NCBI GenBank assembly: GCA_030704615.1
Contig: CM060731.1
Span: 51,770,001-51,834,000 of the forward strand
DNA from: Takakia lepidozioides
Taxonomy: Eukaryota > Plantae > Bryophyta
Direction of reading: 5' to 3'
DNA: 64,000 bases
Positions 1 through 64,000 of the stretch are shown piece by piece. The notes under the pieces were generated by a model that was given only the letters and a program-made list of their open reading frames with translations, was not told the origin of the DNA and did no database searches. The position numbers and the translations under genes are program-made. How positions within the stretch are numbered: the first letter of the stretch is position 1; the number at the start of each line of letters is the position of its first letter.

Positions 1-174
1 CTGTGGTTGTTTTGGTTCTGATAAAGGAGCCATTCTTCCTAGAATTCGCTAGCACTGAAATGGATGGGTGTCCTATTTGATCTTGAGATATAATGTATTC
101 TAGTTTCGTTTCCCAATCAAGGATGCATGTTGACACCGTCTGTGTGTCATGTGTCATGTGTCTTATGTATGCAG

Positions 175-417
175 GCAGGATGGGGCAACAGTTTGCACTT
201 TCTACCACAAAGCACAAAATCTGCATTTGTGAGCTTTGCACGACCTGTTACTACCATTGGGGATGTTCTGGGAATGTCGGTTCCTCCAGTAGGGAAGGGA
301 GCAAACCAAAGCTGTCACTCTCATGAAGGATGGAGATGGCCACAAGACGGAGCACAATCCAATGAGATGTACATAGACTCAATTGACGACGAACTCGACA
401 CCTCTCTTCATCTTTGA
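175..417 (+). CDS. Possible terminal coding exon of a gene starting left of the window
   Basis: Intron-like sequence ends in TGCAG at 174, then an open frame to TGA at 415-417. No recognisable domain. Confidence 0.25.
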   Translation, partial: AGWGNSLHFLPQSTKSAFVSFARPVTTIGDVLGMSVPPVGKGANQSCHSHEGWRWPQDGAQSNEMYIDSIDDELDTSLHL

Positions 418-2465
418 AGACACATTTACTACATGTATACAATCGGCATCGGCATTTTAAATTTTGAGGAAGGATCTTGTGGTCACAACAGACTTTTGAC
501 AATCTCTTGAAATATTTTGATACTTCAGTTCAGTTCAATAAGTTTTGCGTTAAAGGTTCATAGATATATGACCTTGTCTCCTTATGCAGGGGGTAATGTA
601 GATCCGTAGTGACAGTTCTTGTGGTCAACTGGAGGGATCATGAGGATGTGAAAATCAGAGGAAAGATGAAAGGTGAGTAGGGTCCTCCGCTATATCTTTG
701 ATCTGTATATATAACTCTCGACTTGGATCGGCACATTGTGAGCTTCACTGACGAACGGTGTGCTCCAAGCGGCCCGCACTCTCTTTCAAGCCTACAACTC
801 CAAATTGTATGCAGTTGTAGTGCTGGAGATCTTCAATATTGTTGTACAGTACAGTACATGTAAATGTAGTGATTCTGTGCTATAAGGATGTAACTCCAGG
901 CTTCAGAGGTTAGCAAAATCCTGGGATTTTGTACATATGATTCAAGTAGACAGGAAAGGAGAGACATTATGTAGGATTTTGCATTCTCTTAGAACATATT
1001 TTTCAGGCAGTTTTGACCGGGGTGTGTGACTGGGCTGTGTTGTCACACACACCTGTGCCCACTTTTTGGAAATGCACTCAATGCCGCATTTCCTGTGTAG
1101 TTACAGTTTTCTGTTACAATTTGAGTGTGTTCTACTTCACAATAAAAAGAAGTTTGTTGGTAGTTGTAGGAAGGCTTTGTACAGTTCTTGGTAATGCAAA
1201 CAACATATTTCACAGCTCTTTCAAGTTTCTCTTGGCTCTATTCCAGTCGTAAAGATAACTGCATGCCACAGCAATGATGCTACAATGTCCTCAGAAAGAT
1301 AGTCCCATGTAGCCGAGCACTGTTGTGTAATGGCTCTGCATCCAAATTTGTGTCCCATTACTGTTGCCTGCCACAACCGTCACCATTGTGTGTAGAACTG
1401 TCTCAATTATGGCTACTCTTGGAGTATATTTCCTATGGCATGCTCATTATGCCTTAGTATTCTCTCTTCGTAAGAGAGACTCAAACTCTACTAACCAAAA
1501 AAAAGTGCGAAGAGAAAGCAATGTGCCTTTGTCGCACATCCTGCAAATCAACCTGAAATGATCCTAGACCCAAAGACCGTGGGGAAGGATTGTAAGCCAA
1601 TCGATGCAACCATCCTCATCCCTGCTACAGAACCAACTCACCCAAGGTGTGTCACACTCTATTTGCATCCTCTCCTAGTGATCAAGACTGGAACTATCAG
1701 GAGAAATGAAGGGTTTCATCAAGAAAGTTGCAGAGCTCAAAAATACTAAATCTTGCAGGATGTTCCATGCAAGTATGAGCTCTCGCCATCCCACAAGGTC
1801 TTCCTTAGACTTGGGTCTGGGTTCTACAGGTGAAGTGAGAGGAATCCACTTACACTCAGGGTGCCTGTGCTGCATTCAACTACTGTCCATCTAGATTTCA
1901 TAGAGATGAAAGTTGCAACAGCCTTTTATATCATCGGCATGGGTTTTAAAACATTTGTAAATCCCCCGGTGAAGGTATTGGCTGTGGAAATGAATCCAAG
2001 AAAAGTCATTCATATCAGCAAACCTCAGATAGTGTACAATGTCAATCAATGTAACTGCGTATCAGACAGCAACCGCAACCAGCTTCACAACTGCTGTGAG
2101 AGTAGCTGGGTCAGAGCTGTCTGGAATTGAAGTCCATTTTGGAGTGGATAAACCACCGTGACATTCTGTGAAATACATCCACAATATGGTCGTGAAGGAC
2201 CAAAGCTGAAGTTGTCGAGCTTCCCTCTCGTACAGAACTTTGGCAGCACAAGGGTGGTCTTAAACTTCTCTCACCATTCTCTCTTTTGGACTTTGCATGC
2301 TTACAGAACATTCGCACTAAAAGGATCATGCAAAATTGTGCAGCGGCACATTTTTCCCTATGGAATGCATGAGCTGGACTCATGCTGTTCGAATGGAATT
2401 CCAGCTTTCACAGTAAGAAATAATTGCTAGGATACACCATTTGACTGAAAATGGGGAGGAACACA

Positions 2466-2861
2466 CTAGATGTCAACCCTTAGTTGCTCATCTATGGCTG
2501 TAAATTCCTGAAAGAATGCTCTGAAATGACGAAATGCCGTGTCAATGTCTTCAGTGCCGCACATCTCCCGCACACTGCCTCCCAACACCCCACAATACCC
2601 AGCTAAGCAGCCATATATGTGTATATATATATATATCTCAATGGCCACAAGGCTAAGGCAAACAACGTCTTATGAGTCTCTCTTTAACACCCTTTGTAAA
2701 TACCTTGAAAAGGCGTTACATATATATTTTTTATATACTAAGGTAAAGAGGTGGCAAAAAAGGTCTTTTGAGACACAAGGTCTTGCTGGCTCAGGGTAAG
2801 ACAGACCCTGAAACAAGATGCATTGCAGACCAAGATTTTTCAGTGCTATACGTATGGAACA

Positions 2862-2902
<41 letters not shown>

Positions 2903-5900
2903 GTTTCCATCCAAACTGGGCGTGGGGTCTATGGCCACAAGGCTATTCTCTCTGTCTCTCGTATGGGTCAAGCATCTCATGATTACATTTTTCTCTCTCG
3001 TAACCTAGAGCTGAAAATTGCATGGCTTATTGGATGGAACTATGACTAATCTTTTGTCACAGCTGGACAATTTCCACAATTTGTGGAGTAAAGTTGGAAT
3101 CAACCACATGACTACTTATAAACATGAGTCAGTGGCACTCCTAACAACCACCCTCTCTCTCTCACTTGCATGCACACATGCGAGAGCACACACACTCTAG
3201 GAGGTAAACTTCCTTTCTTCTCTATCTGTCACACACACAAACGAATGACTGGCTAAATTGGTCAAATTGGATATTCACCTGCATTTTTGGTACAATTCCA
3301 TCATGCTCAGGGATCTACTGTGAAGCCATTGCATGAACATTTTATGATTGAGAGATCACCTATGCATGGATAGCTGGGGCAAACCACAGTCAACAATCCG
3401 AATGCCATAGCCTGCTGCTATAATCGGACTCACTGTTGAGCAGCACCCCATATCCCTCAGCACTGCAAAATTCTGCATCCCATGCAACATCTGAACCACT
3501 TGAGCACATAGGTCCTGGACTAAACATCCGTTCTCCATGCTGAGATGCAAGGGCTAGTTATTGGATTATGGCAGGGATGACTAATTTTCTTTGCTTCTGT
3601 TTCAAGCCATCACTCTTCAGTATCTGTACTTTATGAAGAAGTGTCCATTGCTAGATCAACCAGAGGAACATTCAGAATGACACCTGGAGCCAATCTAGGC
3701 AACACAAAATTATGAATGCATGTCAAGCCCCTGCCTGTCTCTAACCATCAGAGTATGACAACATTTCAGTAAATTGACTGACCAATCAGTTTGGCAACCT
3801 CTATATGAGAGAACAATGGCGGTATCCCCCAACAATACCTTTTTCCCTTGAGCCATTATGCAGCATGCAAGTAAATGGCAAGCACACAGAACAATGTCTG
3901 CATTGAGAGAAGTTCCTAACCAGTCTAGAGTCTAACGGAGAAACTCAACAAACCTGAGTTGGGATGCAATTTCGTTTCGCGACTTCTCGAAACAGAAAGG
4001 AAGTGACTATGTCAGTTGCATTGCTGTGAAGGGCATCATGCTTGATGACCAGGCCATCATGGAGCTTAGGCTGATGCAGAGCCTCCTCATGCGTGCTACC
4101 ACTCACTTGTGTGGGGTGCAGTGCATGCGCCATATCCGCCGAAACTGGACCCGCAAGAACCCACCCATAACTACACTGTCGGACACCACATTGCCTATAT
4201 TCCCCCCTATATTTCCCCTACCCTCTCCCTCCCCTTCATTGTTTCTTTCTGAGCTTTCCATGAGAGCTTGGTTCATTCTTTACCAGGTTTCTGTTATAGT
4301 GTTTGAAAACTAGAGTCATCAACAGACAGTGCAGAATTGTCCAACAGACCAATGAAGGATCGGCGTATAGCACGCTCCACCACGCCTTCGCTTTCAGAGC
4401 CCCGTGCCAACCAGCGTGTAATACGTGTCATGGCCTGCAACATCGTCTGGGGTCCCGCCCCTTGTGCAGAGTCTGACACTATCTGCCATCCATATGAAGA
4501 AGTAAATGAAAGTACTGTTGTCAAAGGGGTAGGTGGATGTCAGAAAAAGAATACATAATTACTTCACAGGTATTTATGAAACATGATTTGCCTCTTTAGC
4601 ACCTTGAAAGTTTCTCCCCACCCTCAAAGGTGGGCAGCACTCCAATTGGGGCAAAGGCTCAGTATTAGACTGCCCTTGGCTGGCATCCTCTCTTTTTTCA
4701 TCTGGCAGACCGGAAATCAAATGGTCTATGGTCCATAGGTAAGAAAGCTACCTCGCCATTGTCAAAGAGGGCCACCATGTGGATGCAGCTCTCATCAATA
4801 AGGGAGGAGGGCTCTGCACATGTATCGAGCAGCGCCCACAATGCACAGAAGGCTGAAGCCAAATTATCCAACCTGCCTGCAAACACAAATTCGTCACGAG
4901 CACCCCCAATACAACCAGGCTGTGTGTCATACACACTGAGCTCAAAGTCTGCAATCTCAGTAACCTCGCACTTGAGCTCCTCTGCCAGCACCTGCAATCC
5001 CTTTGCCCAAACTTTGTCAGCCACACCTACAGTATCATGTTAGTCCTAGAGAGATATTCAGTAAAGTCTGCTTGGTGTAGACTTATGGCCAAGTACTACC
5101 CATAGACTTTGCATGGAGGGAAGGAGAGTGCATCGAGGAGTATACCTGCAGCAAAAGTGGGTGATGGGCAGTTGTGGTCAGGGGATAGACATGAGGTGCA
5201 TGCTCATGTTGCTCCACTGGGATTGATGACTCTGATTCACACGATACAGTCAATTCTGCCTCTATTTGAATGGCCAGCACTGGCGCCAATTGTGCATCCA
5301 TCTCAGCCTTGCCATCTCCTGCTACTCCCCTGTCAATCATTGTATGTCACATGTCAATATCAGGGTGCTTCCCATCAAATGGAAGCCAAGCAGCTGGACA
5401 TCTTGTAAGTGGGGATGTTGCATTAGCTTGGTCCCATGGGCCCTCTGTGGGTGTTATCGAGCTTCTTTCTTCTCATCTGTCAGTCCCCCTATCTGTTTGT
5501 GGGTGTGCACATTGAAAAAGAATGGGAAGTCCCACTACTGGAGTGAACCCCTCACAGAGGTAGTTTCTGTTCCCTCTTATTCCACCCAAACTGAGCTGGC
5601 AAACAACGTCACATGAGTACATTCTCTATCTTTCACCCACCTAGCTGGAAAAGCAGGGGCAGAACCCCAGATCAGCTTGTCTTGCACTCTCACTCCTCTC
5701 TTTTGACAATTTTCTATGTATGTTGGTAAAAAGTGTGAATGGAAGGGACTCAACCTGAAACTATCAGAATACAGCCACACAATATCACATCATCTTGTCT
5801 GCATAAACAGGAACCTACATACTCCATCTGATCCTCCTCAATGAACGGCAAACAAGGCAAACGCATCCCAACTGCCTTCCAATATGTATGAAACTGGGGA

Positions 5901-7860
5901 CATCCAACCTGTCAGAAGGTACGGCAAGAGTGGGAATACGGAGTATGGGGCGCCTAACTCGCACGAGTTCATGGACAAGCTCGCCATCCTTCCGTCGAAG
6001 CAGCACCCGGCCTGCAATGCTGAGGTCTCTGTCAAACCATGTCTGCCATAACCCTGTGCCATAGGTTTGTACCCGCACATGCAAGAAACCTCCTTTTGAT
6101 GCTTGGGAAACAGGCTTCAACTTGGGGCAAGGGCTATCTGTGTGCGCAGCTACCACATGGAAGCCACCGCCAGGCATGTATCTGCATTGTCAGCCAAAAT
6201 GGAACACTGATAAGCTAAGACAGTACAACTCTGATAATTGACATTCTGACTACCATCAACCAAAGTGCACCTCCAGGGTCAGAGGTCATTAAACAAGCAT
6301 GAGAAGACTACTGTTGGCAAGCTTTTCTGCAAAAATCACTTGCTGGAGGGTTAGTTGTTTGTTCTCATTTCAGGTCAGCAGCCACTCCGATTGATTTCAT
6401 GCCACCGTTGCCAAACAGTAAATTCCCTTGTCACAGGCATATCCTGCTCAAAAAATGGTCTTGCAGGCCTAGCCACAGGTTTGCAGTGATTGGATCGAGC
6501 ATTCACACTTCACAATTACAAAAGATGGAGAGAAAGCTACATGAACATCATTTGAGTAGCCAAAGGCACAAGTCTGTCCCCAAACAATGTGACTTAGACT
6601 CTGTTTGCAGAGGCCTCTGGCCACAGACAAGCATCCAGGTGATGAGGGACAGAAAACAGCGAGTAGGGAAGGGACAAACAGGGGCCACTACCATTGCTCC
6701 AGTAGTGGGACTTACCTGTGTGAATGAAGCTGGTTCGGGCCTTCCAGATTTCCTCCAGAAAGCCATTTACCATAGCATCAATTTGGTAGTCCACCCATAG
6801 AGACAAAGACTGCCAGTGTCAGCTTAGCAACGTGTGTGACTGACTTGTCCACTACCTAGAATTGAAGAGCCATTTTGTGACAAACGGGTTCACCTCTTGC
6901 CTATCACGCCATGGCAGCTGCAGCCAACATAAAGTCATGTCTATCATGACCAGGCCCACTCAACATCTGAAATTTGAGCAGTGTTGCTTAAGTGACTGAG
7001 GTTGGGAATAGGGCCTACTTGCGACCAATGGCGAAAGCAAAGATAGAAGACATGTTGCGTGTGAAGAAATAGCGGCCGCCTGGCTGCACCGCCCACTCTT
7101 CACACTCGTTTAATTGCTGGAATCCCGCACCCAACAAATGTCTCCTTGCCTCGGCTATCACCAATCCACACACAACCCTTAGCTTCCATTCAAACTTCAC
7201 CAAATTATAAGAAGAACAGACTGATAATTATCATGCATTCTGAAAAGAAAGAATGTTTCATGTCTGTGTCACAACTACTCATGATTTAAGAGGTGCTTAC
7301 CAATATTCGGTCACAACTCTAAACATGAATATTACTGTTAGTTCTTGAAACCAATACATCTGCCATAATGCATGGGAACATACTAAACCCATACTTCGAC
7401 AATCAACATATTGGGATTGACCTCCTGCAACTTCTGCACAAAGGCAGTCAGGATCGCCAGTGACTATCACGAAGCCTACTAAACGAGCTGCTTCAAATAC
7501 TGGCCAGGTTATTCAAGTATCATCACAATGATGACAGTTTTTGAAAGCTCACACATACTGTCCCTCCAAAATTTGTCATGCACAGATGTTTCTTCAGGAT
7601 CAGGCCAGGTCAGTCATAACCACTGATGTGTCAGTATATTATCGTAGTGCGGCAGATTGTACTAACACACATCCTCACATCCCATATCTGAAGGAAGAAT
7701 CCAAATCTGTATTCAAGCTCAATTCTCAACACCGTGCTTACCAGTGGGCATAGAATGGTGTGCGGGGCTTACCAGCGGCATGGAAAGGTGTGCAGGAATT
7801 GTTAACAAAGTCAAGCAAATTGGGTACAATTGATGCCTGAGTTTCGCGGCAAAGAAGGCC
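2466..7860 (-). CDS. DNPEP: Aspartyl aminopeptidase-like protein (peptidase M18), 9 visible exons, start codon not located
   Basis: Phase-compatible GT-AG exons 7860-7773 (LLDFVNNSCTPFHA), 7154-7019 (YFFTRNMS), 6181-5909 (AAHTDSP), 5329-5146, 4991-4752 (GRLDNL), 4482-4350 (SAQGAG), 4144-3954 (SADMAH), 3472-3360 (LSMH), 2574-2466 (SVREMCG...stop). Motifs are in M18 order. Confidence 0.92.
2869..2898. repeat. (CT)n microsatellite in an intron
   Basis: About 30 bp TC run read directly. Confidence 0.9.
5521..5630 (+). repeat. Copy of a short dispersed repeat; related pieces at ~2641-2682, ~2911-2945, ~6680-6712 (inverted), ~15519-15630
   Basis: Shared strings GTCCCACTACTGG..GTGA.CCCCTCACA.AGGTAGT.TCTGTTC, CCAAACTGGGCG, TGGCCACAAGGCTA and ATGAGTACATTCT. 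Confidence 0.65.
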
Positions 7861-8728
7861 CTGCACCAGGCATACATAATTGCCGCTTCATTACCTTCTC
7901 TTTCTGGCAAGTCTCACTCTATCCAGCAGACAAGAGTATAACAGACTTCATTGCTGTGGTTCGACCAGGAGAAGAAGTGTAAGTCTCCACCAGCAAAAAT
8001 TCTGATACAATTCCCAACATGGGAGTATGATAAACACCAGTCATACAGCGACTTTAACCTCTATCCCCCTCTCAACACAACCTTATGTCTGCAACAAAAT
8101 TTGGCAAACATATACGTCTTCCATTCAACATAACCCAAACTGCTCCTAAATTTTTTTGCAGAGGTTTCAAAATTTCAGGTGAAGAGTTGCAAAAGCAGAG
8201 GGAATCCATTAAACCTCTCCATGATTGATCTCACATTTGAGCACAAATGCAAAGAATCTCTTTTTCATACCCCAATCTGTATACAATGAAGTACTGGCCC
8301 TAACTATAACACCCTGAACCCTGCCACCTCTCTTATATATGGAAAGCTTGAGGCACTGGACACTATCCTAATCGAAAGAAAAACTGAGTCTAATCAAATA
8401 GCCACCTGCACTCAGCCAATAACACCCAGTGTTAAGCAATTCCTAGAGGAATTCTTCGTGGCCAAACTATAAGATTCTTCTTTTCAACAAATCAAAATCC
8501 CAGGAATGGCCCTTAGTTGAAGCATGCATTTGAAAGTACCAACTAAATGCCAATAGCAACTGTGACTAACTTCATCCCTGTCGCACCATCTCTAAAGCCA
8601 TAATACTTAAAGTCTTGGATGATACAGTCAGACAAATGAACGAAAGTCTTGTCTTTCGTCATCAACGACATGTCACTTTCCACATGCTCTGAAGAGCTCA
8701 GTCAGTGTCATCCTCCTGGGTCTATCAC

Positions 8729-9816
8729 TTAAACTCTCTGAGAATTCCACAAGACAAAACCCTGTAAGAGCTGTTCTTTGAACAAGTGAGGATCACCTGC
8801 CTTCTCTGCGAAAAAGGACCGAGGAAGTGGCTGCTGTGGTGGTGGCGCCCCACCACCCACAAACCGAACGTCTGACACGGGGGATGCATGTAAGGGAAGT
8901 CCAAGTCGCACATGAGTATCGGCTACTGCAAAGTTGCTCTCGTCCATACTGTGGCCTTCACCTGGTGGGCCACCTCTTCCTTCACTTGAAGCTGCATCAT
9001 AATCGCCATCCCCAGCTGCTGCCAGCAGCACTGTGGCAACCCCTGGAATCCCCTGTGAGCTCAGCAATGCCCGTGTAGGGGGAAGAGGCTCTCTTGTTCT
9101 CTTCGCTCTTTTTGCATGCTTCTGGGGGCAATTCACACATATTGCGTCTCCCAGCCTGGCTTGGCAATGCCAGCATATGAGGTTGGGCACCTGCATTTGA
9201 TTTTGAAAGCTTTTAGACATACTGGCAGTGGCAGGATGGTAAGAATCTATCAAACCCTTTGACTTGTTCAGTCACGCACACTTGATGAGTTGGACATCAT
9301 ATGCGCAGTAAAGACTCGCATGTGAAGTCCTACTGGATGGGTTCTGTTGACATCAAAGTCCTTCAGACGGTCAACAGATTACCACATACTCTCAAGTTTT
9401 CCAATTACACACTTCACCAAACATAGTCAGATAGGCTTTGGCTTGCTGACCTGAATCCATTTGCCTTGCACTTCATCAAGCTGGAAGAAGGTCTTGAGAT
9501 CAACCCCGAGATGCCGGTTGATGCAAAATCGGCAAAACCAGCGCCGCCGTCGCTCCCCTTTGGTATTTGAGTGACCTGCGCAATCTGGCGCAGGGCATAT
9601 GAAGAGTCCTCCGAACTGGCGGGTTGAATTTTTGACCTTGCGAGAGATCCAATCCCGTGGCCAGCCTTCCCCACGCTCCAACTGCTTGGCTGCTTCTGCC
9701 GGGGTTGTGGTGTGATGGTGCGTACACCAATGGCAGGCAGCCCTCAGCTCTAGGTTGAACTTCTCCCACAAATCATTATCTATGAGGAAAGAAGGTGACC
9801 GTGATGCCTCATCCAT
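8729..9816 (-). CDS. Cys-rich zinc-finger protein resembling zf-4CXXC_R1 (CDCA7/KDM3-type)
   Basis: Exon 9816-9451 (CHWC...CPAPDC...FCRFCINRHLG) joins in phase 0 across a GT-AG intron to an exon starting at 9190 (ICWHC...ICVNC, then basic KRAKR). The 3' end is uncertain. Confidence 0.6.
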
Positions 9817-11339
9817 TCTTCTTGCCTTGAATGGGACTAGTTAAGTCTTCGCACTAAACACAGTCAACAGAAATGGTGTACCTGTTTATTAGCCTGCAGC
9901 TTGAAGTATCCTGACTTTCCCTAGTAGCAAATCCATTCAAATCAGACCAGCACTGCGTCCCTATTTCTGCTGAGGCAGTGGGAAAATGATTCCGTCATCC
10001 ACAAATTCTCAAATTTGAGAGAACAAGAAAGGCGTTTTCATAGTTCCTCCAATTGCTACACATTGTCTTGAGATAGACAATATTTCTTCCTCCTACGGAG
10101 CCAACCCCCAGTCTACGGAGGTTTCATTGTTTTCTCCAGAAATCCACACATGTTACTAGAAAACTCCTCCTTTAGTAACAATGGTGGCGTGCCCCCAAAA
10201 CCCTAGCAGGTACAACATTGTTCTAGCAAATTTCCCAGGTCTGAGTAAAAGTTCCAATAAAGCTGGAAGACTGAAACTTCCACACAGCCTCCTGCTAATC
10301 AAATTCACAATTGGGCAATATAAATCTCCCGGCAACTCAACCAAACGTCAAATAAACATTACTCTTCTGGTTTTCAGGGACATATCTTGTAAGAGAAACT
10401 TCAATTTTTCAATCCACCACCATCTCTCCAACTGTGAAATAAAATTCACCTCTGGACCCTAATTTCTCATGTTCTTTCTTATAGGCCAGCATTGGACTCG
10501 ACCAATTTGCCTACTATTTGAAACAAGTTCAGTGCTGACCTTTGAATGTCATACAGGCCTTTCCATCCCAAAGTTGTGCGCCCTCCAGGGACTTGAGCCT
10601 TTTCTTGCACTAAGTGAGAAACCAAAGGAACAGCAGCAGTGCGGCCGCACAACACTTGGGGGCATACCAAGGTCTTTCCGAATACTCGACTCCAATAAGA
10701 CTTCCCTTCCAAGTCTGTGTTCTCCAATGCGCTTTCGTTGTTTCTGTGCATGTTAAGTAGATTCGGCACACAACCCCAATGACCTTACAGAAACAGCTTG
10801 AAGACCTAGCAATGCAGCTAAGAAGCCACAACTCGCTCGGGTCTGTGCAAATGGAGAGATTTGCATAAGCGTACTTGTAGTCGGCACTGCAATAGACAGA
10901 GTAATCCAGGCTGCCCTAAATGCCCCCAGAAAGGGGAACAAAACATGAAGAGACAGAGGAGGACGGGGACTACGAAAGGCTACAGCCAAGACTCCGCTCG
11001 GCACCAAGACAGCCTCAAACACTTCTTCACCAATGCTTCTTATGACCTGGAAATCACAGCAGCAGAGTGACAGACAGTCCCAAACGTAACATCTTTTTGA
11101 ACCTTGGCCATCAATCCCAGCTTTCACAGCATTGTCCGACTGCACAGACCTGCAGACTTGTACAAGCTCAGATATCCCAGCTATCATTGCCAGCAAGGGC
11201 TTGAGTGTGCAGCCATTACCAAATTCTTCAAGTTCCGTTTCCCCTGCGATGGACTATGGACCTCCTGGCAAGCCGCAATACCCACACACACACACCCACG
11301 CACACGCCCAGTCTTTAAGGGGCAGGCGGCCCGCAAGCA

Positions 11340-11550
11340 CGTCTGATGAGTCCTTCCTACCCCGCTAGCACCACGTGGAGCGCTGGAAGTGGGCGAGAGG
11401 CAGGTCCCTCACGTCGTCTGCACACGGGTGCCCTGCGAACGGCAATCATCGTACGCCACGCGGCCCGCCTGCCCCACCGCCCGCAATGCTCTTCTGTCCG
11501 CCCGCCCGCCTTCCCTCTTCGGACTTCCCCGCCCGGCCCGTCAACCCCAT
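11340..11550 (-). promoter_or_regulatory. GC/CpG-rich probable promoter or first non-coding exon for the downstream minus-strand gene(s)
   Basis: Local GC and CpG enrichment, CCACGTGG G-box at ~11371, possible splice donor near 11360 on the minus strand. Confidence 0.35.
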
Positions 11551-13670
11551 TTCCTTACAAACAAATTATTTTTGTATTTTTCATTTATTTACTTGATATT
11601 CAACTGACAGACTGACAGTGAGCCGGGGCCAGGCTGGACGGTTTTCTTTTTTATATATTTCTTTTCTTCCCGGTAAAATATAATTGTATTTCTTTAATGA
11701 GAGGAAACTTCGTCACCGACAAGAATGCACGCCATACTAGAATTTCAGCTATTCATTCATCGGGATGAATGACAATCATCCGGTAGAGGTTGTATCCGGG
11801 CCCCGGCGTCGCTTGGCTTCTGACCTTCATCCAAATGGGGTAGGTAGGAACGATAGAGTAGGGTGTAGGTGGTAAGTAGGTTGGGTAGGCTACAATCAAA
11901 TTGTAGGTGGGGCGGTTGTAGCTGTACCCTACCTGCCTACCTACATACCTTCCTGCTGCCCGATCGTCTCTACCGGGTGATCTAGCCACCTGACCAAGTT
12001 ATGCGACAGGACGGTAGCAAGCGTTATCCGAAACCGGTGCAGGCGGTAGTGGTGACTGGCTACCGGATGCTTGTTTCCAGACAGGTCGGTTCTTTAGGGT
12101 TTGCATGTTGCAGGAGAGGCATCCTGCCGTCTCTCGCTGTCCCTCCTGCTGAATCCCTGCTTTGAGAAGACCTTCCAGGAAATCAAGTGTTGCCATCTCT
12201 CCGAAGTAGAATGTTCATGTCCACATCCAACCTGCGGTCATATAGATTATATTGTAAATTTAACTCGCATACTCATACTACAAGATCATTTGTCATTGAT
12301 GTAATCACACATGGATTGCAAGGAAAATTGAATGGCCCCCGGACATTGGTGTAGGTTTTATCCCCACCAGAATCTAAGATGTAATATTAGTCTTGTTCCT
12401 ACCTTAGACATTTGGTACGTCTTTCACTCGACAACGAGTCCTCAATGAGTCCCCCAAGAGAGATAAAGAGATGAAAAGAGATGAGCATCACAACATACAG
12501 TACATACACAACAGGGAGGGTGCAGATACATGGGTGTATGAATGTATAGAAAGCAAAATCAGCCTGTGCTTCTTGATGGTGGGAGAGTGGAAATTGCATT
12601 AGCAAGGCATGATTCACAAGGTGGCTTTTCTCCCTTAAGATAACATCTTTTCTTTCTAGGTTCAGAGCAGTAAGCAGATCTCCCACTAGATTATGTATAA
12701 CCTGCTTTCCCTTTCAAAGAGGAAGGGAAAACTTCTTGGACGAGACAGCCATGTAGATATTACTCTCTGAACTCACATGAGGCCCAGGGAATGCAATCTC
12801 ACTCATCTCCCTGTTTTTGCCCTTCATGGAATGAGAATTAATCATGTTGACTACACTGGCATGCAACAGACTGTGAAGAGAAGGGTGATGCACCGACTCA
12901 TCATTGTTCAGAGCTTTCATATAGCTGGTATGTTAACATACATGCCTTAAGGAATAGAACTTTCTAATGTCACAACCTACAAGCACCCTTGCGATTCGTA
13001 TAAGCCCCTTGTTGCCATGGACAGTGAGGTAGACTTGTTTGTCCAGTACAGGCCATCTAAGTGCGAAATCCTTGCTGTTATTTGCGTGTCAGGAAGGCCC
13101 CCCTCACCCTACCCGGAAGTTTGCAGGCACATTACTCATAAGAAAGTAGCCACCATTTGTTTAAGTTACTATGTAACCAATTTTACACCTCCAAGAATCA
13201 GAGCTACAAAAGGGAAGAGACAATTCGAGTGAAAGATAGACAATGGAAGGTGGAGTGTGGAAGAGTAATTTAGGTCTAGGGAATGTGGGAGACAAAGAAT
13301 TTGAGTTGACATTGTGTGCGAGAAAACTGGTCATAAAACCTCTTGGCCATGACTCGGCGGCAAGGAATGGAATGTCTTTTAAGTCTATCCTCCTCTCTCC
13401 TCTACAGCCCCACCCCCAATCAGAAGAGGCCATAGGTGCTCAGATTTACTCCTGTATGCAATTGCCTTCTACCTTCAGCAGTTTCCTTCAAGTTCCCTAA
13501 AAGTAAGTAGGGCCAGGATCAGCCGATAAATCTCAAATTCAGGACACACTCGAGATGCTTTTGCCCCACGTGAAACGAGAACGAAGTCCAGCATATCATC
13601 AACATCGAACAGAGGTGAAACTAAGTGGTATTTGGGATGTAATCATGCAAACTAGTATTCAACTCAAGAC

Positions 13671-14379
13671 CTAATCATCTTCTTCCACAACCTTAGTGCC
13701 GAGATTGTGAAACCCTTCCGCGGGTAACTCTGCCGAAGTAACATATGAGTACAACTCCTCCTTTGCATCCTCGTCGTCATTGCGCTTCCTTGCAATTCGG
13801 ACGCGGATTCTGGTTGGCACGTTCCGGACACCTCTGCTCCAGATGTGCTTGTTAAGCTTTACATCCAGCCTCACGTCACTGGTCCCCATGGCCTTCTGGG
13901 CGAACTTCCTAATCTCCTTCACAGCCTTGGGCGCCATCTTCTTGAATGTACTGTGCTCGTCAACCGCGCGTACAGTTTTGTTAGACCACTCATGTAGCTA
14001 CATTACTGTCAATAGATTGAGGCGATATTTTCAACTATTAAGGTTCCTCGCTATACCTCCAAGCCGCCCTACCCTCACCTCACCTCGATGATGAATGTGA
14101 GACGCAGAAAGAGCTCATCGTTAAATTAAAACCACTAGAAAACCATCACTGACATCTTGCACTCATACTCATGAAAGCGTAGTAAGACCATGAACGAATA
14201 CTACAGTGACCTAGACGAGGAAACTTTGGAAGACCCAAAGACCAGGACTAAGCATCAAGTCGGACAGAGTTCACGGCCACTGAGAAAAAGCCATACCAGC
14301 CATGAAGTCTCTTGTGGAGATGGATTGTGTACTCCCGAGTAACCACTTCATCCTTGCGGCTCTTGCCTTTCTCCACCAT
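13671..14379 (-). CDS. RPL31: 60S ribosomal protein L31 (eL31), two coding exons 14379-14297 and 13950-13671
   Basis: [51 protein letters not shown]...[21 protein letters not shown]; phase-2 GT-AG intron. Confidence 0.97.
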
Positions 14380-15263
14380 GGCTGCTCCTCGCGTCTGCCT
14401 CGACAGAGAACGACACACACGAACACGAAAGGAAAGTCGAAAGGAAGTGGCTCGGAGCAGGCTGTGGCACTAGGGCTGCTAACTCCTCCCTCCCTCCGTC
14501 GCTCCCACACGTTAATGTTCGATCTGAACCGTTCGCTGAGTCCTGAAAGCCCTAATCTGGTGATGGTGATCCTCCTGCTCAACCCTAGGTAACGGACGGA
14601 CGTCCACATCCATATGGAAGGTTTCGAAGAATATTCCTTTCTTTCGCTTAGGTTACGATAATGCTGCACAAGGTAATTGCTTAAGTAGACATGACTCGCT
14701 CTGTTTTTCTTGAGTTGCAACACAATCTCAGTTGCATATAAACAGAGGATGTGTTACAGTGACTGACCGTGGCAAGGATATAAGACGGAATGCGCGGGTG
14801 TATTAGTTGTAGAGGACACCTGGAAAGTGTCGAAGTGTCTAGACAGCTTCAATGAGGGGTTTGAAATGGAAAAGGAGATCTCCGACTTGAACCACAAAGT
14901 AACAATGACACCATATCTTTCTGGTAAACAAGAGTCTGAAATTTGGTGCAAGGTCTGTAACCAACAGATGTAATCTAGCAAAAATTTGGAGCCTTGAGCC
15001 ACCAGGAGCTGAGGCTGGTAACTTAGCACTGGGAGTCGCAAGACACCTCTTGACAAGTACGGTTGCCATTCTTCAGTCACCAAGACCAAATACTCTTTTG
15101 TGTAACACCACTACGCAACACATTCAAACTTTGTTGCCATTTCCCTTTTTGAAAAGTAAGCAGAAAGGGGTGACCAGATGATCAGAAGAAAGTTTTGAAC
15201 TAAAAATTTACATTGAGATCAACAAAATCCTCAAATGCATTTGAATACAGAGGAATACTTGAG

Positions 15264-18200
15264 CTATGAGGATATCAGGCATTGATCCAAGTGGGAGTTG
15301 AGCTCTGCATTGGACATACCCTTAGGAAGCACCTTCTGGCACCCAGGGCAGCGCTGCTCGTCTGCATGCCAATCCCCCATAAAATCAGGTTAGTGATATG
15401 CTTTGTGCCAGAGATTCCCCCTGAATGAAACATTTTTATCCCTCCTGTACTCTTATCTTATTCACCAACATTGAAAATCTCGAGGCTGAGCCTAAAGCCC
15501 TGGCCCGAACTAATGTTTTGTCCCACTACTGGGAGTGAGCCCCTCACAAAGGTAGTGTCTGTTCTGCCCAAACTGGGCGCGGGATCTGTGGCCACAAGGC
15601 TACAACAAACGATATGAGTACATTCTTATCTCCGTGTACTCTTTTCCTCAGCTAAGGCAGCACGCCACTACCACAAGTCAAATCTGTGCTTAGCAGTGAG
15701 GAACACGACACCAATGACCACCTTATATCATTCATTCAATCCCGTGTGGGATTGTCACTGGCTGTACCTGAGCATCAGTGACATCAAGCTAAATTTGACC
15801 CTGATGGCCTTCTGCATGGCCTGCGAGTTTGTCTGGAACACAAGTTCACTCACTCGCCAACAATCTTGGCAGAAACACCACAAGAAAGATCGCTCTTCAA
15901 GTAGGCCAGTGTTGAACTCAAGTGAGTAGATGAACATTGTTTTTGTGTTTGTGGCAACCACGTCATGTGTTGATATACTTGTACACAGAACACGAATATT
16001 ATAGAGGAACAAGCACCAAAACCTTGTCAAACATGTCAGCTTGGAACGTCATCATAAGCAGTTTCTTCAATGCCATACCTTGGCTTGATCCACCACCGCT
16101 CTCTTCAGGGCTATCATCCAGCTTGGCCAAAGGCCCACGGACCTCCTCCCCACTGTCATGCCCTGCAATTGCCTTTCCCCTTCGCAATCGCCTTCTGTAT
16201 GTTATGACCTTCTTCGTTTCCCCTTCTTTCCCAGACCCAGAACTTCCTTGTTGTGGTGCCACGCTTTCCACTGTCCCTCCTTCCAGATTTCCATCCACAC
16301 TCTGGGGCATTTCTTCTGGCCCAAAGCACTGGCTAATTCCACTCCCATATCTCCCACCCATACACACACTGCTATTTCCAGCTCCGCTGGTGGTTCCAGC
16401 TCCGCCATCTCCATCAGAAATGGCATGGCCATCAAATATGTGATCCCTCTGCTGTGAAGTGAGCGCCCGCCGCTCAATACTACACCTGTTGCTGTCTTCT
16501 TCCTCATCACTTAGCTCAATCACTTTCTGTTTACCCCTTCTGTCTACACCATCATTGGCCCCCCACCCTGTGTTTTCACCCTGCTCTTCAGAGACTTGGT
16601 CTCCAATATTAGATGGACCTACAGTCTCACCTGACTGGCACCACTCCTTTCGACTGCTGTCGTCAAACAGTCCACTTGTTGATCAGTCAAATGCATAAAT
16701 GACAGTCTCTTTCAGTAGATTTTAGGGCCAATGCTAATTCCAAAAAGATGACAAAGACAGTTTCGGAAAGAATAACAACATGCAGGGCCATGAAAGTGGT
16801 CACAGTTTCAGCTTGTTTCATCAGTCTTCTGAGAAGCCAGAATCAATGGGTAAACGAGGCATGAAATTCAGTAAGTTCATACCTGTCGCAGCTTGGCAAG
16901 CCAATGTGGATCAGATGTTGGCTTTCAATCAAGTTGCTGGGGCCTTTAGTTGCACCTTCATCATTCACTACAACCTTGGTAGCCAAACCACCTACAGTTA
17001 CAGGCCTCCCGTGTTCATTCCAATCCTGTTCTTCATCATCCAAATTGATGACTGATTTGTGTGTGCAACAAGATGCTCCCCCATGGAAACTTTTCTGTTT
17101 GTCTTCCTTGTCAGCCCCTGCCTCTGTGCAGATGTTTGTGCGAGTTGATTGAGTGAATGACTCATCTGACACTCTAACAGCCTCCTCTGGATTCCCTGCA
17201 ATGCCATCAGCCACTGGGTCTACAACCATGCTTTTCTCCTCAAGTGCTGAAGAATTTGTCAGATCTGCCTGTTGATCAACTGACACAAGCACCGGCGTGC
17301 TGCTAATCCAGGATTGAACCCCCAAAACATCATCATGTCTGTTGGAATCCTGTGAGACATTGCCAAGGTGTTTGCGCCCTGCCACCACAGTGTATGAACC
17401 CCTATCTACTGCAAGAGTTCCATCTTCAGCAGTGCCGCTGCCATGAGTACCAGTTGCATGCTGACTGTCTCCCACTTTGCTCTCTCCACTTCCAAATTCT
17501 ATGTCACTTTCACAAACGACCTCTCTACCAAGAGATTCTCCCAGCAAGCTGCCGTTGTCTGCACCCTCCAAGCCTGCATCTCCCTGCAGCCCCACCGTCT
17601 GGCTCTCAACAAAGGCTGTACCCAAGGCAAACACTCCTGCTTGCACACCTGTCTTGTCAATTTGTGAGATGCAGCTTGCCATGTCAGGGTCAGTGGATAC
17701 TTCAGCAGTCTCTACTACGCAGCGGTTTTTCACCGACTCTTCCAGCTCTTTATCTGCATGTATCAATCTTCCATCAACCGTGTCCTTGCCACTTTTGCCA
17801 GCTGCATCTGGTGTAAGAATCCAATCATCCAATGAAAATTAGAGTATGTCAAAAGCATGCTATAAGACCAGACCAAATGATCCCATTGGGACATGGAGAT
17901 CATTGTTCGCTCAACTAACATTAATAGTAAGGTGAATGTTTCACACGCAACATTACCTATCTGGTGGACTTAGTACATGACGGCAAAGGAGGAAAAGTCA
18001 GAACATTCAAGTTGTGTGTCTATCCCCTTGTTTATTTTAATTAGGAAGTACCTCTGCGGATGGGCTATGCAAGGAGTACCAAGCAACTTTCAATAGCGCA
18101 CTGACATAAGTTGAACTCCTGCCCGTAAGTTTTCAATATGCCAACACTTTGGGGTAGCTCTCATAATCCCTGCACTAGATGGATATAGGTTCTCAACGGA

Positions 18201-21200
18201 TGTCCACCGAGAATTCTAAACAAGATCTGGAAAAACTTATTGAACTGAACATACCGCAGTTAGACCAGGAACCTTGCAAGGAATGCGATCCGAGCGAGCA
18301 CAGCAAACTTTGGGGCCACTAACCTTTGACATTATGGGTCAAGCTACGAAAACAAGAGAAGCATCAGGTTTTCAAGTATCTTTACCTGCATCCGCTCTCT
18401 CACTCTCTCTCCCTATCAGCTCCCCTTGCCTCTCCAGTCTCCGGCGCTCATCCCTTTTGTTAATCAAGGACACCATCCCTTCTTCACCTTCCTCGCCTTC
18501 AGACGTATACCACCCTTTCCATGCAAGAATCACTGTTGGCTCCCTGGCTTGCTTCCCACACCCCTGTACCTCCTCTGGCCTCCGTCGTTTTCTACAACCA
18601 CCTTCACTTGCCTGCGGCTTGACCACGGGCTCAACTGTTCGAGTTTCTTGCTGATACTGGTTTCTTGGCCTCAAAGTCCGCTTTCTATTCAAACTAATCT
18701 CCGTATTGTCTTCGCAGTGATTTTGAATTGAAGGACCAGCAGCTTTAATGGCTTCCTCTTCTTCTAGGCCATTGCTCTCCACTACCATGCTTTTCCCAGC
18801 TTCATTATCTAGGGGCATAACATTCTCATTCTCAGAACCTTTATCCACTGCGACCAAAAACTTATCCAAATTGGAAGTTTGGATTGGCCCACCAGAAGAA
18901 TTTACTGTCCCTCTCTTAGCTATGCCGCCAGTGGCATGGAGGGATGGACGCTTCTTGCCAACAACTGTACGTGCACCTCCCAAGGCTAGGAGTGCAGTGT
19001 CTTCCACGTCTTCTTCACAACACAAGTAATATGACTTTTAGAAATGTGCTTCGATGCTTTGCTTCTCCCTTGCATAGGTTGGCTAGTGCCAAGGCTTAAA
19101 AGGGAGGTTAACTGCTGTTTGTACAATCTCTTTGGCCATAAATCCTTCCACACAGTAAACAAAAAGCAGCAACACACTTAGCTTCAGTAATAGAGCAACA
19201 TACCAGAGTTTTTAGGACGCACTTTTCGCCGATCCACATACCCTACAGGTTCAGCAGTCTTCTTATAGACTCCTCCACATTTGAGTTCATGACTGCAAAA
19301 GCCATCAACAGAAATTTCACTTCCATGGTTTTGAGTAGTCAAGAATCAAGATGTCATAATAAACTTTGCAGATTATTTTCATCACATGCAGCAGGACATG
19401 ATCAACCTCCTAAGTAAGGACCAAGTTTGCCAGCATTTGTGACAGCTCTCAAAGCACCTCCAACCTACTCTGTTTCATCCAATCTAGGCTCAGCCTCCCA
19501 ACAGCAAGCGAAGTCTATTATTTTACATCAGTTCTCTGCGTCTCACCGCCGGCATGCTTCACAAAGTACTGGTGATGTTCGTGGTGTTACTCAATAGAAC
19601 ACCACTGCACCTGTGGTCTGCATATTAATAACTCCGCTTGCCACTCTACGTCACATTTACGTTGAGACTGGCTATAGTGAAGCTCAGTCTCGAGAATGAG
19701 GGCCATTGGCTCTAACTTAAGCTACGGAAATTTTTCACAATGAGGAAAAGCTGCATCAGGAGCAGATTACATGATCTGGCTAAGGAAATATAGATCCGCT
19801 TAGGGACGCAACACATCCAGAATTCAAACAAGATTTAGGCTTCACAAAAATGGCAAACCCTAAACCCTGAATCCTACTTACATACCACAAGCCATAAACA
19901 TTACAGGGCTTGGCACCACCAGATTATGGACTTGCAAGGTAATATCGCATCATGTGCATGCACCACACAGACTACAATATTCATTAATATATTGCAAGAC
20001 ACAATCATGTGAAATATACTATCACAGAGTTGGACTTGTATATCCACCATTGCTAGGCAGAGAGGCACATGCAAACTCAGGAATGACAAAAACCGCAGGG
20101 AATTTCCACCCAATTCAAAAGTTCCCGCAGAAACATTTGCATCCAACCACCATCTAGCACCGTGGTTTGAGTTAAGGAACTGTTGGACCACTTACGTGGA
20201 CTTGGGTTCAATCAAGATGCGGTTAACCTCGGGGTCAATGGGCAAACTAGTCATCTACAATCTACATACACAGGATGCTCGGAGGATGGTCAGCCCCTTG
20301 TGTTGTCAAGACCTACAGGGAGACCATGCATGCCAGTGGCAGGATATGCAAGCAAGGATGACCCAAAGAAAACCCAAACACAATGACGGTGCCCCCACAT
20401 TCTCAAACAGACTGTATCCTAGCCCAGTGGTTAGGGGGTTCCAGAACCACCCAAGAGTGGCTTAACAAAACGCTCGAGCCAATCATCTTCTTGCATCCAA
20501 GAAATGACATCACTGAGAAGTCTACAATGGTTGAACAACATTGTACTGCCATGATCTGACGCCCAACGTTATTCGTAATCTAGGATTTTTTTTCTGTACA
20601 ACATACCATAGAAGAAAATGAAGAGGTGCAAACAAGAAGAGAGACATTCAAGTGCAGTGGGTCACACATGTGCCAGTGGCAGTTTGGTGCGGAGCAGGAC
20701 TGGCCACCAGGTCCACCCCTAGGACAGTCAGACGATGATGGTACCCGATTATTTGCTCTCATCACAAGATCTCCACAGTTTTCACACTGCCCAGAAATAC
20801 ACCAATTTCAAGGAATTAGACTTTTCGGCAAGAGACTGATACATATGGAACTTACCCCACTTTTCATTCAATCTTCTCAATACAAAGGAATAACAGATCT
20901 AGACATACTACTCATACCGTCCACTGATGGCCACGGTACATCTCCACCTCATCCTTGAAATTGTGACAAATGCTGATCCTGTACCCATTCGCAGGCCGCT
21001 GCACAGAAGACAACAATAATTCCAAATGGAAAATTCTCTCAAACATTGATTTCATTGAACAAACTTGTAAATGTCAGGTCTGGTACAATGAGGACAACAA
21101 AACCACAGCCTCTCACATGACATTCAACTATCCAGCATCGCCACTGATGTCATGTCATAGTCCAAGAACAACAGATATACTCGGATACAATCACAAGTTG

Positions 21201-22843
21201 GAAGAAAAGGAGATTGTTTGGGGGGAGAGAGACCTGACAGTCATCAATAGTACATCCGTTTATCTCCATCATCAAATGCTGGAAACAGGGGCCATGATCA
21301 CTGTCACAAAAAGAGAAGGTACGGACATAGACAACATCAGAGACGTTACAAAGAGAGATAAAAAAAAACCACGATATCCTTCATTCCCTACACAAAAGAT
21401 TAAAGCAGGGGTTGCTTATGTAATGAGAGTCCAAAATAACTGAGGCAACTAAGAAGTACTATATTACTTGCTAAGGCACGAACCCATCTATCACTGAGCC
21501 CTTATCACACTCTGAGAAGCAGGGAACACTGGCTATCTGGAAGAGACCTAACTGGCCCCCAGCTACATACTTGTGTTTGGCTTTTTATATATGGTTGTTG
21601 GGAGGCTGCAATAGCCATGTTTAGCCTCGATATGCAGAAGTAGCCAGCCTCATTTACAACCACCAGACTTGCACTAGAATATCCACAATCTTGTTTTGGA
21701 TAATGATGAATGAATCTATTATACTTGTTTGACACTGTCTGGGTGCTCGGTATGTCTGGCCTTTAGAGCTGTGATCATCACTCTATTTAATGACAAAGAA
21801 TGGTTCCCATGTGTCGAGAAACTATGCTGCAGCACTTAGCTTGAATGTAACAGAGTGGGAGAAGGAAGAATGTATTCTCACTCGTGGTCTTTGTTGCCAT
21901 TGGTGCTAAAGAGGTAGGCATGGATCATCTCATGCAGCAATGTCTCTTTCAAGTCTGATGTTGGCCGGTACTTGAGAAGGGGTTCTGACAACTTGATTTC
22001 ACATCCACCACCTGGACTGAACTTACACACACCTGCGCATCTGCACACACATCATCCAGAGATATCCCTAAAAGTGGTCTCATACCCCCACCAACTACCG
22101 GAAGAGCAATATACACATGCAGTACTGGCTGCCTAATGAAGAGCACCATTCCATGGATGTGCTTCAATCCACCTTCATAGGAGAGGTGAAGTCTTTTGAG
22201 ACAGAAATTCGTACTTTACACAAGGGCTGCAGTAAGATTAGGGTTTTCCAACTTTCCCCCTGGCATAACTGTGAAGAGCCTCTCAACCTATTGCATGGTG
22301 CATGATAACTGCCACATTGAAACAAGGCCTAAGCTTGCCATTTCGTGCTATGGCACTCAGTAGTGACCAACTCTAATTCTTAATCAGTCAACCCCTCCTC
22401 CAAGAGATTGGACGTGAGGAAATCTGCACTGCTTGCAACTACTGATTCCTCCAACCTAAAACAGAATAAAAAACGACAACTTGCTGGCGGCCAGAATTGA
22501 GCATCTATCCCTACCATATCACATGAATGGACCTCGTGCTCAATGCATGGGGCCACTCTGCTCACAACCTAGATTGAATGCCCCCTTCAAAGATTTCTTT
22601 ATCTTCACAATGATGCAACCAAGCTTTTCATTGAAAACGATGGACTACTGTCTTCTGCAAGATTTTTGATGGCTTGAAAAAATGGGTAGGGTATTAGCCA
22701 GCATACTGGGTCATCCGCGGGGTACTCCACTCAACCGTACACGCGCCAAGCCTGCTCTCAAAGTACGTCTCATTGTAGAACGTGAAGAGCTCGTGAATGT
22801 CTGGGTGCGGGTCCAATAAATCAATCTCCTCTAACTCAGCCAT
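15264..22843 (-). CDS. SPRTN: SprT-family DNA-dependent metalloprotease (Spartan/DVC1-like) with long acidic middle and C-terminal UBZ4 finger
   Basis: Exons read by eye: 22843-~22711 (DPHPDIHELF...EWSTPRMT), ~22040-21883 (CAGVC...IKLSEPLLKYRP...LLHEMIHAY, HEXXH), ~21300-21234 (DHGPCFQ), ~20998-20918, ~20786 (CENCG...CHWH), ~19292 (CGGVYKK), low-complexity ORFs at 19.0-16.1 kb, last exon 15361-15264 (CPGCQK...NSHLDQC-stop). Middle exon boundaries are approximate. Confidence 0.9.
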
Positions 22844-25800
22844 CCTTTCGGGCTCCTCGGTAATTGTGTCTCGATTTGAGCGTGAATGCCCTTCAGCTCA
22901 CAAATTGGTTGTAGCCAAATCAATCCCTCTCGCCCAGAACTTCCTTGGGAAGCTCTTCCCTGTATTTGATCTAATCTCCACGCTCCCTTGTACTCTGCTT
23001 TCTCCAACTGCAAACATAACAGGTGAGGAGGAAAGAGGGGAGATTATTTCAGCTGACAATGCTGATATGTAACAAAACACCTTGCTTACTGACATGTCTC
23101 TCGCTACATTCAGTAGAAACTATCTTAAGTTGTGGCTAAGAGCGTAATTCACTGACATGATGGATCCATGACATCAAAACAAGATGTCTCTTCTTTCATC
23201 CAGATCCTCACTATCACAGACGTTTACGGACATTAATCCAGCTACTCTACGCCAAGACGCGAGACTTTCCTTGCTTTGTATCCCTTCCTGCCTAAACGCT
23301 CATCAAACCATTCCTGCATCGCTCCAGAGCACTTGTTTGAATCCACTCCCACTTTGAGCTCTATATAAAGGTTTGACATGATAACATACCGTCCGATTGC
23401 AGTCATGTGTGCACAATGCCGTCCTGCACACAAGGGTGCAGGCGTGGAAGCGAGGGTGAAGTGCAGCAAGAAGAGAACATGGTCGCGAGGCTGGAGGGCC
23501 TGAGCGCCGATAAAAGGGAGAGCAACGCATAACCATCGCTGACGATGCTCCTTCACCTACCCCAATTTTGGTGACGCCTCCAACTCTGAAGCGACACTCT
23601 GCCCCCAAATTGTTCGCATTCCTGTCCCAATTTGCACAATTCGAGGTCCTGATGTCACCAAAGCTCCCAATTCAACGCTTTTTTTTGGCACACTGGATTT
23701 GACCGCCCTCGCGCGATATTCCAAACAAGCCACTTTTTTTTTTTTTTTTTAAAGGGATGCCGCTCAATCCGGCATACGAGTTCCTACGAGTTTCTCTTTT
23801 TTCTATTTCTATTTTGTAAAGCCTGGGACTCACAAAGTAGGCCCCTTAATTAGGAAGATAATAGAAATGAACTTACTGTACACTTGCAACCTTTGGCAGG
23901 AAGGTATGCGGGTTTCTGCATGTCAAATCTTCCGCACCCTCTTGAGAGTGACATGGAACTGAAGGAGTGTAAACTCCAGTCAGGGTTACATTGGGTTACA
24001 CGATGAGGTGTGTAATTATAGTGATAGGAGAAAATAACCTCTCTCACAGGGTGTTTCCTTAATGAAATCGGAAGATTATAGATTATAGATTATCGATTAT
24101 CGATTGAAGATTATACCACACCCCCAAAGCAGGATTTGAACCCAGAATTCGTAGGGGCATTCGTAGGGGCCATCCCAGGAAGACACTCGGTGCAACCGAC
24201 TCAGTGACTCCTTATTTTTGGAAGGGAGATACTAGTTGAACGTAAGTGTACCTATCATTGCCCATTTAAGACTTTGAGAAGCCATAACTTGTTCATATGA
24301 TCATATTCTGGTGCAAAATTTGGACCTAGGGGGAGATAAGTTGGCAAGTTGGCTTCAAAACCCAATTTTTGAAATTTACAAAAATACACTGCATTGAGGT
24401 GTTGGGCACGACGCGCCTATATAATCTTCATAAAACCAAGTATCATTGCCCCTATCATTGCACACCATTGCACCTATCATTGCCCACCCTTGCACTATCA
24501 TTGCGCATTTGTAGAATTAGTGAATTAATACAGATTAGTATTTGATTTGTATTGATTAGTGTTTATCTACAAAACTAAGATGTGTTTTTAAGATATGCCA
24601 AAATGTAGGATCTTTCACCATAAGCTCATGAGCAGACTTCCTAGAATCAATTGGACATTTCTATGTTTCTATCAGGGAGAGGGTGTTGGCCGGTTCCAAC
24701 ATATTGGTTGATCATAAACCATTTTGTAGCATCAAAGTGCCTACTATACAAAAGAGAACACCTAATCAAGAGGCAAATTGACCACTCTTTGTTGAAGCCC
24801 TGAACATGCTATTTTTTTTCCAAACAACAAAGAATGCATGAATCGGTCAAAGAGCTCCACACGTTTGAGCCAGAGGATGCAAGACCCATTTTACTTATAG
24901 GCGGGTGGAAGGTACCATGCTCCTTCAATCAAATGTTGGTTGTGGAGGCTCTTTGCCACATCAATGAAGCCTAAATGTGACAGACTCTACTTGACTATTG
25001 CAGACTCCACATGTGAGATGAAATGGGTGTGTAAATTCCTCCCCTCTTCCTGATCTCAATTATGGAACCATAGCTGATCAGTGATAACTGATCCTCAGAG
25101 AAAAGCTCACACCATCTCCAAAACCTTAATATTTCCTAGGGAATTTGCAGCAACTAGTGTCTGTGACCTTCCTCTCTAGCAGACACTTGAGACAAACTGC
25201 CCAACATCCTCTTCAACCTCCTGTCATGTGATGGGATCTGTGCACCCTCAGTGCCTAGGGTACAGTTCCATTCAGATCTTGATATTTGGGTCTACACTCA
25301 TGAGAGGACTAACAAAAGGCTTTACCTTCTTAGTAACCACCTTTTCACTTTTTTTGTCACATGTCTTCACGTTTTTCAACTTCTTTTCAAGTTCCTTTAG
25401 TAATTTCTTCCTTTGGGATTCAATCAATTTCTCAGCCTTCAATGCCTCTCTGATGGCTTTTTTTCCTCCATTTGCCATTTTCTATCAACCTTAGTCTGTA
25501 CCTTTTCCTCCTACTCGCGTCGGAGTTGCTCCTCATGAGTTAAATATGCTTTCCCAATGATCAACTCATTTTTTGCGATAGCTCATCCCATGCTCAGCTT
25601 TGCATGTCGCATCCTGTATTGCGGTACATCTAGGATTTTGGACAGCTTGCAACCAACATCTTCACTTGTATCATGACTGTCACATAATCCTCTAGCATAA
25701 TCTGGCGAGCACTGCATTCAAGAATAGAACAACATCCATGTATTAGCTTCAATGAAAATCGACAAACTGCACCACAATAACATTCATTAACCTACTCAAG

Positions 25801-26282
25801 ATTGGTCTAGTAGCAAATAACTTTATCAATTCACGAATGGTCCCTCTCAACCCTGAAGCCACTTCCGGAGCAAACCAGTCAAGTCGAAACTGCACCTCCA
25901 AAGTATCACAAATGAGTAACATTGATAATATGGTATGTATAGTGGCCGTAGATTGTACTCTTACGTGTTTTTTGAAGTTTACAAATGCAACATCATGAAC
26001 AGTCTGCATGTACAGCTGAAAATGGTTGAAAGGATCAAAGACTTACCACCTCACCAATATTTGTGGATGTCAAGCTTATGGGCACATCTTCCACAAATAT
26101 TTCAATGTAGTACAGGAATAAACGTCCACAGTCAAATCCATTTTCTTGCTGAGGAACTTTTACTCTGATTGTAATAGCATCTTTGGGTGAAGTGTTGTGA
26201 GCATCATGACACTTGTAGTTGGATGCTTCCCACTCAGCAATAAAGATCTTACAAGAGACAACATGGTCAAATCAGAATGTGG

Positions 26283-26470
26283 TGTCGTGCGCATACATAT
26301 CGCTACACAACTACATTGTTGTCCAAAACCACACAACACATGTGCACACCACACACTAGTATACCACTAGTCCACCACTAGTCCAGCCACTAGTCCAATC
26401 ACTAGGCTACAACTAGTCAGTCACTAGGCTGCCACTATGCTGCCCACTATGGCAGTCACTAGTCCACACA
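26283..26470 (-). repeat. Terminal repeat block Y, outer copy (188 bp)
   Basis: Near-identical to 26801-26976 apart from one extra 12-bp CCACTAGT-type unit and a few substitutions; TG...CA bounded. Confidence 0.92.
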
Positions 26471-26471
26471 A

Positions 26472-26798
26472 TGATAAAGAGGAAGAATACAAGCACAAGT
26501 TCATGCGAGCTCACAAAGCTGAAGCATAAACTCATGCATATATAACCTCATCACTCAAATACAAGTCAAGCCAAGTGCACCCCACGCCATGGGGAATCCA
26601 CACTACGGCGCCATAGCTAGGCGCGGTGAGGCTCAACTCGAGAAAGATGAGCCTCCCGCGCTTGCCGTGAAGATAACCACTCTAGGACCTAAATCTGTCT
26701 TGATCCCTGGATTGACACTTGGGCCAATCCCAAATGTCAATATGTAAAAGCTAGCTATTTCATAGCTAGTTTCACACTAGTGGTAAAATAACTTGACA
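26472..26798 (-). repeat. Terminal repeat block X, 3' copy (327 bp)
   Basis: Matches 36912-37237 with about 14 substitutions and one 1-bp indel (manual count); TG...CA bounded. Confidence 0.93.
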
Positions 26799-26800
26799 GC

Positions 26801-26976
26801 TGTCGTGCGCATACATATCGCTACACAACTACATCGCTGTCCAAAACCACACAACACATGTGCACACCACACACTAGTATACCACTAGTCCACCACTAGT
26901 CCAACCACTAGGCTACAACTAGTCAGTCACTAGGCTGTCACTATGCTGCCCACTATGGCAGTCACTAGTCCACACA
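26801..26976 (-). repeat. Terminal repeat block Y, inner copy (176 bp), abutting the PPT
   Basis: Direct repeat of 26283-26470, joined to X through GACA-GC-TGTC. Confidence 0.92.
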
Positions 26977-26987
26977 ATCGCCCCCCT
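26977..26987 (-). other. Polypurine tract (plus-strand primer)
   Basis: Minus strand AGGGGGGCGAT immediately precedes the TGTGTGG start of block Y. Confidence 0.8.
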
Positions 26988-27236
26988 AGCTAGTGCTTAG
27001 GTCTCTCTAAGTTCAGGTAGCCACAAGATGTGATAGTTACCATAGTCTCACTAAGTCCTCCACCACTATCCCTACTACACTCAAACTCGATAGATCAAGA
27101 GGCCGGGTGCAAGAGTTGCCCCATCGTTAGTCGCCGTCTTGCAACCTGTGAACTTAAGCCTGGGATCTCGTGTATTGACTCCTATGAGCTTGGCCTCCCA
27201 TGTCTTGTTAGCTGCCTCTAGTCATGTCCACTGCCA

Positions 27237-27380
27237 CTATCCCAAGCAGTGTGGACATAACCAATCTCCATCAGGAACCCTCTCAAGATGTGGTGTCAAG
27301 CATCCCACATGCCAACCTCTTGAGCATCGATCACACACCAGCATGGTGGCTGCCCCTTTGGCAGACCCACAAAGCATGCA
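27237..27380 (-). pseudogene. PHD finger at the C-terminus of the retroelement integrase
   Basis: CMLC-x11-CDRC-x4-HVGC-x14-CPHC (C4HC3) with the conserved W (DWLC), in frame with the integrase tail FSPGDYVYL. Confidence 0.9.
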
Positions 27381-28565
27381 CCTCAAACCTGCAGGTACCA
27401 CTGCCAAGTTTGGGTCAACTCTACCATCGACATTGGGAAGGTGACATGGTGCACAATTACGCACATGGTCTTTCCAAGTCATGCCATCCCGACCCTCCAA
27501 GATTAGGACTCCTAAGGGCAACACCTCTCGAACCCTCAGAATAACACGCCCTGCAGTAACATCCAGGGTCGTATGAGCAGTCTGCTGCAAATAAACATAG
27601 TCACCAGGGCTAAACCTCCGAACCCCAAGACGATATCCTCCACCACGTATAGTGGCATACCTCAACGTATCACGGTGCTCTGTAATGGCAAGGTTCTCAA
27701 AAGCCATGGGCATGACTTTCTTGAACAACTCTGCACGCTGACCACATGCACGTACTCATACGTCCGGATCGTCAAGGTTAAGGACTTGAGCAGTGTCCCT
27801 ACAAATGGCTGCAGGCAAATCCGGCTCTCGGCCAAAGAGAAGGAAATATGGTGAGAAGGAGGCAAATGATGCTTGTTTGCTGAACCTGTAGCCCATGGCT
27901 AACCAAGGCACCTGGAGATCCCAATCTCCTAGGTGTCCTTTCTGCAAACCATACTTGCGCAAACCCCTCTTCACCGTCTGAACAACTCTCTCTGCCAAGC
28001 CATCGGCCTCAGGATGATCCCGAGAAGTGGTGCGGTGGTCTATCAAGGCTTTATCACAAAGCCTGAAACTCCCCCAAGAACTCTCTCCCTTGGTCCGTGA
28101 GTACCTCAGCTGGAGCACCGAATCGGCTAAGCACACGATCCAAGAATGCATACGCAGCCCCCTCACTAGCTTGTCAGCAATGGAACCAACTCAGCACTTG
28201 GAGAAGTGCTCCACCATCGCCAACACATATCTGTGGTGGCGCATAGTCAGTGGCAACGGTCCTGCAAAGTCAAGACTCCACCTGTAGCCCAACCCCATGA
28301 TTGGTAAATGATGCAACTGTGGTGTAGGGGCGTTGAATGAAGCACGCACCCTGTCACACACCATGCACCTAGCCACGAACTGTTGCACCTCTGTATGCAT
28401 TCCACGCCACCAATACTGCCCCTGTAGTAAACTGTGAGTGCGTCGCACTCCAAAATGCCCCAACTCCTCATGGGCATGCCGCCCTAACCGTGCACGCTGT
28501 GTGGGGTGAGGCACAATCCTCACCCGACCATCCTCCCATACTCGGAGCAGGTGTATCCCCCCCAC
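27381..28565 (-). pseudogene. DDE integrase (frameshifted)
   Basis: HHCC (HEELGHFG...CMVC), D in SLDFAGP, D in VLTDQGREF (alternate frame ~28090-28105), E in GLAERVVQ, SPYFLLFGREP. Confidence 0.92.
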
Positions 28566-28853
28566 TTGAACCTCTTGGCTCGTTGCAGGATCCGATCCCT
28601 CTCCTTGGCAGTCATAGTGGCTACTGTGTCTCCAATGCGGAGGTAGTCCAACACAGCCGAATCCTCATGTATATCTCTGGTACCACCTGGCTCATCACTA
28701 GCCTCAGGGTCCTCTCAACACTCCGTCTACAGTCATCCCTGTTGTAGGTCCAATCTGACCTCCCGATGCCAAGATACATAAAAAGGCAGATGCATGCCAT
28801 CCCGACACCATCTCCTTGTCCGTCTCACCATGCCACCGAGCTCCAGTGTCATC

Positions 28854-30323
28854 CTATTGGCTCGTGCATGGATTGCGACTCAATCCATCCGCATCCCGAT
28901 TGACCCAACCCGGTCGATGCACAACCTGAAAGTCATACTCCTGGATTATGAGTGCCCACCGTGCAAGCTTCCCCGTAAGCTTGTTTGACTCCATCAACCA
29001 CTTGAGTGGCTGGTGATCCATGACAAGGGTGAAGAGATTGCCGTATAGATAGCACCTGAAATGTGTCACGGCCCACACCACAGCTAAGCACTCTCCCTCA
29101 TATGAGCTGTACTTAGCCTCTGCAGCGTTATTCGAGCGGCTAACATAAGCCACTACGAACTCTCTTCCCTCATCATCCACCTGAGTGAGCACCGCTCCAA
29201 GCCCCAGCATGCTCAAATCCGTATGCAGCTGAAAGGGACGCCCCCTGATAGGTCGTCTCAGGATAGGCGCCGAGGTCAACTTTGCCTTGAGCTCTTGAAA
29301 AGCTCGTTCCTGCTCATCTTCCCACTGCCACTCCAAGTCCACCTTGAGCCTTTGCAATGGCACTAAATCCCTTGACAAACCGTCTATAATAGTTTGTCAA
29401 TCCCATGAAAGCTCGAACTCGGCTCACATCTGTGGGGCATGGAATTTGTGCAATGGCCTCTACCTTAGTTTGCTGTACCCCCAATCCTCCAGGATATATC
29501 ATGTGACCCAGATACTCAATCTGGTTGTGGAAAAACTTACACTTCCCCGGATGCAACTTCAATCCGTGCGCTCAATACCACCTGAAGGTGTCTCTCATGC
29601 TCCTATCGTAGCACAAAGATGATGATGTCATCTATGTAGCACCGAGCAAAGTCCACCCCTGCTAGAATCCTATCCATGACTCTCTGAAACTCTGCAGGAG
29701 CGTTCTTAAGCCCAAATGGTAAGAACCGCCACTGATATAGGCAATCCTTGCCGTGCTCATTGATCCCCCAGAATGTCGTCTTCTGCTTGTCCGCCTCCTT
29801 GATGGCAACTGGTGATATCCAGATCGTAAATCCAAAGTGCTAAAGACCTTAGCATGCCCGATGGCATCAAAGATCTCCTCTGGTGTTGGCATGGCATACT
29901 TATCGGACTTGGTCTGACGATTTACAGGCCGTAATCACCGCACATACGTCTCTCCGTCCAATTGCCATAGACATCCTTCTTGGCTGGCATCACTGTGGCT
30001 GAAGCATACTCTCCACCAGAGAGCTCCACCAAACCTGCCTCCCAGAGATCTTGAGTCCTCATCTGAATCAAAGACCTCTCCATGTCATTGTATCTATAGG
30101 GTCTCCGAAAGATTGGCGTGTCAGTGGCCAACTCAATACGAATCTCTTGACCCTTCAGTGCTCCCAAGTCCTTCAAACTGAAGGCAAAACAATTCTTGTA
30201 AGCCCTCAGGAACCGCCGTATACATCGTCTTTCTCCTCCGGTGACAATGGGTCCAATGTCAGGCTCCCAATTGTCCTCCGTAACTGCAACCTTAAGTTCA
30301 GTGGGCTTAGAGGTAGAGGACAC
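28854..30323 (-). pseudogene. Reverse transcriptase and RNase H (frameshifted)
   Basis: RMCGDY, FSTLDLRSGYHQ, FARCYIDDIIIF (~29620-29650), KCKF...YLGH, then RNase H motifs LHTD, YSSYEGECLAVVWA, DHQPL, DADGLSR. Confidence 0.95.
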
Positions 30324-30629
30324 GTCCAGTGGTTGCTATGTTGCAACCTCTTGAGCAGTACTCCTGCCTGCTCAGTCAATGACAAGGCCTCATCTGCCCC
30401 ATCATCTCATCCTGAGGACTTCCTCAACCCGAGAAGAAAAATCCCCAACCTCATCCATCACAGCCGCCTTTCTGCCAACTCCCTCTGAACCTCGAGCTTC
30501 CTCGTGTGCCATGGATGCACCCCGTGGTCCTCTCATGCTCGCCCCCACTCACTGCTTGTACCGTCTCGGTAGGCAAAGAGACCATTGAGGGAAGTGTATT
30601 CCGCACTCTGCGTTGCTCAGCCATAGCCA

Positions 30630-31570
30630 AGCTGATAATCCAGGTCAAGCAATTGAGATCCATTGCTTGCCCCAACACTTGACGACGTGATGCCTCAGAA
30701 AGAGACGCACGCCGTGGTACCAGTGGTAAAACCATTGCCCGCTCACGCTCGTCAGCATTAGGCTCCACTAACTGTTGCAACTGAGCATCCCACAGGAGGC
30801 CAGGTCCACTATCCCGGAAAGCATGCGATCCTGGGAAGCTGAGCAGTGTAGGTAATGCTGCTCGTGGTTGACCACCTTGTTGACCACTGCCAAAGGCGAA
30901 CGGTCATTGTGTCTCACACGCTGAGACTGCCTCCCTGTGTCCAAAATGCTATCCAGGTGTGCTGGCCGCTGCACCCCATCAAATGCACGCTTGAGCAGTG
31001 CGGGTGGCATCAAGTTAGTCCACCATAGCCGTGGACGATGAGCCCGTGACCCCACTGTAGCTGCATCTAGCAACACTGCTGACCCAAGCCACGACCGGAC
31101 TTGATGCACACTGGCCATCACCCTGGCCCGAGAATCGCCCATCAGTGGCACATTCTCCAAGATGTATGCTGGAGATACAGCTTGATGAAGCTGCAAGTGG
31201 CGCAAAACCCGCACCATCTCCCAAAACAGACCGACCTTGAGTCTCGCAATCCATTGCCATGCCCGGCTGATGAATGCCCTTGGCAGGGCCAACCTGCCAC
31301 TACCAAATCAATGGAGCCAACCCGCTCCAAATCCTGCGCCCCAAACGAAATGTCTGCTGGCAAGGCCTGCTGATATCCACGAATTGCAGACATCGGCAAC
31401 AACTCAGGGTACTGCTGCACCAACTGAGCAACATGGCGAAGTGAAATGCGTCGTGCAGTCTCATCCCTCTCCACATACAAGTAACGCCGAACTCGTAAAC
31501 CTGCCTGTAACACAACAGCCAATCCGGTGCTGATCCCGCCAAACAAGTCCAGAAGACAAATGCCTTCATC
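30630..31570 (-). pseudogene. C5-cytosine DNA methyltransferase catalytic domain (DNMT3-like motif layout) inside pol
   Basis: Motif I LLDLFGG (~31535-31555), motif II YVERD, motif IV DLVVAGWPCQG (~31278-31310), LFWEMVRVL, motif VI ILENV (~31150), motif VIII AHRPRLWWTN (~31013-31042), motif IX ERERAM, motif X RRQVLGQAMD (~30660). Spread over three frames. Confidence 0.9.
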
Positions 31571-31959
31571 CGATACTGCCACACAATAGGTGTGGTGTCC
31601 AATGGAGACAACTGAGGTGGTCCTGGTGCAATCCCCACACTCTCCTCCTCTCCTGACGGTACAAAAGCCTCCACCCAGGCTTGTTGCACGTCGATCAGCA
31701 ACCCGCTGCAAATCCTTGCTCGTGCCCCACAATGGAGTCTGAGCAACCATGGCAGGCAACTCCGCCATACCATACATGTCATCCTGCTCTCCCGGAGGTG
31801 GCATCCTCTGAATGAGCATTGCCCTCAAGCAACTCTCTAGGCCAACTCACTGCCGCTGTGAATGCTGCTAGTGTCGGCATCTTGCCTCGCTGGGCAACCG
31901 CAACTCCTCCTATGAACGTCACAGGAGCTGCACACGCCCTCCCCTGACTGCCATGCAGG

Positions 31960-32290
31960 CCTATAGGAAGCTGAATCCTCCCAAAAATCCAGGGTGAAGC
32001 CCATGGGGTACAACACTGCCCCAACCAGGACATCGTATGAGACCGCGTCTGTCACAATGGCCTTGGCTCGCATCACTGAGCCATCTGTAGGGTGATCCGG
32101 CCGTAGTCTGATAGCCAACTCACGCCCGTGTCATGCCCCGAGCCTGCTCCGATCCTCCCAGAGACGTCTGTATCTAAAAAGGACAAGGCTCCATATCCGC
32201 CTCCGTGAGGCCCAAGCCTGCAATAGCAGCTCTGCCCAGCATCAATGGTTGAGCTCCGAGTCCAACAAGACCGCAGTGGCCGTACCTCTT
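31960..32290 (-). pseudogene. Retroviral-type aspartic protease (frameshifted)
   Basis: AVLLDS(G)AQPLMLG can be restored with a 1-nt insertion at ~32256; YDVLVG closes the domain at ~32030. Confidence 0.7.
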
Positions 32291-32899
32291 GCCTGCGGTC
32301 CACTCAAACAGAAAATGTCATCCTGGTTGTCTAACATGACAACTCCAGGTGTCACCATGGCGCGCTCAATGGCTGGCCTAGCTGGCAGCTCCATCAACCT
32401 GGCAGCTGCAGCTTGCCATGGCGCCGCCGTGGCAGTCTTGACCCTCAAATCCGAGGATCCCTCCGGCACTACACCTCCCACTATCTCCGCAGAAGATGAA
32501 GTAACCTCCCCTCTCACAGAGTGTAGCTGCCAGCCTGAACACCTCAGCTGGTCTTACCCCCGGCGTCGCAATCATGGTAGCCGAGAACAATGGAGCCTGC
32601 ACACAGATGTGGCCGCTCCCAGCAGCACACTAGCTGCCGTAGCCTTGGCAACACTAGGTAGTGGTGCTACCCGTGTAGCTCTCCCCAATGCATAGTAACC
32701 TCCGCCTCGGTAACAGTCGGGCGAGAGAACTAGGTGCCATGGATGGCGTCGACACTGTCTCCGCCAATGTGAATGACTGAGGAAGCCTAGCCTGACGGCT
32801 TGCCTCCCACGCGTGAATCCAACTCCACCTGCACCTCGTGGCTCAGGAACTCGTGTTGCTCCTCGAGTCACGGCTGCAGCAGACTCCACCTGCACTAGT

Positions 32900-34453
32900 G
32901 GTAGTGCTGCTCCCACACATGAATCCCATGCCTCCCATATCTCCTCCCTCAGGAGCAGGAGGTGGACCATCCGGCCTTAGAGCCGGTACCACCTGAGCTG
33001 TAGCCATGGCAGCGAGCCTCTGCTCTAGATGCTGAAGCCGGTTGGCCATGCCTTGGTCAACACCCTGACCTCCGCGTCCTTGGCCATGTTGAGCTTGCCC
33101 TTGGCCTACACCCCGTGCCTGGCCACCTCGTCCTCTTTGGGCTGCTCCCCTCGCCCCCGGCCACCATTGTTCCCTTGGAACTGGCCTGGGCGCAACTCGG
33201 GATGCAAACCATAACACTGGGCCTCTCCATGACCGTGCTTGCCACAATGCCCACACTGCAACTGTGCAGGCTGTGCATGTGCCGGCCCTTTGCCTCCCTC
33301 TGGACAATCCTTCTTGACGTGGGGTCCTCCACATGTCCAACACACCACATCCGCCCGTTGTTGGCCTGCAAATGAAGGGAGAGACCCCTGCATCTGAGGT
33401 CCTCTCTGCCCTTCCCTGAGCTTCACCTGAGCCCCCTTGTTGCCTTGAGCACGTTGAGGTAGTGGTTGGCTAGGAGCACCACTACCCCGTGGTGTCTCCT
33501 TAGCGAATCCCACCATGACCACTCGTTCCTCCACCATGTTGAGCTCTATCCGCTCTGCCAGCAAAAACACATTTGCTAAGGTAGGTTGGGCCGCTTGTAG
33601 GAGAGTTACATCCCGCACCCTTCTCCTCAGCTCCTTGTCCAATATCCCATACCAGAATTGGACTGCCTGAGCTTCCGTACCCCCTTGGGTTACATTTATC
33701 AAGCGCCTCATACGAGTGAAAGCCTCCCTCAAGCTCTCAGTCGGCTTCCGTTGGAACTCTTGCAAGCTCTGCAACTTCTCTGTCCTCACCCCTTGATAGT
33801 TCCCTCTTAACTCTTCAAAGAACTCCACAACAGGGTTGAAGGCAGGCACCGCCGCTGGTGCTGGTGCAGCAGTAGCTTGGGTGGACGTTGTAGCTACGGT
33901 ATCACCAGTCCCACTAGTCCCACTGCTGCTTGCTGAAGCTGCCGGTGCAGCGGCAGGTGTAGCCACTGCCCTCGTGGCTCTAGTGCCCTAGTGATGGAGA
34001 CATAGTCGGGTGACCAGTACATCCTCCACTCCTCGATCTCAACCTCATGCCCCCGCCTGAACTCATGGTAATCATCCATAGGCAACCCCTCAAGGTGCTG
34101 AAACAGCCCCTTCCATGCCATGAAAGGCGTAAATAGTTGTGGATTGCGCATTTGCTACAAACACACCAACTATCAAACTCTTGGATAAAATCATCCAACT
34201 CGATGGTGCCCACTTCCCCAGAGTACCTTTGTGGCCCCTTGGTAGCTCCATAGATCTCCTCCATTGTGTCCCACAACAATGGCAAAGAAACAACTTGCAC
34301 CGCCGGTGTGAGTCCTCCTGATTCACAATCCGAATCAGAACCTTCCGTAGAAGACACAAGAGGTGAAGGTGGCCTAAACCGCACACCTCGTCTCGTGTAC
34401 CCACTAGTACTGCTAGTGCTCGAACCGGCACTGTCCCCAGCAACTAGTGGCAC
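32900..34453 (-). pseudogene. Gag with two zinc-knuckle-like motifs (frameshifted)
   Basis: YSGEVGTIELDDFIQEFDSW, FQRKPTESLREAFTRM, CWTCGGPHVKKDC and CGHCGKHGHGEAQC. Confidence 0.85.
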
Positions 34454-35204
34454 CTCCGTGTTGACAAACTGTCACTCAATCGGTCATGAACATGTCCCTA
34501 ACCCCCTCTCCACAAGGTAACTGGGTAGAGAACCTGTTGCGGCTTATGGTTTGGAATATTAGGTTCCTAACACAGCCTACACCTGCACCTGCATCCACCG
34601 CAAACACTCCTATGGTTCGCTGGTCATCACCTCCAACCTCACCATAGGAGAAACAATGATGGTCTGACTGGTCATCACCCCAGCCTCACCATCGACAGCA
34701 TGCTCTAGGACTGGCCGGTGATCAAATCCAGACCAATCACCTATAAAAACAAGCGTCCACACAAAACTAATATGGCGCACAGTCAAGCATGCAGGTATGG
34801 AGGGGATCCAAATACAAGAAATCAGAACGACAACTCCCCCATACCAAAACAACTCCACGGTGTTGTTCCTGCAAGGATACCCCAGCCCAAACCTGGACTG
34901 ATTCTTGCCTCCACCTACGGAAAGGTCTTGGCCTAATAATAGGGTGGAAAACTACGAGGAAGATAAGCTAAAGCAATGCCTAACCCCAACATGCCCTCAT
35001 CCCAACACTCTTTTTCTCCTCTCTTTCCTCACTTGCATGACCATGGAAATATCATGAAGATACTCCTCAAACCGCCCTCCACGAGCTTCAAAATTTGGCC
35101 TTCAAGACATGCTAGTCCTTAGGCAGTCCACCAGTGCCTCCACGAGTCAGCACAGGCCGTCCACAGATCAACACGGGCCACCACAGACCAGCACAAGCCC
35201 ACAC

Positions 35205-35470
35205 ACATCACTGGTCACAGCCGTCACAGCCCGTCACAGCCCCAAAAGCCACAGGTCACAGCTTGTCACAACCCCTCACAGCCCTACACAGGTCACAGGG
35301 GTCACAACCCCAAAGGCCACAACCTATCACAGCCCGTCACAGCCCTACACAGGTCAGAGGGGTCACAGTTCCACAGGCCATAGGGCACAGCCTGTCACAG
35401 CCCCTCACAGCCCCTCACAGCCCCACAGGCTATAGGGCACAACCTGTCACAGCCCCTCACAGCCCCATCC
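35205..35470 (+). repeat. TCACAGCC-type minisatellite in the retroelement 5' leader
   Basis: Many GTCACAGCC/CCTCACAGCC units read directly. Confidence 0.85.
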
Positions 35471-36895
35471 GTGGCCACTCATGGCAGTTTAGCCATTTCT
35501 CCAAGGGGTTTAGCCACGCCAAGCTAGGGTTTGTGTCTCTTGGACTCTAGGCTTCTTTGCACCAAGCTATGGCGGCTGTGAGAATCAGCAAGGTATTCTT
35601 GCTCTTTCGGCTCCCACACACCACCAATAGTAGCCCTAAGCCATGAGGAAGATGGTTGCCACAAACCAAGCCTTCTTTCTCACTTAGACTCCCCAAACAC
35701 GCCACTAAACTCAATGGCAAACAACCAAGCCTTGCTGGTTTCCAGCCCTTGTGAGCACTCATTCAAGTGTTTTCCTTGGCCATAACATCTGTTTTAGAGC
35801 CTATTCCAGCCCCTACATCTGCCACTTCAAGAGCCATGCTCTATCTAGGCTTGAGGTTGAAACCCCAACTAAGAACACGCTCTACAAGTGTCGGACTGTC
35901 ACATAAGAGCAGATCAGCCCCTTACCTTCTCTTCTAGTTCTCTAAAGCTTGAAAACAAAAGCCCAATGGACTGAAGGCATGCTCCACATATGCCCCACTC
36001 TCACCACAAGAGAATCAGCCCCTTTGCTTCTTTTCTTGCACCCACCAACCTGAAAATACAAGCCTTCAACAGGCTGAAAACATGCTCCACCCATGCATTG
36101 CCCTCACATAAGGGAAGTCAGCCCTTCCTTCTTCCTTGCTTGCCCTCCAAGCTTGAAGATGGAAGCTTCAATGAGCTGAATACATGCTCCACACATGCAA
36201 CCTCTTCACACAAGAGGTATCAGCCCTATCTTGGCTCCTTGGCTCATTGATGCTCTCTAAGACAAGACTAAGCACTCCACAACCTTTGCCAAGCTCCTGA
36301 AAACCTAAGGCTTACATTTCCAGCCACAAGGCACTCCTCTTGTGGTGCAAGTGCTCTTCTTCCAAGCTCTGAAACCCTAGGTGCACATTCCATTGTTTTG
36401 CCGCACCTCTTAGCTCCTTTTCCAGCCCTGCTCTTGCTATGACAAGAGCCCTCTCAATGCTGAAGCTCGAGATTGAAACCCAAACTCAACATACTCCACA
36501 AAGTGCACTGATTTGCCCCAAGCCAAATCAGCCCTTTCGTTTGGTCTTGCAATCCTTCACACAATGAAAGCTCGCATTCCCAAGGCTAGTTCTCAGATTT
36601 GCCACCAAAGCCACTATAACGTGCTCTTGACTGGTCCTCTTCCCAATCGTGCTTGCTCATGCATGCACACAATCTGAAACCATCAAGGTGCTCTGGAATT
36701 ACCTGCAGCATGGTGCTTTCATCTCTGAAGCTGAAGATCGAATGCCAAGGTCTACCACCTCGTAACCCACATCGCCTCCGCTTCTAACAACCAAGAGCTC
36801 CATGGTGCTCCTTGCATAACAACCTAGTTTCTCTTATTCTCAAGCAAAAACCACAAGTGCTACAACTAACTCGTATCTGGCACTCACAGATACGA

Positions 36896-36911
36896 GCTCA
36901 TCTTTCTCGAG
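36896..36911 (-). other. Primer-binding-site position occupied by a 16-nt complement of the terminal repeat (putative self-priming site)
   Basis: 36896-36911 GCTCATCTTTCTCGAG is the exact reverse complement of 37077-37092 CTCGAGAAAGATGAGC. No TGG tRNA-type PBS. Confidence 0.75.
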
Positions 36912-37237
36912 TGATAAAGATGAAGAATACAAGCACAATCTCATGCGAGCTCACAAAGCTGAAGCATAAACTCATGCATATATAACCTCATCACTCAAAT
37001 ACAAGTCAAGCCAAGTGCACCCCACGCCATGGGCAATCCACACTACGGCGCCATAGCTAGGTGCGGTGAGGCTCAACTCGAGAAAGATGAGCCTCTTGCG
37101 CTTGCCGTGAAGATAACCACTCCAGGGCCTAAATCTGCCTTGACCCCTGGATTGACACTTGGGCCAATCCCAATGTCAATATATAAAAGCTAGCTATTTC
37201 CTAGTTAGTTTCACACTAGTGGTAAAATAACTTGACA
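36912..37237 (-). repeat. Terminal repeat block X, 5' copy (326 bp)
   Basis: Direct repeat of 26472-26798, flanked outside by the GTGG duplication and not by block Y. Confidence 0.93.
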
Positions 37238-38179
37238 GTGGAAACAAAAGTCAATTCCATAACGGACATAGAATTTGACAAGGTATTCAGATTTCCTGAC
37301 CCCTTGAATACATCAAAGATTGGCTTGTTGTCATGCCCGTGCTTGAGTGAATCCAAGTGCAAGATGAATCTTGTCTCCGTAGGTTGAATGATTGCCAAGC
37401 TCCAATGGAAGTTGCCACGAATGGGACAAAAATGTATTGTTTTGAAAATATATCAATGTTTTTCGTCCACTTCCTCAACTTTCCAAAGTTTGACTCATCC
37501 AGCTTGTTTGCTCTTTCATAAAAGAAGTTATTAAAAAAGAGAAATCTTTGTTCACCTTCCACTGTCCCGCTCTAGATGTGCCTGCATGTGCATACCAAAA
37601 GTTTAAAAGAAAAATTCAAAGCTTGATGCAAATGACATGAATAAAAGAAGTTGAATGTCCATACTTGGATGTAGAATTCTATGATGATGTTGTTCAAGAA
37701 AGTGGCAGGATTCAACGTCTGTATGTCAAATATCGTGATCTCCAATGCTTCATCTCACTTAACCAGCCCACCATGTGAGCAACTCTTTGCTTTTGTTGGT
37801 GACCTTGTTATTGTTGAATCTTCATGTGGTCTTCTTATTGTTGAGTCTTGACCTGTCACACAGTGGCCTATAGGTCATCAGTAAGGACCAAAATATTGCA
37901 CGTACATGCTTGGACAACTTCCATCTTGAAGCACATTATAGGAAATAGCTCATGTAGTTTTTTATCAAGCATCACTATTTAGGCTCGTTCAACAACATCC
38001 AAACTATGTAAAGCCAATATGGGGTCTTACCATTTTTCATTTCTGACTCCATTGATGTTCCTTCATTTTTCAACTCCACTGCGGTCTCATGATATAGACC
38101 TTGTTCCAGATTTGTACCACCTTTGTCATCCAAGTTGACAAACACGGTACTGGGGCCAATTTCTTGGTCCATGGCGCAA

Positions 38180-38665
38180 ATATCCAGTGGGTAAATACCA
38201 GTCCATCAGAAGCCAGCTTGAATATTATCCACGGAAAGGGCTTTATCAAGAGCTTTGCTAGCTAACTCTGCAAGATAAGCTTTGTTGAAACTACCATTGG
38301 CCCATGCGGGGTTGCTTTCAATGAATCCTTCTTTCAGCAAAGTAGAGAAGTTGCTCTTGAATGATTTAAAAACAGATACATCCAGAGGCTGTAGTTTGTG
38401 GGAAGTATGCGGTGGAAGTAGCGCGATGGTGATACCATAATCTGCTGCCAGTGTGCAAACATCCAGACTAATATGGTTGTTATGTCCATCAACAATGAGG
38501 AGGTGCTTATTACTTGGTGAAACTCCACCCAAGACAATTTTTTTGAAATGATCCAACCATCTTCAAAATATCTCCTCTGTGATCCAACCATTGGTCTGCA
38601 TGGCCATGATGGCACCCTGTTCACATTTCACAACGTAGTTCTCCCACATCCTAGCCCCTGAGAAT
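38180..38665 (-). mobile_element. pogo/Fot1-type (DDE_1) transposase remnant, catalytic half
   Basis: MQTNGWITEEIF, HLLIVDGHNNH, LLPPHTSHKLQPLDVSVFKSFK, NIQAGF. Confidence 0.88.
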
Positions 38666-39554
38666 AGGGGGATGCCTCCGCGTGAGCCTGGCCGCGTGAG
38701 CACGTGAGCACAGCCAGGCTCACGCCACGTCAACAGTTCTCGCCACATTGGTTCACGGGTGTCACGGCACGTCAGCAGTCTTTGCCAACGTGGTTGATGC
38801 CACTATGCTCCTTCGCGGCCAATGCAACTATTCTTCTCTAATACTCGTCCTCGTCGAGAGGCGCTAGCATTTCCGCATGGTTGTTCATATGTTTCATTTG
38901 TTGTTCTTGAAACATCGTGTGCTCAATATGTCCATCTCGAGTAGTTGGTCTTTGGTTCGTGATTCTCTGATGATGGGCCTGTTGTTTTCATACGCGTAGA
39001 TTTCCATGTTTTGGAAACCGTACCATAAATGTGGTGTCGCTCTCTCATTGCTTATTTCTTGGTGCTGCAAATCTTGGTTGCCTTGATGACCTCGGGATTT
39101 TTTTGATTCAGAGGGAGCATGGTTGCCGGCACTGCTAACTTCCCTGGAGGTTCGTTGGGGCGGGGGTGATGGGAGCTTGATCGCTGTTGGGCTGGTTGCA
39201 GGGTGGCACATGTGGTGTCTCATTTGGTGTATCTTGCATATGTTGGTCCAAGTCGAGGGGGTACGGCGTGGAGAGCGAACAACTTGACGGTGGCACCTGA
39301 GTAGTGGGCACTGTAGGGGTTGACGTCTCAGCTTCCATTGCTATGACGTGCGGGGGGGGAGGAGGATGATGATCGTAGGTGTTGTGTAGTGGCTTTGCCT
39401 TTGGTCCTGGCCTTGAGTGGTGTGGCAAGTAGTGGTAGTGAAGACATAGGTACTGAATTGAAGAAGGGGAAGTGGCAAAGAAGGAGGCAAGTGCTACTGG
39501 GGGCAGGTTTGTTAGACCAAGGAGAAGAAGCAAAGGCACAATATCGGTGAGAGT

Positions 39555-39950
39555 ACAATGTACCATCTAATAGGTACCGGACTAATAGGAGATCAATAAG
39601 AAAATCATTCAAAGGGCGATTGAATCGTTGCCCATCCAAATGATTTTTGTTTGTTCTCAAACCTTGCCAATATGTTCAACATATCATCTAACAGGTCCCA
39701 GAGTAACATGAGATCAGTCGAAAAGGGCAATCGAATCATTGCCCATCCAAATTATTTTTGTTTGTTTTGAAACTTTGCTTGTGTGTTCAACATACCATCT
39801 CACAGGTCCCCGACGAATATGAGATCAAACGAAATTCATTCATGGGGCGATCGAATAGTTAATCATCCAAATGATTTTTGTTTGCTAGTATGCCCAACAT
39901 ACCATCTAACGGTCCAAGACTAAATATGGGATCAATCGAAATTCAATCAA
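39555..39950. repeat. About four degenerate tandem units of ~110-120 bp
   Basis: Recurrent ACATACCATCTAA.AGGTCC...GAGATCAA...GGCGATCGAAT...CATCCAAATGATTTTTGTTTG. Confidence 0.8.
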
Positions 39951-39964
39951 ACGGTGGAAAATGC

Positions 39965-41460
39965 GAATTGGCGGTTGATTATTTATTTTAAAAATTAACC
40001 GACCGCCAATTTGTAATAGTGTTTTTTGTAATAGTGTGTATTTGTTTTTCCATTTTTTATTAAATTTTAAACAGCAACCGCCATTTTGGCGGTTGCTTAT
40101 TTTCTTAAAAAAAAAACAATTATGGCGGTCGCTTGATTCTTAAAATTAAGACAAAACGACCCCAAAGTTTCAGTTTTTTTTTATTGTTTTACTTTTATTT
40201 TTTCCTGTTTCTGGGTTAAACTTTTACCAGCGACTGCCAATCTGGCGGTCGCTTTGTTTTCTTTTTTAAAAACACAATTAAGCGACCACCAGATTGGCGG
40301 TCGCTTACTTTCTTTCTTTTTTAAAAGAAGACCCCAAAATTTGTAGGTTTTTTTGTTTTTTTTTGTTTTTCTGTATTTGGGTTAAACTTTTACCAGAGAC
40401 CGCCATTCTGGCAGTCGCTTTATTTTCTTTTCTTAAGGAACTATTAAGCGACCACCTGATTGGCGGTCGCTTAATTTCTTAAAATAAATTAAACCCACCG
40501 CCAATTTTGCAGTAGTTTTCTTTATTGTTTTTTGGGTTAAATTTTAAACAGCGACGGCCATTTTGGCGGTCACTTTATTTTCTTTATGTTTAAAAATAGT
40601 AAACGACTGCCAGATTGGCGGTCGCTTACACATTTAAAATTAAAACAAAACCACCACAGATTTTTCAGTTTTTTGTTAAAGTTTTTTTTTAAATAAAAAA
40701 ATAAAAAACTTTTCGGTGAAACTTTAACCAGCGACCGCCAATCTGGCAGTTGCTTTATATATTGCTTTTAAAGAAGTATTAAGCGACCACCAGATTGGCG
40801 GTCGCTTAATTTTTAAAAATAAAAAATAACGACCGCCAATTTTGCAGTAGTTTGTTTTTCTTTTCTTTTGGGTTAAATTTTAAACAGTTACCGCCATTTT
40901 GGCTGTAACTTTATTTTTTCTTATTTAAAAATATTAAGCAACCGCCAGATTGACGCTCACTTAATTCTTAAAGTTAAAACAAAATGACCACAAAATTTTC
41001 GGTTTTTTTCTTTTTTACTTCCGCCCCCCCCTGTTTCTGGGTTAAACTTTAACCAGCGACCGCCAATCTGGCGGTTGCTTTCTCTTCTTTTTTAAAAGAA
41101 ATATTAAGCGACCACCAGATTGGCGGTCCCTTAACTTTTAGCAATGACCACAAATTTGGCAGTCACTTCAATTGTTTAAATACAAAAAACAGTTGGCAGT
41201 CGCTTCAGTTTTAAATAAAACAAAGCAGCGACCGCCAATTTGGCGGTCGTTTTATTTTCATTTTTCAAGAAAATTAAGCGACCACCAATTTCACGGTCGC
41301 TTTATTTTTATTTTTTAAGAAAATGAAGTGACCACCAATTTGGCGGTCGCTTCATTTAAAAAAATCCCAAAAGAAATAAGCAACCGCCAACATTGGCGGT
41401 CGCTTCATTTTTAAAAAAACCAAAAGAAATAAGCAACCGCCAACATTGGCGGTCGCACAT
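39965..41460. repeat. Array of about 20 or more palindromic GCGACCGCCAA-TTGGCGGTCGC units with A/T-tract spacers
   Basis: Core palindrome seen at e.g. 40230, 40282, 40448, 40730, 40783, 41056, 41228, 41433. Confidence 0.88.
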
Positions 41461-41684
41461 TATTAGAAGAATTAAAAAAATTAAACACTGTCCCCTATCC
41501 CCGTGTGTTTTACACGCCTCTCATTATAGGATAATAGCGTCTTCAATGCACCAATGGGCCCCGCCAGTACGGCCATGGGGTGAGCTCATGAACCGACCCC
41601 CTTTCACCGGGTCTAGATTCTGAATTTTTTTTGAAGTCCTAGTTCTTTAACGGTGACGGACCTTCTAGCGGACTGGCTAGACCC

Positions 41685-41900
41685 TCCAAGAGACTGATTC
41701 CTCCACCAGACTAACTCCAACTGGCGAGCGGACTGACCAGCAGATTGGCGATTGGCGAGCGGACTGACCGGCGGACTGGCAATTGGCAAACGGACTCACT
41801 AGCAGACTAGCGATTGGCGAGCAGACTGACTCAGTCCGACGGACTGGCGAGCGGACTCACCATCAAACTGGCGATTGACGAACAGACTCCAACTGGCAAG
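41685..41900. repeat. Short degenerate tandem repeat (GCGGACTG / GCGATTGGCGA units)
   Basis: Repeated ~30-bp units read directly. Confidence 0.7.
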
Positions 41901-42445
41901 TGCCTAACTCCAATCTTCAGACCCTCCTCAAACAAAACATATATTTATAATTAACACACATTATCGCCACAATGTCACCTACCAGGATTTGAACACCAGA
42001 CCTCACATTCATCACAAGTTGCTCTTTACCACCACAGTTTCCGCTGCATTCTACAAACCCTTGAAATAACTAAGTATTTATCTACATATTTCAGATGTTT
42101 TGTGGGCCCAACAGATTCGCTCCCCCCTCTCGCTTCCCCTGCGGGCGCCCCGGGGCGGCTCACCAGAGCAGACTGACCCCGCCGGGTAGGGGCGCCCCAC
42201 CCGTCGCGACCCCCTCTCCCATATGCGGGCCCCGCCGCAACCACACGTGCCGGCATTGAAATCGCTATTATCAAACAATGAGAGGCGTTTTACACTGTGG
42301 CTGCCATGTCAGTAGAAGTAGATCGTAAAAATTAAAAGTAAAAAAAAAATACATGGCACAACGTCCAGTTTGGACGTGACGTGATGTGACGCCGACGTGT
42401 CCGCGCCACGTCACGTCGGGGAATGACAGGTAGGGTTTCTTGTGA

Positions 42446-42520
42446 ATGGTGTACTCGCGGGTGACCACCTCATCCTTGCGGTTCTTGCCTTTCTCCACCA
42501 TCGTGCTTTAACTGTAGCTG
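42446..42520 (-). pseudogene. RPL31: Isolated 5' fragment of a second RPL31 gene
   Basis: [19 protein letters not shown] then abrupt loss of similarity; preceded by a putative acceptor CTACAG at ~42512. Confidence 0.8.
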
Positions 42521-44041
42521 CGGCAGACCGCTGCGTTTTGAGAGGCAAGACAAGAACTTGTGGCCTGCGATATGACCCAACATTTGCTAATATCATCCAT
42601 CGATATCAAACCAGTTCAATCTAGGCCATCTAGATTTTCTTTGTTATTGGTAGTGACAGGTCGAGGCATTAAGGTTCTGGGCTTCAATAGTTTCTCCTGC
42701 AAATTTTGTTGTGTGGTTCCTCCACTTTTACTATAGTCACGGAATTCCACTTGTCTGTCCATCCCACATACATGACGTCGCTAAGGGGAAAAGGAAGAAT
42801 GAAAAGAATTGCGAGGATAGTACAATTGGACATGATAAGCACATTACTTCTTCATTCGTCTTTGGGTGACATGTTAGCCCGTATAATTGATTTTATTATT
42901 AATACCAATTTTCTGGATCTCCCTTGCAGGAAAGGCAGTTGTGGGTCTTCAGGAACCTCCATGGTGTGGGATGATTCCGTATTCGACAGCCCCCTGCCCA
43001 ATTTTTTGCTTCTTGTGTATGTAGAAGAAATGACACTTCGCATGTCCAAGGCTCCATCACCTGTCTGCACGCGGGAGTAGATATCCTAGGTCCGGAGTTA
43101 CGAATTTTTTGGACTTGGATGCAGAGGATGTGGGGATATGTTATGATGAATCCGAGTCAAATTGACCTTCAAAGTTTCTATGTACTCTTTCTTCATCCTC
43201 ATAAAAGTATTTTGACTTGTTGCAACTGTTCATTTGTCCCAAGTACGAACAGAATGACTAATTACAAAGCACACATTCATGGGTTGACATAGCCCCACAT
43301 GATATTGAAAGATAAGAAATCCAACAAAGTTAGAAATTGCTTTCAGGGAAAAAACTACATCAATCCATCGCAGTGTTCGCACTCATTCCCCTTACATTCA
43401 TCCATCCTGCATTCATGAATCCTTTGCATTGTTCGCACTCATCCATGTTATATTCATGCATGCTACATTCATCTATCCAACATTCATCCCTCCTGCATTT
43501 ATCCATCCTACATTCATCTAATCGGTCGGCTGGATGTTAAAGATGTAGTCTGCAATGACTGGAAAAGGTAAATCATTCCGCAGAAATAGGCACCTACCTT
43601 CTGTCCGCGGTTATAGGTCCGTGCCTTTGGAAATGACGTCTTGGTTTGGGACATCTCAACGTGACAAAACAAACAAACAAACAAACAAACAAATCGCCTT
43701 GCTTCATATATTGAATGTGACAAAATGCTCCGTTGTCGGAAGGCCTTCCCCCGTGTTCCACAACGACTCTATCCTGCAACCCGCCCCGACAGACTGAGCG
43801 GCCAGTTTCTGCACCTCACGCAACTTCCCCTTGGCACCAAGGTCAATCCGATTACAGGGCTCCCAGCAGACCCCTACCACATTATGATTCGTTTTGACAC
43901 TGAGGTCAAATTGACGAGGGATCTTGTCCTCACCCGCGTTACCCAAAGATTCATGACATTAAGCTCGGCAATGTTATCTATGCACCTATCTTAGTCTACT
44001 CAAAGCCTGCCACTCAGATCTGGTCTGGTTTCTTGAAAGTA

Positions 44042-44197
44042 GACCGTGCTTAGGGGTTCGATTAAACATTGAATTGTCAAGAAATCACTGAGTTCCATGT
44101 TGTGCTAGTGAACCTTGAGTCGACCGTACTTAGGGGTTCGATTAAGCATTGAATCGTCAAGAAATCACTGAGTTCCTTGTTGTGCTAGTGAACCTTG
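44042..44197. repeat. Two-copy ~80-bp tandem duplication
   Basis: GACCGT.CTTAGGGGTTCGATTAA...AAGAAATCACTGAGTTCC..GTTGTGCTAGTGAACCTTG occurs twice. Confidence 0.85.
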
Positions 44198-45779
44198 GGT
44201 TCCTTGCTGTGTTTTACATTTGTGTTTCGTGTGTACGCTGAGGCGTGTGTGTCACCCTCAACTGATGGAATTCCGCAAAAAACTTACTGGGATCCAACAA
44301 GACCATGTCAATAATAGGTGTGTACACAAATCAAGCCCCGGTTAGTGCTATTGATTCATCAAGAAGAAGGTTGATTCACAATATCGGGAACTGTCGCAAA
44401 CATTGCATGTCACTTGTATCTGGAAATTTGTAACTACCGAGGAGTGTGGTGATGTACAAATGTTTGAAACTGTGATGCATCCACATTGCTATGGATTTTG
44501 CACAATTTCGAGACCTTATCTTGGTCTTATTGCAGATTGACAATGGAGTGTCACTTGTAAAAGCTCTTGGTATGCACGATGTGTGGTTGGAGGAGTCACA
44601 ATGTGATGAGCAGACAAGCGGTGGCAACGTGGTCAACCGTTAGACTGGGATTGTAAGGTGATGTTTGAGTCTGAGTGCAAGTGGAAATACATTCAGAAGC
44701 CTCCATACTTGAACAGGTTTGAGACTGATGCATTTGGTATCTGCTCTGATGCCACCTTTAGCTACTCTCAAAGTTCTACAATTAAAAGTATTGTAAGATA
44801 TCCACTGGTAAAGACGTCTGAGAGGAAATTCTTGTTTCTTGAATTTTGTAGTTGATCTGGTGTCGGCCGAAGTTAGGTTGTCCCTAGGTTTTGCCTTGTG
44901 TAGTGTTGGGTGAGTAACTAAGTTGACCATTTCCAGTATGTGGCTCTACTGTACGTGATACTATACTAGCTTTCCAACAATTGCAAATGTTGTTTTTATG
45001 TGATTGAGTTTAAGAAAAAGTTTTTCATTGTGGCGCTCTCAGGGTCATGCACGAACAGTGAGGCAGGCTTCAAATGGAAAAATAGAGATACAACTCCATA
45101 GTGAAGAATATGAGGAGGCTGAAACTCATGTTGAGTGTAATAAATGTGTTTGTAGGCTAGTCAAGGTTGTTCTCCTCTCCCTGTTTTTTCTCGTTATTTA
45201 CAGTTTAAGTGCAGGTAATTATGAGAATCATAGTTGGTCATGTGCTTTTGTGGATTGTTCGATGTAAAGGTCTTTGTTCTTCTCTGCAATACTTTAAGGT
45301 TTTATATCACAGTCAAAGATTTGTGCGAGTCAAGCTCATGTTGCTTGTTCAAATGAGAAGTGACTTACATTTTGCAAAGCCTCGATATAGGAAGCAAGAC
45401 TCTGGCTGGCAAAGACAACGAAAGCGTGCAAAGAAAAAGGTCAGGGTTAATACATCTTACCATGTTCTTGATGCCTTGCATGTATTGTCAAATCGCAGGT
45501 GTGGTCCAACCTTGACAACTTTCATGGTTCTAGTCTTTAGTATGCTCTTGTCAGTTCAATCATGATGAGATTTATCAATGTGTTGTGCTCTCTGATAGGG
45601 TGCTAAAGCTGACCTTATATTGAAATTTCTCTGTGGGTTCAAAAGTGCCAAAGAAGACTTGATGCGAGTCCATAAGTCTAGGGTTTGGGCATTACCCAAA
45701 TGGGGCAGCACTAAAAGGCGGAGTGGTGTAGTACATGGAGATTTTTCAGTGCAGCACTTCAACACAATTGCAAAACAAT

Positions 45780-46130
45780 GCAAAGAAAAGCGAGGAGCAT
45801 GGAAAGATGAATCAATGCAAGCCGCTCTCGATGACATTAAGTGTGAGAAAAGGGACATTAGGGAGGCATCACTATTCTATTTGATTCCAACATCTAGCAT
45901 TCGAGCGTGACAAACTGGTAAGGTCAAATCAAGAAAAGGTGGTCCAGCTACTATACTCACTGCTGCAGAGGAGCAAATAATTGTAGATTGGTATGAAACC
46001 CGACAACGTCTTGCTCACTGTGTCTCGTTGAATATTCTCAAGGGAAAAGTCCAAAAAGTATGTGCTGATAGAGAAATGTCATTCCAAGGTGGAATTCCAG
46101 GGAGAAGTTGGTGGCAATGGTTTCAGAAAT
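45780..46130 (+). mobile_element. pogo/Fot1-type transposase remnant, N-terminal HTH_psq and CENP-B-type HTH
   Basis: WKDESMQAAL...IREASLFYLIPTSSIR, then past a stop GPATILTAAEEQIIVDW...GIPGRSWWQWFQK. Confidence 0.8.
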
Positions 46131-46984
46131 ATTTTCAGGCAACGACGCAACGGCGTGAGCCTTGCGCGTGAGCGTACGCTCACACAGGAGTGACGTGGCG
46201 TGAGCGTGCACCAACGTTGACGTGACATGAACGTGATGTTAGTTGGTTGACATGACGACAAATGCTGACGTGGCGTTGCGTCGTCATCTGCCACATCAAC
46301 ATAAACATACGGCGCCTATATCCGAGGAGGGTCCTATGACCGTGGGATTAATCCAGGCAATTGTTGGCTGAATACAATGAAGACTACCATCAAATACCCG
46401 AAATGGGAAATAAGCCTACAACTGTGGCATCCATTCCACAACATTGTGCAATTAGAATTGTAAGTTTCACTATTACAATTACAAGGACGAGAGGCTGCCA
46501 TGGGAAGACCCTGCTCCCTCCCCAAATAACAATGAGAGTTGAGATCACATTCAAAAGAAGCCTGCGGTACATAGCGACACTGCAGGGATACACAGTAGTT
46601 CGAGATGGAAGAGCATATAATAGGAAAATAACACCTTCCCCCAACCCCGGCATGTCCTCTGACAAACGTTCGAGTGGACCGAGCTTACAAGTTTATGACA
46701 ACATGGTTTCCCCTCAAGAACAGGAGCACATGTAGACAGCTTCGAAAGATGCCGTGATGCATATGCTTTTAAAAGTTGCCACTGAGAGCTCACTGAGTAT
46801 AGTTGGAAGCATAATCGAGAGAGAAGGGATGCCATATCATTGCACCGCCCGACGATGTTGCAATTGAATTGAATTGAATTACAATGACAATGTTGCAAGT
46901 GCACATTACACAACATGGTTGTCCACATACCAGATTGCATACTCACAGTCCATATAAACTAGATTTCAGATTTCAGATTCCAGA

Positions 46985-47600
46985 TTATACATTCACCACA
47001 TTCCAGATACACCAAGTGATAGTCTGTGTTGTATCCCGCTGCAATAGAGTATCGACCTCGTTGAAACTCATAGTGGCCTGGTGAATAAAGTTGTCACGCT
47101 TGGGATCACAAACCATCATCTTCAAAAATATGAAATACAAATGTTTGCAGGGTATGAATTTACCTCTTTTGCCCAAACTAGTTCAAAACATACCAACAAA
47201 ATCCTGACAGGTGCAATTGTGGAAATTGGAAATAATGATGTCGTACGCCCTGTCCTGCAGAGTAGATGTGGACGTGATCATTGTGTACACCCGACCATAC
47301 CCCGGATCGGGCACTTCCGTGGTACTTGCAACACGAGCTTGAAGCATTCTTGCGGACTCCACCTTGCTGAAATGTTCTGCAGTTGGAGGAAGCTGAACCA
47401 GCTTTCCATCCCGTTTTGTTGGCCACGAATGAGCATTTGCGGGAGGGACCCGAGAATTCGCGGAACTGGAAGCGCCACAACGCACATGGGGTTGCTTTGC
47501 AAGGGAGAAGCCGGCCTCCTCCAGCATTGCAATCTGTGTACAGATGGATTCTCATATGCCCATTCTTGAATTTCATTGCGATGATCATTGGCGATCATCG
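46985..47600 (-). pseudogene. SWIM zinc-finger ORF remnant, probably transposon-derived
   Basis: YDIIISNFHNCTCQDF, in-frame stop, then KFIPCKHLYFIF (CxC...CKH). Confidence 0.7.
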
Positions 47601-47644
47601 TATTTTCCTGTTGCCTGCAGTGACCATTTCCAACAGACAAAGCC

Positions 47645-48600
47645 TTTCCCCGGCAACGAAGTCAGTTTTTTTTTTTTTTTTTTCTCCAGTCAGTCTTATC
47701 CCTGCAAAGAAGTGATGATCGGCACCGATCATTACTTCCAGTGCTTCAAGATTTTGCAGACCAGCAACGAGGTCAGTTTTTTATTTTATTTTATTTATCG
47801 CAGTCAGTCTTATTCCTATGAAAAAGTGATGATCGGTACCGATCATCATTCACAGTGCTTCAAGATTTTGCAGACGGGCAACAAGGTCAGTTTGTTTTTT
47901 TTAATAAAATTTTTAAATTTTTTTTACCAATTAGTCTGCGAAAAAGTGATGATCGGCACCGATCATCACTTACAGTGCTTCAAGATTTTGCAGACCGGCA
48001 ACGAGGTTTTTTTTTTTTTTTTACCAGTCAGTCTTATTCCTGCGAAGAGTGATGATCGGCACCGATCATCACTTACAATGCTTCAAGATTTTGCAGACCG
48101 GCAACAAAGTTAGTTTTTTTATTTTCTTATTTTTTTCCCAGTTAGTCTTATTCCTGCAAAGAAGTGATGATCGGCACCGATCATCACTTACAGTGCTTCA
48201 AGATTTTGCAGAGTATTTTTCATTTCGGCCAGAAATGCGGTTCACATTGTTTTGCTTTCGTGTTCGAGTCCTGCATCTTTCCCCCATTGCAAAGTTAGTT
48301 GTACATCAAAACATGATCTTAGGGCTGGAAGGAAGTAATGATCGACACCGATCATCACTCAAACTGCTGTGTGCTTTTGCAACGAAATCTTCATTTCGTC
48401 CAGAAATGTGAATTGCATCGTTTTGCTTTCGTATTTCAATCCTATTTTTCCCCGATTGAAACTGAAATCTTCAAGAAAATATGATGATCGGCGGCGATCA
48501 TCACATTTAGACCTTCTTCAGGGTGATACTTGTGAGGTAGTAGAAAGCCCATCAGCAGTCACTCTCTGTAGGGAATGTGATGATCGCCGGCGATCATCAC
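47645..48600. repeat. Tandem ~105-120-bp units, each with the palindrome AGTGATGATCGG-CA-CCGATCATCACT
   Basis: Copies at ~47711, 47825, 47945, 48048, 48163; degenerate copies at ~48334, 48482, 48577; conserved GCTTCAAGATTTTGCAGA and variable T-tract spacers. Confidence 0.9.
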
Positions 48601-49825
48601 ATTCTCATGTTTTGTGAATTGACATGTTGGGAATTGCATTGGGTTTGCAAGTTCGCAGGTACACAAAATATGTGCTCATGGAGGGAAAACACTTGAGCGG
48701 TGTCCGTGATTATCTCGACATGTGGTCGGATCCTGCCAATGACCCAACCGTGTACGCAGCTGGGATTTTGAAGGACTGGAGTCCTGCCCATTTCAGGGAC
48801 TGCGGATGGTACCTGGACAGCCCTCCTGGCTCCAACGCTAGTGCTTGGTACCGTTGGAAAGCCCTCGATGAGGAGGGGTGCACCGGCTTGATCTCATGAT
48901 TTTTGGACCCGCGGTGTGGGAGATATGGAATTTCAAGTACTTTTGGTCTTTGGAAATTCGGGAAAAATAGCAAAGTGGGCTTTCCTGGAGCAATGATTGG
49001 CCCTTCATGGGGGAGATTTGGAATTTCAAGTACGTTTGGTCGCTGGAAATTCGCAAAAACATAGCAAAGTGGATATATCAATATATGAAGCCTCGACAAA
49101 AGATTGGGCATCAACGACGAGGAGCGAGCACGAGGACGAGGAGTCGTGAGGACAAAGAGTGCAACAAAACGAGGAAGGGCTTAGTGCATGTTAGGGCTTA
49201 GTGCATGAGGCGGAGAGAGAAAAACGAATGCAAAGAGATTTGATCCCGCGATGCCACGGCGGGCAGATAGAGTCCTTACATACAAACATCCTAAACCTAT
49301 CCCCCCCAAAACCTAATAGCCCACCTAATAAACCAATAATTAAACGACACGTGTCCCAGGTATTTATTAAGACCCTATTGGTAGTTGTAAAAAATAAATA
49401 AAAAGCTTCTATATTTCACATCCTATATTAATTTAAATTTTGCAACAAGATTTAATGGCACCTTATTTATTTGTAATTTTTTTTAAATAAATTTTATCTA
49501 CCTAGAATATATTGTACCCTATGTTTTTTTGCATGTATCTCCGGAATATTTGGAAGTGGCCTCCCCGAGGGTCGTGATTGCAACTGAGAGAAAAAACGCA
49601 GAAAGATATGTTTTGGTCCATGTATAGCTTACAACACCGATGCAATACACGATTGTAGCAAACAAGCTTCTCTATACATGGAAACGATTTGGTCTTCACC
49701 CCTTCCTACATCACTTGTTCATAGGTCTCCAAAGCCTCAAGCTCACACTTGCTGTGCATGCCTTTGGACAAGACTCTATAGGACTTCGACGAATTAGGCA
49801 AATAATGGCGCTGCTAATGAAGGTA

Positions 49826-50470
49826 CCTTCTTCAACATATTTCACCTTGTTTTCCCCTGCTATCAGAGTCGTCACTAAATTTTAATGTTGAATTCTGCAA
49901 GTTAGCTCGTTGGTGGATCTATGGTAGTTTTGGAGTGATTTTGACATGTTACTGCCAATGTGGTCGACAGGAAAGTATCAATAAATATATAACAGAGACT
50001 CGAGGATAAGCTCTAGGATGAATACGTTCCCGACCTCAGTCAATGGTGGAACAATCGAGGCAAAAGGTGAATGTCTGTTGGAAGCAGACGCAAGTCAGCA
50101 TAGGAACTAGTGTGATAAGTAGGGTTGGGGTGTTTGCTCAAGCAATTCTAGGCTGTCATTGTCAGCTGCTAGCAGCAAGGCGAGGATGTATGCATGATTT
50201 GTGCAGGGGCATGGATAGCTGAAGGAACAGGGATAGATGTGTGGGTCCAGATTCATCCAAGAGGGCCGGATTTCAAGCTCCATATTACCTATGATTCCAT
50301 GTGGAAGGATAGGTACAAGAAACCTGCATGGGTAGATGGTCAACTGGAAGCCGCAGCAGCAGCAGCACAATTGATCAAATCAGGCACTGTTAATCAATGC
50401 ACCTTCTTCAACACATTTCACCCTGTTTTTCCCTCTTATCAAATCGGCCGTAAGTATTGCACTGTTTAAT
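49826..50470 (+). repeat. Inverted copy of a ~550-600-bp module also at ~55490-56010 and ~57075-57660 (upstream/N-terminal segment of the PPR gene)
   Basis: Shared translated string WVQIHPRG.DFKLHITYDS.WKD.YKKP.WVDGQLEAAAAAAQLI; a further fragment at ~53660-53720. Confidence 0.8.
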
Positions 50471-50919
50471 AGGGTCCTTGATTCTAATAGCACCAGAACA
50501 AACTAGTATTACAACAATTCAGCCCATGTGTGGGCTTGCTTATTTTTTGCTTACTGGACCTTTTCAGGCATGGATTTTTGGACCTTGTGGCCTTTGAGGT
50601 GTCCATTGGGACATTGGTCTCATTTGGATTTTTGTAATATAATTTACACGGCATGTATTTCCCTGTACTTGTCTATTTTGAATGTCCTTGTGGTTGCTAG
50701 TATGCAAGAGGGGTCCATTCTGTTTTTATATCAGAATTTCACCATGTAATGAAGAGTTTAAATCATTTAATCTATTTTTATTTTGTATAGCATTATTAAA
50801 TTAAACAATAATACCATTTAAAATTTTCCAAGCTGCTATCCCCTGTTTTCAAAAATAAAATATAAATTTAAGAATTTAAAATTACAAATATAACTATTAA
50901 ATTATTTTCAGAGACATTC

Positions 50920-51315
50920 TTGATGACACGTGGCATAAACCCTGCCATATATGCTAGTCATATATTATGTCTAAGTGCCACATGTCACATCTGAAGTGCA
51001 ACAGGTGTCGTGACGTGTCGCTTGCGCAGTGGTGCATGTGTTCATCTAAAGCCTCTCCATGTAGGCAACGCTCATCAGACAATGTAGTCATATAGTTAGT
51101 CGTATGTAAGTCATAGAGTTGTAACTACATCACTCTCTTATGCATGACTCTAGATGCCACGCACGCAGTCACGGCTATGACTTGCAAAATGCAGTCCTAA
51201 AGACTAGTCGCTATGACAGGGCTTTTTTCACTACAGAGTGATGTAGTCATGAATGCATATAGGACTGAAAAAATAGTCATATGTGCAGTCATAAAAACGC
51301 TCATCTGTTGTAGTG
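50920..51315 (-). mobile_element. CACTA (En/Spm) element end with subterminal GTAGTCAT repeats
   Basis: Reverse complement begins CACTACAACAGATGAGCGTTTTTATGACT at 51315. Inner boundary approximate. Confidence 0.75.
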
Positions 51316-52115
51316 AGGGACATCATATGCGGCAGCTCTTCGTCAAGATGCTGCCAATGGACCAAGGACCCTCCAATCAGCTGGCAGAGATCATCAACGC
51401 CGCTTCCAGGACTCATCTGAGTTTGACAGAGAAATAAACTGGAAGCATGTCAGCGGCAGACGTTCCACCAGGCTCAGCTTCGATCATTCCTAAACTACAT
51501 TAACTCATCCACTCACCTGCCTTCTTCCATTTCTCTGGTTGTTGACTGCCACTTGCAGGGCTCCCTCCGCTACCTCTCGTCTTCTCCCAATCCTCCCTCA
51601 ACGCTTCAGCAAATCGTACCGTCACAAGCAATCCGAGTTACCTCCTTCCCAGTCGGTCCAGACTACCCCTCCCTTGCTGGAATGCAAGGTTACCATCGGC
51701 TCCTTCTCGACCTCGTCGTTTCTCAACATCCTTTCAAATTTAGTCTCTCATGATAGATTCTCATTTCTGCATGTCTCTCTTTATAGATTTCTCTCTGCAA
51801 GGTTTTCATAAGCGTTGTCAGTTACTCTTAAGATCAGAGGTAGGGTTGTAGTAGGTCTGCTCGACATCCTCTTTACCAAATTTCGCCCTCCAATCGAGAG
51901 CTCACAACTCGTGGTCTCTGATTCAGTCATAGCTCGTTCCTAGGAGTTAGTCTAGGGCTATAGCTATAACTTTCATCCGGCAGGATGGTTCTCTCTCGAC
52001 ATTGATCTCTGGTGTGCATGCTTTATGGCCCCTCTGGGGTTTAATTTTTCCCCATTCAAATAAAGTTCAGGGCTTCACCCCTTTACCCCCAAAAAAAAAA
52101 AAAAAAAAAAAAAAA
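51316..52115 (+). mobile_element. Probable 3' end of a non-LTR (L1-like) retroposon with poly(A) tail
   Basis: AATAAA at ~52059 followed by a 25-nt A run at 52091-52115; 5' side abuts the CACTA end. Confidence 0.5.
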
Positions 52116-53372
52116 CTTGAAATTCAATATCAAGTCCAAAAATTATGAAACTGCCTCAATGCACCCTTACTCGTCGAGGGCTTTCCAAGGGGAAGACAAT
52201 GTAGTAATTAGAGTACTAGCCAGTGGGACAAGGTTTCATGTTCACCGCGCAATATGAGATAAGTTTTGTACAACCAAGAAAAGTAGGATGTATGGTGAAC
52301 CTGAAACCATTGTAACCTTTAAAAGAGCTATGACCTTTGATCTTAAGGTAATTCACAGTTAATTCAGTTGGAAAAAAAGATGGTAGTAAAATTTCAATCA
52401 GGGCTTCCATCCCATGTTCCTTTAAAAAAACATTAAAAAAAAAAAAAGACTACTTGTGATTTTTGTATTCAATCGTCTCATTTGGGGTCACCTCTTTGTT
52501 TGTGTAAGCATGAAGCTTCTTCAATCTGAAAAATTCCACCTCTCTAGTTCATCAAGTTTGTCCACGGTGTACTCGATCATGTTGTGTTTTCTAATTTAGG
52601 TTTCATGACAATTTCCAAAGCCCTTTGGATTAGAGGATTGTTGACCTTCAAGTTCACAATACAAAGAAACAAGTTCAATGGAAACATTCAACTTCTAAAC
52701 AAACCTAGTTGGATATTTTTTGGCAATAGTCAAAAAATGAAAACTAGGTGTAAGTGGGTAGCTTTGTGAGTTCTAAGGCTATTCTTGGGCCCAATAATTG
52801 TGTCAAACAAGTTTTAAATGACTAAGATATGCCAACTAGACAATAAATAATTTAATATCATCATATCTCTTTTTTCAATAGATTGCATTGTGGTAGATGT
52901 GTTCATTACAATAATTTGAAATCTTGAAAATAGACGTTTATAATATACTAACTAATAAAATCTTTCATTATCGATAATGGGACCTACAAATGTTTAAAAA
53001 TAAGGGTTCTTGTAGCTACAAACAGAAAAACTTGTATTGATTAAATGTGCATGGTAACATAGGCATCGTAAGATGTAGAAGGTTAGATCGTGCGATAGAG
53101 AATTTTTTTAATCGTTGGATGTGTAAACATGTAACTGTTGGACTATAGCAATGGACTGCTGCAGTGGACCCGCATACACAAATGCTTTAAAGCAATCCAT
53201 CTGACGGCAATACGCTCTCTCACTGCTATTATCACTAACAAAAGGCTGCTTGAATCCAGTCTATCCGCTATCTCTTAGGTACCCCCGGGTACCCTTTCTC
53301 CTTTGGTTGCTGGGTGCCCCCCGGGCACCCTCTAGTTTCATAGGGCCCACCCCCGAAAGGGGGCAGTAGCCA

Positions 53373-53648
53373 GGGGCTGTGACAGGCTGTGGCGGGCTGT
53401 GAGAGGATGTGCCCTGTGACCCTCTGACCTGTGATAGGCTGTGGCTGTGACCCCTGTGACCTGTGTAGGGCTGTGACAGGCTGTGAGGGGCTGTGCCCTA
53501 TGGCCTGTGGGGCTGTGACGGGCTGTGACAGGCTGTGGCCTTTGGGGCTGTGACCCCTGTGACCTGTGTAGGGCTGTGACAGGCTATGATGGGCTGTGAG
53601 GGGCTGTGACAGGCTGTGCCCTGTGGCCTGTGGGGCTGTGACAGGCTT
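53373..53648 (-). repeat. TCACAGCC-type minisatellite, inverted relative to 35205-35470
   Basis: Shares higher-order strings such as CACAGCCCTACACAGGTCACAGGGGTCACA and CCCCAAAGGCCACA. Confidence 0.85.
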
Positions 53649-53729
53649 GTTTTATGAATTGTGCTGTTGCCGCTGTTGTCTCCAGTTGACCATCTACCCA
53701 CTTGTAGCCGCTGTGAGCTATTGAAGAAG

Positions 53730-55640
53730 GTGCCCCCTTCCCCCATCATTTGATCATAGGTCTCCATACCATGTCCCTGCTCTACATACCCTGCAAGCAT
53801 CGCGTTCCATGACACCACATCTCGTTCAACCATAGTGTTGAAAACTCCCTTCGCATCCTTAATGCACCCACATTTCGCATACATGTCCACCAGGGCAGTG
53901 TTCAGAATGACATCTGGTACAATTCCAGCTTTGATGATGTCACCATGGACCTCTTTCCCTTTTTCCAGAGGTCCCAGGCTTGCACACGCATTGCAAACAC
54001 AAACAAACGTGATGTGGTTGGGCTTCACCCCTTCGCACAACATTTGCTCATAGGTCTCCAAAGCATTCCTACCACACCCATGCTTGGTAAATCCTGCCAA
54101 CATTATATTCCACGTAATCAAAGATCATTGAGACTTTCTGTTGAAAACTTCGTGAGCATGCATGCATGATGCTCCTGCACTTAACATACATGTTTGCTCC
54201 TGCACCCACATTTTGCATACATGTCCACCAGGGTATTGTTCAAAATGACATTTGGTACAATTCCAGCCCTGATGATGTCGCCATGGACCTCTTTGCAAGC
54301 CCTTTTCCAGAGCTGCCATGGCTGTGTTCAGAATGACATTTGGTACAATTCCAGCTTTGATGATGTCACCATTCACCTCTTTGCCCTTTTCCAGGGCTGC
54401 CAAGCTTGCACAAGCATTGCGAGTGCACACAAACGTGATGTGGTCGGGCTTCACCCCTTCGCACATCATTTGCTCATACGTCTCCAAAGCCTCCATCCCG
54501 CGCCCCTGTTGTGCATTCACTGCGAGCATCGCACTCCACGACACCACATTTTGTTCAGCCATATTGTTGATCACTCCCTTTGCATCCTTGATGCTCCCAC
54601 ATTTGGCATACAAGTCCACCAGGGCAGTGTTCAGGATCACATCTGGTATGATTCCAGCTCTGACGATGTCGCCATGCATCTCTTTGCCCTTTTCCAGGGC
54701 TGCCAGGCTTGCACACGCACTGCAAACGCACACAAACGTGATGTGGTCGAGCTTCATCCCTTCACACATCATTTGCTCATACGTCTCCAAAGCCTCCATC
54801 CCGCGCCCCTGCTATGTATACCCTGCGAGCATCGCACTCCACGACACCACATTTCGTTCAGCCATATTGTTGAACACTCCCTTTGCATCCTCGATGCTCT
54901 CACATTTGGCATACATGTCCACCAGGGCAGTGTTCAGGATCACATCTGGTACGATTCCAGCTCTGACGATGTCACCATGCACCTCTTTGCCCTTTTCCAG
55001 GGCTGCCAGGCTTGCACACGCACTGCAAACGCACACAAATGTGATGTGGTCGGGCTTCACCCCTTCCCCCATCATTTGCTCATAGGTCTCCAAAGCATTC
55101 CTACCACACCCATGCTTGGTAAATCCTCCCAACATTATATTCCACGTGATCAAAGATCATTAAGGCATTCTGTTGAACACTTGGTGAGCATCCATGATGC
55201 TCCCGCACTTAACATACATGTTGACAAGGGTGTTGAGGAGAAAAACATTTGGCGTGAATCCACTTTGGATAATGTGAGTTTGCACCTGCTTTTCAGCTTC
55301 CAGGCCTTTCACCTTGATGCACTTATGCAAGAGACAGACATACGTATCTGAATCTGCTGAAATGCCTCCTTGGTTTAAAGTCTGTAGAGCCTTTGTCAGT
55401 CTGCTTGCCTCACAAAGCATCTTCACATGCCCATAAGTGCCAGAAGAGACATTATGGACTCCCTCTCTTGATCCGCTTCCAGAAGCTGTGGTCACGGTTC
55501 AGGTGCCTGGTTTTATCAACTGTGCCGCTGCAGCTGCTGCCTTCAGTTGACCATCTACCCATGCAGGTTTCTTGTGGCTATTGATCCACAGGGAATCATA
55601 GGTAATTTTGTGCTTGAAATCAGGCCCTCTTGGAAGAATC
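53730..55640 (-). pseudogene. PLS-class pentatricopeptide repeat pseudogene, no E/DYW tail visible
   Basis: Repeated NTALVDMYAKCG...A..VF..M...VVSW..M..G...G...ALETYEQM..EGVKPDHITFVCVCSACASLAALEKGKEVH; in-frame stops at 55160, 55157, 54812, 54125; disrupted near 54200-54320. Confidence 0.9.
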
Positions 55641-58099
55641 TGTACCGACTCTCTATCCCTGCTTCTTCAGCTATCCATGCGTCTGCACAAATCATGCATT
55701 CATCCTTGCCTTGTTGCTAGCAGCTGACAATAACAGCCTAGACACCCAACTCAGCTTATGACCCTAGTTCCTATGTTGAATTGCGTCGATACTCTCTGTA
55801 ATCTAACAGACATTCACCTTTTTTGCCTCGATTGTCTCACCGTTAATTGGGGTCACAAAAGTATCCATTCCACAACTTCTCCTCATCTCTGTTACATACT
55901 TTCTTGTTGTCACATTGGCAGTATCATGTCAAACTCGCTGCAAACTAGATTCACTCAACCAGCTAACTTGCAGAATTCAACATGGAAATTTAGGGCCGAT
56001 TCTGTGATTGGAAAGAGAACCCAGAGGGATGGAATGGAACCAGTAGCATGGGTGTCTCTCTGATGCATCAACAGACAGCGGTCAGACCAAGTTCTATGAC
56101 CCAAACCCAGAGTGAGCACAATGGCTTTGTAAGGCCAATGCCTACAGGGCATATTCAATACTACAATGAGGATACGCAAGCAGCAGATACCATGTGCAAA
56201 TAAAAAAACAACAAAGGTGGTGAAGGTGTGCAACCTGCCAAAGAGAGGGCGGAGTTGAGGAAAGATGAAGCAACTACAGACATTGGGAAATGCTCTGATG
56301 CGGGCAGAAGGGAAGACCCAGGCCCTGTCGGGGTTCAGCTGGAAGAAGAACAAGCTGCTGACAGCAACAACATGGAAGCAGAGTGGATACAAGTTGATTT
56401 TGACAAACCTGAGTCCATCAGACAAGGCATCAAAAGGCCCAAACAAAGAACACTGTGCAAAATCTGTAATAACATGAGACACAGTCGTCACACACTAACC
56501 CAACATGGGTCTTGGCAAACTTTCAGCAAAGCTGAAACAATCACAGAAGCAAAAAAAGGGGCAGGACCTCAAGGGAAGATGTATGGAGTACCTTTTGCAG
56601 TGATCAATGAGTATGTGGAAGGAGGAGAAGCTTACCCACTGCCAAGCACGGAGTACATGATGCAACCAACAGCACAAGTATCATGTCAGTTCACTCATAA
56701 TGAGTGGAGGCACTGGATGAGTTGGACGAGATATACCATATAAGTGATCACACTCCAATAAGACTACAACAACACCCCACATCAACATGTTGACACGAGG
56801 AAGTGCAAAGAAGGCCGAAATAGGGGATGGGATGCCTATTCTGCAGAAATCCAGCCAAGACATCAAGGATTTAGGGCAAAAACATGGATTTGGTGAAGAA
56901 AAATGCATTGGCATGGACAACATCTACAGCTCAGCAGGGTTTGAGCGCCAACCAGAGATAATCATGGGAGAGGGTGACAAAAGTGAGGAAGAAGCCAAAA
57001 CACAAAGCCTTGACGCATTCACTGAAGATTGGGCAGACAAACAGATAAGAGAAGACAGCTCGCAAGAAACGGATAAGAGGGAAAAACAGGGTGAAATGTG
57101 CTGAAGGAGGTGCCTTCAGTAGAAGTGCCTGACCTTATCAATTGTGCCGCTGCTGCTGCCGCTTCCAGTTGACCATCTACCCATGTAGGTTTCTTGTAGC
57201 TATCCTTCCACAGGGAATCATAGGTAATGTGGAGCTTGAAATCCAGCCCTCTTGGATGAATCTGGACCCACACTCTATCCCTGCTCCTTCAGCTATCCAT
57301 GCCTCTGACAGCCTAGAATTCTACCAGCAAACACCCCAACCATACGAAACACCCCAACCCTACTTATCACAATCTAAAATGCATCTGCTTCTCTCTGTAG
57401 TCCAACAGGCATTCGCCTTTTTGTCTCCATTGTCCCACCATTGACTGGGGTCGGAAAGTGTTCACCCCAAAGCTTCTCCTCACCTCTATTATATGTTTTT
57501 GGATACTTCCCTGCTGGCACACTGGCAGTAACTTGCCAAAGTCACTCCAAACCACCACAGATCTACCCAACGACCTAACTTACAGAATTCAATATGCATC
57601 TTACGGCCGAATCTGATGAGAGGGCAACACAGGCTGAAATAGGTTGAAGAAGAAGGTGCCCTACCACATTGTCCTTCACCTGTCCTGACCCATGGAGGAT
57701 TTGACCAACCATCAACCTAAAAGGACCTCTTGTGTGTGCTGCTTGTGTCTGTAGTCAGGTAATGTTGGATTGGTCTGTGAGATCGAACCACTACGGCGTA
57801 GCTGAGTAGTCAGAGATTGAAACACGCCTGCTAAGACCAAGCTGACTCTCCCAAGAACGGCGAGTTCGCTTCTCCTCGTCTCGTCTCCTCCTCCTCTTCT
57901 CCTTCGTGCATCATTTGCTCAACGCCTCTATCCCACGCCCCTGCATATCCTGCCATCATCGCGTTCCATCCCTTGGCTATGTGGTGTGGCGCAGGAGACA
58001 AAAAAAAACGCCAAGTCCCAGCCCTCCTTTCTGTTCACGATTACCCTAATGGACAACCTTATTAGTAACTTTTTAATTTTTTTAAACCTAATGGGCAAC

Positions 58100-58442
58100 C
58101 GTATTTGCATTATATGTGCCTTCAAAACGACACGTGTAGTGATGTAGTCGTATAAATAGAGCTGTGAAACCATCTTCAGTCATGGAGTCATAAGATTCCA
58201 TGAAACGTCGTCCACGTGTAGTCAAACATATCACACTAGTCATATAAACCATCCCTGTCATCATGGTCAACAATGTTTGACCAATGCTCCCTAACTTTCC
58301 GGAGTCATGTAGTGATATCCATTACTACAAAGTCATAAAACTATGACTGCAATGCATTTCAGCGCTCTGTAGTCATCTACCTAGTGCAGTTTTTATGACT
58401 CCGCCAAAGCCGTAGTCCTAAAAACGCTCATCTCTTGTAGTG
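58100..58442 (-). mobile_element. Second CACTA element end, same family and orientation as the first
   Basis: Reverse complement begins CACTACAAGAGATGAGCGTTTTTAGGACT at 58442 (27/29 identical to the 51315 end); GTAGTC/AGTCAT subterminal repeats. Confidence 0.78.
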
Positions 58443-61400
58443 CCTGCCCCATGAGTGTTGGAATTTGCGGAAGATCCCAGGTCAGCGTCCGGATCCCTGC
58501 TGATGTCTGCAATCATTTTCACCCAAGCATTCCTTGCCTCAATTTGAACTTCATAAAAGATGGTGGCTAACAACACAAAGAGACATGTCTTTTCTCTACT
58601 CAGGGTCCAATTGCATCTGACCTTCCAGATGTTCCATAGTGTGATTGATCGGAACGCTTCAAAGACAGGAGAATGACTGTAGATCCTGTGAGACAAAATG
58701 TCATAGTTCAGCAGCTTTTGAATTGGGGATGGTGAGCCTGATTTCCAAGTGTTCATTATGGGGATGAGTCGAGACCAGGTTTTTGAAGGGATGCTACAGT
58801 GAAGGAGACAATGCTCCAGCGATTCCCCTATACCCAGGCTGCAGCATTTGCATATTAATGCCTCTGAAAAGGAAAGCCAAGCTCCCACCTTGAGAACCCG
58901 GTTTGCCATTTGCCATAGAAATGCAGCCACTTTTGCAGATCTGACCTTCTTCCAGATGTTGGCCCAGATAAGGTTCCATTTCGCGTGTTGGAGGCCCTGA
59001 CCTGCCCACTTGGAGGACCATTTGATCTGGAATTGGGGTGATTTAAGCAACGAGCGGTATGCTGCTTTGGCAGAATAATTAAAGAAGGAGGGACGGGAGG
59101 TGTCAAAGTTCCATGACCATTCTTTAGGGTCAATAGCCAGCCCCATGAGAGGACCTCCTTCCCCCAAAGGAACAAGTTTGAGGATAGCCAGGTAGCCGGT
59201 GACTGGTCAGGAGGCGCGGAAGGGTTCATGTCTTTGTCGGCAGATGACCAGTGGCATATTCTCACAGGGGTGAATTGCCCACCGGAGATTTGTATGGGAA
59301 ACAGGGAATAAAGCCTGAGATAGTTGGATAGATCCAACCTATTAAGAACCAGCCTCGAGAAATGGTCTGTTTTCGTATCCGTAATGTAAATGACCTGGTT
59401 TGGGGAATTGGAACAGGTGACCCAATTGCCAGGACTACCTTGATCTGGCCCTGAGATGAGAGCTTGTTTCCAAGTATCTGGAATCCTTTGCAGTAGCAGT
59501 TGGTAGCCCGATATGCCTCTTTGAATACCTACTATGTCATTGATTTGGTCTTGGGATAAGAAGGCCCGCCCACTCCAAATATCCTTTATCTGAGTGATGT
59601 GCAATCTATCCCAGGCTGAGAACCTTGCTGCAGAGGCTCTCTCAGATGCGGAAGGAGTGTTCGAGTTGAGGGTGAGATATTGGCGCATTGTTTCCTCATA
59701 ATTTTGCGGATCAGCTTTAACCAGGCGAGGTCTAATTAAGTTCCAGATTGCCCATATAGCTCTCCAAAGAGGTGAGCCCAAGGACTTGTGTTTAAATCCA
59801 TGTGTAATCCATCTCAATGATGGGTTCCACAGTTTAGATTTGAGAGAACTATTTAGGATGTGCCCATAAACTAGGTGCTTCCACCAGCCACCCTCTGGTC
59901 CCAACAATCTGACCATCCACTTGCCCAATAGAGCATAGAATTGGGTCCCCGGATCAATAACACCCAGGCCTCCCTTCTTCTTTGGAAGACATATCAGATA
60001 CAGTTGGTCTTGGGTTTTTGTCGCTGGAATCTGCCCTCCATATAAAGTTACAGATAGTTTTCTGAATCAGTTTGATTTGAGGAAAAGAGGGGCTCCAAAC
60101 AGAAGCAAAATACCAAATGCTGGCCAGAAGGATCTGGTTGGCAACCAGTGCCCTTCCGGTAATGGATAAATGGCGGGAACCCCAGTAGACTAATTTCTTT
60201 TGGAGCTTGGAGATGACATGGCCAAACCTTTGATCATCAGACAAGTTCACTCCGAAGGGATGCCCCAATAGTGTTGTGACCTCACCATTACCCAGCCATC
60301 TCAGGCCCATTTCTTGGCCCCAGTTTGGAGTCTGCCCTATGGGAGAGTTGTTTGTATCTCCAACTAAGATAGCTACCGTTTTTGACCAATTTACTTTGAA
60401 GCCTGAAGCCTCACAGAAGGTAGAGAGTGTGTTTGAAGCTTCCTGCAGGTTGCTTGCCGAGGCATGCAAGTAAAGTGCTGTATCATCAACAAACATTGAG
60501 TCTTTGATCTGCAGGTTGGGGTTTGTTTGGGTTTGAATTTTCAGCCCTGTTATGTTGGGGTTGTTGTCTAAATCCCAAGGAGTCAGCGACAATGAGGAAG
60601 AGGAATGGGGCCAGTGGACATCCCTGGCGGTCAAAGGGTTTGGAAATGAAGCCATTAAGCGAAACCCTACTGGAAGCGTTGAGTAGGAGGATCTTGACCC
60701 ATTGACAAAAATCCTGAGAGATCCCTGTCTTCTGGAGTGTGGCAAATAGCATTGGCCACTCAACCTTGTCAAAGGCTTTCTCAAAGTCCAAGAGGAGCAT
60801 GGCTATGGGCTGGCCAGTTGCCCCAGCAAAGATTGGCGTTTCTTGAGCAAGGAGAATGTTGTCCAAAATGTATCTGCCCCTAATGAAACCTGCTTCACCC
60901 GGTCTGATAATTGTTGGGAGGAGAGGCTGGAGGCGCAATGCCAGAGCCTTAGCAATAATCTTATAGGATACGTTGAGTAATGTAATTGGTCTATAGTTGG
61001 AGATGTCTTTCCTATCCCCTTTCTTGAAAAGCAGAGTTATAATGCCTTGAGACATCATCTGGGGCATGGAGCCCTTTTTTTTAATCTCATTTGCCATTAT
61101 GCAGAAGTCAGATGAAATAACCGACCAGAGAGCTTTGTAAAATTCTACTGGCATCCCATCAAAGCCTGGTGCCTTCCTATCTGACATGAGCTTAATTGTG
61201 AAGTCCAGTTCTGATTGGGTGAACTCCCCGTCCAATGAGGCAGAGTTGGGTAGGCCTAGCTTGGTTTGGTGACTTTGAAGACAGGTTCCCCTTGCAGCTC
61301 TGATACTTGGAGAATCATTTCTGCTTTTGAAGAGTGCATGGAAGTGTGAATGAGCTACAGATACCATGTTTCTGGGCTCTGAGGATACATGTCCTTGAGG

Positions 61401-61450
61401 GTGTTTCAGTTCAGAGATAATCTGTGAAGTCCTTCTGACTTGGACCTTCT
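58443..61450 (-). mobile_element. L1-clade LINE ORF2 remnant (RT and zf-RVT), truncated at both ends
   Basis: KAPGFDGMPVEFYK, NYRPITLLNVSYKIIAK, LDFEKAFDKV, RQGCPLAP, MFVDDT, GFKVNWSKT, CKCC...ESLEHCLLHC, WNIWKVR; several frameshifts. Confidence 0.93.
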
Positions 61451-63576
61451 AAAAAAAAAAGTCTTTTTTGTCACTGGAAATTCATGAAAAATAGCAAATT
61501 GGGTTTTTTCCTGGAAGCCTGATTGGCCCCTTCATATTTCTTTTGGTACACATGGTCAGAAATGTATGTAGGCCACCCTAGTTAAGATAATATGAAGGTG
61601 GTCGGCTCGGACGGAGCGTGTGAAAGGAACAAGGTATCCCCACGGTATTAAGGGAAATACGGAGGTGTGGTTCACAGTTCATACCCAGTTCTTTGAAAGC
61701 TGTGATTTGTTGTGACGCAATTGATGTAAATCAAAGGAAGAGAGTGAAAAGGGAGTTTTCATTTTGCCTAGCTGTAATTGTAAACATCTGTATATCGAGT
61801 ACCTTTATGTCTGAAGTGCATAACTTCATGGTAAGCTAAATGGTCCAATATGAAGGATAAATGTTTCAGTGCAAACTCAAAATCTGGGACCAATAGAATC
61901 TTGTAAACTTGCAATCTAAGTGGATAACAGGTAGTATCTCAGATGTGTGGTCCTCTGGAGGCATTTGAGATAAGTGCTTCCATTGATCTAAGGTAGCTGT
62001 GGTTTTTACAACAGTTCCTCCCACTTTTTATACACCCCAGAGATAAAGGACTCCGAAAAAAAGAAAAACTCCAAACTGTCCACAAAGAACACAAGTTTTG
62101 TGGTTAACTTTCTAGTCTCCTTCTGTGATCATCGTCTGTACCCAAACACTATTGTGAAACATAGTTTCCACTGCCAGCATCAGTGTGCAATTGTATGGGG
62201 GGATGGGGAAGCAAACTCTCTTATCTTCAAGTTCAAGCATGAATGATTGAGCTTGAATAAAAGTCTGTTCCCTTGTAGGTTTGGTTCATGACACATCCGT
62301 GCTTTCATAGCTTGCAGTTTCCCATAAGCAATGGTGTAGCCTATGCAGCAGAAAAAAACAGGGGGAGTTGTCCTGTTGTTGCTACACATGCATGGTTTCC
62401 AATGTTGGGGCAGTATGAGAATCAGAACACCACAAACCCAAAAAACAAGTAATGAGCAAATATCCACATATAACTTCCATCCCCTGTTTGCTAGTCAATT
62501 TCCTATTTCCTCAAAACTGTAATCTTGCCTTGCAACAGAATGAAGTGCTGTCTCTAACCTTCATCTGCAATGCCCTATCCTTGGTCACACTCAATGAGCA
62601 CCAGCCCACCGCCAGCTTGAGTCAAGAACAATACTTGCCTAGAGACTTCAACTCTCTCATCAGCATCATTAGATGGCTAAATTAGGGAGAACTGCTTCTC
62701 TGAAATGAGGAATGCCGGAGCAATTCCACCAAGCGCTCTAGTTATGGCCGCCATGCTGGGCCAGGTTGTCGAAAAATTAGGTTGTTCAAATATCATCTGT
62801 TTCTCAGATACTGCTTGCTACACTTTCCATCAATACAACAAAATCCTCAGTCTGCTTCAGGTTGTTTGGTCCATGGCCTTCAAAAATCAACAGCCTGTCG
62901 ATGTGAACCTTCCATGGATCATCCTCTTCCTTCAGCTCGAATCATCGACAACGCCTTTCATTGCCATGAACAGAGCTCCTCCTAAACAAACACAACAAGT
63001 GTAACTCTCACTCCAATTCTGCCCCATCAAAAAGCAGTACAAAGGTGCTGTTGGTAGCCGGTAAGCTCGTTCCAAAGCCTTGAGATCGTCTGCTCCATAT
63101 CAATCCGCGTTAGGACCTACGAAGGCCCGCTTCCCTTATCTCCAAACACAGATCCGAGTTATCAAGCATGACTGTGTTCAGTTTCAGTTTCGCTGCTTCC
63201 TGTCCTATCTTCTTCTATAACTTCGATGTAAACAATTTCCCCGTGTCTATTGACCCCTCTCAAATCCCGATACCAAAGTGTGAAGATATGGTAACAAAAA
63301 TAATGAACTCCTATTCAGAACCAAGACCACTTTCCACCGGAAACTGCATGCCGAACCCTACACCCAAGCACTCTTTAATCTGTCCCAAGAAAACACACCA
63401 TCAAGGACTATCCCCGAACATCAACAGTTTCTCGCTATCTCTTTCTCAAAATCTCTGCCAGAAATCTCAATATCAAAATGACTGCCAGGCTCTAATTCAA
63501 CAGTAATGCCCCACTGATCTTCCAAGGCTCCAATGAAAAACAAAATTGCCCCAGAAAGGAGGCTCAAAGGCGTTTA

Positions 63577-64000
63577 CTAGATGGCTAAATATCTCCGAGA
63601 GAGCTGTTTCCCTGCCACGAGGCCTGCCGCTGCAATTCCTCCCAGAGCTCCAGCTATGGCCGCCGTCCGCGGACCAGCAGCCGCCTTGTACAACGCCCCA
63701 GTCCCTAGCCCCGCAACAACGTTGTTCAATATGTCATCAGTCCCTCGGACATGGCTTGTTGCACTTTCCATTCCAGCATACAGGAGACCTAAAATCCCCA
63801 GAGTGTTGCCGGTTGTTCGCCCTCTATGGCCTGTACCATTCAACACCCTGTTAATGCGAACCTTGGTTGTGTCACCCTCTTCCCTCGATCGCAATCCGTC
63901 CACAACGCCTCTGGCGCCCCCGAACACAGCTCCTCCTAGATACCCACAACCCGTGTAGTAGGTCAAATTCTCACTCCAGTTCCGTCTTTGCACCGCGGCT
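63577..64000 (-). CDS. TIM23: Mitochondrial inner-membrane translocase subunit TIM23, 5' end outside the window
   Basis: RRNWSENLTYYTGCGYLGG...KVRINRVLN...GNTLGILGLLYAGMES...DDILNNVVAGLGTGALYKAAAGPR. Confidence 0.93.
   Translation of the reverse strand, partial: AAVQRRNWSENLTYYTGCGYLGGAVFGGARGVVDGLRSREEGDTTKVRINRVLNGTGHRGRTTGNTLGILGLLYAGMESATSHVRGTDDILNNVVAGLGTGALYKAAAGPRTAAIAGALGGIAAAGLVAGKQLSRRYLAI

Follow-up and report, generated by a model that had tools for sequence, protein, structure and literature searches.

The window analysed here, a 64,000-nucleotide stretch of the Takakia lepidozioides genome (contig CM060731.1), carries on its minus strand a whole retrotransposon copy whose parts follow in the order gag, protease, cytosine methyltransferase (DNMT), reverse transcriptase (RT), RNase H, DDE integrase and PHD finger (Table 1). 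The succession of protease, RT, RNase H and DDE integrase is that of Ty3/Gypsy elements, the RT resembles Ty3/Gypsy RTs (a rice Ty3-gypsy protein matches at 29%), and the TG/CA ends and short target duplication likewise bear out the Gypsy identity proposed in the original prediction made from this DNA. The element has a PHD finger after the integrase and no chromodomain; no tyrosine recombinase family was matched among the ORFs scanned, and an Rfam search returned 0 matches for the element.

Table 1. Parts of the retrotransposon copy, in coordinates of the window
Feature	Position	Strand	Remarks
Whole retrotransposon copy	26283..37237	-	10,955 bp, TG...CA ends, layout A-internal-B-A-B
Target-site duplication, 5' copy	37238..37241	-	CCAC
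Target-site duplication, 3' copy	26279..26282	-	CCAC
Repeat A1	36912..37237	-	TGTCA...TATCA, 326 bp; 95% identity with A2
Predicted self-primer, 17 nt	37076..37092	-	exact complement of primer-binding site
Primer-binding site	36896..36912	-	directly after A1
Short tandem repeats	35214..35466	-	in 2.6-kb leader ahead of gag
gag	33184..34264	-	two zinc-knuckle-type motifs (33342, 33255), frameshifted
Aspartic protease	31990..32320 (limits approximate)	-	broken; VLLDS at 32271
C5 cytosine methyltransferase, DNMT3-like	30625..31570	-	motifs I-X unpermuted, three frames
Conserved in-frame stop	30330..30338	-	readthrough-type context TAG CAA CCA
Reverse transcriptase region	29350..30311	-	frameshifted; MPTPEE 29892, RCYID 29644
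RT connection and RNase H	28857..29396	-	PF17917, E 2e-36
Integrase with stops, H2C2 finger	27400..28510 (limits approximate)	-	PF17921
Integrase D-D-E residues	28277, 28101, 28001	-	
PHD finger, end of ORF2	27245..27380	-	PF00628, E 2.5e-10
Polypurine tract	26979..26987	-	directly before B1
Repeat B1	26801..26976	-	TGTG...CGACA, 176 bp
Internal palindrome GACA-GC-TGTC	26795..26804	.	at B1/A2 join; putative attachment site of the integrase; single copy in window
Repeat A2	26472..26798	-	
Repeat B2	26283..26470	-	CGACA end at target duplication

Both ORFs are interrupted by stops and frameshifts, and the copy is a decayed, dead Ty3/Gypsy element. The frameshifts are more likely real decay than homopolymer errors: only 2 of the 12 places listed touch a run of at least 3, against a background of 21%. 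The A/B repeat pairs differ by a K2P distance of 0.037 over 502 sites, which at usual plant rates corresponds to a few million years. Differences fall on 3 of 26 CG, 4 of 23 CHG and 7 of 186 CHH sites, as would be expected in a methylated, silent copy. The element family is highly repeated. In one DNA run 107,153 of 3,038,600 contigs lie on the element (a figure of contig depth, not copy number), and all 30 element bins are covered by contigs in three of four DNA runs.

Other repeats share the window. A tandem array of 303-bp PPR units, 83-91% alike and in several frames, lies on the minus strand at 53501-55304; it gives the impression that PPR repeats were amplified internally not long ago, or else that a transposon carries a piece of a PPR gene. 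Adjoining it, at 53372-53647, the tandem motif of the element's leader recurs on the opposite strand, with no A or B repeat near it. Three related repeats of 180-290 bp surround the PPR region (50147-50440, 55503-55742 and 57072-57352, one of them inverted) and are possibly the ends of another element. At 58421-61448 (minus), matches to RT and zf-RVT and open stretches of some length mark a non-LTR retrotransposon; at 40039-41456 and 47650-48443 lie MITE- or satellite-like arrays of units of 155-166 bp, which contain inverted motifs, and of 103-114 bp; and several acidic, low-complexity ORFs of 220-330 aa at 16002-19037 (minus) have no Pfam match.

The methyltransferase domain and its conservation

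The original prediction placed C5-methyltransferase motifs in canonical order between protease and RT, and all six were found on the minus strand: LDLFGG at 31552, GWPCQG at 31294, ILENV at 31163, HRPRLW at 31040, ERERAM at 30750 and LGQAMD at 30675, that is, motifs I, IV, VI, VIII, IX and X in this order between 31552 and 30660. The five long motifs gave one match each, 5 in total, across all six frames of the whole window. The protease and RT signatures lie upstream and downstream on the same strand, as predicted. The motifs are spread over three frames, so that the copy is frameshifted, which the prediction had also stated; the frameshifts lie near 31230, near 30875 and just upstream of motif I, and none of the three segments contains a stop. 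A search for PF00145, which the prediction had suggested, succeeded in part: the first segment scores 22.5 bits and so narrowly passes the cut-off of 22 bits, and the other two segments match no Pfam family.

By profile and by fold, the closest solved structure class of the putative methyltransferase is DNMT3. The first segment alone matches DRM2 and DNMT3A in the PDB (E 3e-4 to 6e-4), and a profile built from 16 relatives matches DNMT3A (2e-16) and DNMT3B (3e-14) ahead of DRM (5e-7 to 1e-5) and M.HaeIII/M.HhaI (2e-5 or weaker). A folded model of the relative P0004, which with a mean pLDDT of 58.7 is usable for fold class only, has DNMT3A and DNMT3B as its top matches (E 2e-12). Since some phage methylases score 60-73 bits on the DNMT profile, and DNMT3A itself 63 bits, this assignment describes a DNMT3-like class and does not fix the donor. 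Identity with DRM was rejected, because a circular permutation would be expected there and the window motifs run from I to X.

How far does the domain extend beyond this copy? With the 119-aa middle segment as query, 40 relatives emerged among 395 candidates (best E 8e-48). Named proteins make up 17 of them, 12 from Marchantia, 4 from Calypogeia and 1 from Sphagnum, at 52-78% identity. A metagenome scan yielded 75 loci from 224 matches, colinear with the window element; many represent one family, to which proteins named Sphagnum are related, and in some cases two loci show a single insertion. These loci were retrieved through the DNMT, so that copies lacking it could not appear. The DNMT profile further reached 482 clusters at E 1e-30 or better. 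Spacing between protease and DNMT is in frame in 42 of the 51 metagenome loci of usual distance, and between DNMT and RT in 29 of 44. Among 208 domain sequences found by the profile, near-duplicates included, ungapped rows keep the catalytic Cys in 203 of 204 cases and the Glu of ENV in 204 of 206; for the two arginines of the Arg-x-Arg in motif VIII the counts are 201 of 203 and 201 of 202. Taken at the level of sequence comparison, the predicted methylase is integral to the retrotransposon family.

Rates of substitution bear on this picture as well. The original prediction held that a dN/dS of about 1 across copies would speak against it, and the answer differs with depth: median DNMT values are 0.83 among 97 close pairs, which weakens the claim, 0.65 among 1454 middle pairs and 0.24 among 155 deep pairs, which favours it, the pairs not being independent and the deep ones lying near saturation. 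The RT medians are 0.66, 0.40 and 0.11 for the same classes, and the DNMT of the window gives 0.115 against 47 unsaturated of 59 loci. The pattern is that of active lines under purifying selection, overlaid by dead copies that decay neutrally.

Searches of viral contigs produced no close relative among 9 matches to the land-plant DNMT profile; the algal profile reached no more than remote phage methylases. Two matches in prokaryote genomes are whole retrotransposon contigs that we read as eukaryotic DNA binned there. These two complete DNMT-bearing elements, L155 and L156, sit in two cyanobacterial genome assemblies, most likely as binned eukaryotic DNA, and one of their proteins has entered UniRef under a cyanobacterial name.

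A conserved stop between methyltransferase and reverse transcriptase

On one point the original prediction has to be revised: the methyltransferase does not lie inside pol. In metagenome loci that keep the frame, a stop follows about 80 codons past motif X, and it occupies one site in 53 of 55 loci (38 TAG, 15 TAA), the two loci without it being rearranged. This conserved stop puts the DNMT outside the RT-bearing reading frame, where it closes the Gag-protease ORF, and its constant position defines ORF1 as Gag-PR-DNMT and ORF2 as RT-RH-IN-PHD. No shared stop between gag and protease was seen in the loci. Many database proteins end 78-189 aa past motif X, and a Klebsormidium-like group after 27. 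The arrangement has exceptions elsewhere: several algal members have no stop between DNMT and RT (fused) or carry the DNMT after RNase H.

How might the second ORF be expressed? DNMT and RT share a frame across the stop, so that a single readthrough product is possible. The window context matches CARYYA, a motif that has been described to stimulate readthrough in plant viruses (PMC4132726, PMC2754532), and in the intact L155, which belongs to a third family, two open frames are joined by TAG CAA TCA. The exact motif follows the stop in 4 of the 53 loci; in the main metagenome family the stop is followed by CAA CCC ATG, which agrees with CARYYA at 5 of 6 positions. This sequence and the 15 TAA stops among 53 leave re-initiation or splicing possible instead of readthrough. 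We favour readthrough, and the layout suggests that the methylase is probably made at the level of Gag, and not as part of pol.

Terminal repeats and a proposed life cycle

The ends of the window element read A1, internal region, polypurine tract, B1, GC, A2, T, B2, an arrangement that departs from two matched LTRs, one per end. The counts of ends and joins given below draw on the window together with metagenome loci that stem from different organisms. Among 14 independent 3' ends with flank, seven are B-A-B, six B alone and one aberrant, two further ends cut by contig ends being left aside; at the other side, B upstream of A occurs at none of 20 independent 5' ends (22 rows minus 2 duplicates). 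All seven elements with both ends show a 4-bp target duplication, and none a 5-bp one. All 8 joins of B to A read ACA-NN-T(G/A)TCA, the 2-bp spacer NN being GC in 4, AT in 3 and AC in 1. This spacer is missing at the integrated ends, whose TG/CA termini match the halves of the internal palindrome GACA-GC-TGTC. In L155 and in the chlorophyte-type L156 the palindrome again comes after a polypurine tract and a stretch resembling B; its chance occurrence is about 5e-4 per 500 bp. Repeats in L030, L054 and L056 that were considered as A/B turned out to be AT-rich flank repeats.

Directly behind A1 stand 17 nt that are exactly complementary to a segment within A (fold z -6.2). A self-priming site lies at the expected place in 12 of 19 independent copies (p <=0.02 against shuffles); the moss-type family keeps the pairing with a different sequence in 11 of 18 independent loci, and L155 does so with a third one of 13 nt. 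The primer complement is thus kept in three families despite their different sequences, and no self-primer of at least 11 nt was seen in L156. Tract and primer site together define B-GC-A as one ordinary LTR, from which a molecule [B-A]-internal-[B-A] would be expected.

We therefore set out a life cycle in which the window holds a dead Gypsy-DNMT3 copy of a family likely to package a cDNA-methylating enzyme and likely to integrate from end-joined cDNA opened at the palindrome, and we give this reading as a whole a probability of roughly two in three. Transcription very probably starts inside A1 and the RNA primes itself, as in Tf1-type elements, and we are about equally confident that reverse transcription would yield the ordinary linear [B-A]-internal-[B-A]. 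Most ribosomes would probably stop after Gag-PR-DNMT, with a minority reading through into RT-RH-IN-PHD, so that methylase would outnumber RT and integrase in the particle. It is likely, if somewhat less so, that the integrase would cut the left-repeat palindrome 3' of CA on both strands and that the outer ends would be joined before or after strand transfer, giving A-internal-B-A-B with the 2-bp spacer lost. Finally, we lean slightly towards a methylase that would act on the cDNA or the fresh insertion, such that the copy arrives methylated and the PHD finger reads the target chromatin. Methylating cDNA in the particle or at the insertion is the simplest role that we can predict for the enzyme.

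The integrated form would then be the linear molecule, end-joined and reopened at the left-LTR palindrome, with cuts 3' of CA like those of normal integrase processing. Cleavage of palindromic circle junctions has been described for foamy virus and HIV-1 integrases (PMC1180852, PMC4372172). The A/B join itself looks like end-joined cDNA: in L036 it retains polypurine-tract bases plus an insert, and in the aberrant L050 nine primer-site bases. L050 (12674-13570), a rearranged copy, also carries an internal inversion, a single B at its far end and a proper 4-bp duplication, and resembles an aberrant reverse-transcription or autointegration product. The 3' ends with B alone may be one-LTR circles, later deletions or assembly collapse. 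Random opening of a two-repeat circle predicts A-B-A-internal-B in half of the copies, and its absence among the 20 independent 5' ends means that an extra rule favouring the left site is needed. The left LTR becomes double-stranded first, which might account for the preference; another possibility is that methylation shields the right site.

The main rival, which we consider unlikely, is a rebuilding of the ends in the manner of DIRS elements, whereby an RNA running from A1 to B2 would have its tips copied from the B1-A2 join by template switching, giving linear DNA with no end-joining. Such a process would explain at once why no 5' end carries B, the repeat layout observed is that of DIRS elements as given in a figure legend (PMC5890265, Fig. 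4c), and the A/B joins are precise in 6 of 8 cases. It sits poorly with a tract exactly before B1 and a primer site exactly after A1, which define B-A as an LTR, with the retained tract or primer-site bases of L036 and L050, which are typical of joined cDNA ends, and with the single far-end B and proper duplication of L050. Also in favour of the end-joining reading, private variants are common to B1 and B2 within L066 and within L071; no site separated all B1 from all B2 in the loci compared, and the mean distance between B copies is little different within an element (0.068) and between elements (0.080-0.094).

A somewhat more doubtful variant of the end-joining reading gives the methylase a restriction-modification task, namely marking the CpG beside the palindrome so that the integrase cuts only one site. 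A copy cut at both sites would indeed lose its 3' R region, a CpG directly precedes ACA-GC-TGTC in the window, L155, L156 and L004, all CG-poor elements, and DNMT and palindrome occur together in algal-type and land-plant-type members. Yet plain sequence recognition by the integrase fits equally, timing alone could yield the bias if the left repeat is finished first, and the spacer changes fit ordinary decay at CHG sites, 35.7% of which differ between repeat pairs; a special hypermutation of the spacer was rejected on the same ground.

Less probable again is a domain that has ceased to methylate DNA in the life cycle and instead serves the particle as a structural component or by binding nucleic acid, or that has RNA as its substrate. 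Gag-level amounts would suit a structural part, and the related Klebsormidium domain was inactive in yeast, a result that its authors call inconclusive (PMC5890265). CG depletion was considered as a sign of self-methylation and discarded, as the element (0.47) does not differ from the rest of the window (0.49), which is also what an inactive domain would leave; the intact L155 and L156 do show some CG depletion, which host methylation explains equally. Against this alternative stand the near-invariant Cys, Glu and Arg pair across the 208 sequences and the DIRS-borne DNMT3 domains (SymbioDIRS-Dnmt3) that are reported to methylate CG in yeast (PMC5890265). A one-off host gene capture or an assembly artefact confined to the window copy, suggested by its frameshifts and the marginal Pfam score of one segment, can be dismissed, because the same order and spacing recur in dozens of loci and in named genomes, so that the domain is family-wide, contigs cover the DNMT bins in 4 of 4 DNA runs, and no repeat or insertion boundary of its own was found to flank the domain in the window.

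Returning to end-joined cDNA as the preferred reading, one may envision more tentatively a whole Ty3-like clade, from chlorophyte algae to land plants, whose attachment site lies mid-LTR and which integrates solely from end-joined cDNA, with a capsid-level DNMT3-type enzyme made ahead of a leaky stop methylating the cDNA and possibly shielding the second site; we hold this generalisation to be doubtful. If it were true, integration from a circle precursor, rejected for retroviruses, would come back as the normal route of a natural element. The permuted ends suggest a way of integrating that is absent for LTR retrotransposons from the literature searched and, as LTR-finding programs need matched ends, explain why such programs would miss or mis-trim these elements. 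The conserved stop, for its part, predicts a high dose of the predicted methylase per particle. If our main reading holds, land-plant genomes including that of the liverwort Marchantia contain many transposon-borne predicted de novo methylases, annotated as hypothetical genes, that may confuse counts of host DNMT3 genes, and the question raised in 2018, of what use a methylase of its own is to a transposon, can be put to the test in a plant for which methylation mutants exist.

Relation to known systems

Given these features, the window element is, as judged by protein comparison, a member of the KnitGypsy-Dnmt3 lineage of Klebsormidium. In a tree of RT-RNase H sequences (171 after 24 near-duplicates were dropped, drawn solely from searches with the window element family), a single clade of 146 tips with support 1.0 contains all 85 tips that bear a DNMT, and the 25 tips outside it include none. 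A subclade (0.82) unites the window element with elements of Marchantia, Calypogeia, Klebsormidium, Closterium and a Coleochaete transcriptome entry; the DNMT precedes the RT wherever visible (31 tips), a further 56 tips start at most 246 aa before the RT, and the nearest named relatives of the window element by RT are bryophyte elements. In another group (Scenedesmus, Volvox) the DNMT lies between RNase H and integrase. Within the RT clade, P0295 retains only a weak DNMT remnant, and the chlorophyte-type L156 has an extra 713-aa ORF (10033-12171) between pol and polypurine tract. Outside the clade, three Ty3-like polyproteins (P0311, P0320 and P0326) carry PF05869, which we take to be an adenine methylase family, and two of them also a PHD finger.

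Two neighbouring locus tags of K. nitens, whose contigs are equal in length, correspond to the two ORFs, KFL_013780020 reading knuckle-PR-DNMT and ending 27 aa past motif X, and KFL_013780010 reading RT-RH-IN. The DNMT of the former matches the profile at E 7e-147 and the three window segments at 32-42% identity, and domain order and RT clade are shared with the window element. We infer that these models are copies of the element described as KnitGypsy-Dnmt3 (de Mendoza 2018, PMC5890265), a publication that also bears out the precedent given in the original prediction, DNMT capture by retrotransposons in dinoflagellates and charophyte algae. The window element is hence an extension of range, and not a new capture.

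The published element is similar in its unpermuted DNMT3-like domain, Gypsy domains, DIRS-like repeats and reported purifying selection (PMC5890265). The element described here differs in residing in a land plant and in its very many copies. The DNMT of KnitGypsy-Dnmt3 is described as part of the ORF of the RT (PMC5890265), whereas in the window family the ORF closes after the DNMT, as it does, unlike that description, in the K. nitens gene models. In its accessible text the same paper regards the capture as peculiar to the lineage of K. nitens, and neither a mechanism of integration nor a palindrome, primer or target duplication is described there.

Other systems share single features. SymbioDIRS-Dnmt3 and split-direct-repeat DIRS elements have the repeats A-coding-B-A-B and a DNMT3-type domain and are described as using a tyrosine recombinase (PMC5890265), whereas the window element has a DDE integrase, a protease, TG/CA ends and a 4-bp duplication. 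Tf1/Sushi elements and the plant Tcn1 chromoviruses share the Ty3/Gypsy order and replace a tRNA primer by self-priming, but are reported with matched LTRs and a chromodomain (PMC6317226) where the window element has split repeats, a PHD finger and a DNMT. Foamy virus and HIV-1 likewise have a DDE integrase that is reported to cut a palindromic junction into integrable processed ends, but in these viruses the palindrome arises where one LTR meets the other, and the route is minor or disputed (PMC1180852, PMC4372172). The window family has its palindrome within the LTR, and all copies observed are permuted at this point. Circle junctions of the IS3 family offer a further parallel to cleavage at a palindromic junction.

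EpiLTRs of Cymbomonas and Euglena also combine, within an LTR element, a cytosine methylase and a domain that reads chromatin; their DNMT, described as sister to DNMT4, is placed at the end of pol together with an adenine methylase and a chromodomain, and the authors set it apart from Gypsy-DNMT3 (10.64898/2026.05.21.726589). The openly searchable literature, which takes in PMC12344493, 10.64898/2026.05.21.726589, 10.1101/363937, PMC6317226 and PMC10952607 in their accessible parts and leaves subscription journals mostly uncovered, held no land-plant Gypsy-DNMT3 family, conserved stop or internal attachment site; papers of 2025 and 2026 speak of 'streptophytes', and their trees may include land-plant sequences. 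Thus, the lineage is a known, little-studied one, and what the window adds to it is its host range and two mechanistic leads, the conserved stop and the permuted ends.

Follow-up and report, generated by a model that had tools for sequence, protein, structure and literature searches.

This locus raises the question of how an LTR retrotransposon that has no recognisable tRNA primer-binding site (PBS) would prime its minus strand. In the window, by which we mean the whole 64,000-nt stretch of Takakia lepidozioides DNA analysed here, 16 nt lying directly inside a terminal block designated X had been described in an initial annotation as the perfect complement of a segment within that block and read as a signature of self-priming. 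Direct comparison confirmed that 36896-36911, which adjoins block X (36912-37237) on its internal side, is the exact reverse complement of 37077-37092. Judged from sequence, this match at the PBS position is very likely the self-priming duplex of the element, with a predicted transcript start at about A37088 and a primer of 12 nt. Self-priming itself is already known, as are the element clade and its split layout; a literature search returned no paper reporting priming in this clade of Gypsy elements with PHD and DNMT domains, the REM1 paper, Craig's thesis and subscription papers being outside its reach.

The match belongs to a decayed Ty3/gypsy element on the minus strand (26283-37237), flanked on both sides by the 4-bp target-site duplication (TSD) GTGG (Table 1). 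Its layout is X1 (326 bp), PBS, a leader of ~2.4 kb, gag, DNMT, RT, RNase H, integrase, PHD, polypurine tract, Y1, X2 and Y2, giving the domain order gag-DNMT-RT-RH-IN-PHD in broken reading frames, and all four terminal blocks are bounded by TG...CA. The best PDB match was Ty3. Identity as a DIRS/Ngaro tyrosine-recombinase element was ruled out by the H2C2 integrase and the 4-bp TSD, and the element lacks the TGG-initiated PBS that marks LTR elements primed by a tRNA 3′ end. The insertion interrupts a Ulp1 (Peptidase_C48)-like frame, whose parts at 26035-26271 and 37287-37571 match successive stretches of the profile and which probably belongs to a DNA transposon. The family of the window element is very abundant in the host reads.

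Several other repeats were observed in the same DNA. The leader contains a satellite of 10-bp units (35221-35465), which recurs inverted 18 kb away at 53364-53647, a recurrence that suggests a fragment of a related element there, and degenerate tandem repeats of ~100 bp each (35899-36230). Beyond the element, stop-interrupted PPR-repeat frames in 303-bp units occupy 53498-55351, a plant L1-type element lies in fragments at 58418-61448 (RVT_1, zf-RVT), and short palindromic units resembling the subterminal repeats of DNA transposons are arrayed in both orientations at 40039-41445 and 47575-48603.

Table 1. Features of the decayed Ty3/gypsy element and its insertion site (window coordinates).
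Feature	Position	Strand	Remarks
Block X1, 5′ terminal repeat with promoter slot, R and U5; 326 bp, TG...CA	36912-37237	−	
Primer-binding site, 12-nt core right behind the terminal CA of block X	36900-36911	−	Complementarity runs on to 36896 here
Predicted self-primer, 12 nt, from A37088 after a C	37077-37088	−	Homologous TATA spacing in families B, C and D; complement reaches 37092
TATA slot in block X, degenerate in the window family (TTATCTT)	37110-37116	−	28 nt before A37088
Hairpin behind the PBS core	36868-36898	−	Watson-Crick stem of 10 bp at 36870-36896, which can grow to 12 bp
gag, frameshift-broken, zinc-knuckle-like motifs	33106-34154	−	Weak Retrotrans_gag match, E 0.006, below the Pfam cut-off
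C5 cytosine methyltransferase domain within pol, frameshifted	30768-31846	−	PF00145, E 9e-5; collinear with liverwort protein P0018
Reverse transcriptase (fragmented) and RNase H	28854-30335	−	
Integrase: H2C2 zinc finger, stop-containing core, PHD finger at end	27237-28664	−	
Polypurine tract ahead of block Y1	26977-26990	−	
Block Y1, 176 bp, TG...CA	26801-26976	−	
Palindromic Y1/X2 joint: CA, 2-nt spacer GC (26799-26800), TG	26794-26805	unstranded	
Block X2, 327 bp, primer segment intact	26472-26798	−	95% identical to X1
Block Y2, 188 bp, 3′ end of the element	26283-26470	−	
TSD GTGG, left copy	26279-26282	+	
TSD GTGG, right copy	37238-37241	+	

The complementarity lengthens to 17 bp (36896-36912 with 37076-37092) when the terminal A of block X is included. 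Anchored complements in 5000 dinucleotide shuffles of X had a mean of 3.6 and a maximum of 9 nt, none reaching the 16 nt found. Other perfect inverted 16-mers 50-400 nt apart were present in the 64 kb only in two repeat arrays, one around 40.6-41.1 kb and one around 48.5 kb. The region 36860-37100 folded with a z-score of -6.2, no shuffle out of 200 being as stable, and in the predicted ensemble the three LTR-proximal pairs of the duplex formed only ~40% of the time. No Rfam match at E≤10 was obtained within 36500-37400. A chance inverted repeat, or the remnant of an old insertion, might be expected in so repeat-rich a window; the shuffles speak against it, as does the conservation of the position with changed sequence in three other families. 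With the covariation described below this reading is already refuted, and we give it next to no weight. The earlier observation that a TGG-initiated tRNA PBS is absent also held, TGG being missing from the first 40 nt after X, and no tRNA gene was found in the 64-kb window (ARAGORN) or in the 40 scanned of 80 relative loci.

The RNase H of the element had 405 homologues at E≤0.001 among 1256 candidates. Those named among the best 120 came from liverworts (up to 81%), Klebsormidium (51-63% identity for the proteins among the listed homologues) and Closterium, many of them with a PHD and some with a DNMT domain. From 497 confirmed relatives 80 loci were kept, and the 5′ end could be read in four families, for which we coined the labels A (the window element), B (L005, L007, L021, L031 and the identical L022 and L023), C (L053, L057, L058, L076) and D (L008, with X taken from L030). 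Four copies, the window element, L005, L023 and L076, show the complete X-internal-Y-X-Y layout, and every one of them has a 4-bp TSD. In RNase H the B and D loci are 72-78% and the C loci 55-59% identical to the window element, and the X blocks of the other families gave no blastn match better than E 0.02.

The initial annotation had proposed looking for compensatory changes between the two complementary segments, and these are evident: pairing is kept in B, C and D although the PBS differs at 5-7 of 11 positions (5, 6, 7, 6, 6 and 6 differences in the six pairwise comparisons of A-D). Within an independent 3′ X from the same family the PBS finds 16 (A), 11 (B), 15 (C) or 14 (D) complementary bases, against only 3-6 in the X of other families. 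The register is identical in all four, the terminal A of the LTR pairing with the T that follows the primer segment. Pairs were counted by a script anchored on the LTR end, the alignment A3 misregistering the PBS between families A and B. That each PBS matches only its own LTR, in three families besides that of the window, supports the self-priming reading.

Thirteen distinct 5′ X copies were compared. Six pair in cis, namely the window element (12/12), L022=L023 (11/11), L031 (11/11), L076 (13/14), L053 (12/14) and L057 (13/14 plus one G-U), and one pairs only with the X of another locus (L008 with L030). Four retain the PBS with deletions in the primer segment (L005, L007, L021, L058), and L024 and L034 have no PBS after X. 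All core mismatches in the compared copies are G>A or C>T, which we infer to be the pattern of methylation decay. In family B the primer segment is one arm of a small palindrome, and the PBS of the copies with deletions pairs with other X copies at 10/11, 10/11 and 11/11 positions; deletion of these primer segments by decay or misassembly is plausible. As a separate observation, in L023 (~1832-1858) and other B X blocks the predicted start falls within a loop closed by a palindrome of 10 bp, the upstream arm of which is identical to the PBS, and the deletions of L005, L007 and L021 are at that palindrome. In L024 a 333-bp direct repeat after X (2016-3168) replaces the PBS, and the locus looks rearranged. 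When 26 upstream regions were scanned without bias for perfect matches of 11 nt behind a CA, the window element, L022, L023 and L031 were recovered, while family C was missed because of single mismatches; the match of L031 by itself was reached in 7 of 5000 shuffles. Matches of 11-13 nt in seven other loci of that scan were set aside as chance, none lying at a known X end.

These families also bear on whether a host tRNA half or another cellular RNA might be the primer, the LTR complement being merely a regulatory stem. Half-tRNA priming is known in plant copia lineages, the only elements for which its use is reported in PMC6317226. The site has no TGG, and four families whose four PBS sequences track their own LTRs would need four unrelated primers. 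We therefore regard an external primer as highly improbable, and self-priming as the better account of the site.

The transcript start had been placed near 37092, inside X, and the relatives favour the second part of that claim. A TATA word stands at -31 in four of five family B copies (it is mutated in the fifth), at -31 or -32 in all five family C copies and at -31 in the one copy of D. In these three families it always precedes a pyrimidine-A step, and that A opens the stretch of conserved pairing, which is 11 nt long in B and 14 nt in C. With TATA 31-32 nt upstream of the pairing segment, the promoter is best placed inside X, and Y would not be needed for transcription. The first varying PBS base lies just beyond the core, at position 12 in B, 15-16 in C and 13 in the window family. 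The window base homologous to the start of B, C and D is A37088, giving 12 nt, so that a primer of 12 nt is more likely than one of 16 and A37088 a likelier start than 37092.

Variation within the window family was read from contigs of sequencing runs, of which X1 and X2 represent one sample that may be the source of the window. The only common PBS variant among those listed is 36899 C>G, which makes up 22% of the contig depth summed for X1 and 17% of that for X2; it lies just outside the 12-nt core and has no partner change listed at 37089, and no common variant is listed inside 36900-36911 in X2. In run X7 one whole-stretch contig carries an uncompensated core change at 36908, and in run X12 two divergent contigs are changed at 37085 or 37086. 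A canonical TATA is missing from the slot in the window family, where a degenerate word stands at -28; both X copies have another TATA-like word, located 104 nt downstream from where the primer starts. The word TATATATT at -97 was rejected as a promoter, being found only in the window's 5′ X and representing a minority form (37183 A>G, 74% in run X1). Contigs from RNA-labelled runs, which are represented by contigs only, span the predicted start, as the 3′ X copy would equally give.

Self-priming from 37092 with a 16-nt primer draws on several of these data: in X1 and X2 alike the 16 pairs are without a mismatch, family D keeps 14 pairs and L022/L023 keep 16, past the core, and no common variant is listed at 37089-37092. 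Yet pair 13 (36899) varies uncompensated at 17-22%, the homologous start of B, C and D maps to A37088, 37092 is a G preceded by a G with just 24 nt between it and the TATA slot, and pairs 14-16 compete with the neighbouring hairpin. A start at 37092 thus appears unlikely, and the 12-nt primer from A37088 is preferred.

That hairpin, a 10-bp stem at 36870-36896 with a 7-nt loop, is present as the initial annotation had claimed. It has base 36896 in common with the 16-mer and can be extended to 12 bp using 36897-36898, so that hairpin and 16-nt duplex compete unless the duplex is limited to 12-13 bp; with a start at 37088, a 12-bp duplex and a 12-bp hairpin fit side by side and leave 36899 unpaired. 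The window-family hairpin has a z-score of -3.1, 3 of 200 shuffles being as good. At its pair 36879/36887 both sides are changed in one contig of run X7, changes stand at 16% and 15% in run X1 and only one side is changed in run X8, and a minor subfamily altered at 36876, 36891 and 36892 would break three pairs. Family D has two hairpins at this place (z -4.2). For B and C a conserved hairpin was rejected (five sequences, z -1.5 to +0.8), and since these families do without it the hairpin drops out of the self-priming signature to which it had been assigned; it is a family-level add-on.

For the window element we infer the start site, the RNase H cut and the priming as follows. The RNA would start inside block X at about A37088, and bases 1-12 of it would anneal to 36900-36911. 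Cleavage by RNase H behind base 12 would leave the primer, whose extension would begin at X's terminal A. The further pairs 13-16 probably arose secondarily, from transcripts that began several bases upstream and a primer that was then copied into the PBS; such copying would account for the covariation as well as for the longer matches met now and then (16 in the window and L022/L023, 14 in D). Block Y would be dispensable at the 5′ end because promoter, R and U5 all lie in X. The earlier suggestion that a start inside X explains a 5′ end working without Y thus holds as far as the tolerated loss of Y is concerned, though not as an account of how the layout arises. In L044 (3701-3878) the 3′ X2 is followed by the PBS and then by an inverted upstream half of X that stops at TGACA; this fold-back, seen in one contig, is a possible fossil of a copied, unremoved primer with its 5′ tail, or a misassembly.

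The stem might instead control RNA processing, hiding a poly(A) signal of the 5′ repeat or acting in packaging, with priming achieved otherwise. It forms only in the 5′ context, as a processing switch would require. Against this, the X blocks of A-D hold no AATAAA-type word, no other primer site is visible, and in each of the four families the stem meets the end of the LTR with single-base precision; priming requires such a fit, whereas a processing switch could do without it. This alternative is accordingly very doubtful, and self-priming remains the reading followed here.

The proposed scheme resembles that of Tf1, in which, as reported in PMC7175516, the RNA's first 11 bases anneal to the PBS and RNase H cleaves between bases 11 and 12; the cores in the families described here measure 11, 11, 12 and 14 nt. 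About half of Tf1 cDNA is reported to end, on the 3′ side, in a retained PBS that has been copied into DNA (PMC11042837). A PBS adjoining the 5′ LTR that can pair with the element's own transcript at its predicted 5′ end is likewise found in Tf1/Tf2 (Schizosaccharomyces pombe), Tj1, Tosmo1-3 and the Tf1/sushi group including plant Tcn1. Among plant elements self-priming has been predicted for 12%, in Tcn1 and TAR (PMC6317226), and a Selaginella Tcn1 is reported to show no evidence of it (PMC2864245). The TAR-lineage Ty1/copia elements Houba and Osr-1 are also predicted self-primers, although as copia elements with ordinary LTRs they differ from the present one (PMC6317226).

Membership of the Tf1/sushi group, to which the initial annotation had appealed, was not borne out. 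Elements of that group are described as chromoviruses with a three-duplex 'pretzel' (bioRxiv 10.1101/2022.12.06.519325), whereas the window element has a PHD-ended integrase, a DNMT domain, permuted repeats and a 4-bp TSD. No chromodomain was detected by Pfam in the last ORF (PHD E 2e-10), in the best 120 homologues listed or in six that were rescanned, and in a search for Tf1-type flanking duplexes the best duplex that each PBS-flanking 20-mer forms with the LTR exceeded shuffles in none of 12 tests (z of -1.9 at the strongest, 16/300). The element does resemble KnitGypsy-Dnmt3 of Klebsormidium nitens, described as having DIRS-like A-coding-B-A-B repeats with Gypsy domains (de Mendoza 2018, PMC5890265), which shares with the window element both that repeat order and a DNMT inside a Gypsy pol. 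The main text of that paper contains no match for 'primer binding' or 'PHD', and the section consulted gives no mechanism of priming or integration. A PHD finger within a Gypsy polyprotein is also reported for Chlamydomonas elements (Gypsy-7a_cRei, REM1), Gypsy-7a_cRei being drawn with LTR sub-parts (PMC9940879).

How the split layout arises may be read from the joints between blocks. The Y|X joint is palindromic in the window and in 19 other distinct loci, across repeats that cannot otherwise be aligned. Its spacer is 2 nt in all 20 distinct joints (GC 10, AC 4, GT 3, AT 2, TC 1), AC, GT and AT (9/20) being C>T/G>A decay forms of GC; duplicate loci were counted once, and of the two search patterns one required 2 nt and the other allowed 0-4. 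The X2|Y2 joints are heterogeneous: L005 has a filler there, and L052, L055 and L068 have bases resembling the PBS. The conserved Y|X palindrome together with the ragged X|Y joints suggests that a linear cDNA is joined end to end and opened at the palindrome. The self-primer would stay on the cDNA, the ragged ends of a linear Y-X-internal-Y-X copy would be joined, and the integrase would open the circle at the CA-GC-TG palindrome between Y and X, yielding X-internal-Y-X-Y with a 4-bp TSD. The L044 fold-back stops exactly at the palindrome cut, though misassembly may account for it. Counting against the circle, the other single-cut product, with Y before the 5′ X, was seen in none of 12 distinct 5′ X copies. 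Elements of the form X-internal-Y with no second X occur with a 4-bp TSD in L021, L031 and L034 and without a TSD in L057; they could be double cuts, products of Y-Y recombination or assembly collapse, and by the model they would be unable to make the first strand transfer. Integration through an obligatory circle in this clade is accordingly put forward as a tentative idea, somewhat less probable than its negation. A precedent is foamy virus, whose integrase is reported to cleave the palindromic LTR-LTR junctions of 2-LTR circles (PMC1180852); that junction and Y|X are both palindromic CA/TG joints between terminal blocks. For ordinary LTRs such cleavage is a side path or disputed, while here it would be the route by which the standard integrated form arises.

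Search programs for LTR elements that insist on a tRNA PBS and on two LTRs enclosed by a TSD will overlook this very abundant family. If the interpretation is right, the Y|X palindrome would offer an example from nature of a 2-LTR-circle junction serving as the normal integrase substrate, and the DIRS-like repeats of KnitGypsy-Dnmt3, reported without a mechanism, would gain a testable replication scheme. Priming without tRNA would then extend to a Gypsy clade with PHD and DNMT domains that is widespread among non-seed plants and streptophyte algae. As that clade is without the chromodomain and the pretzel fold, self-priming would need only a duplex of 11-14 bp, and would either have arisen again or predate its assumed age.
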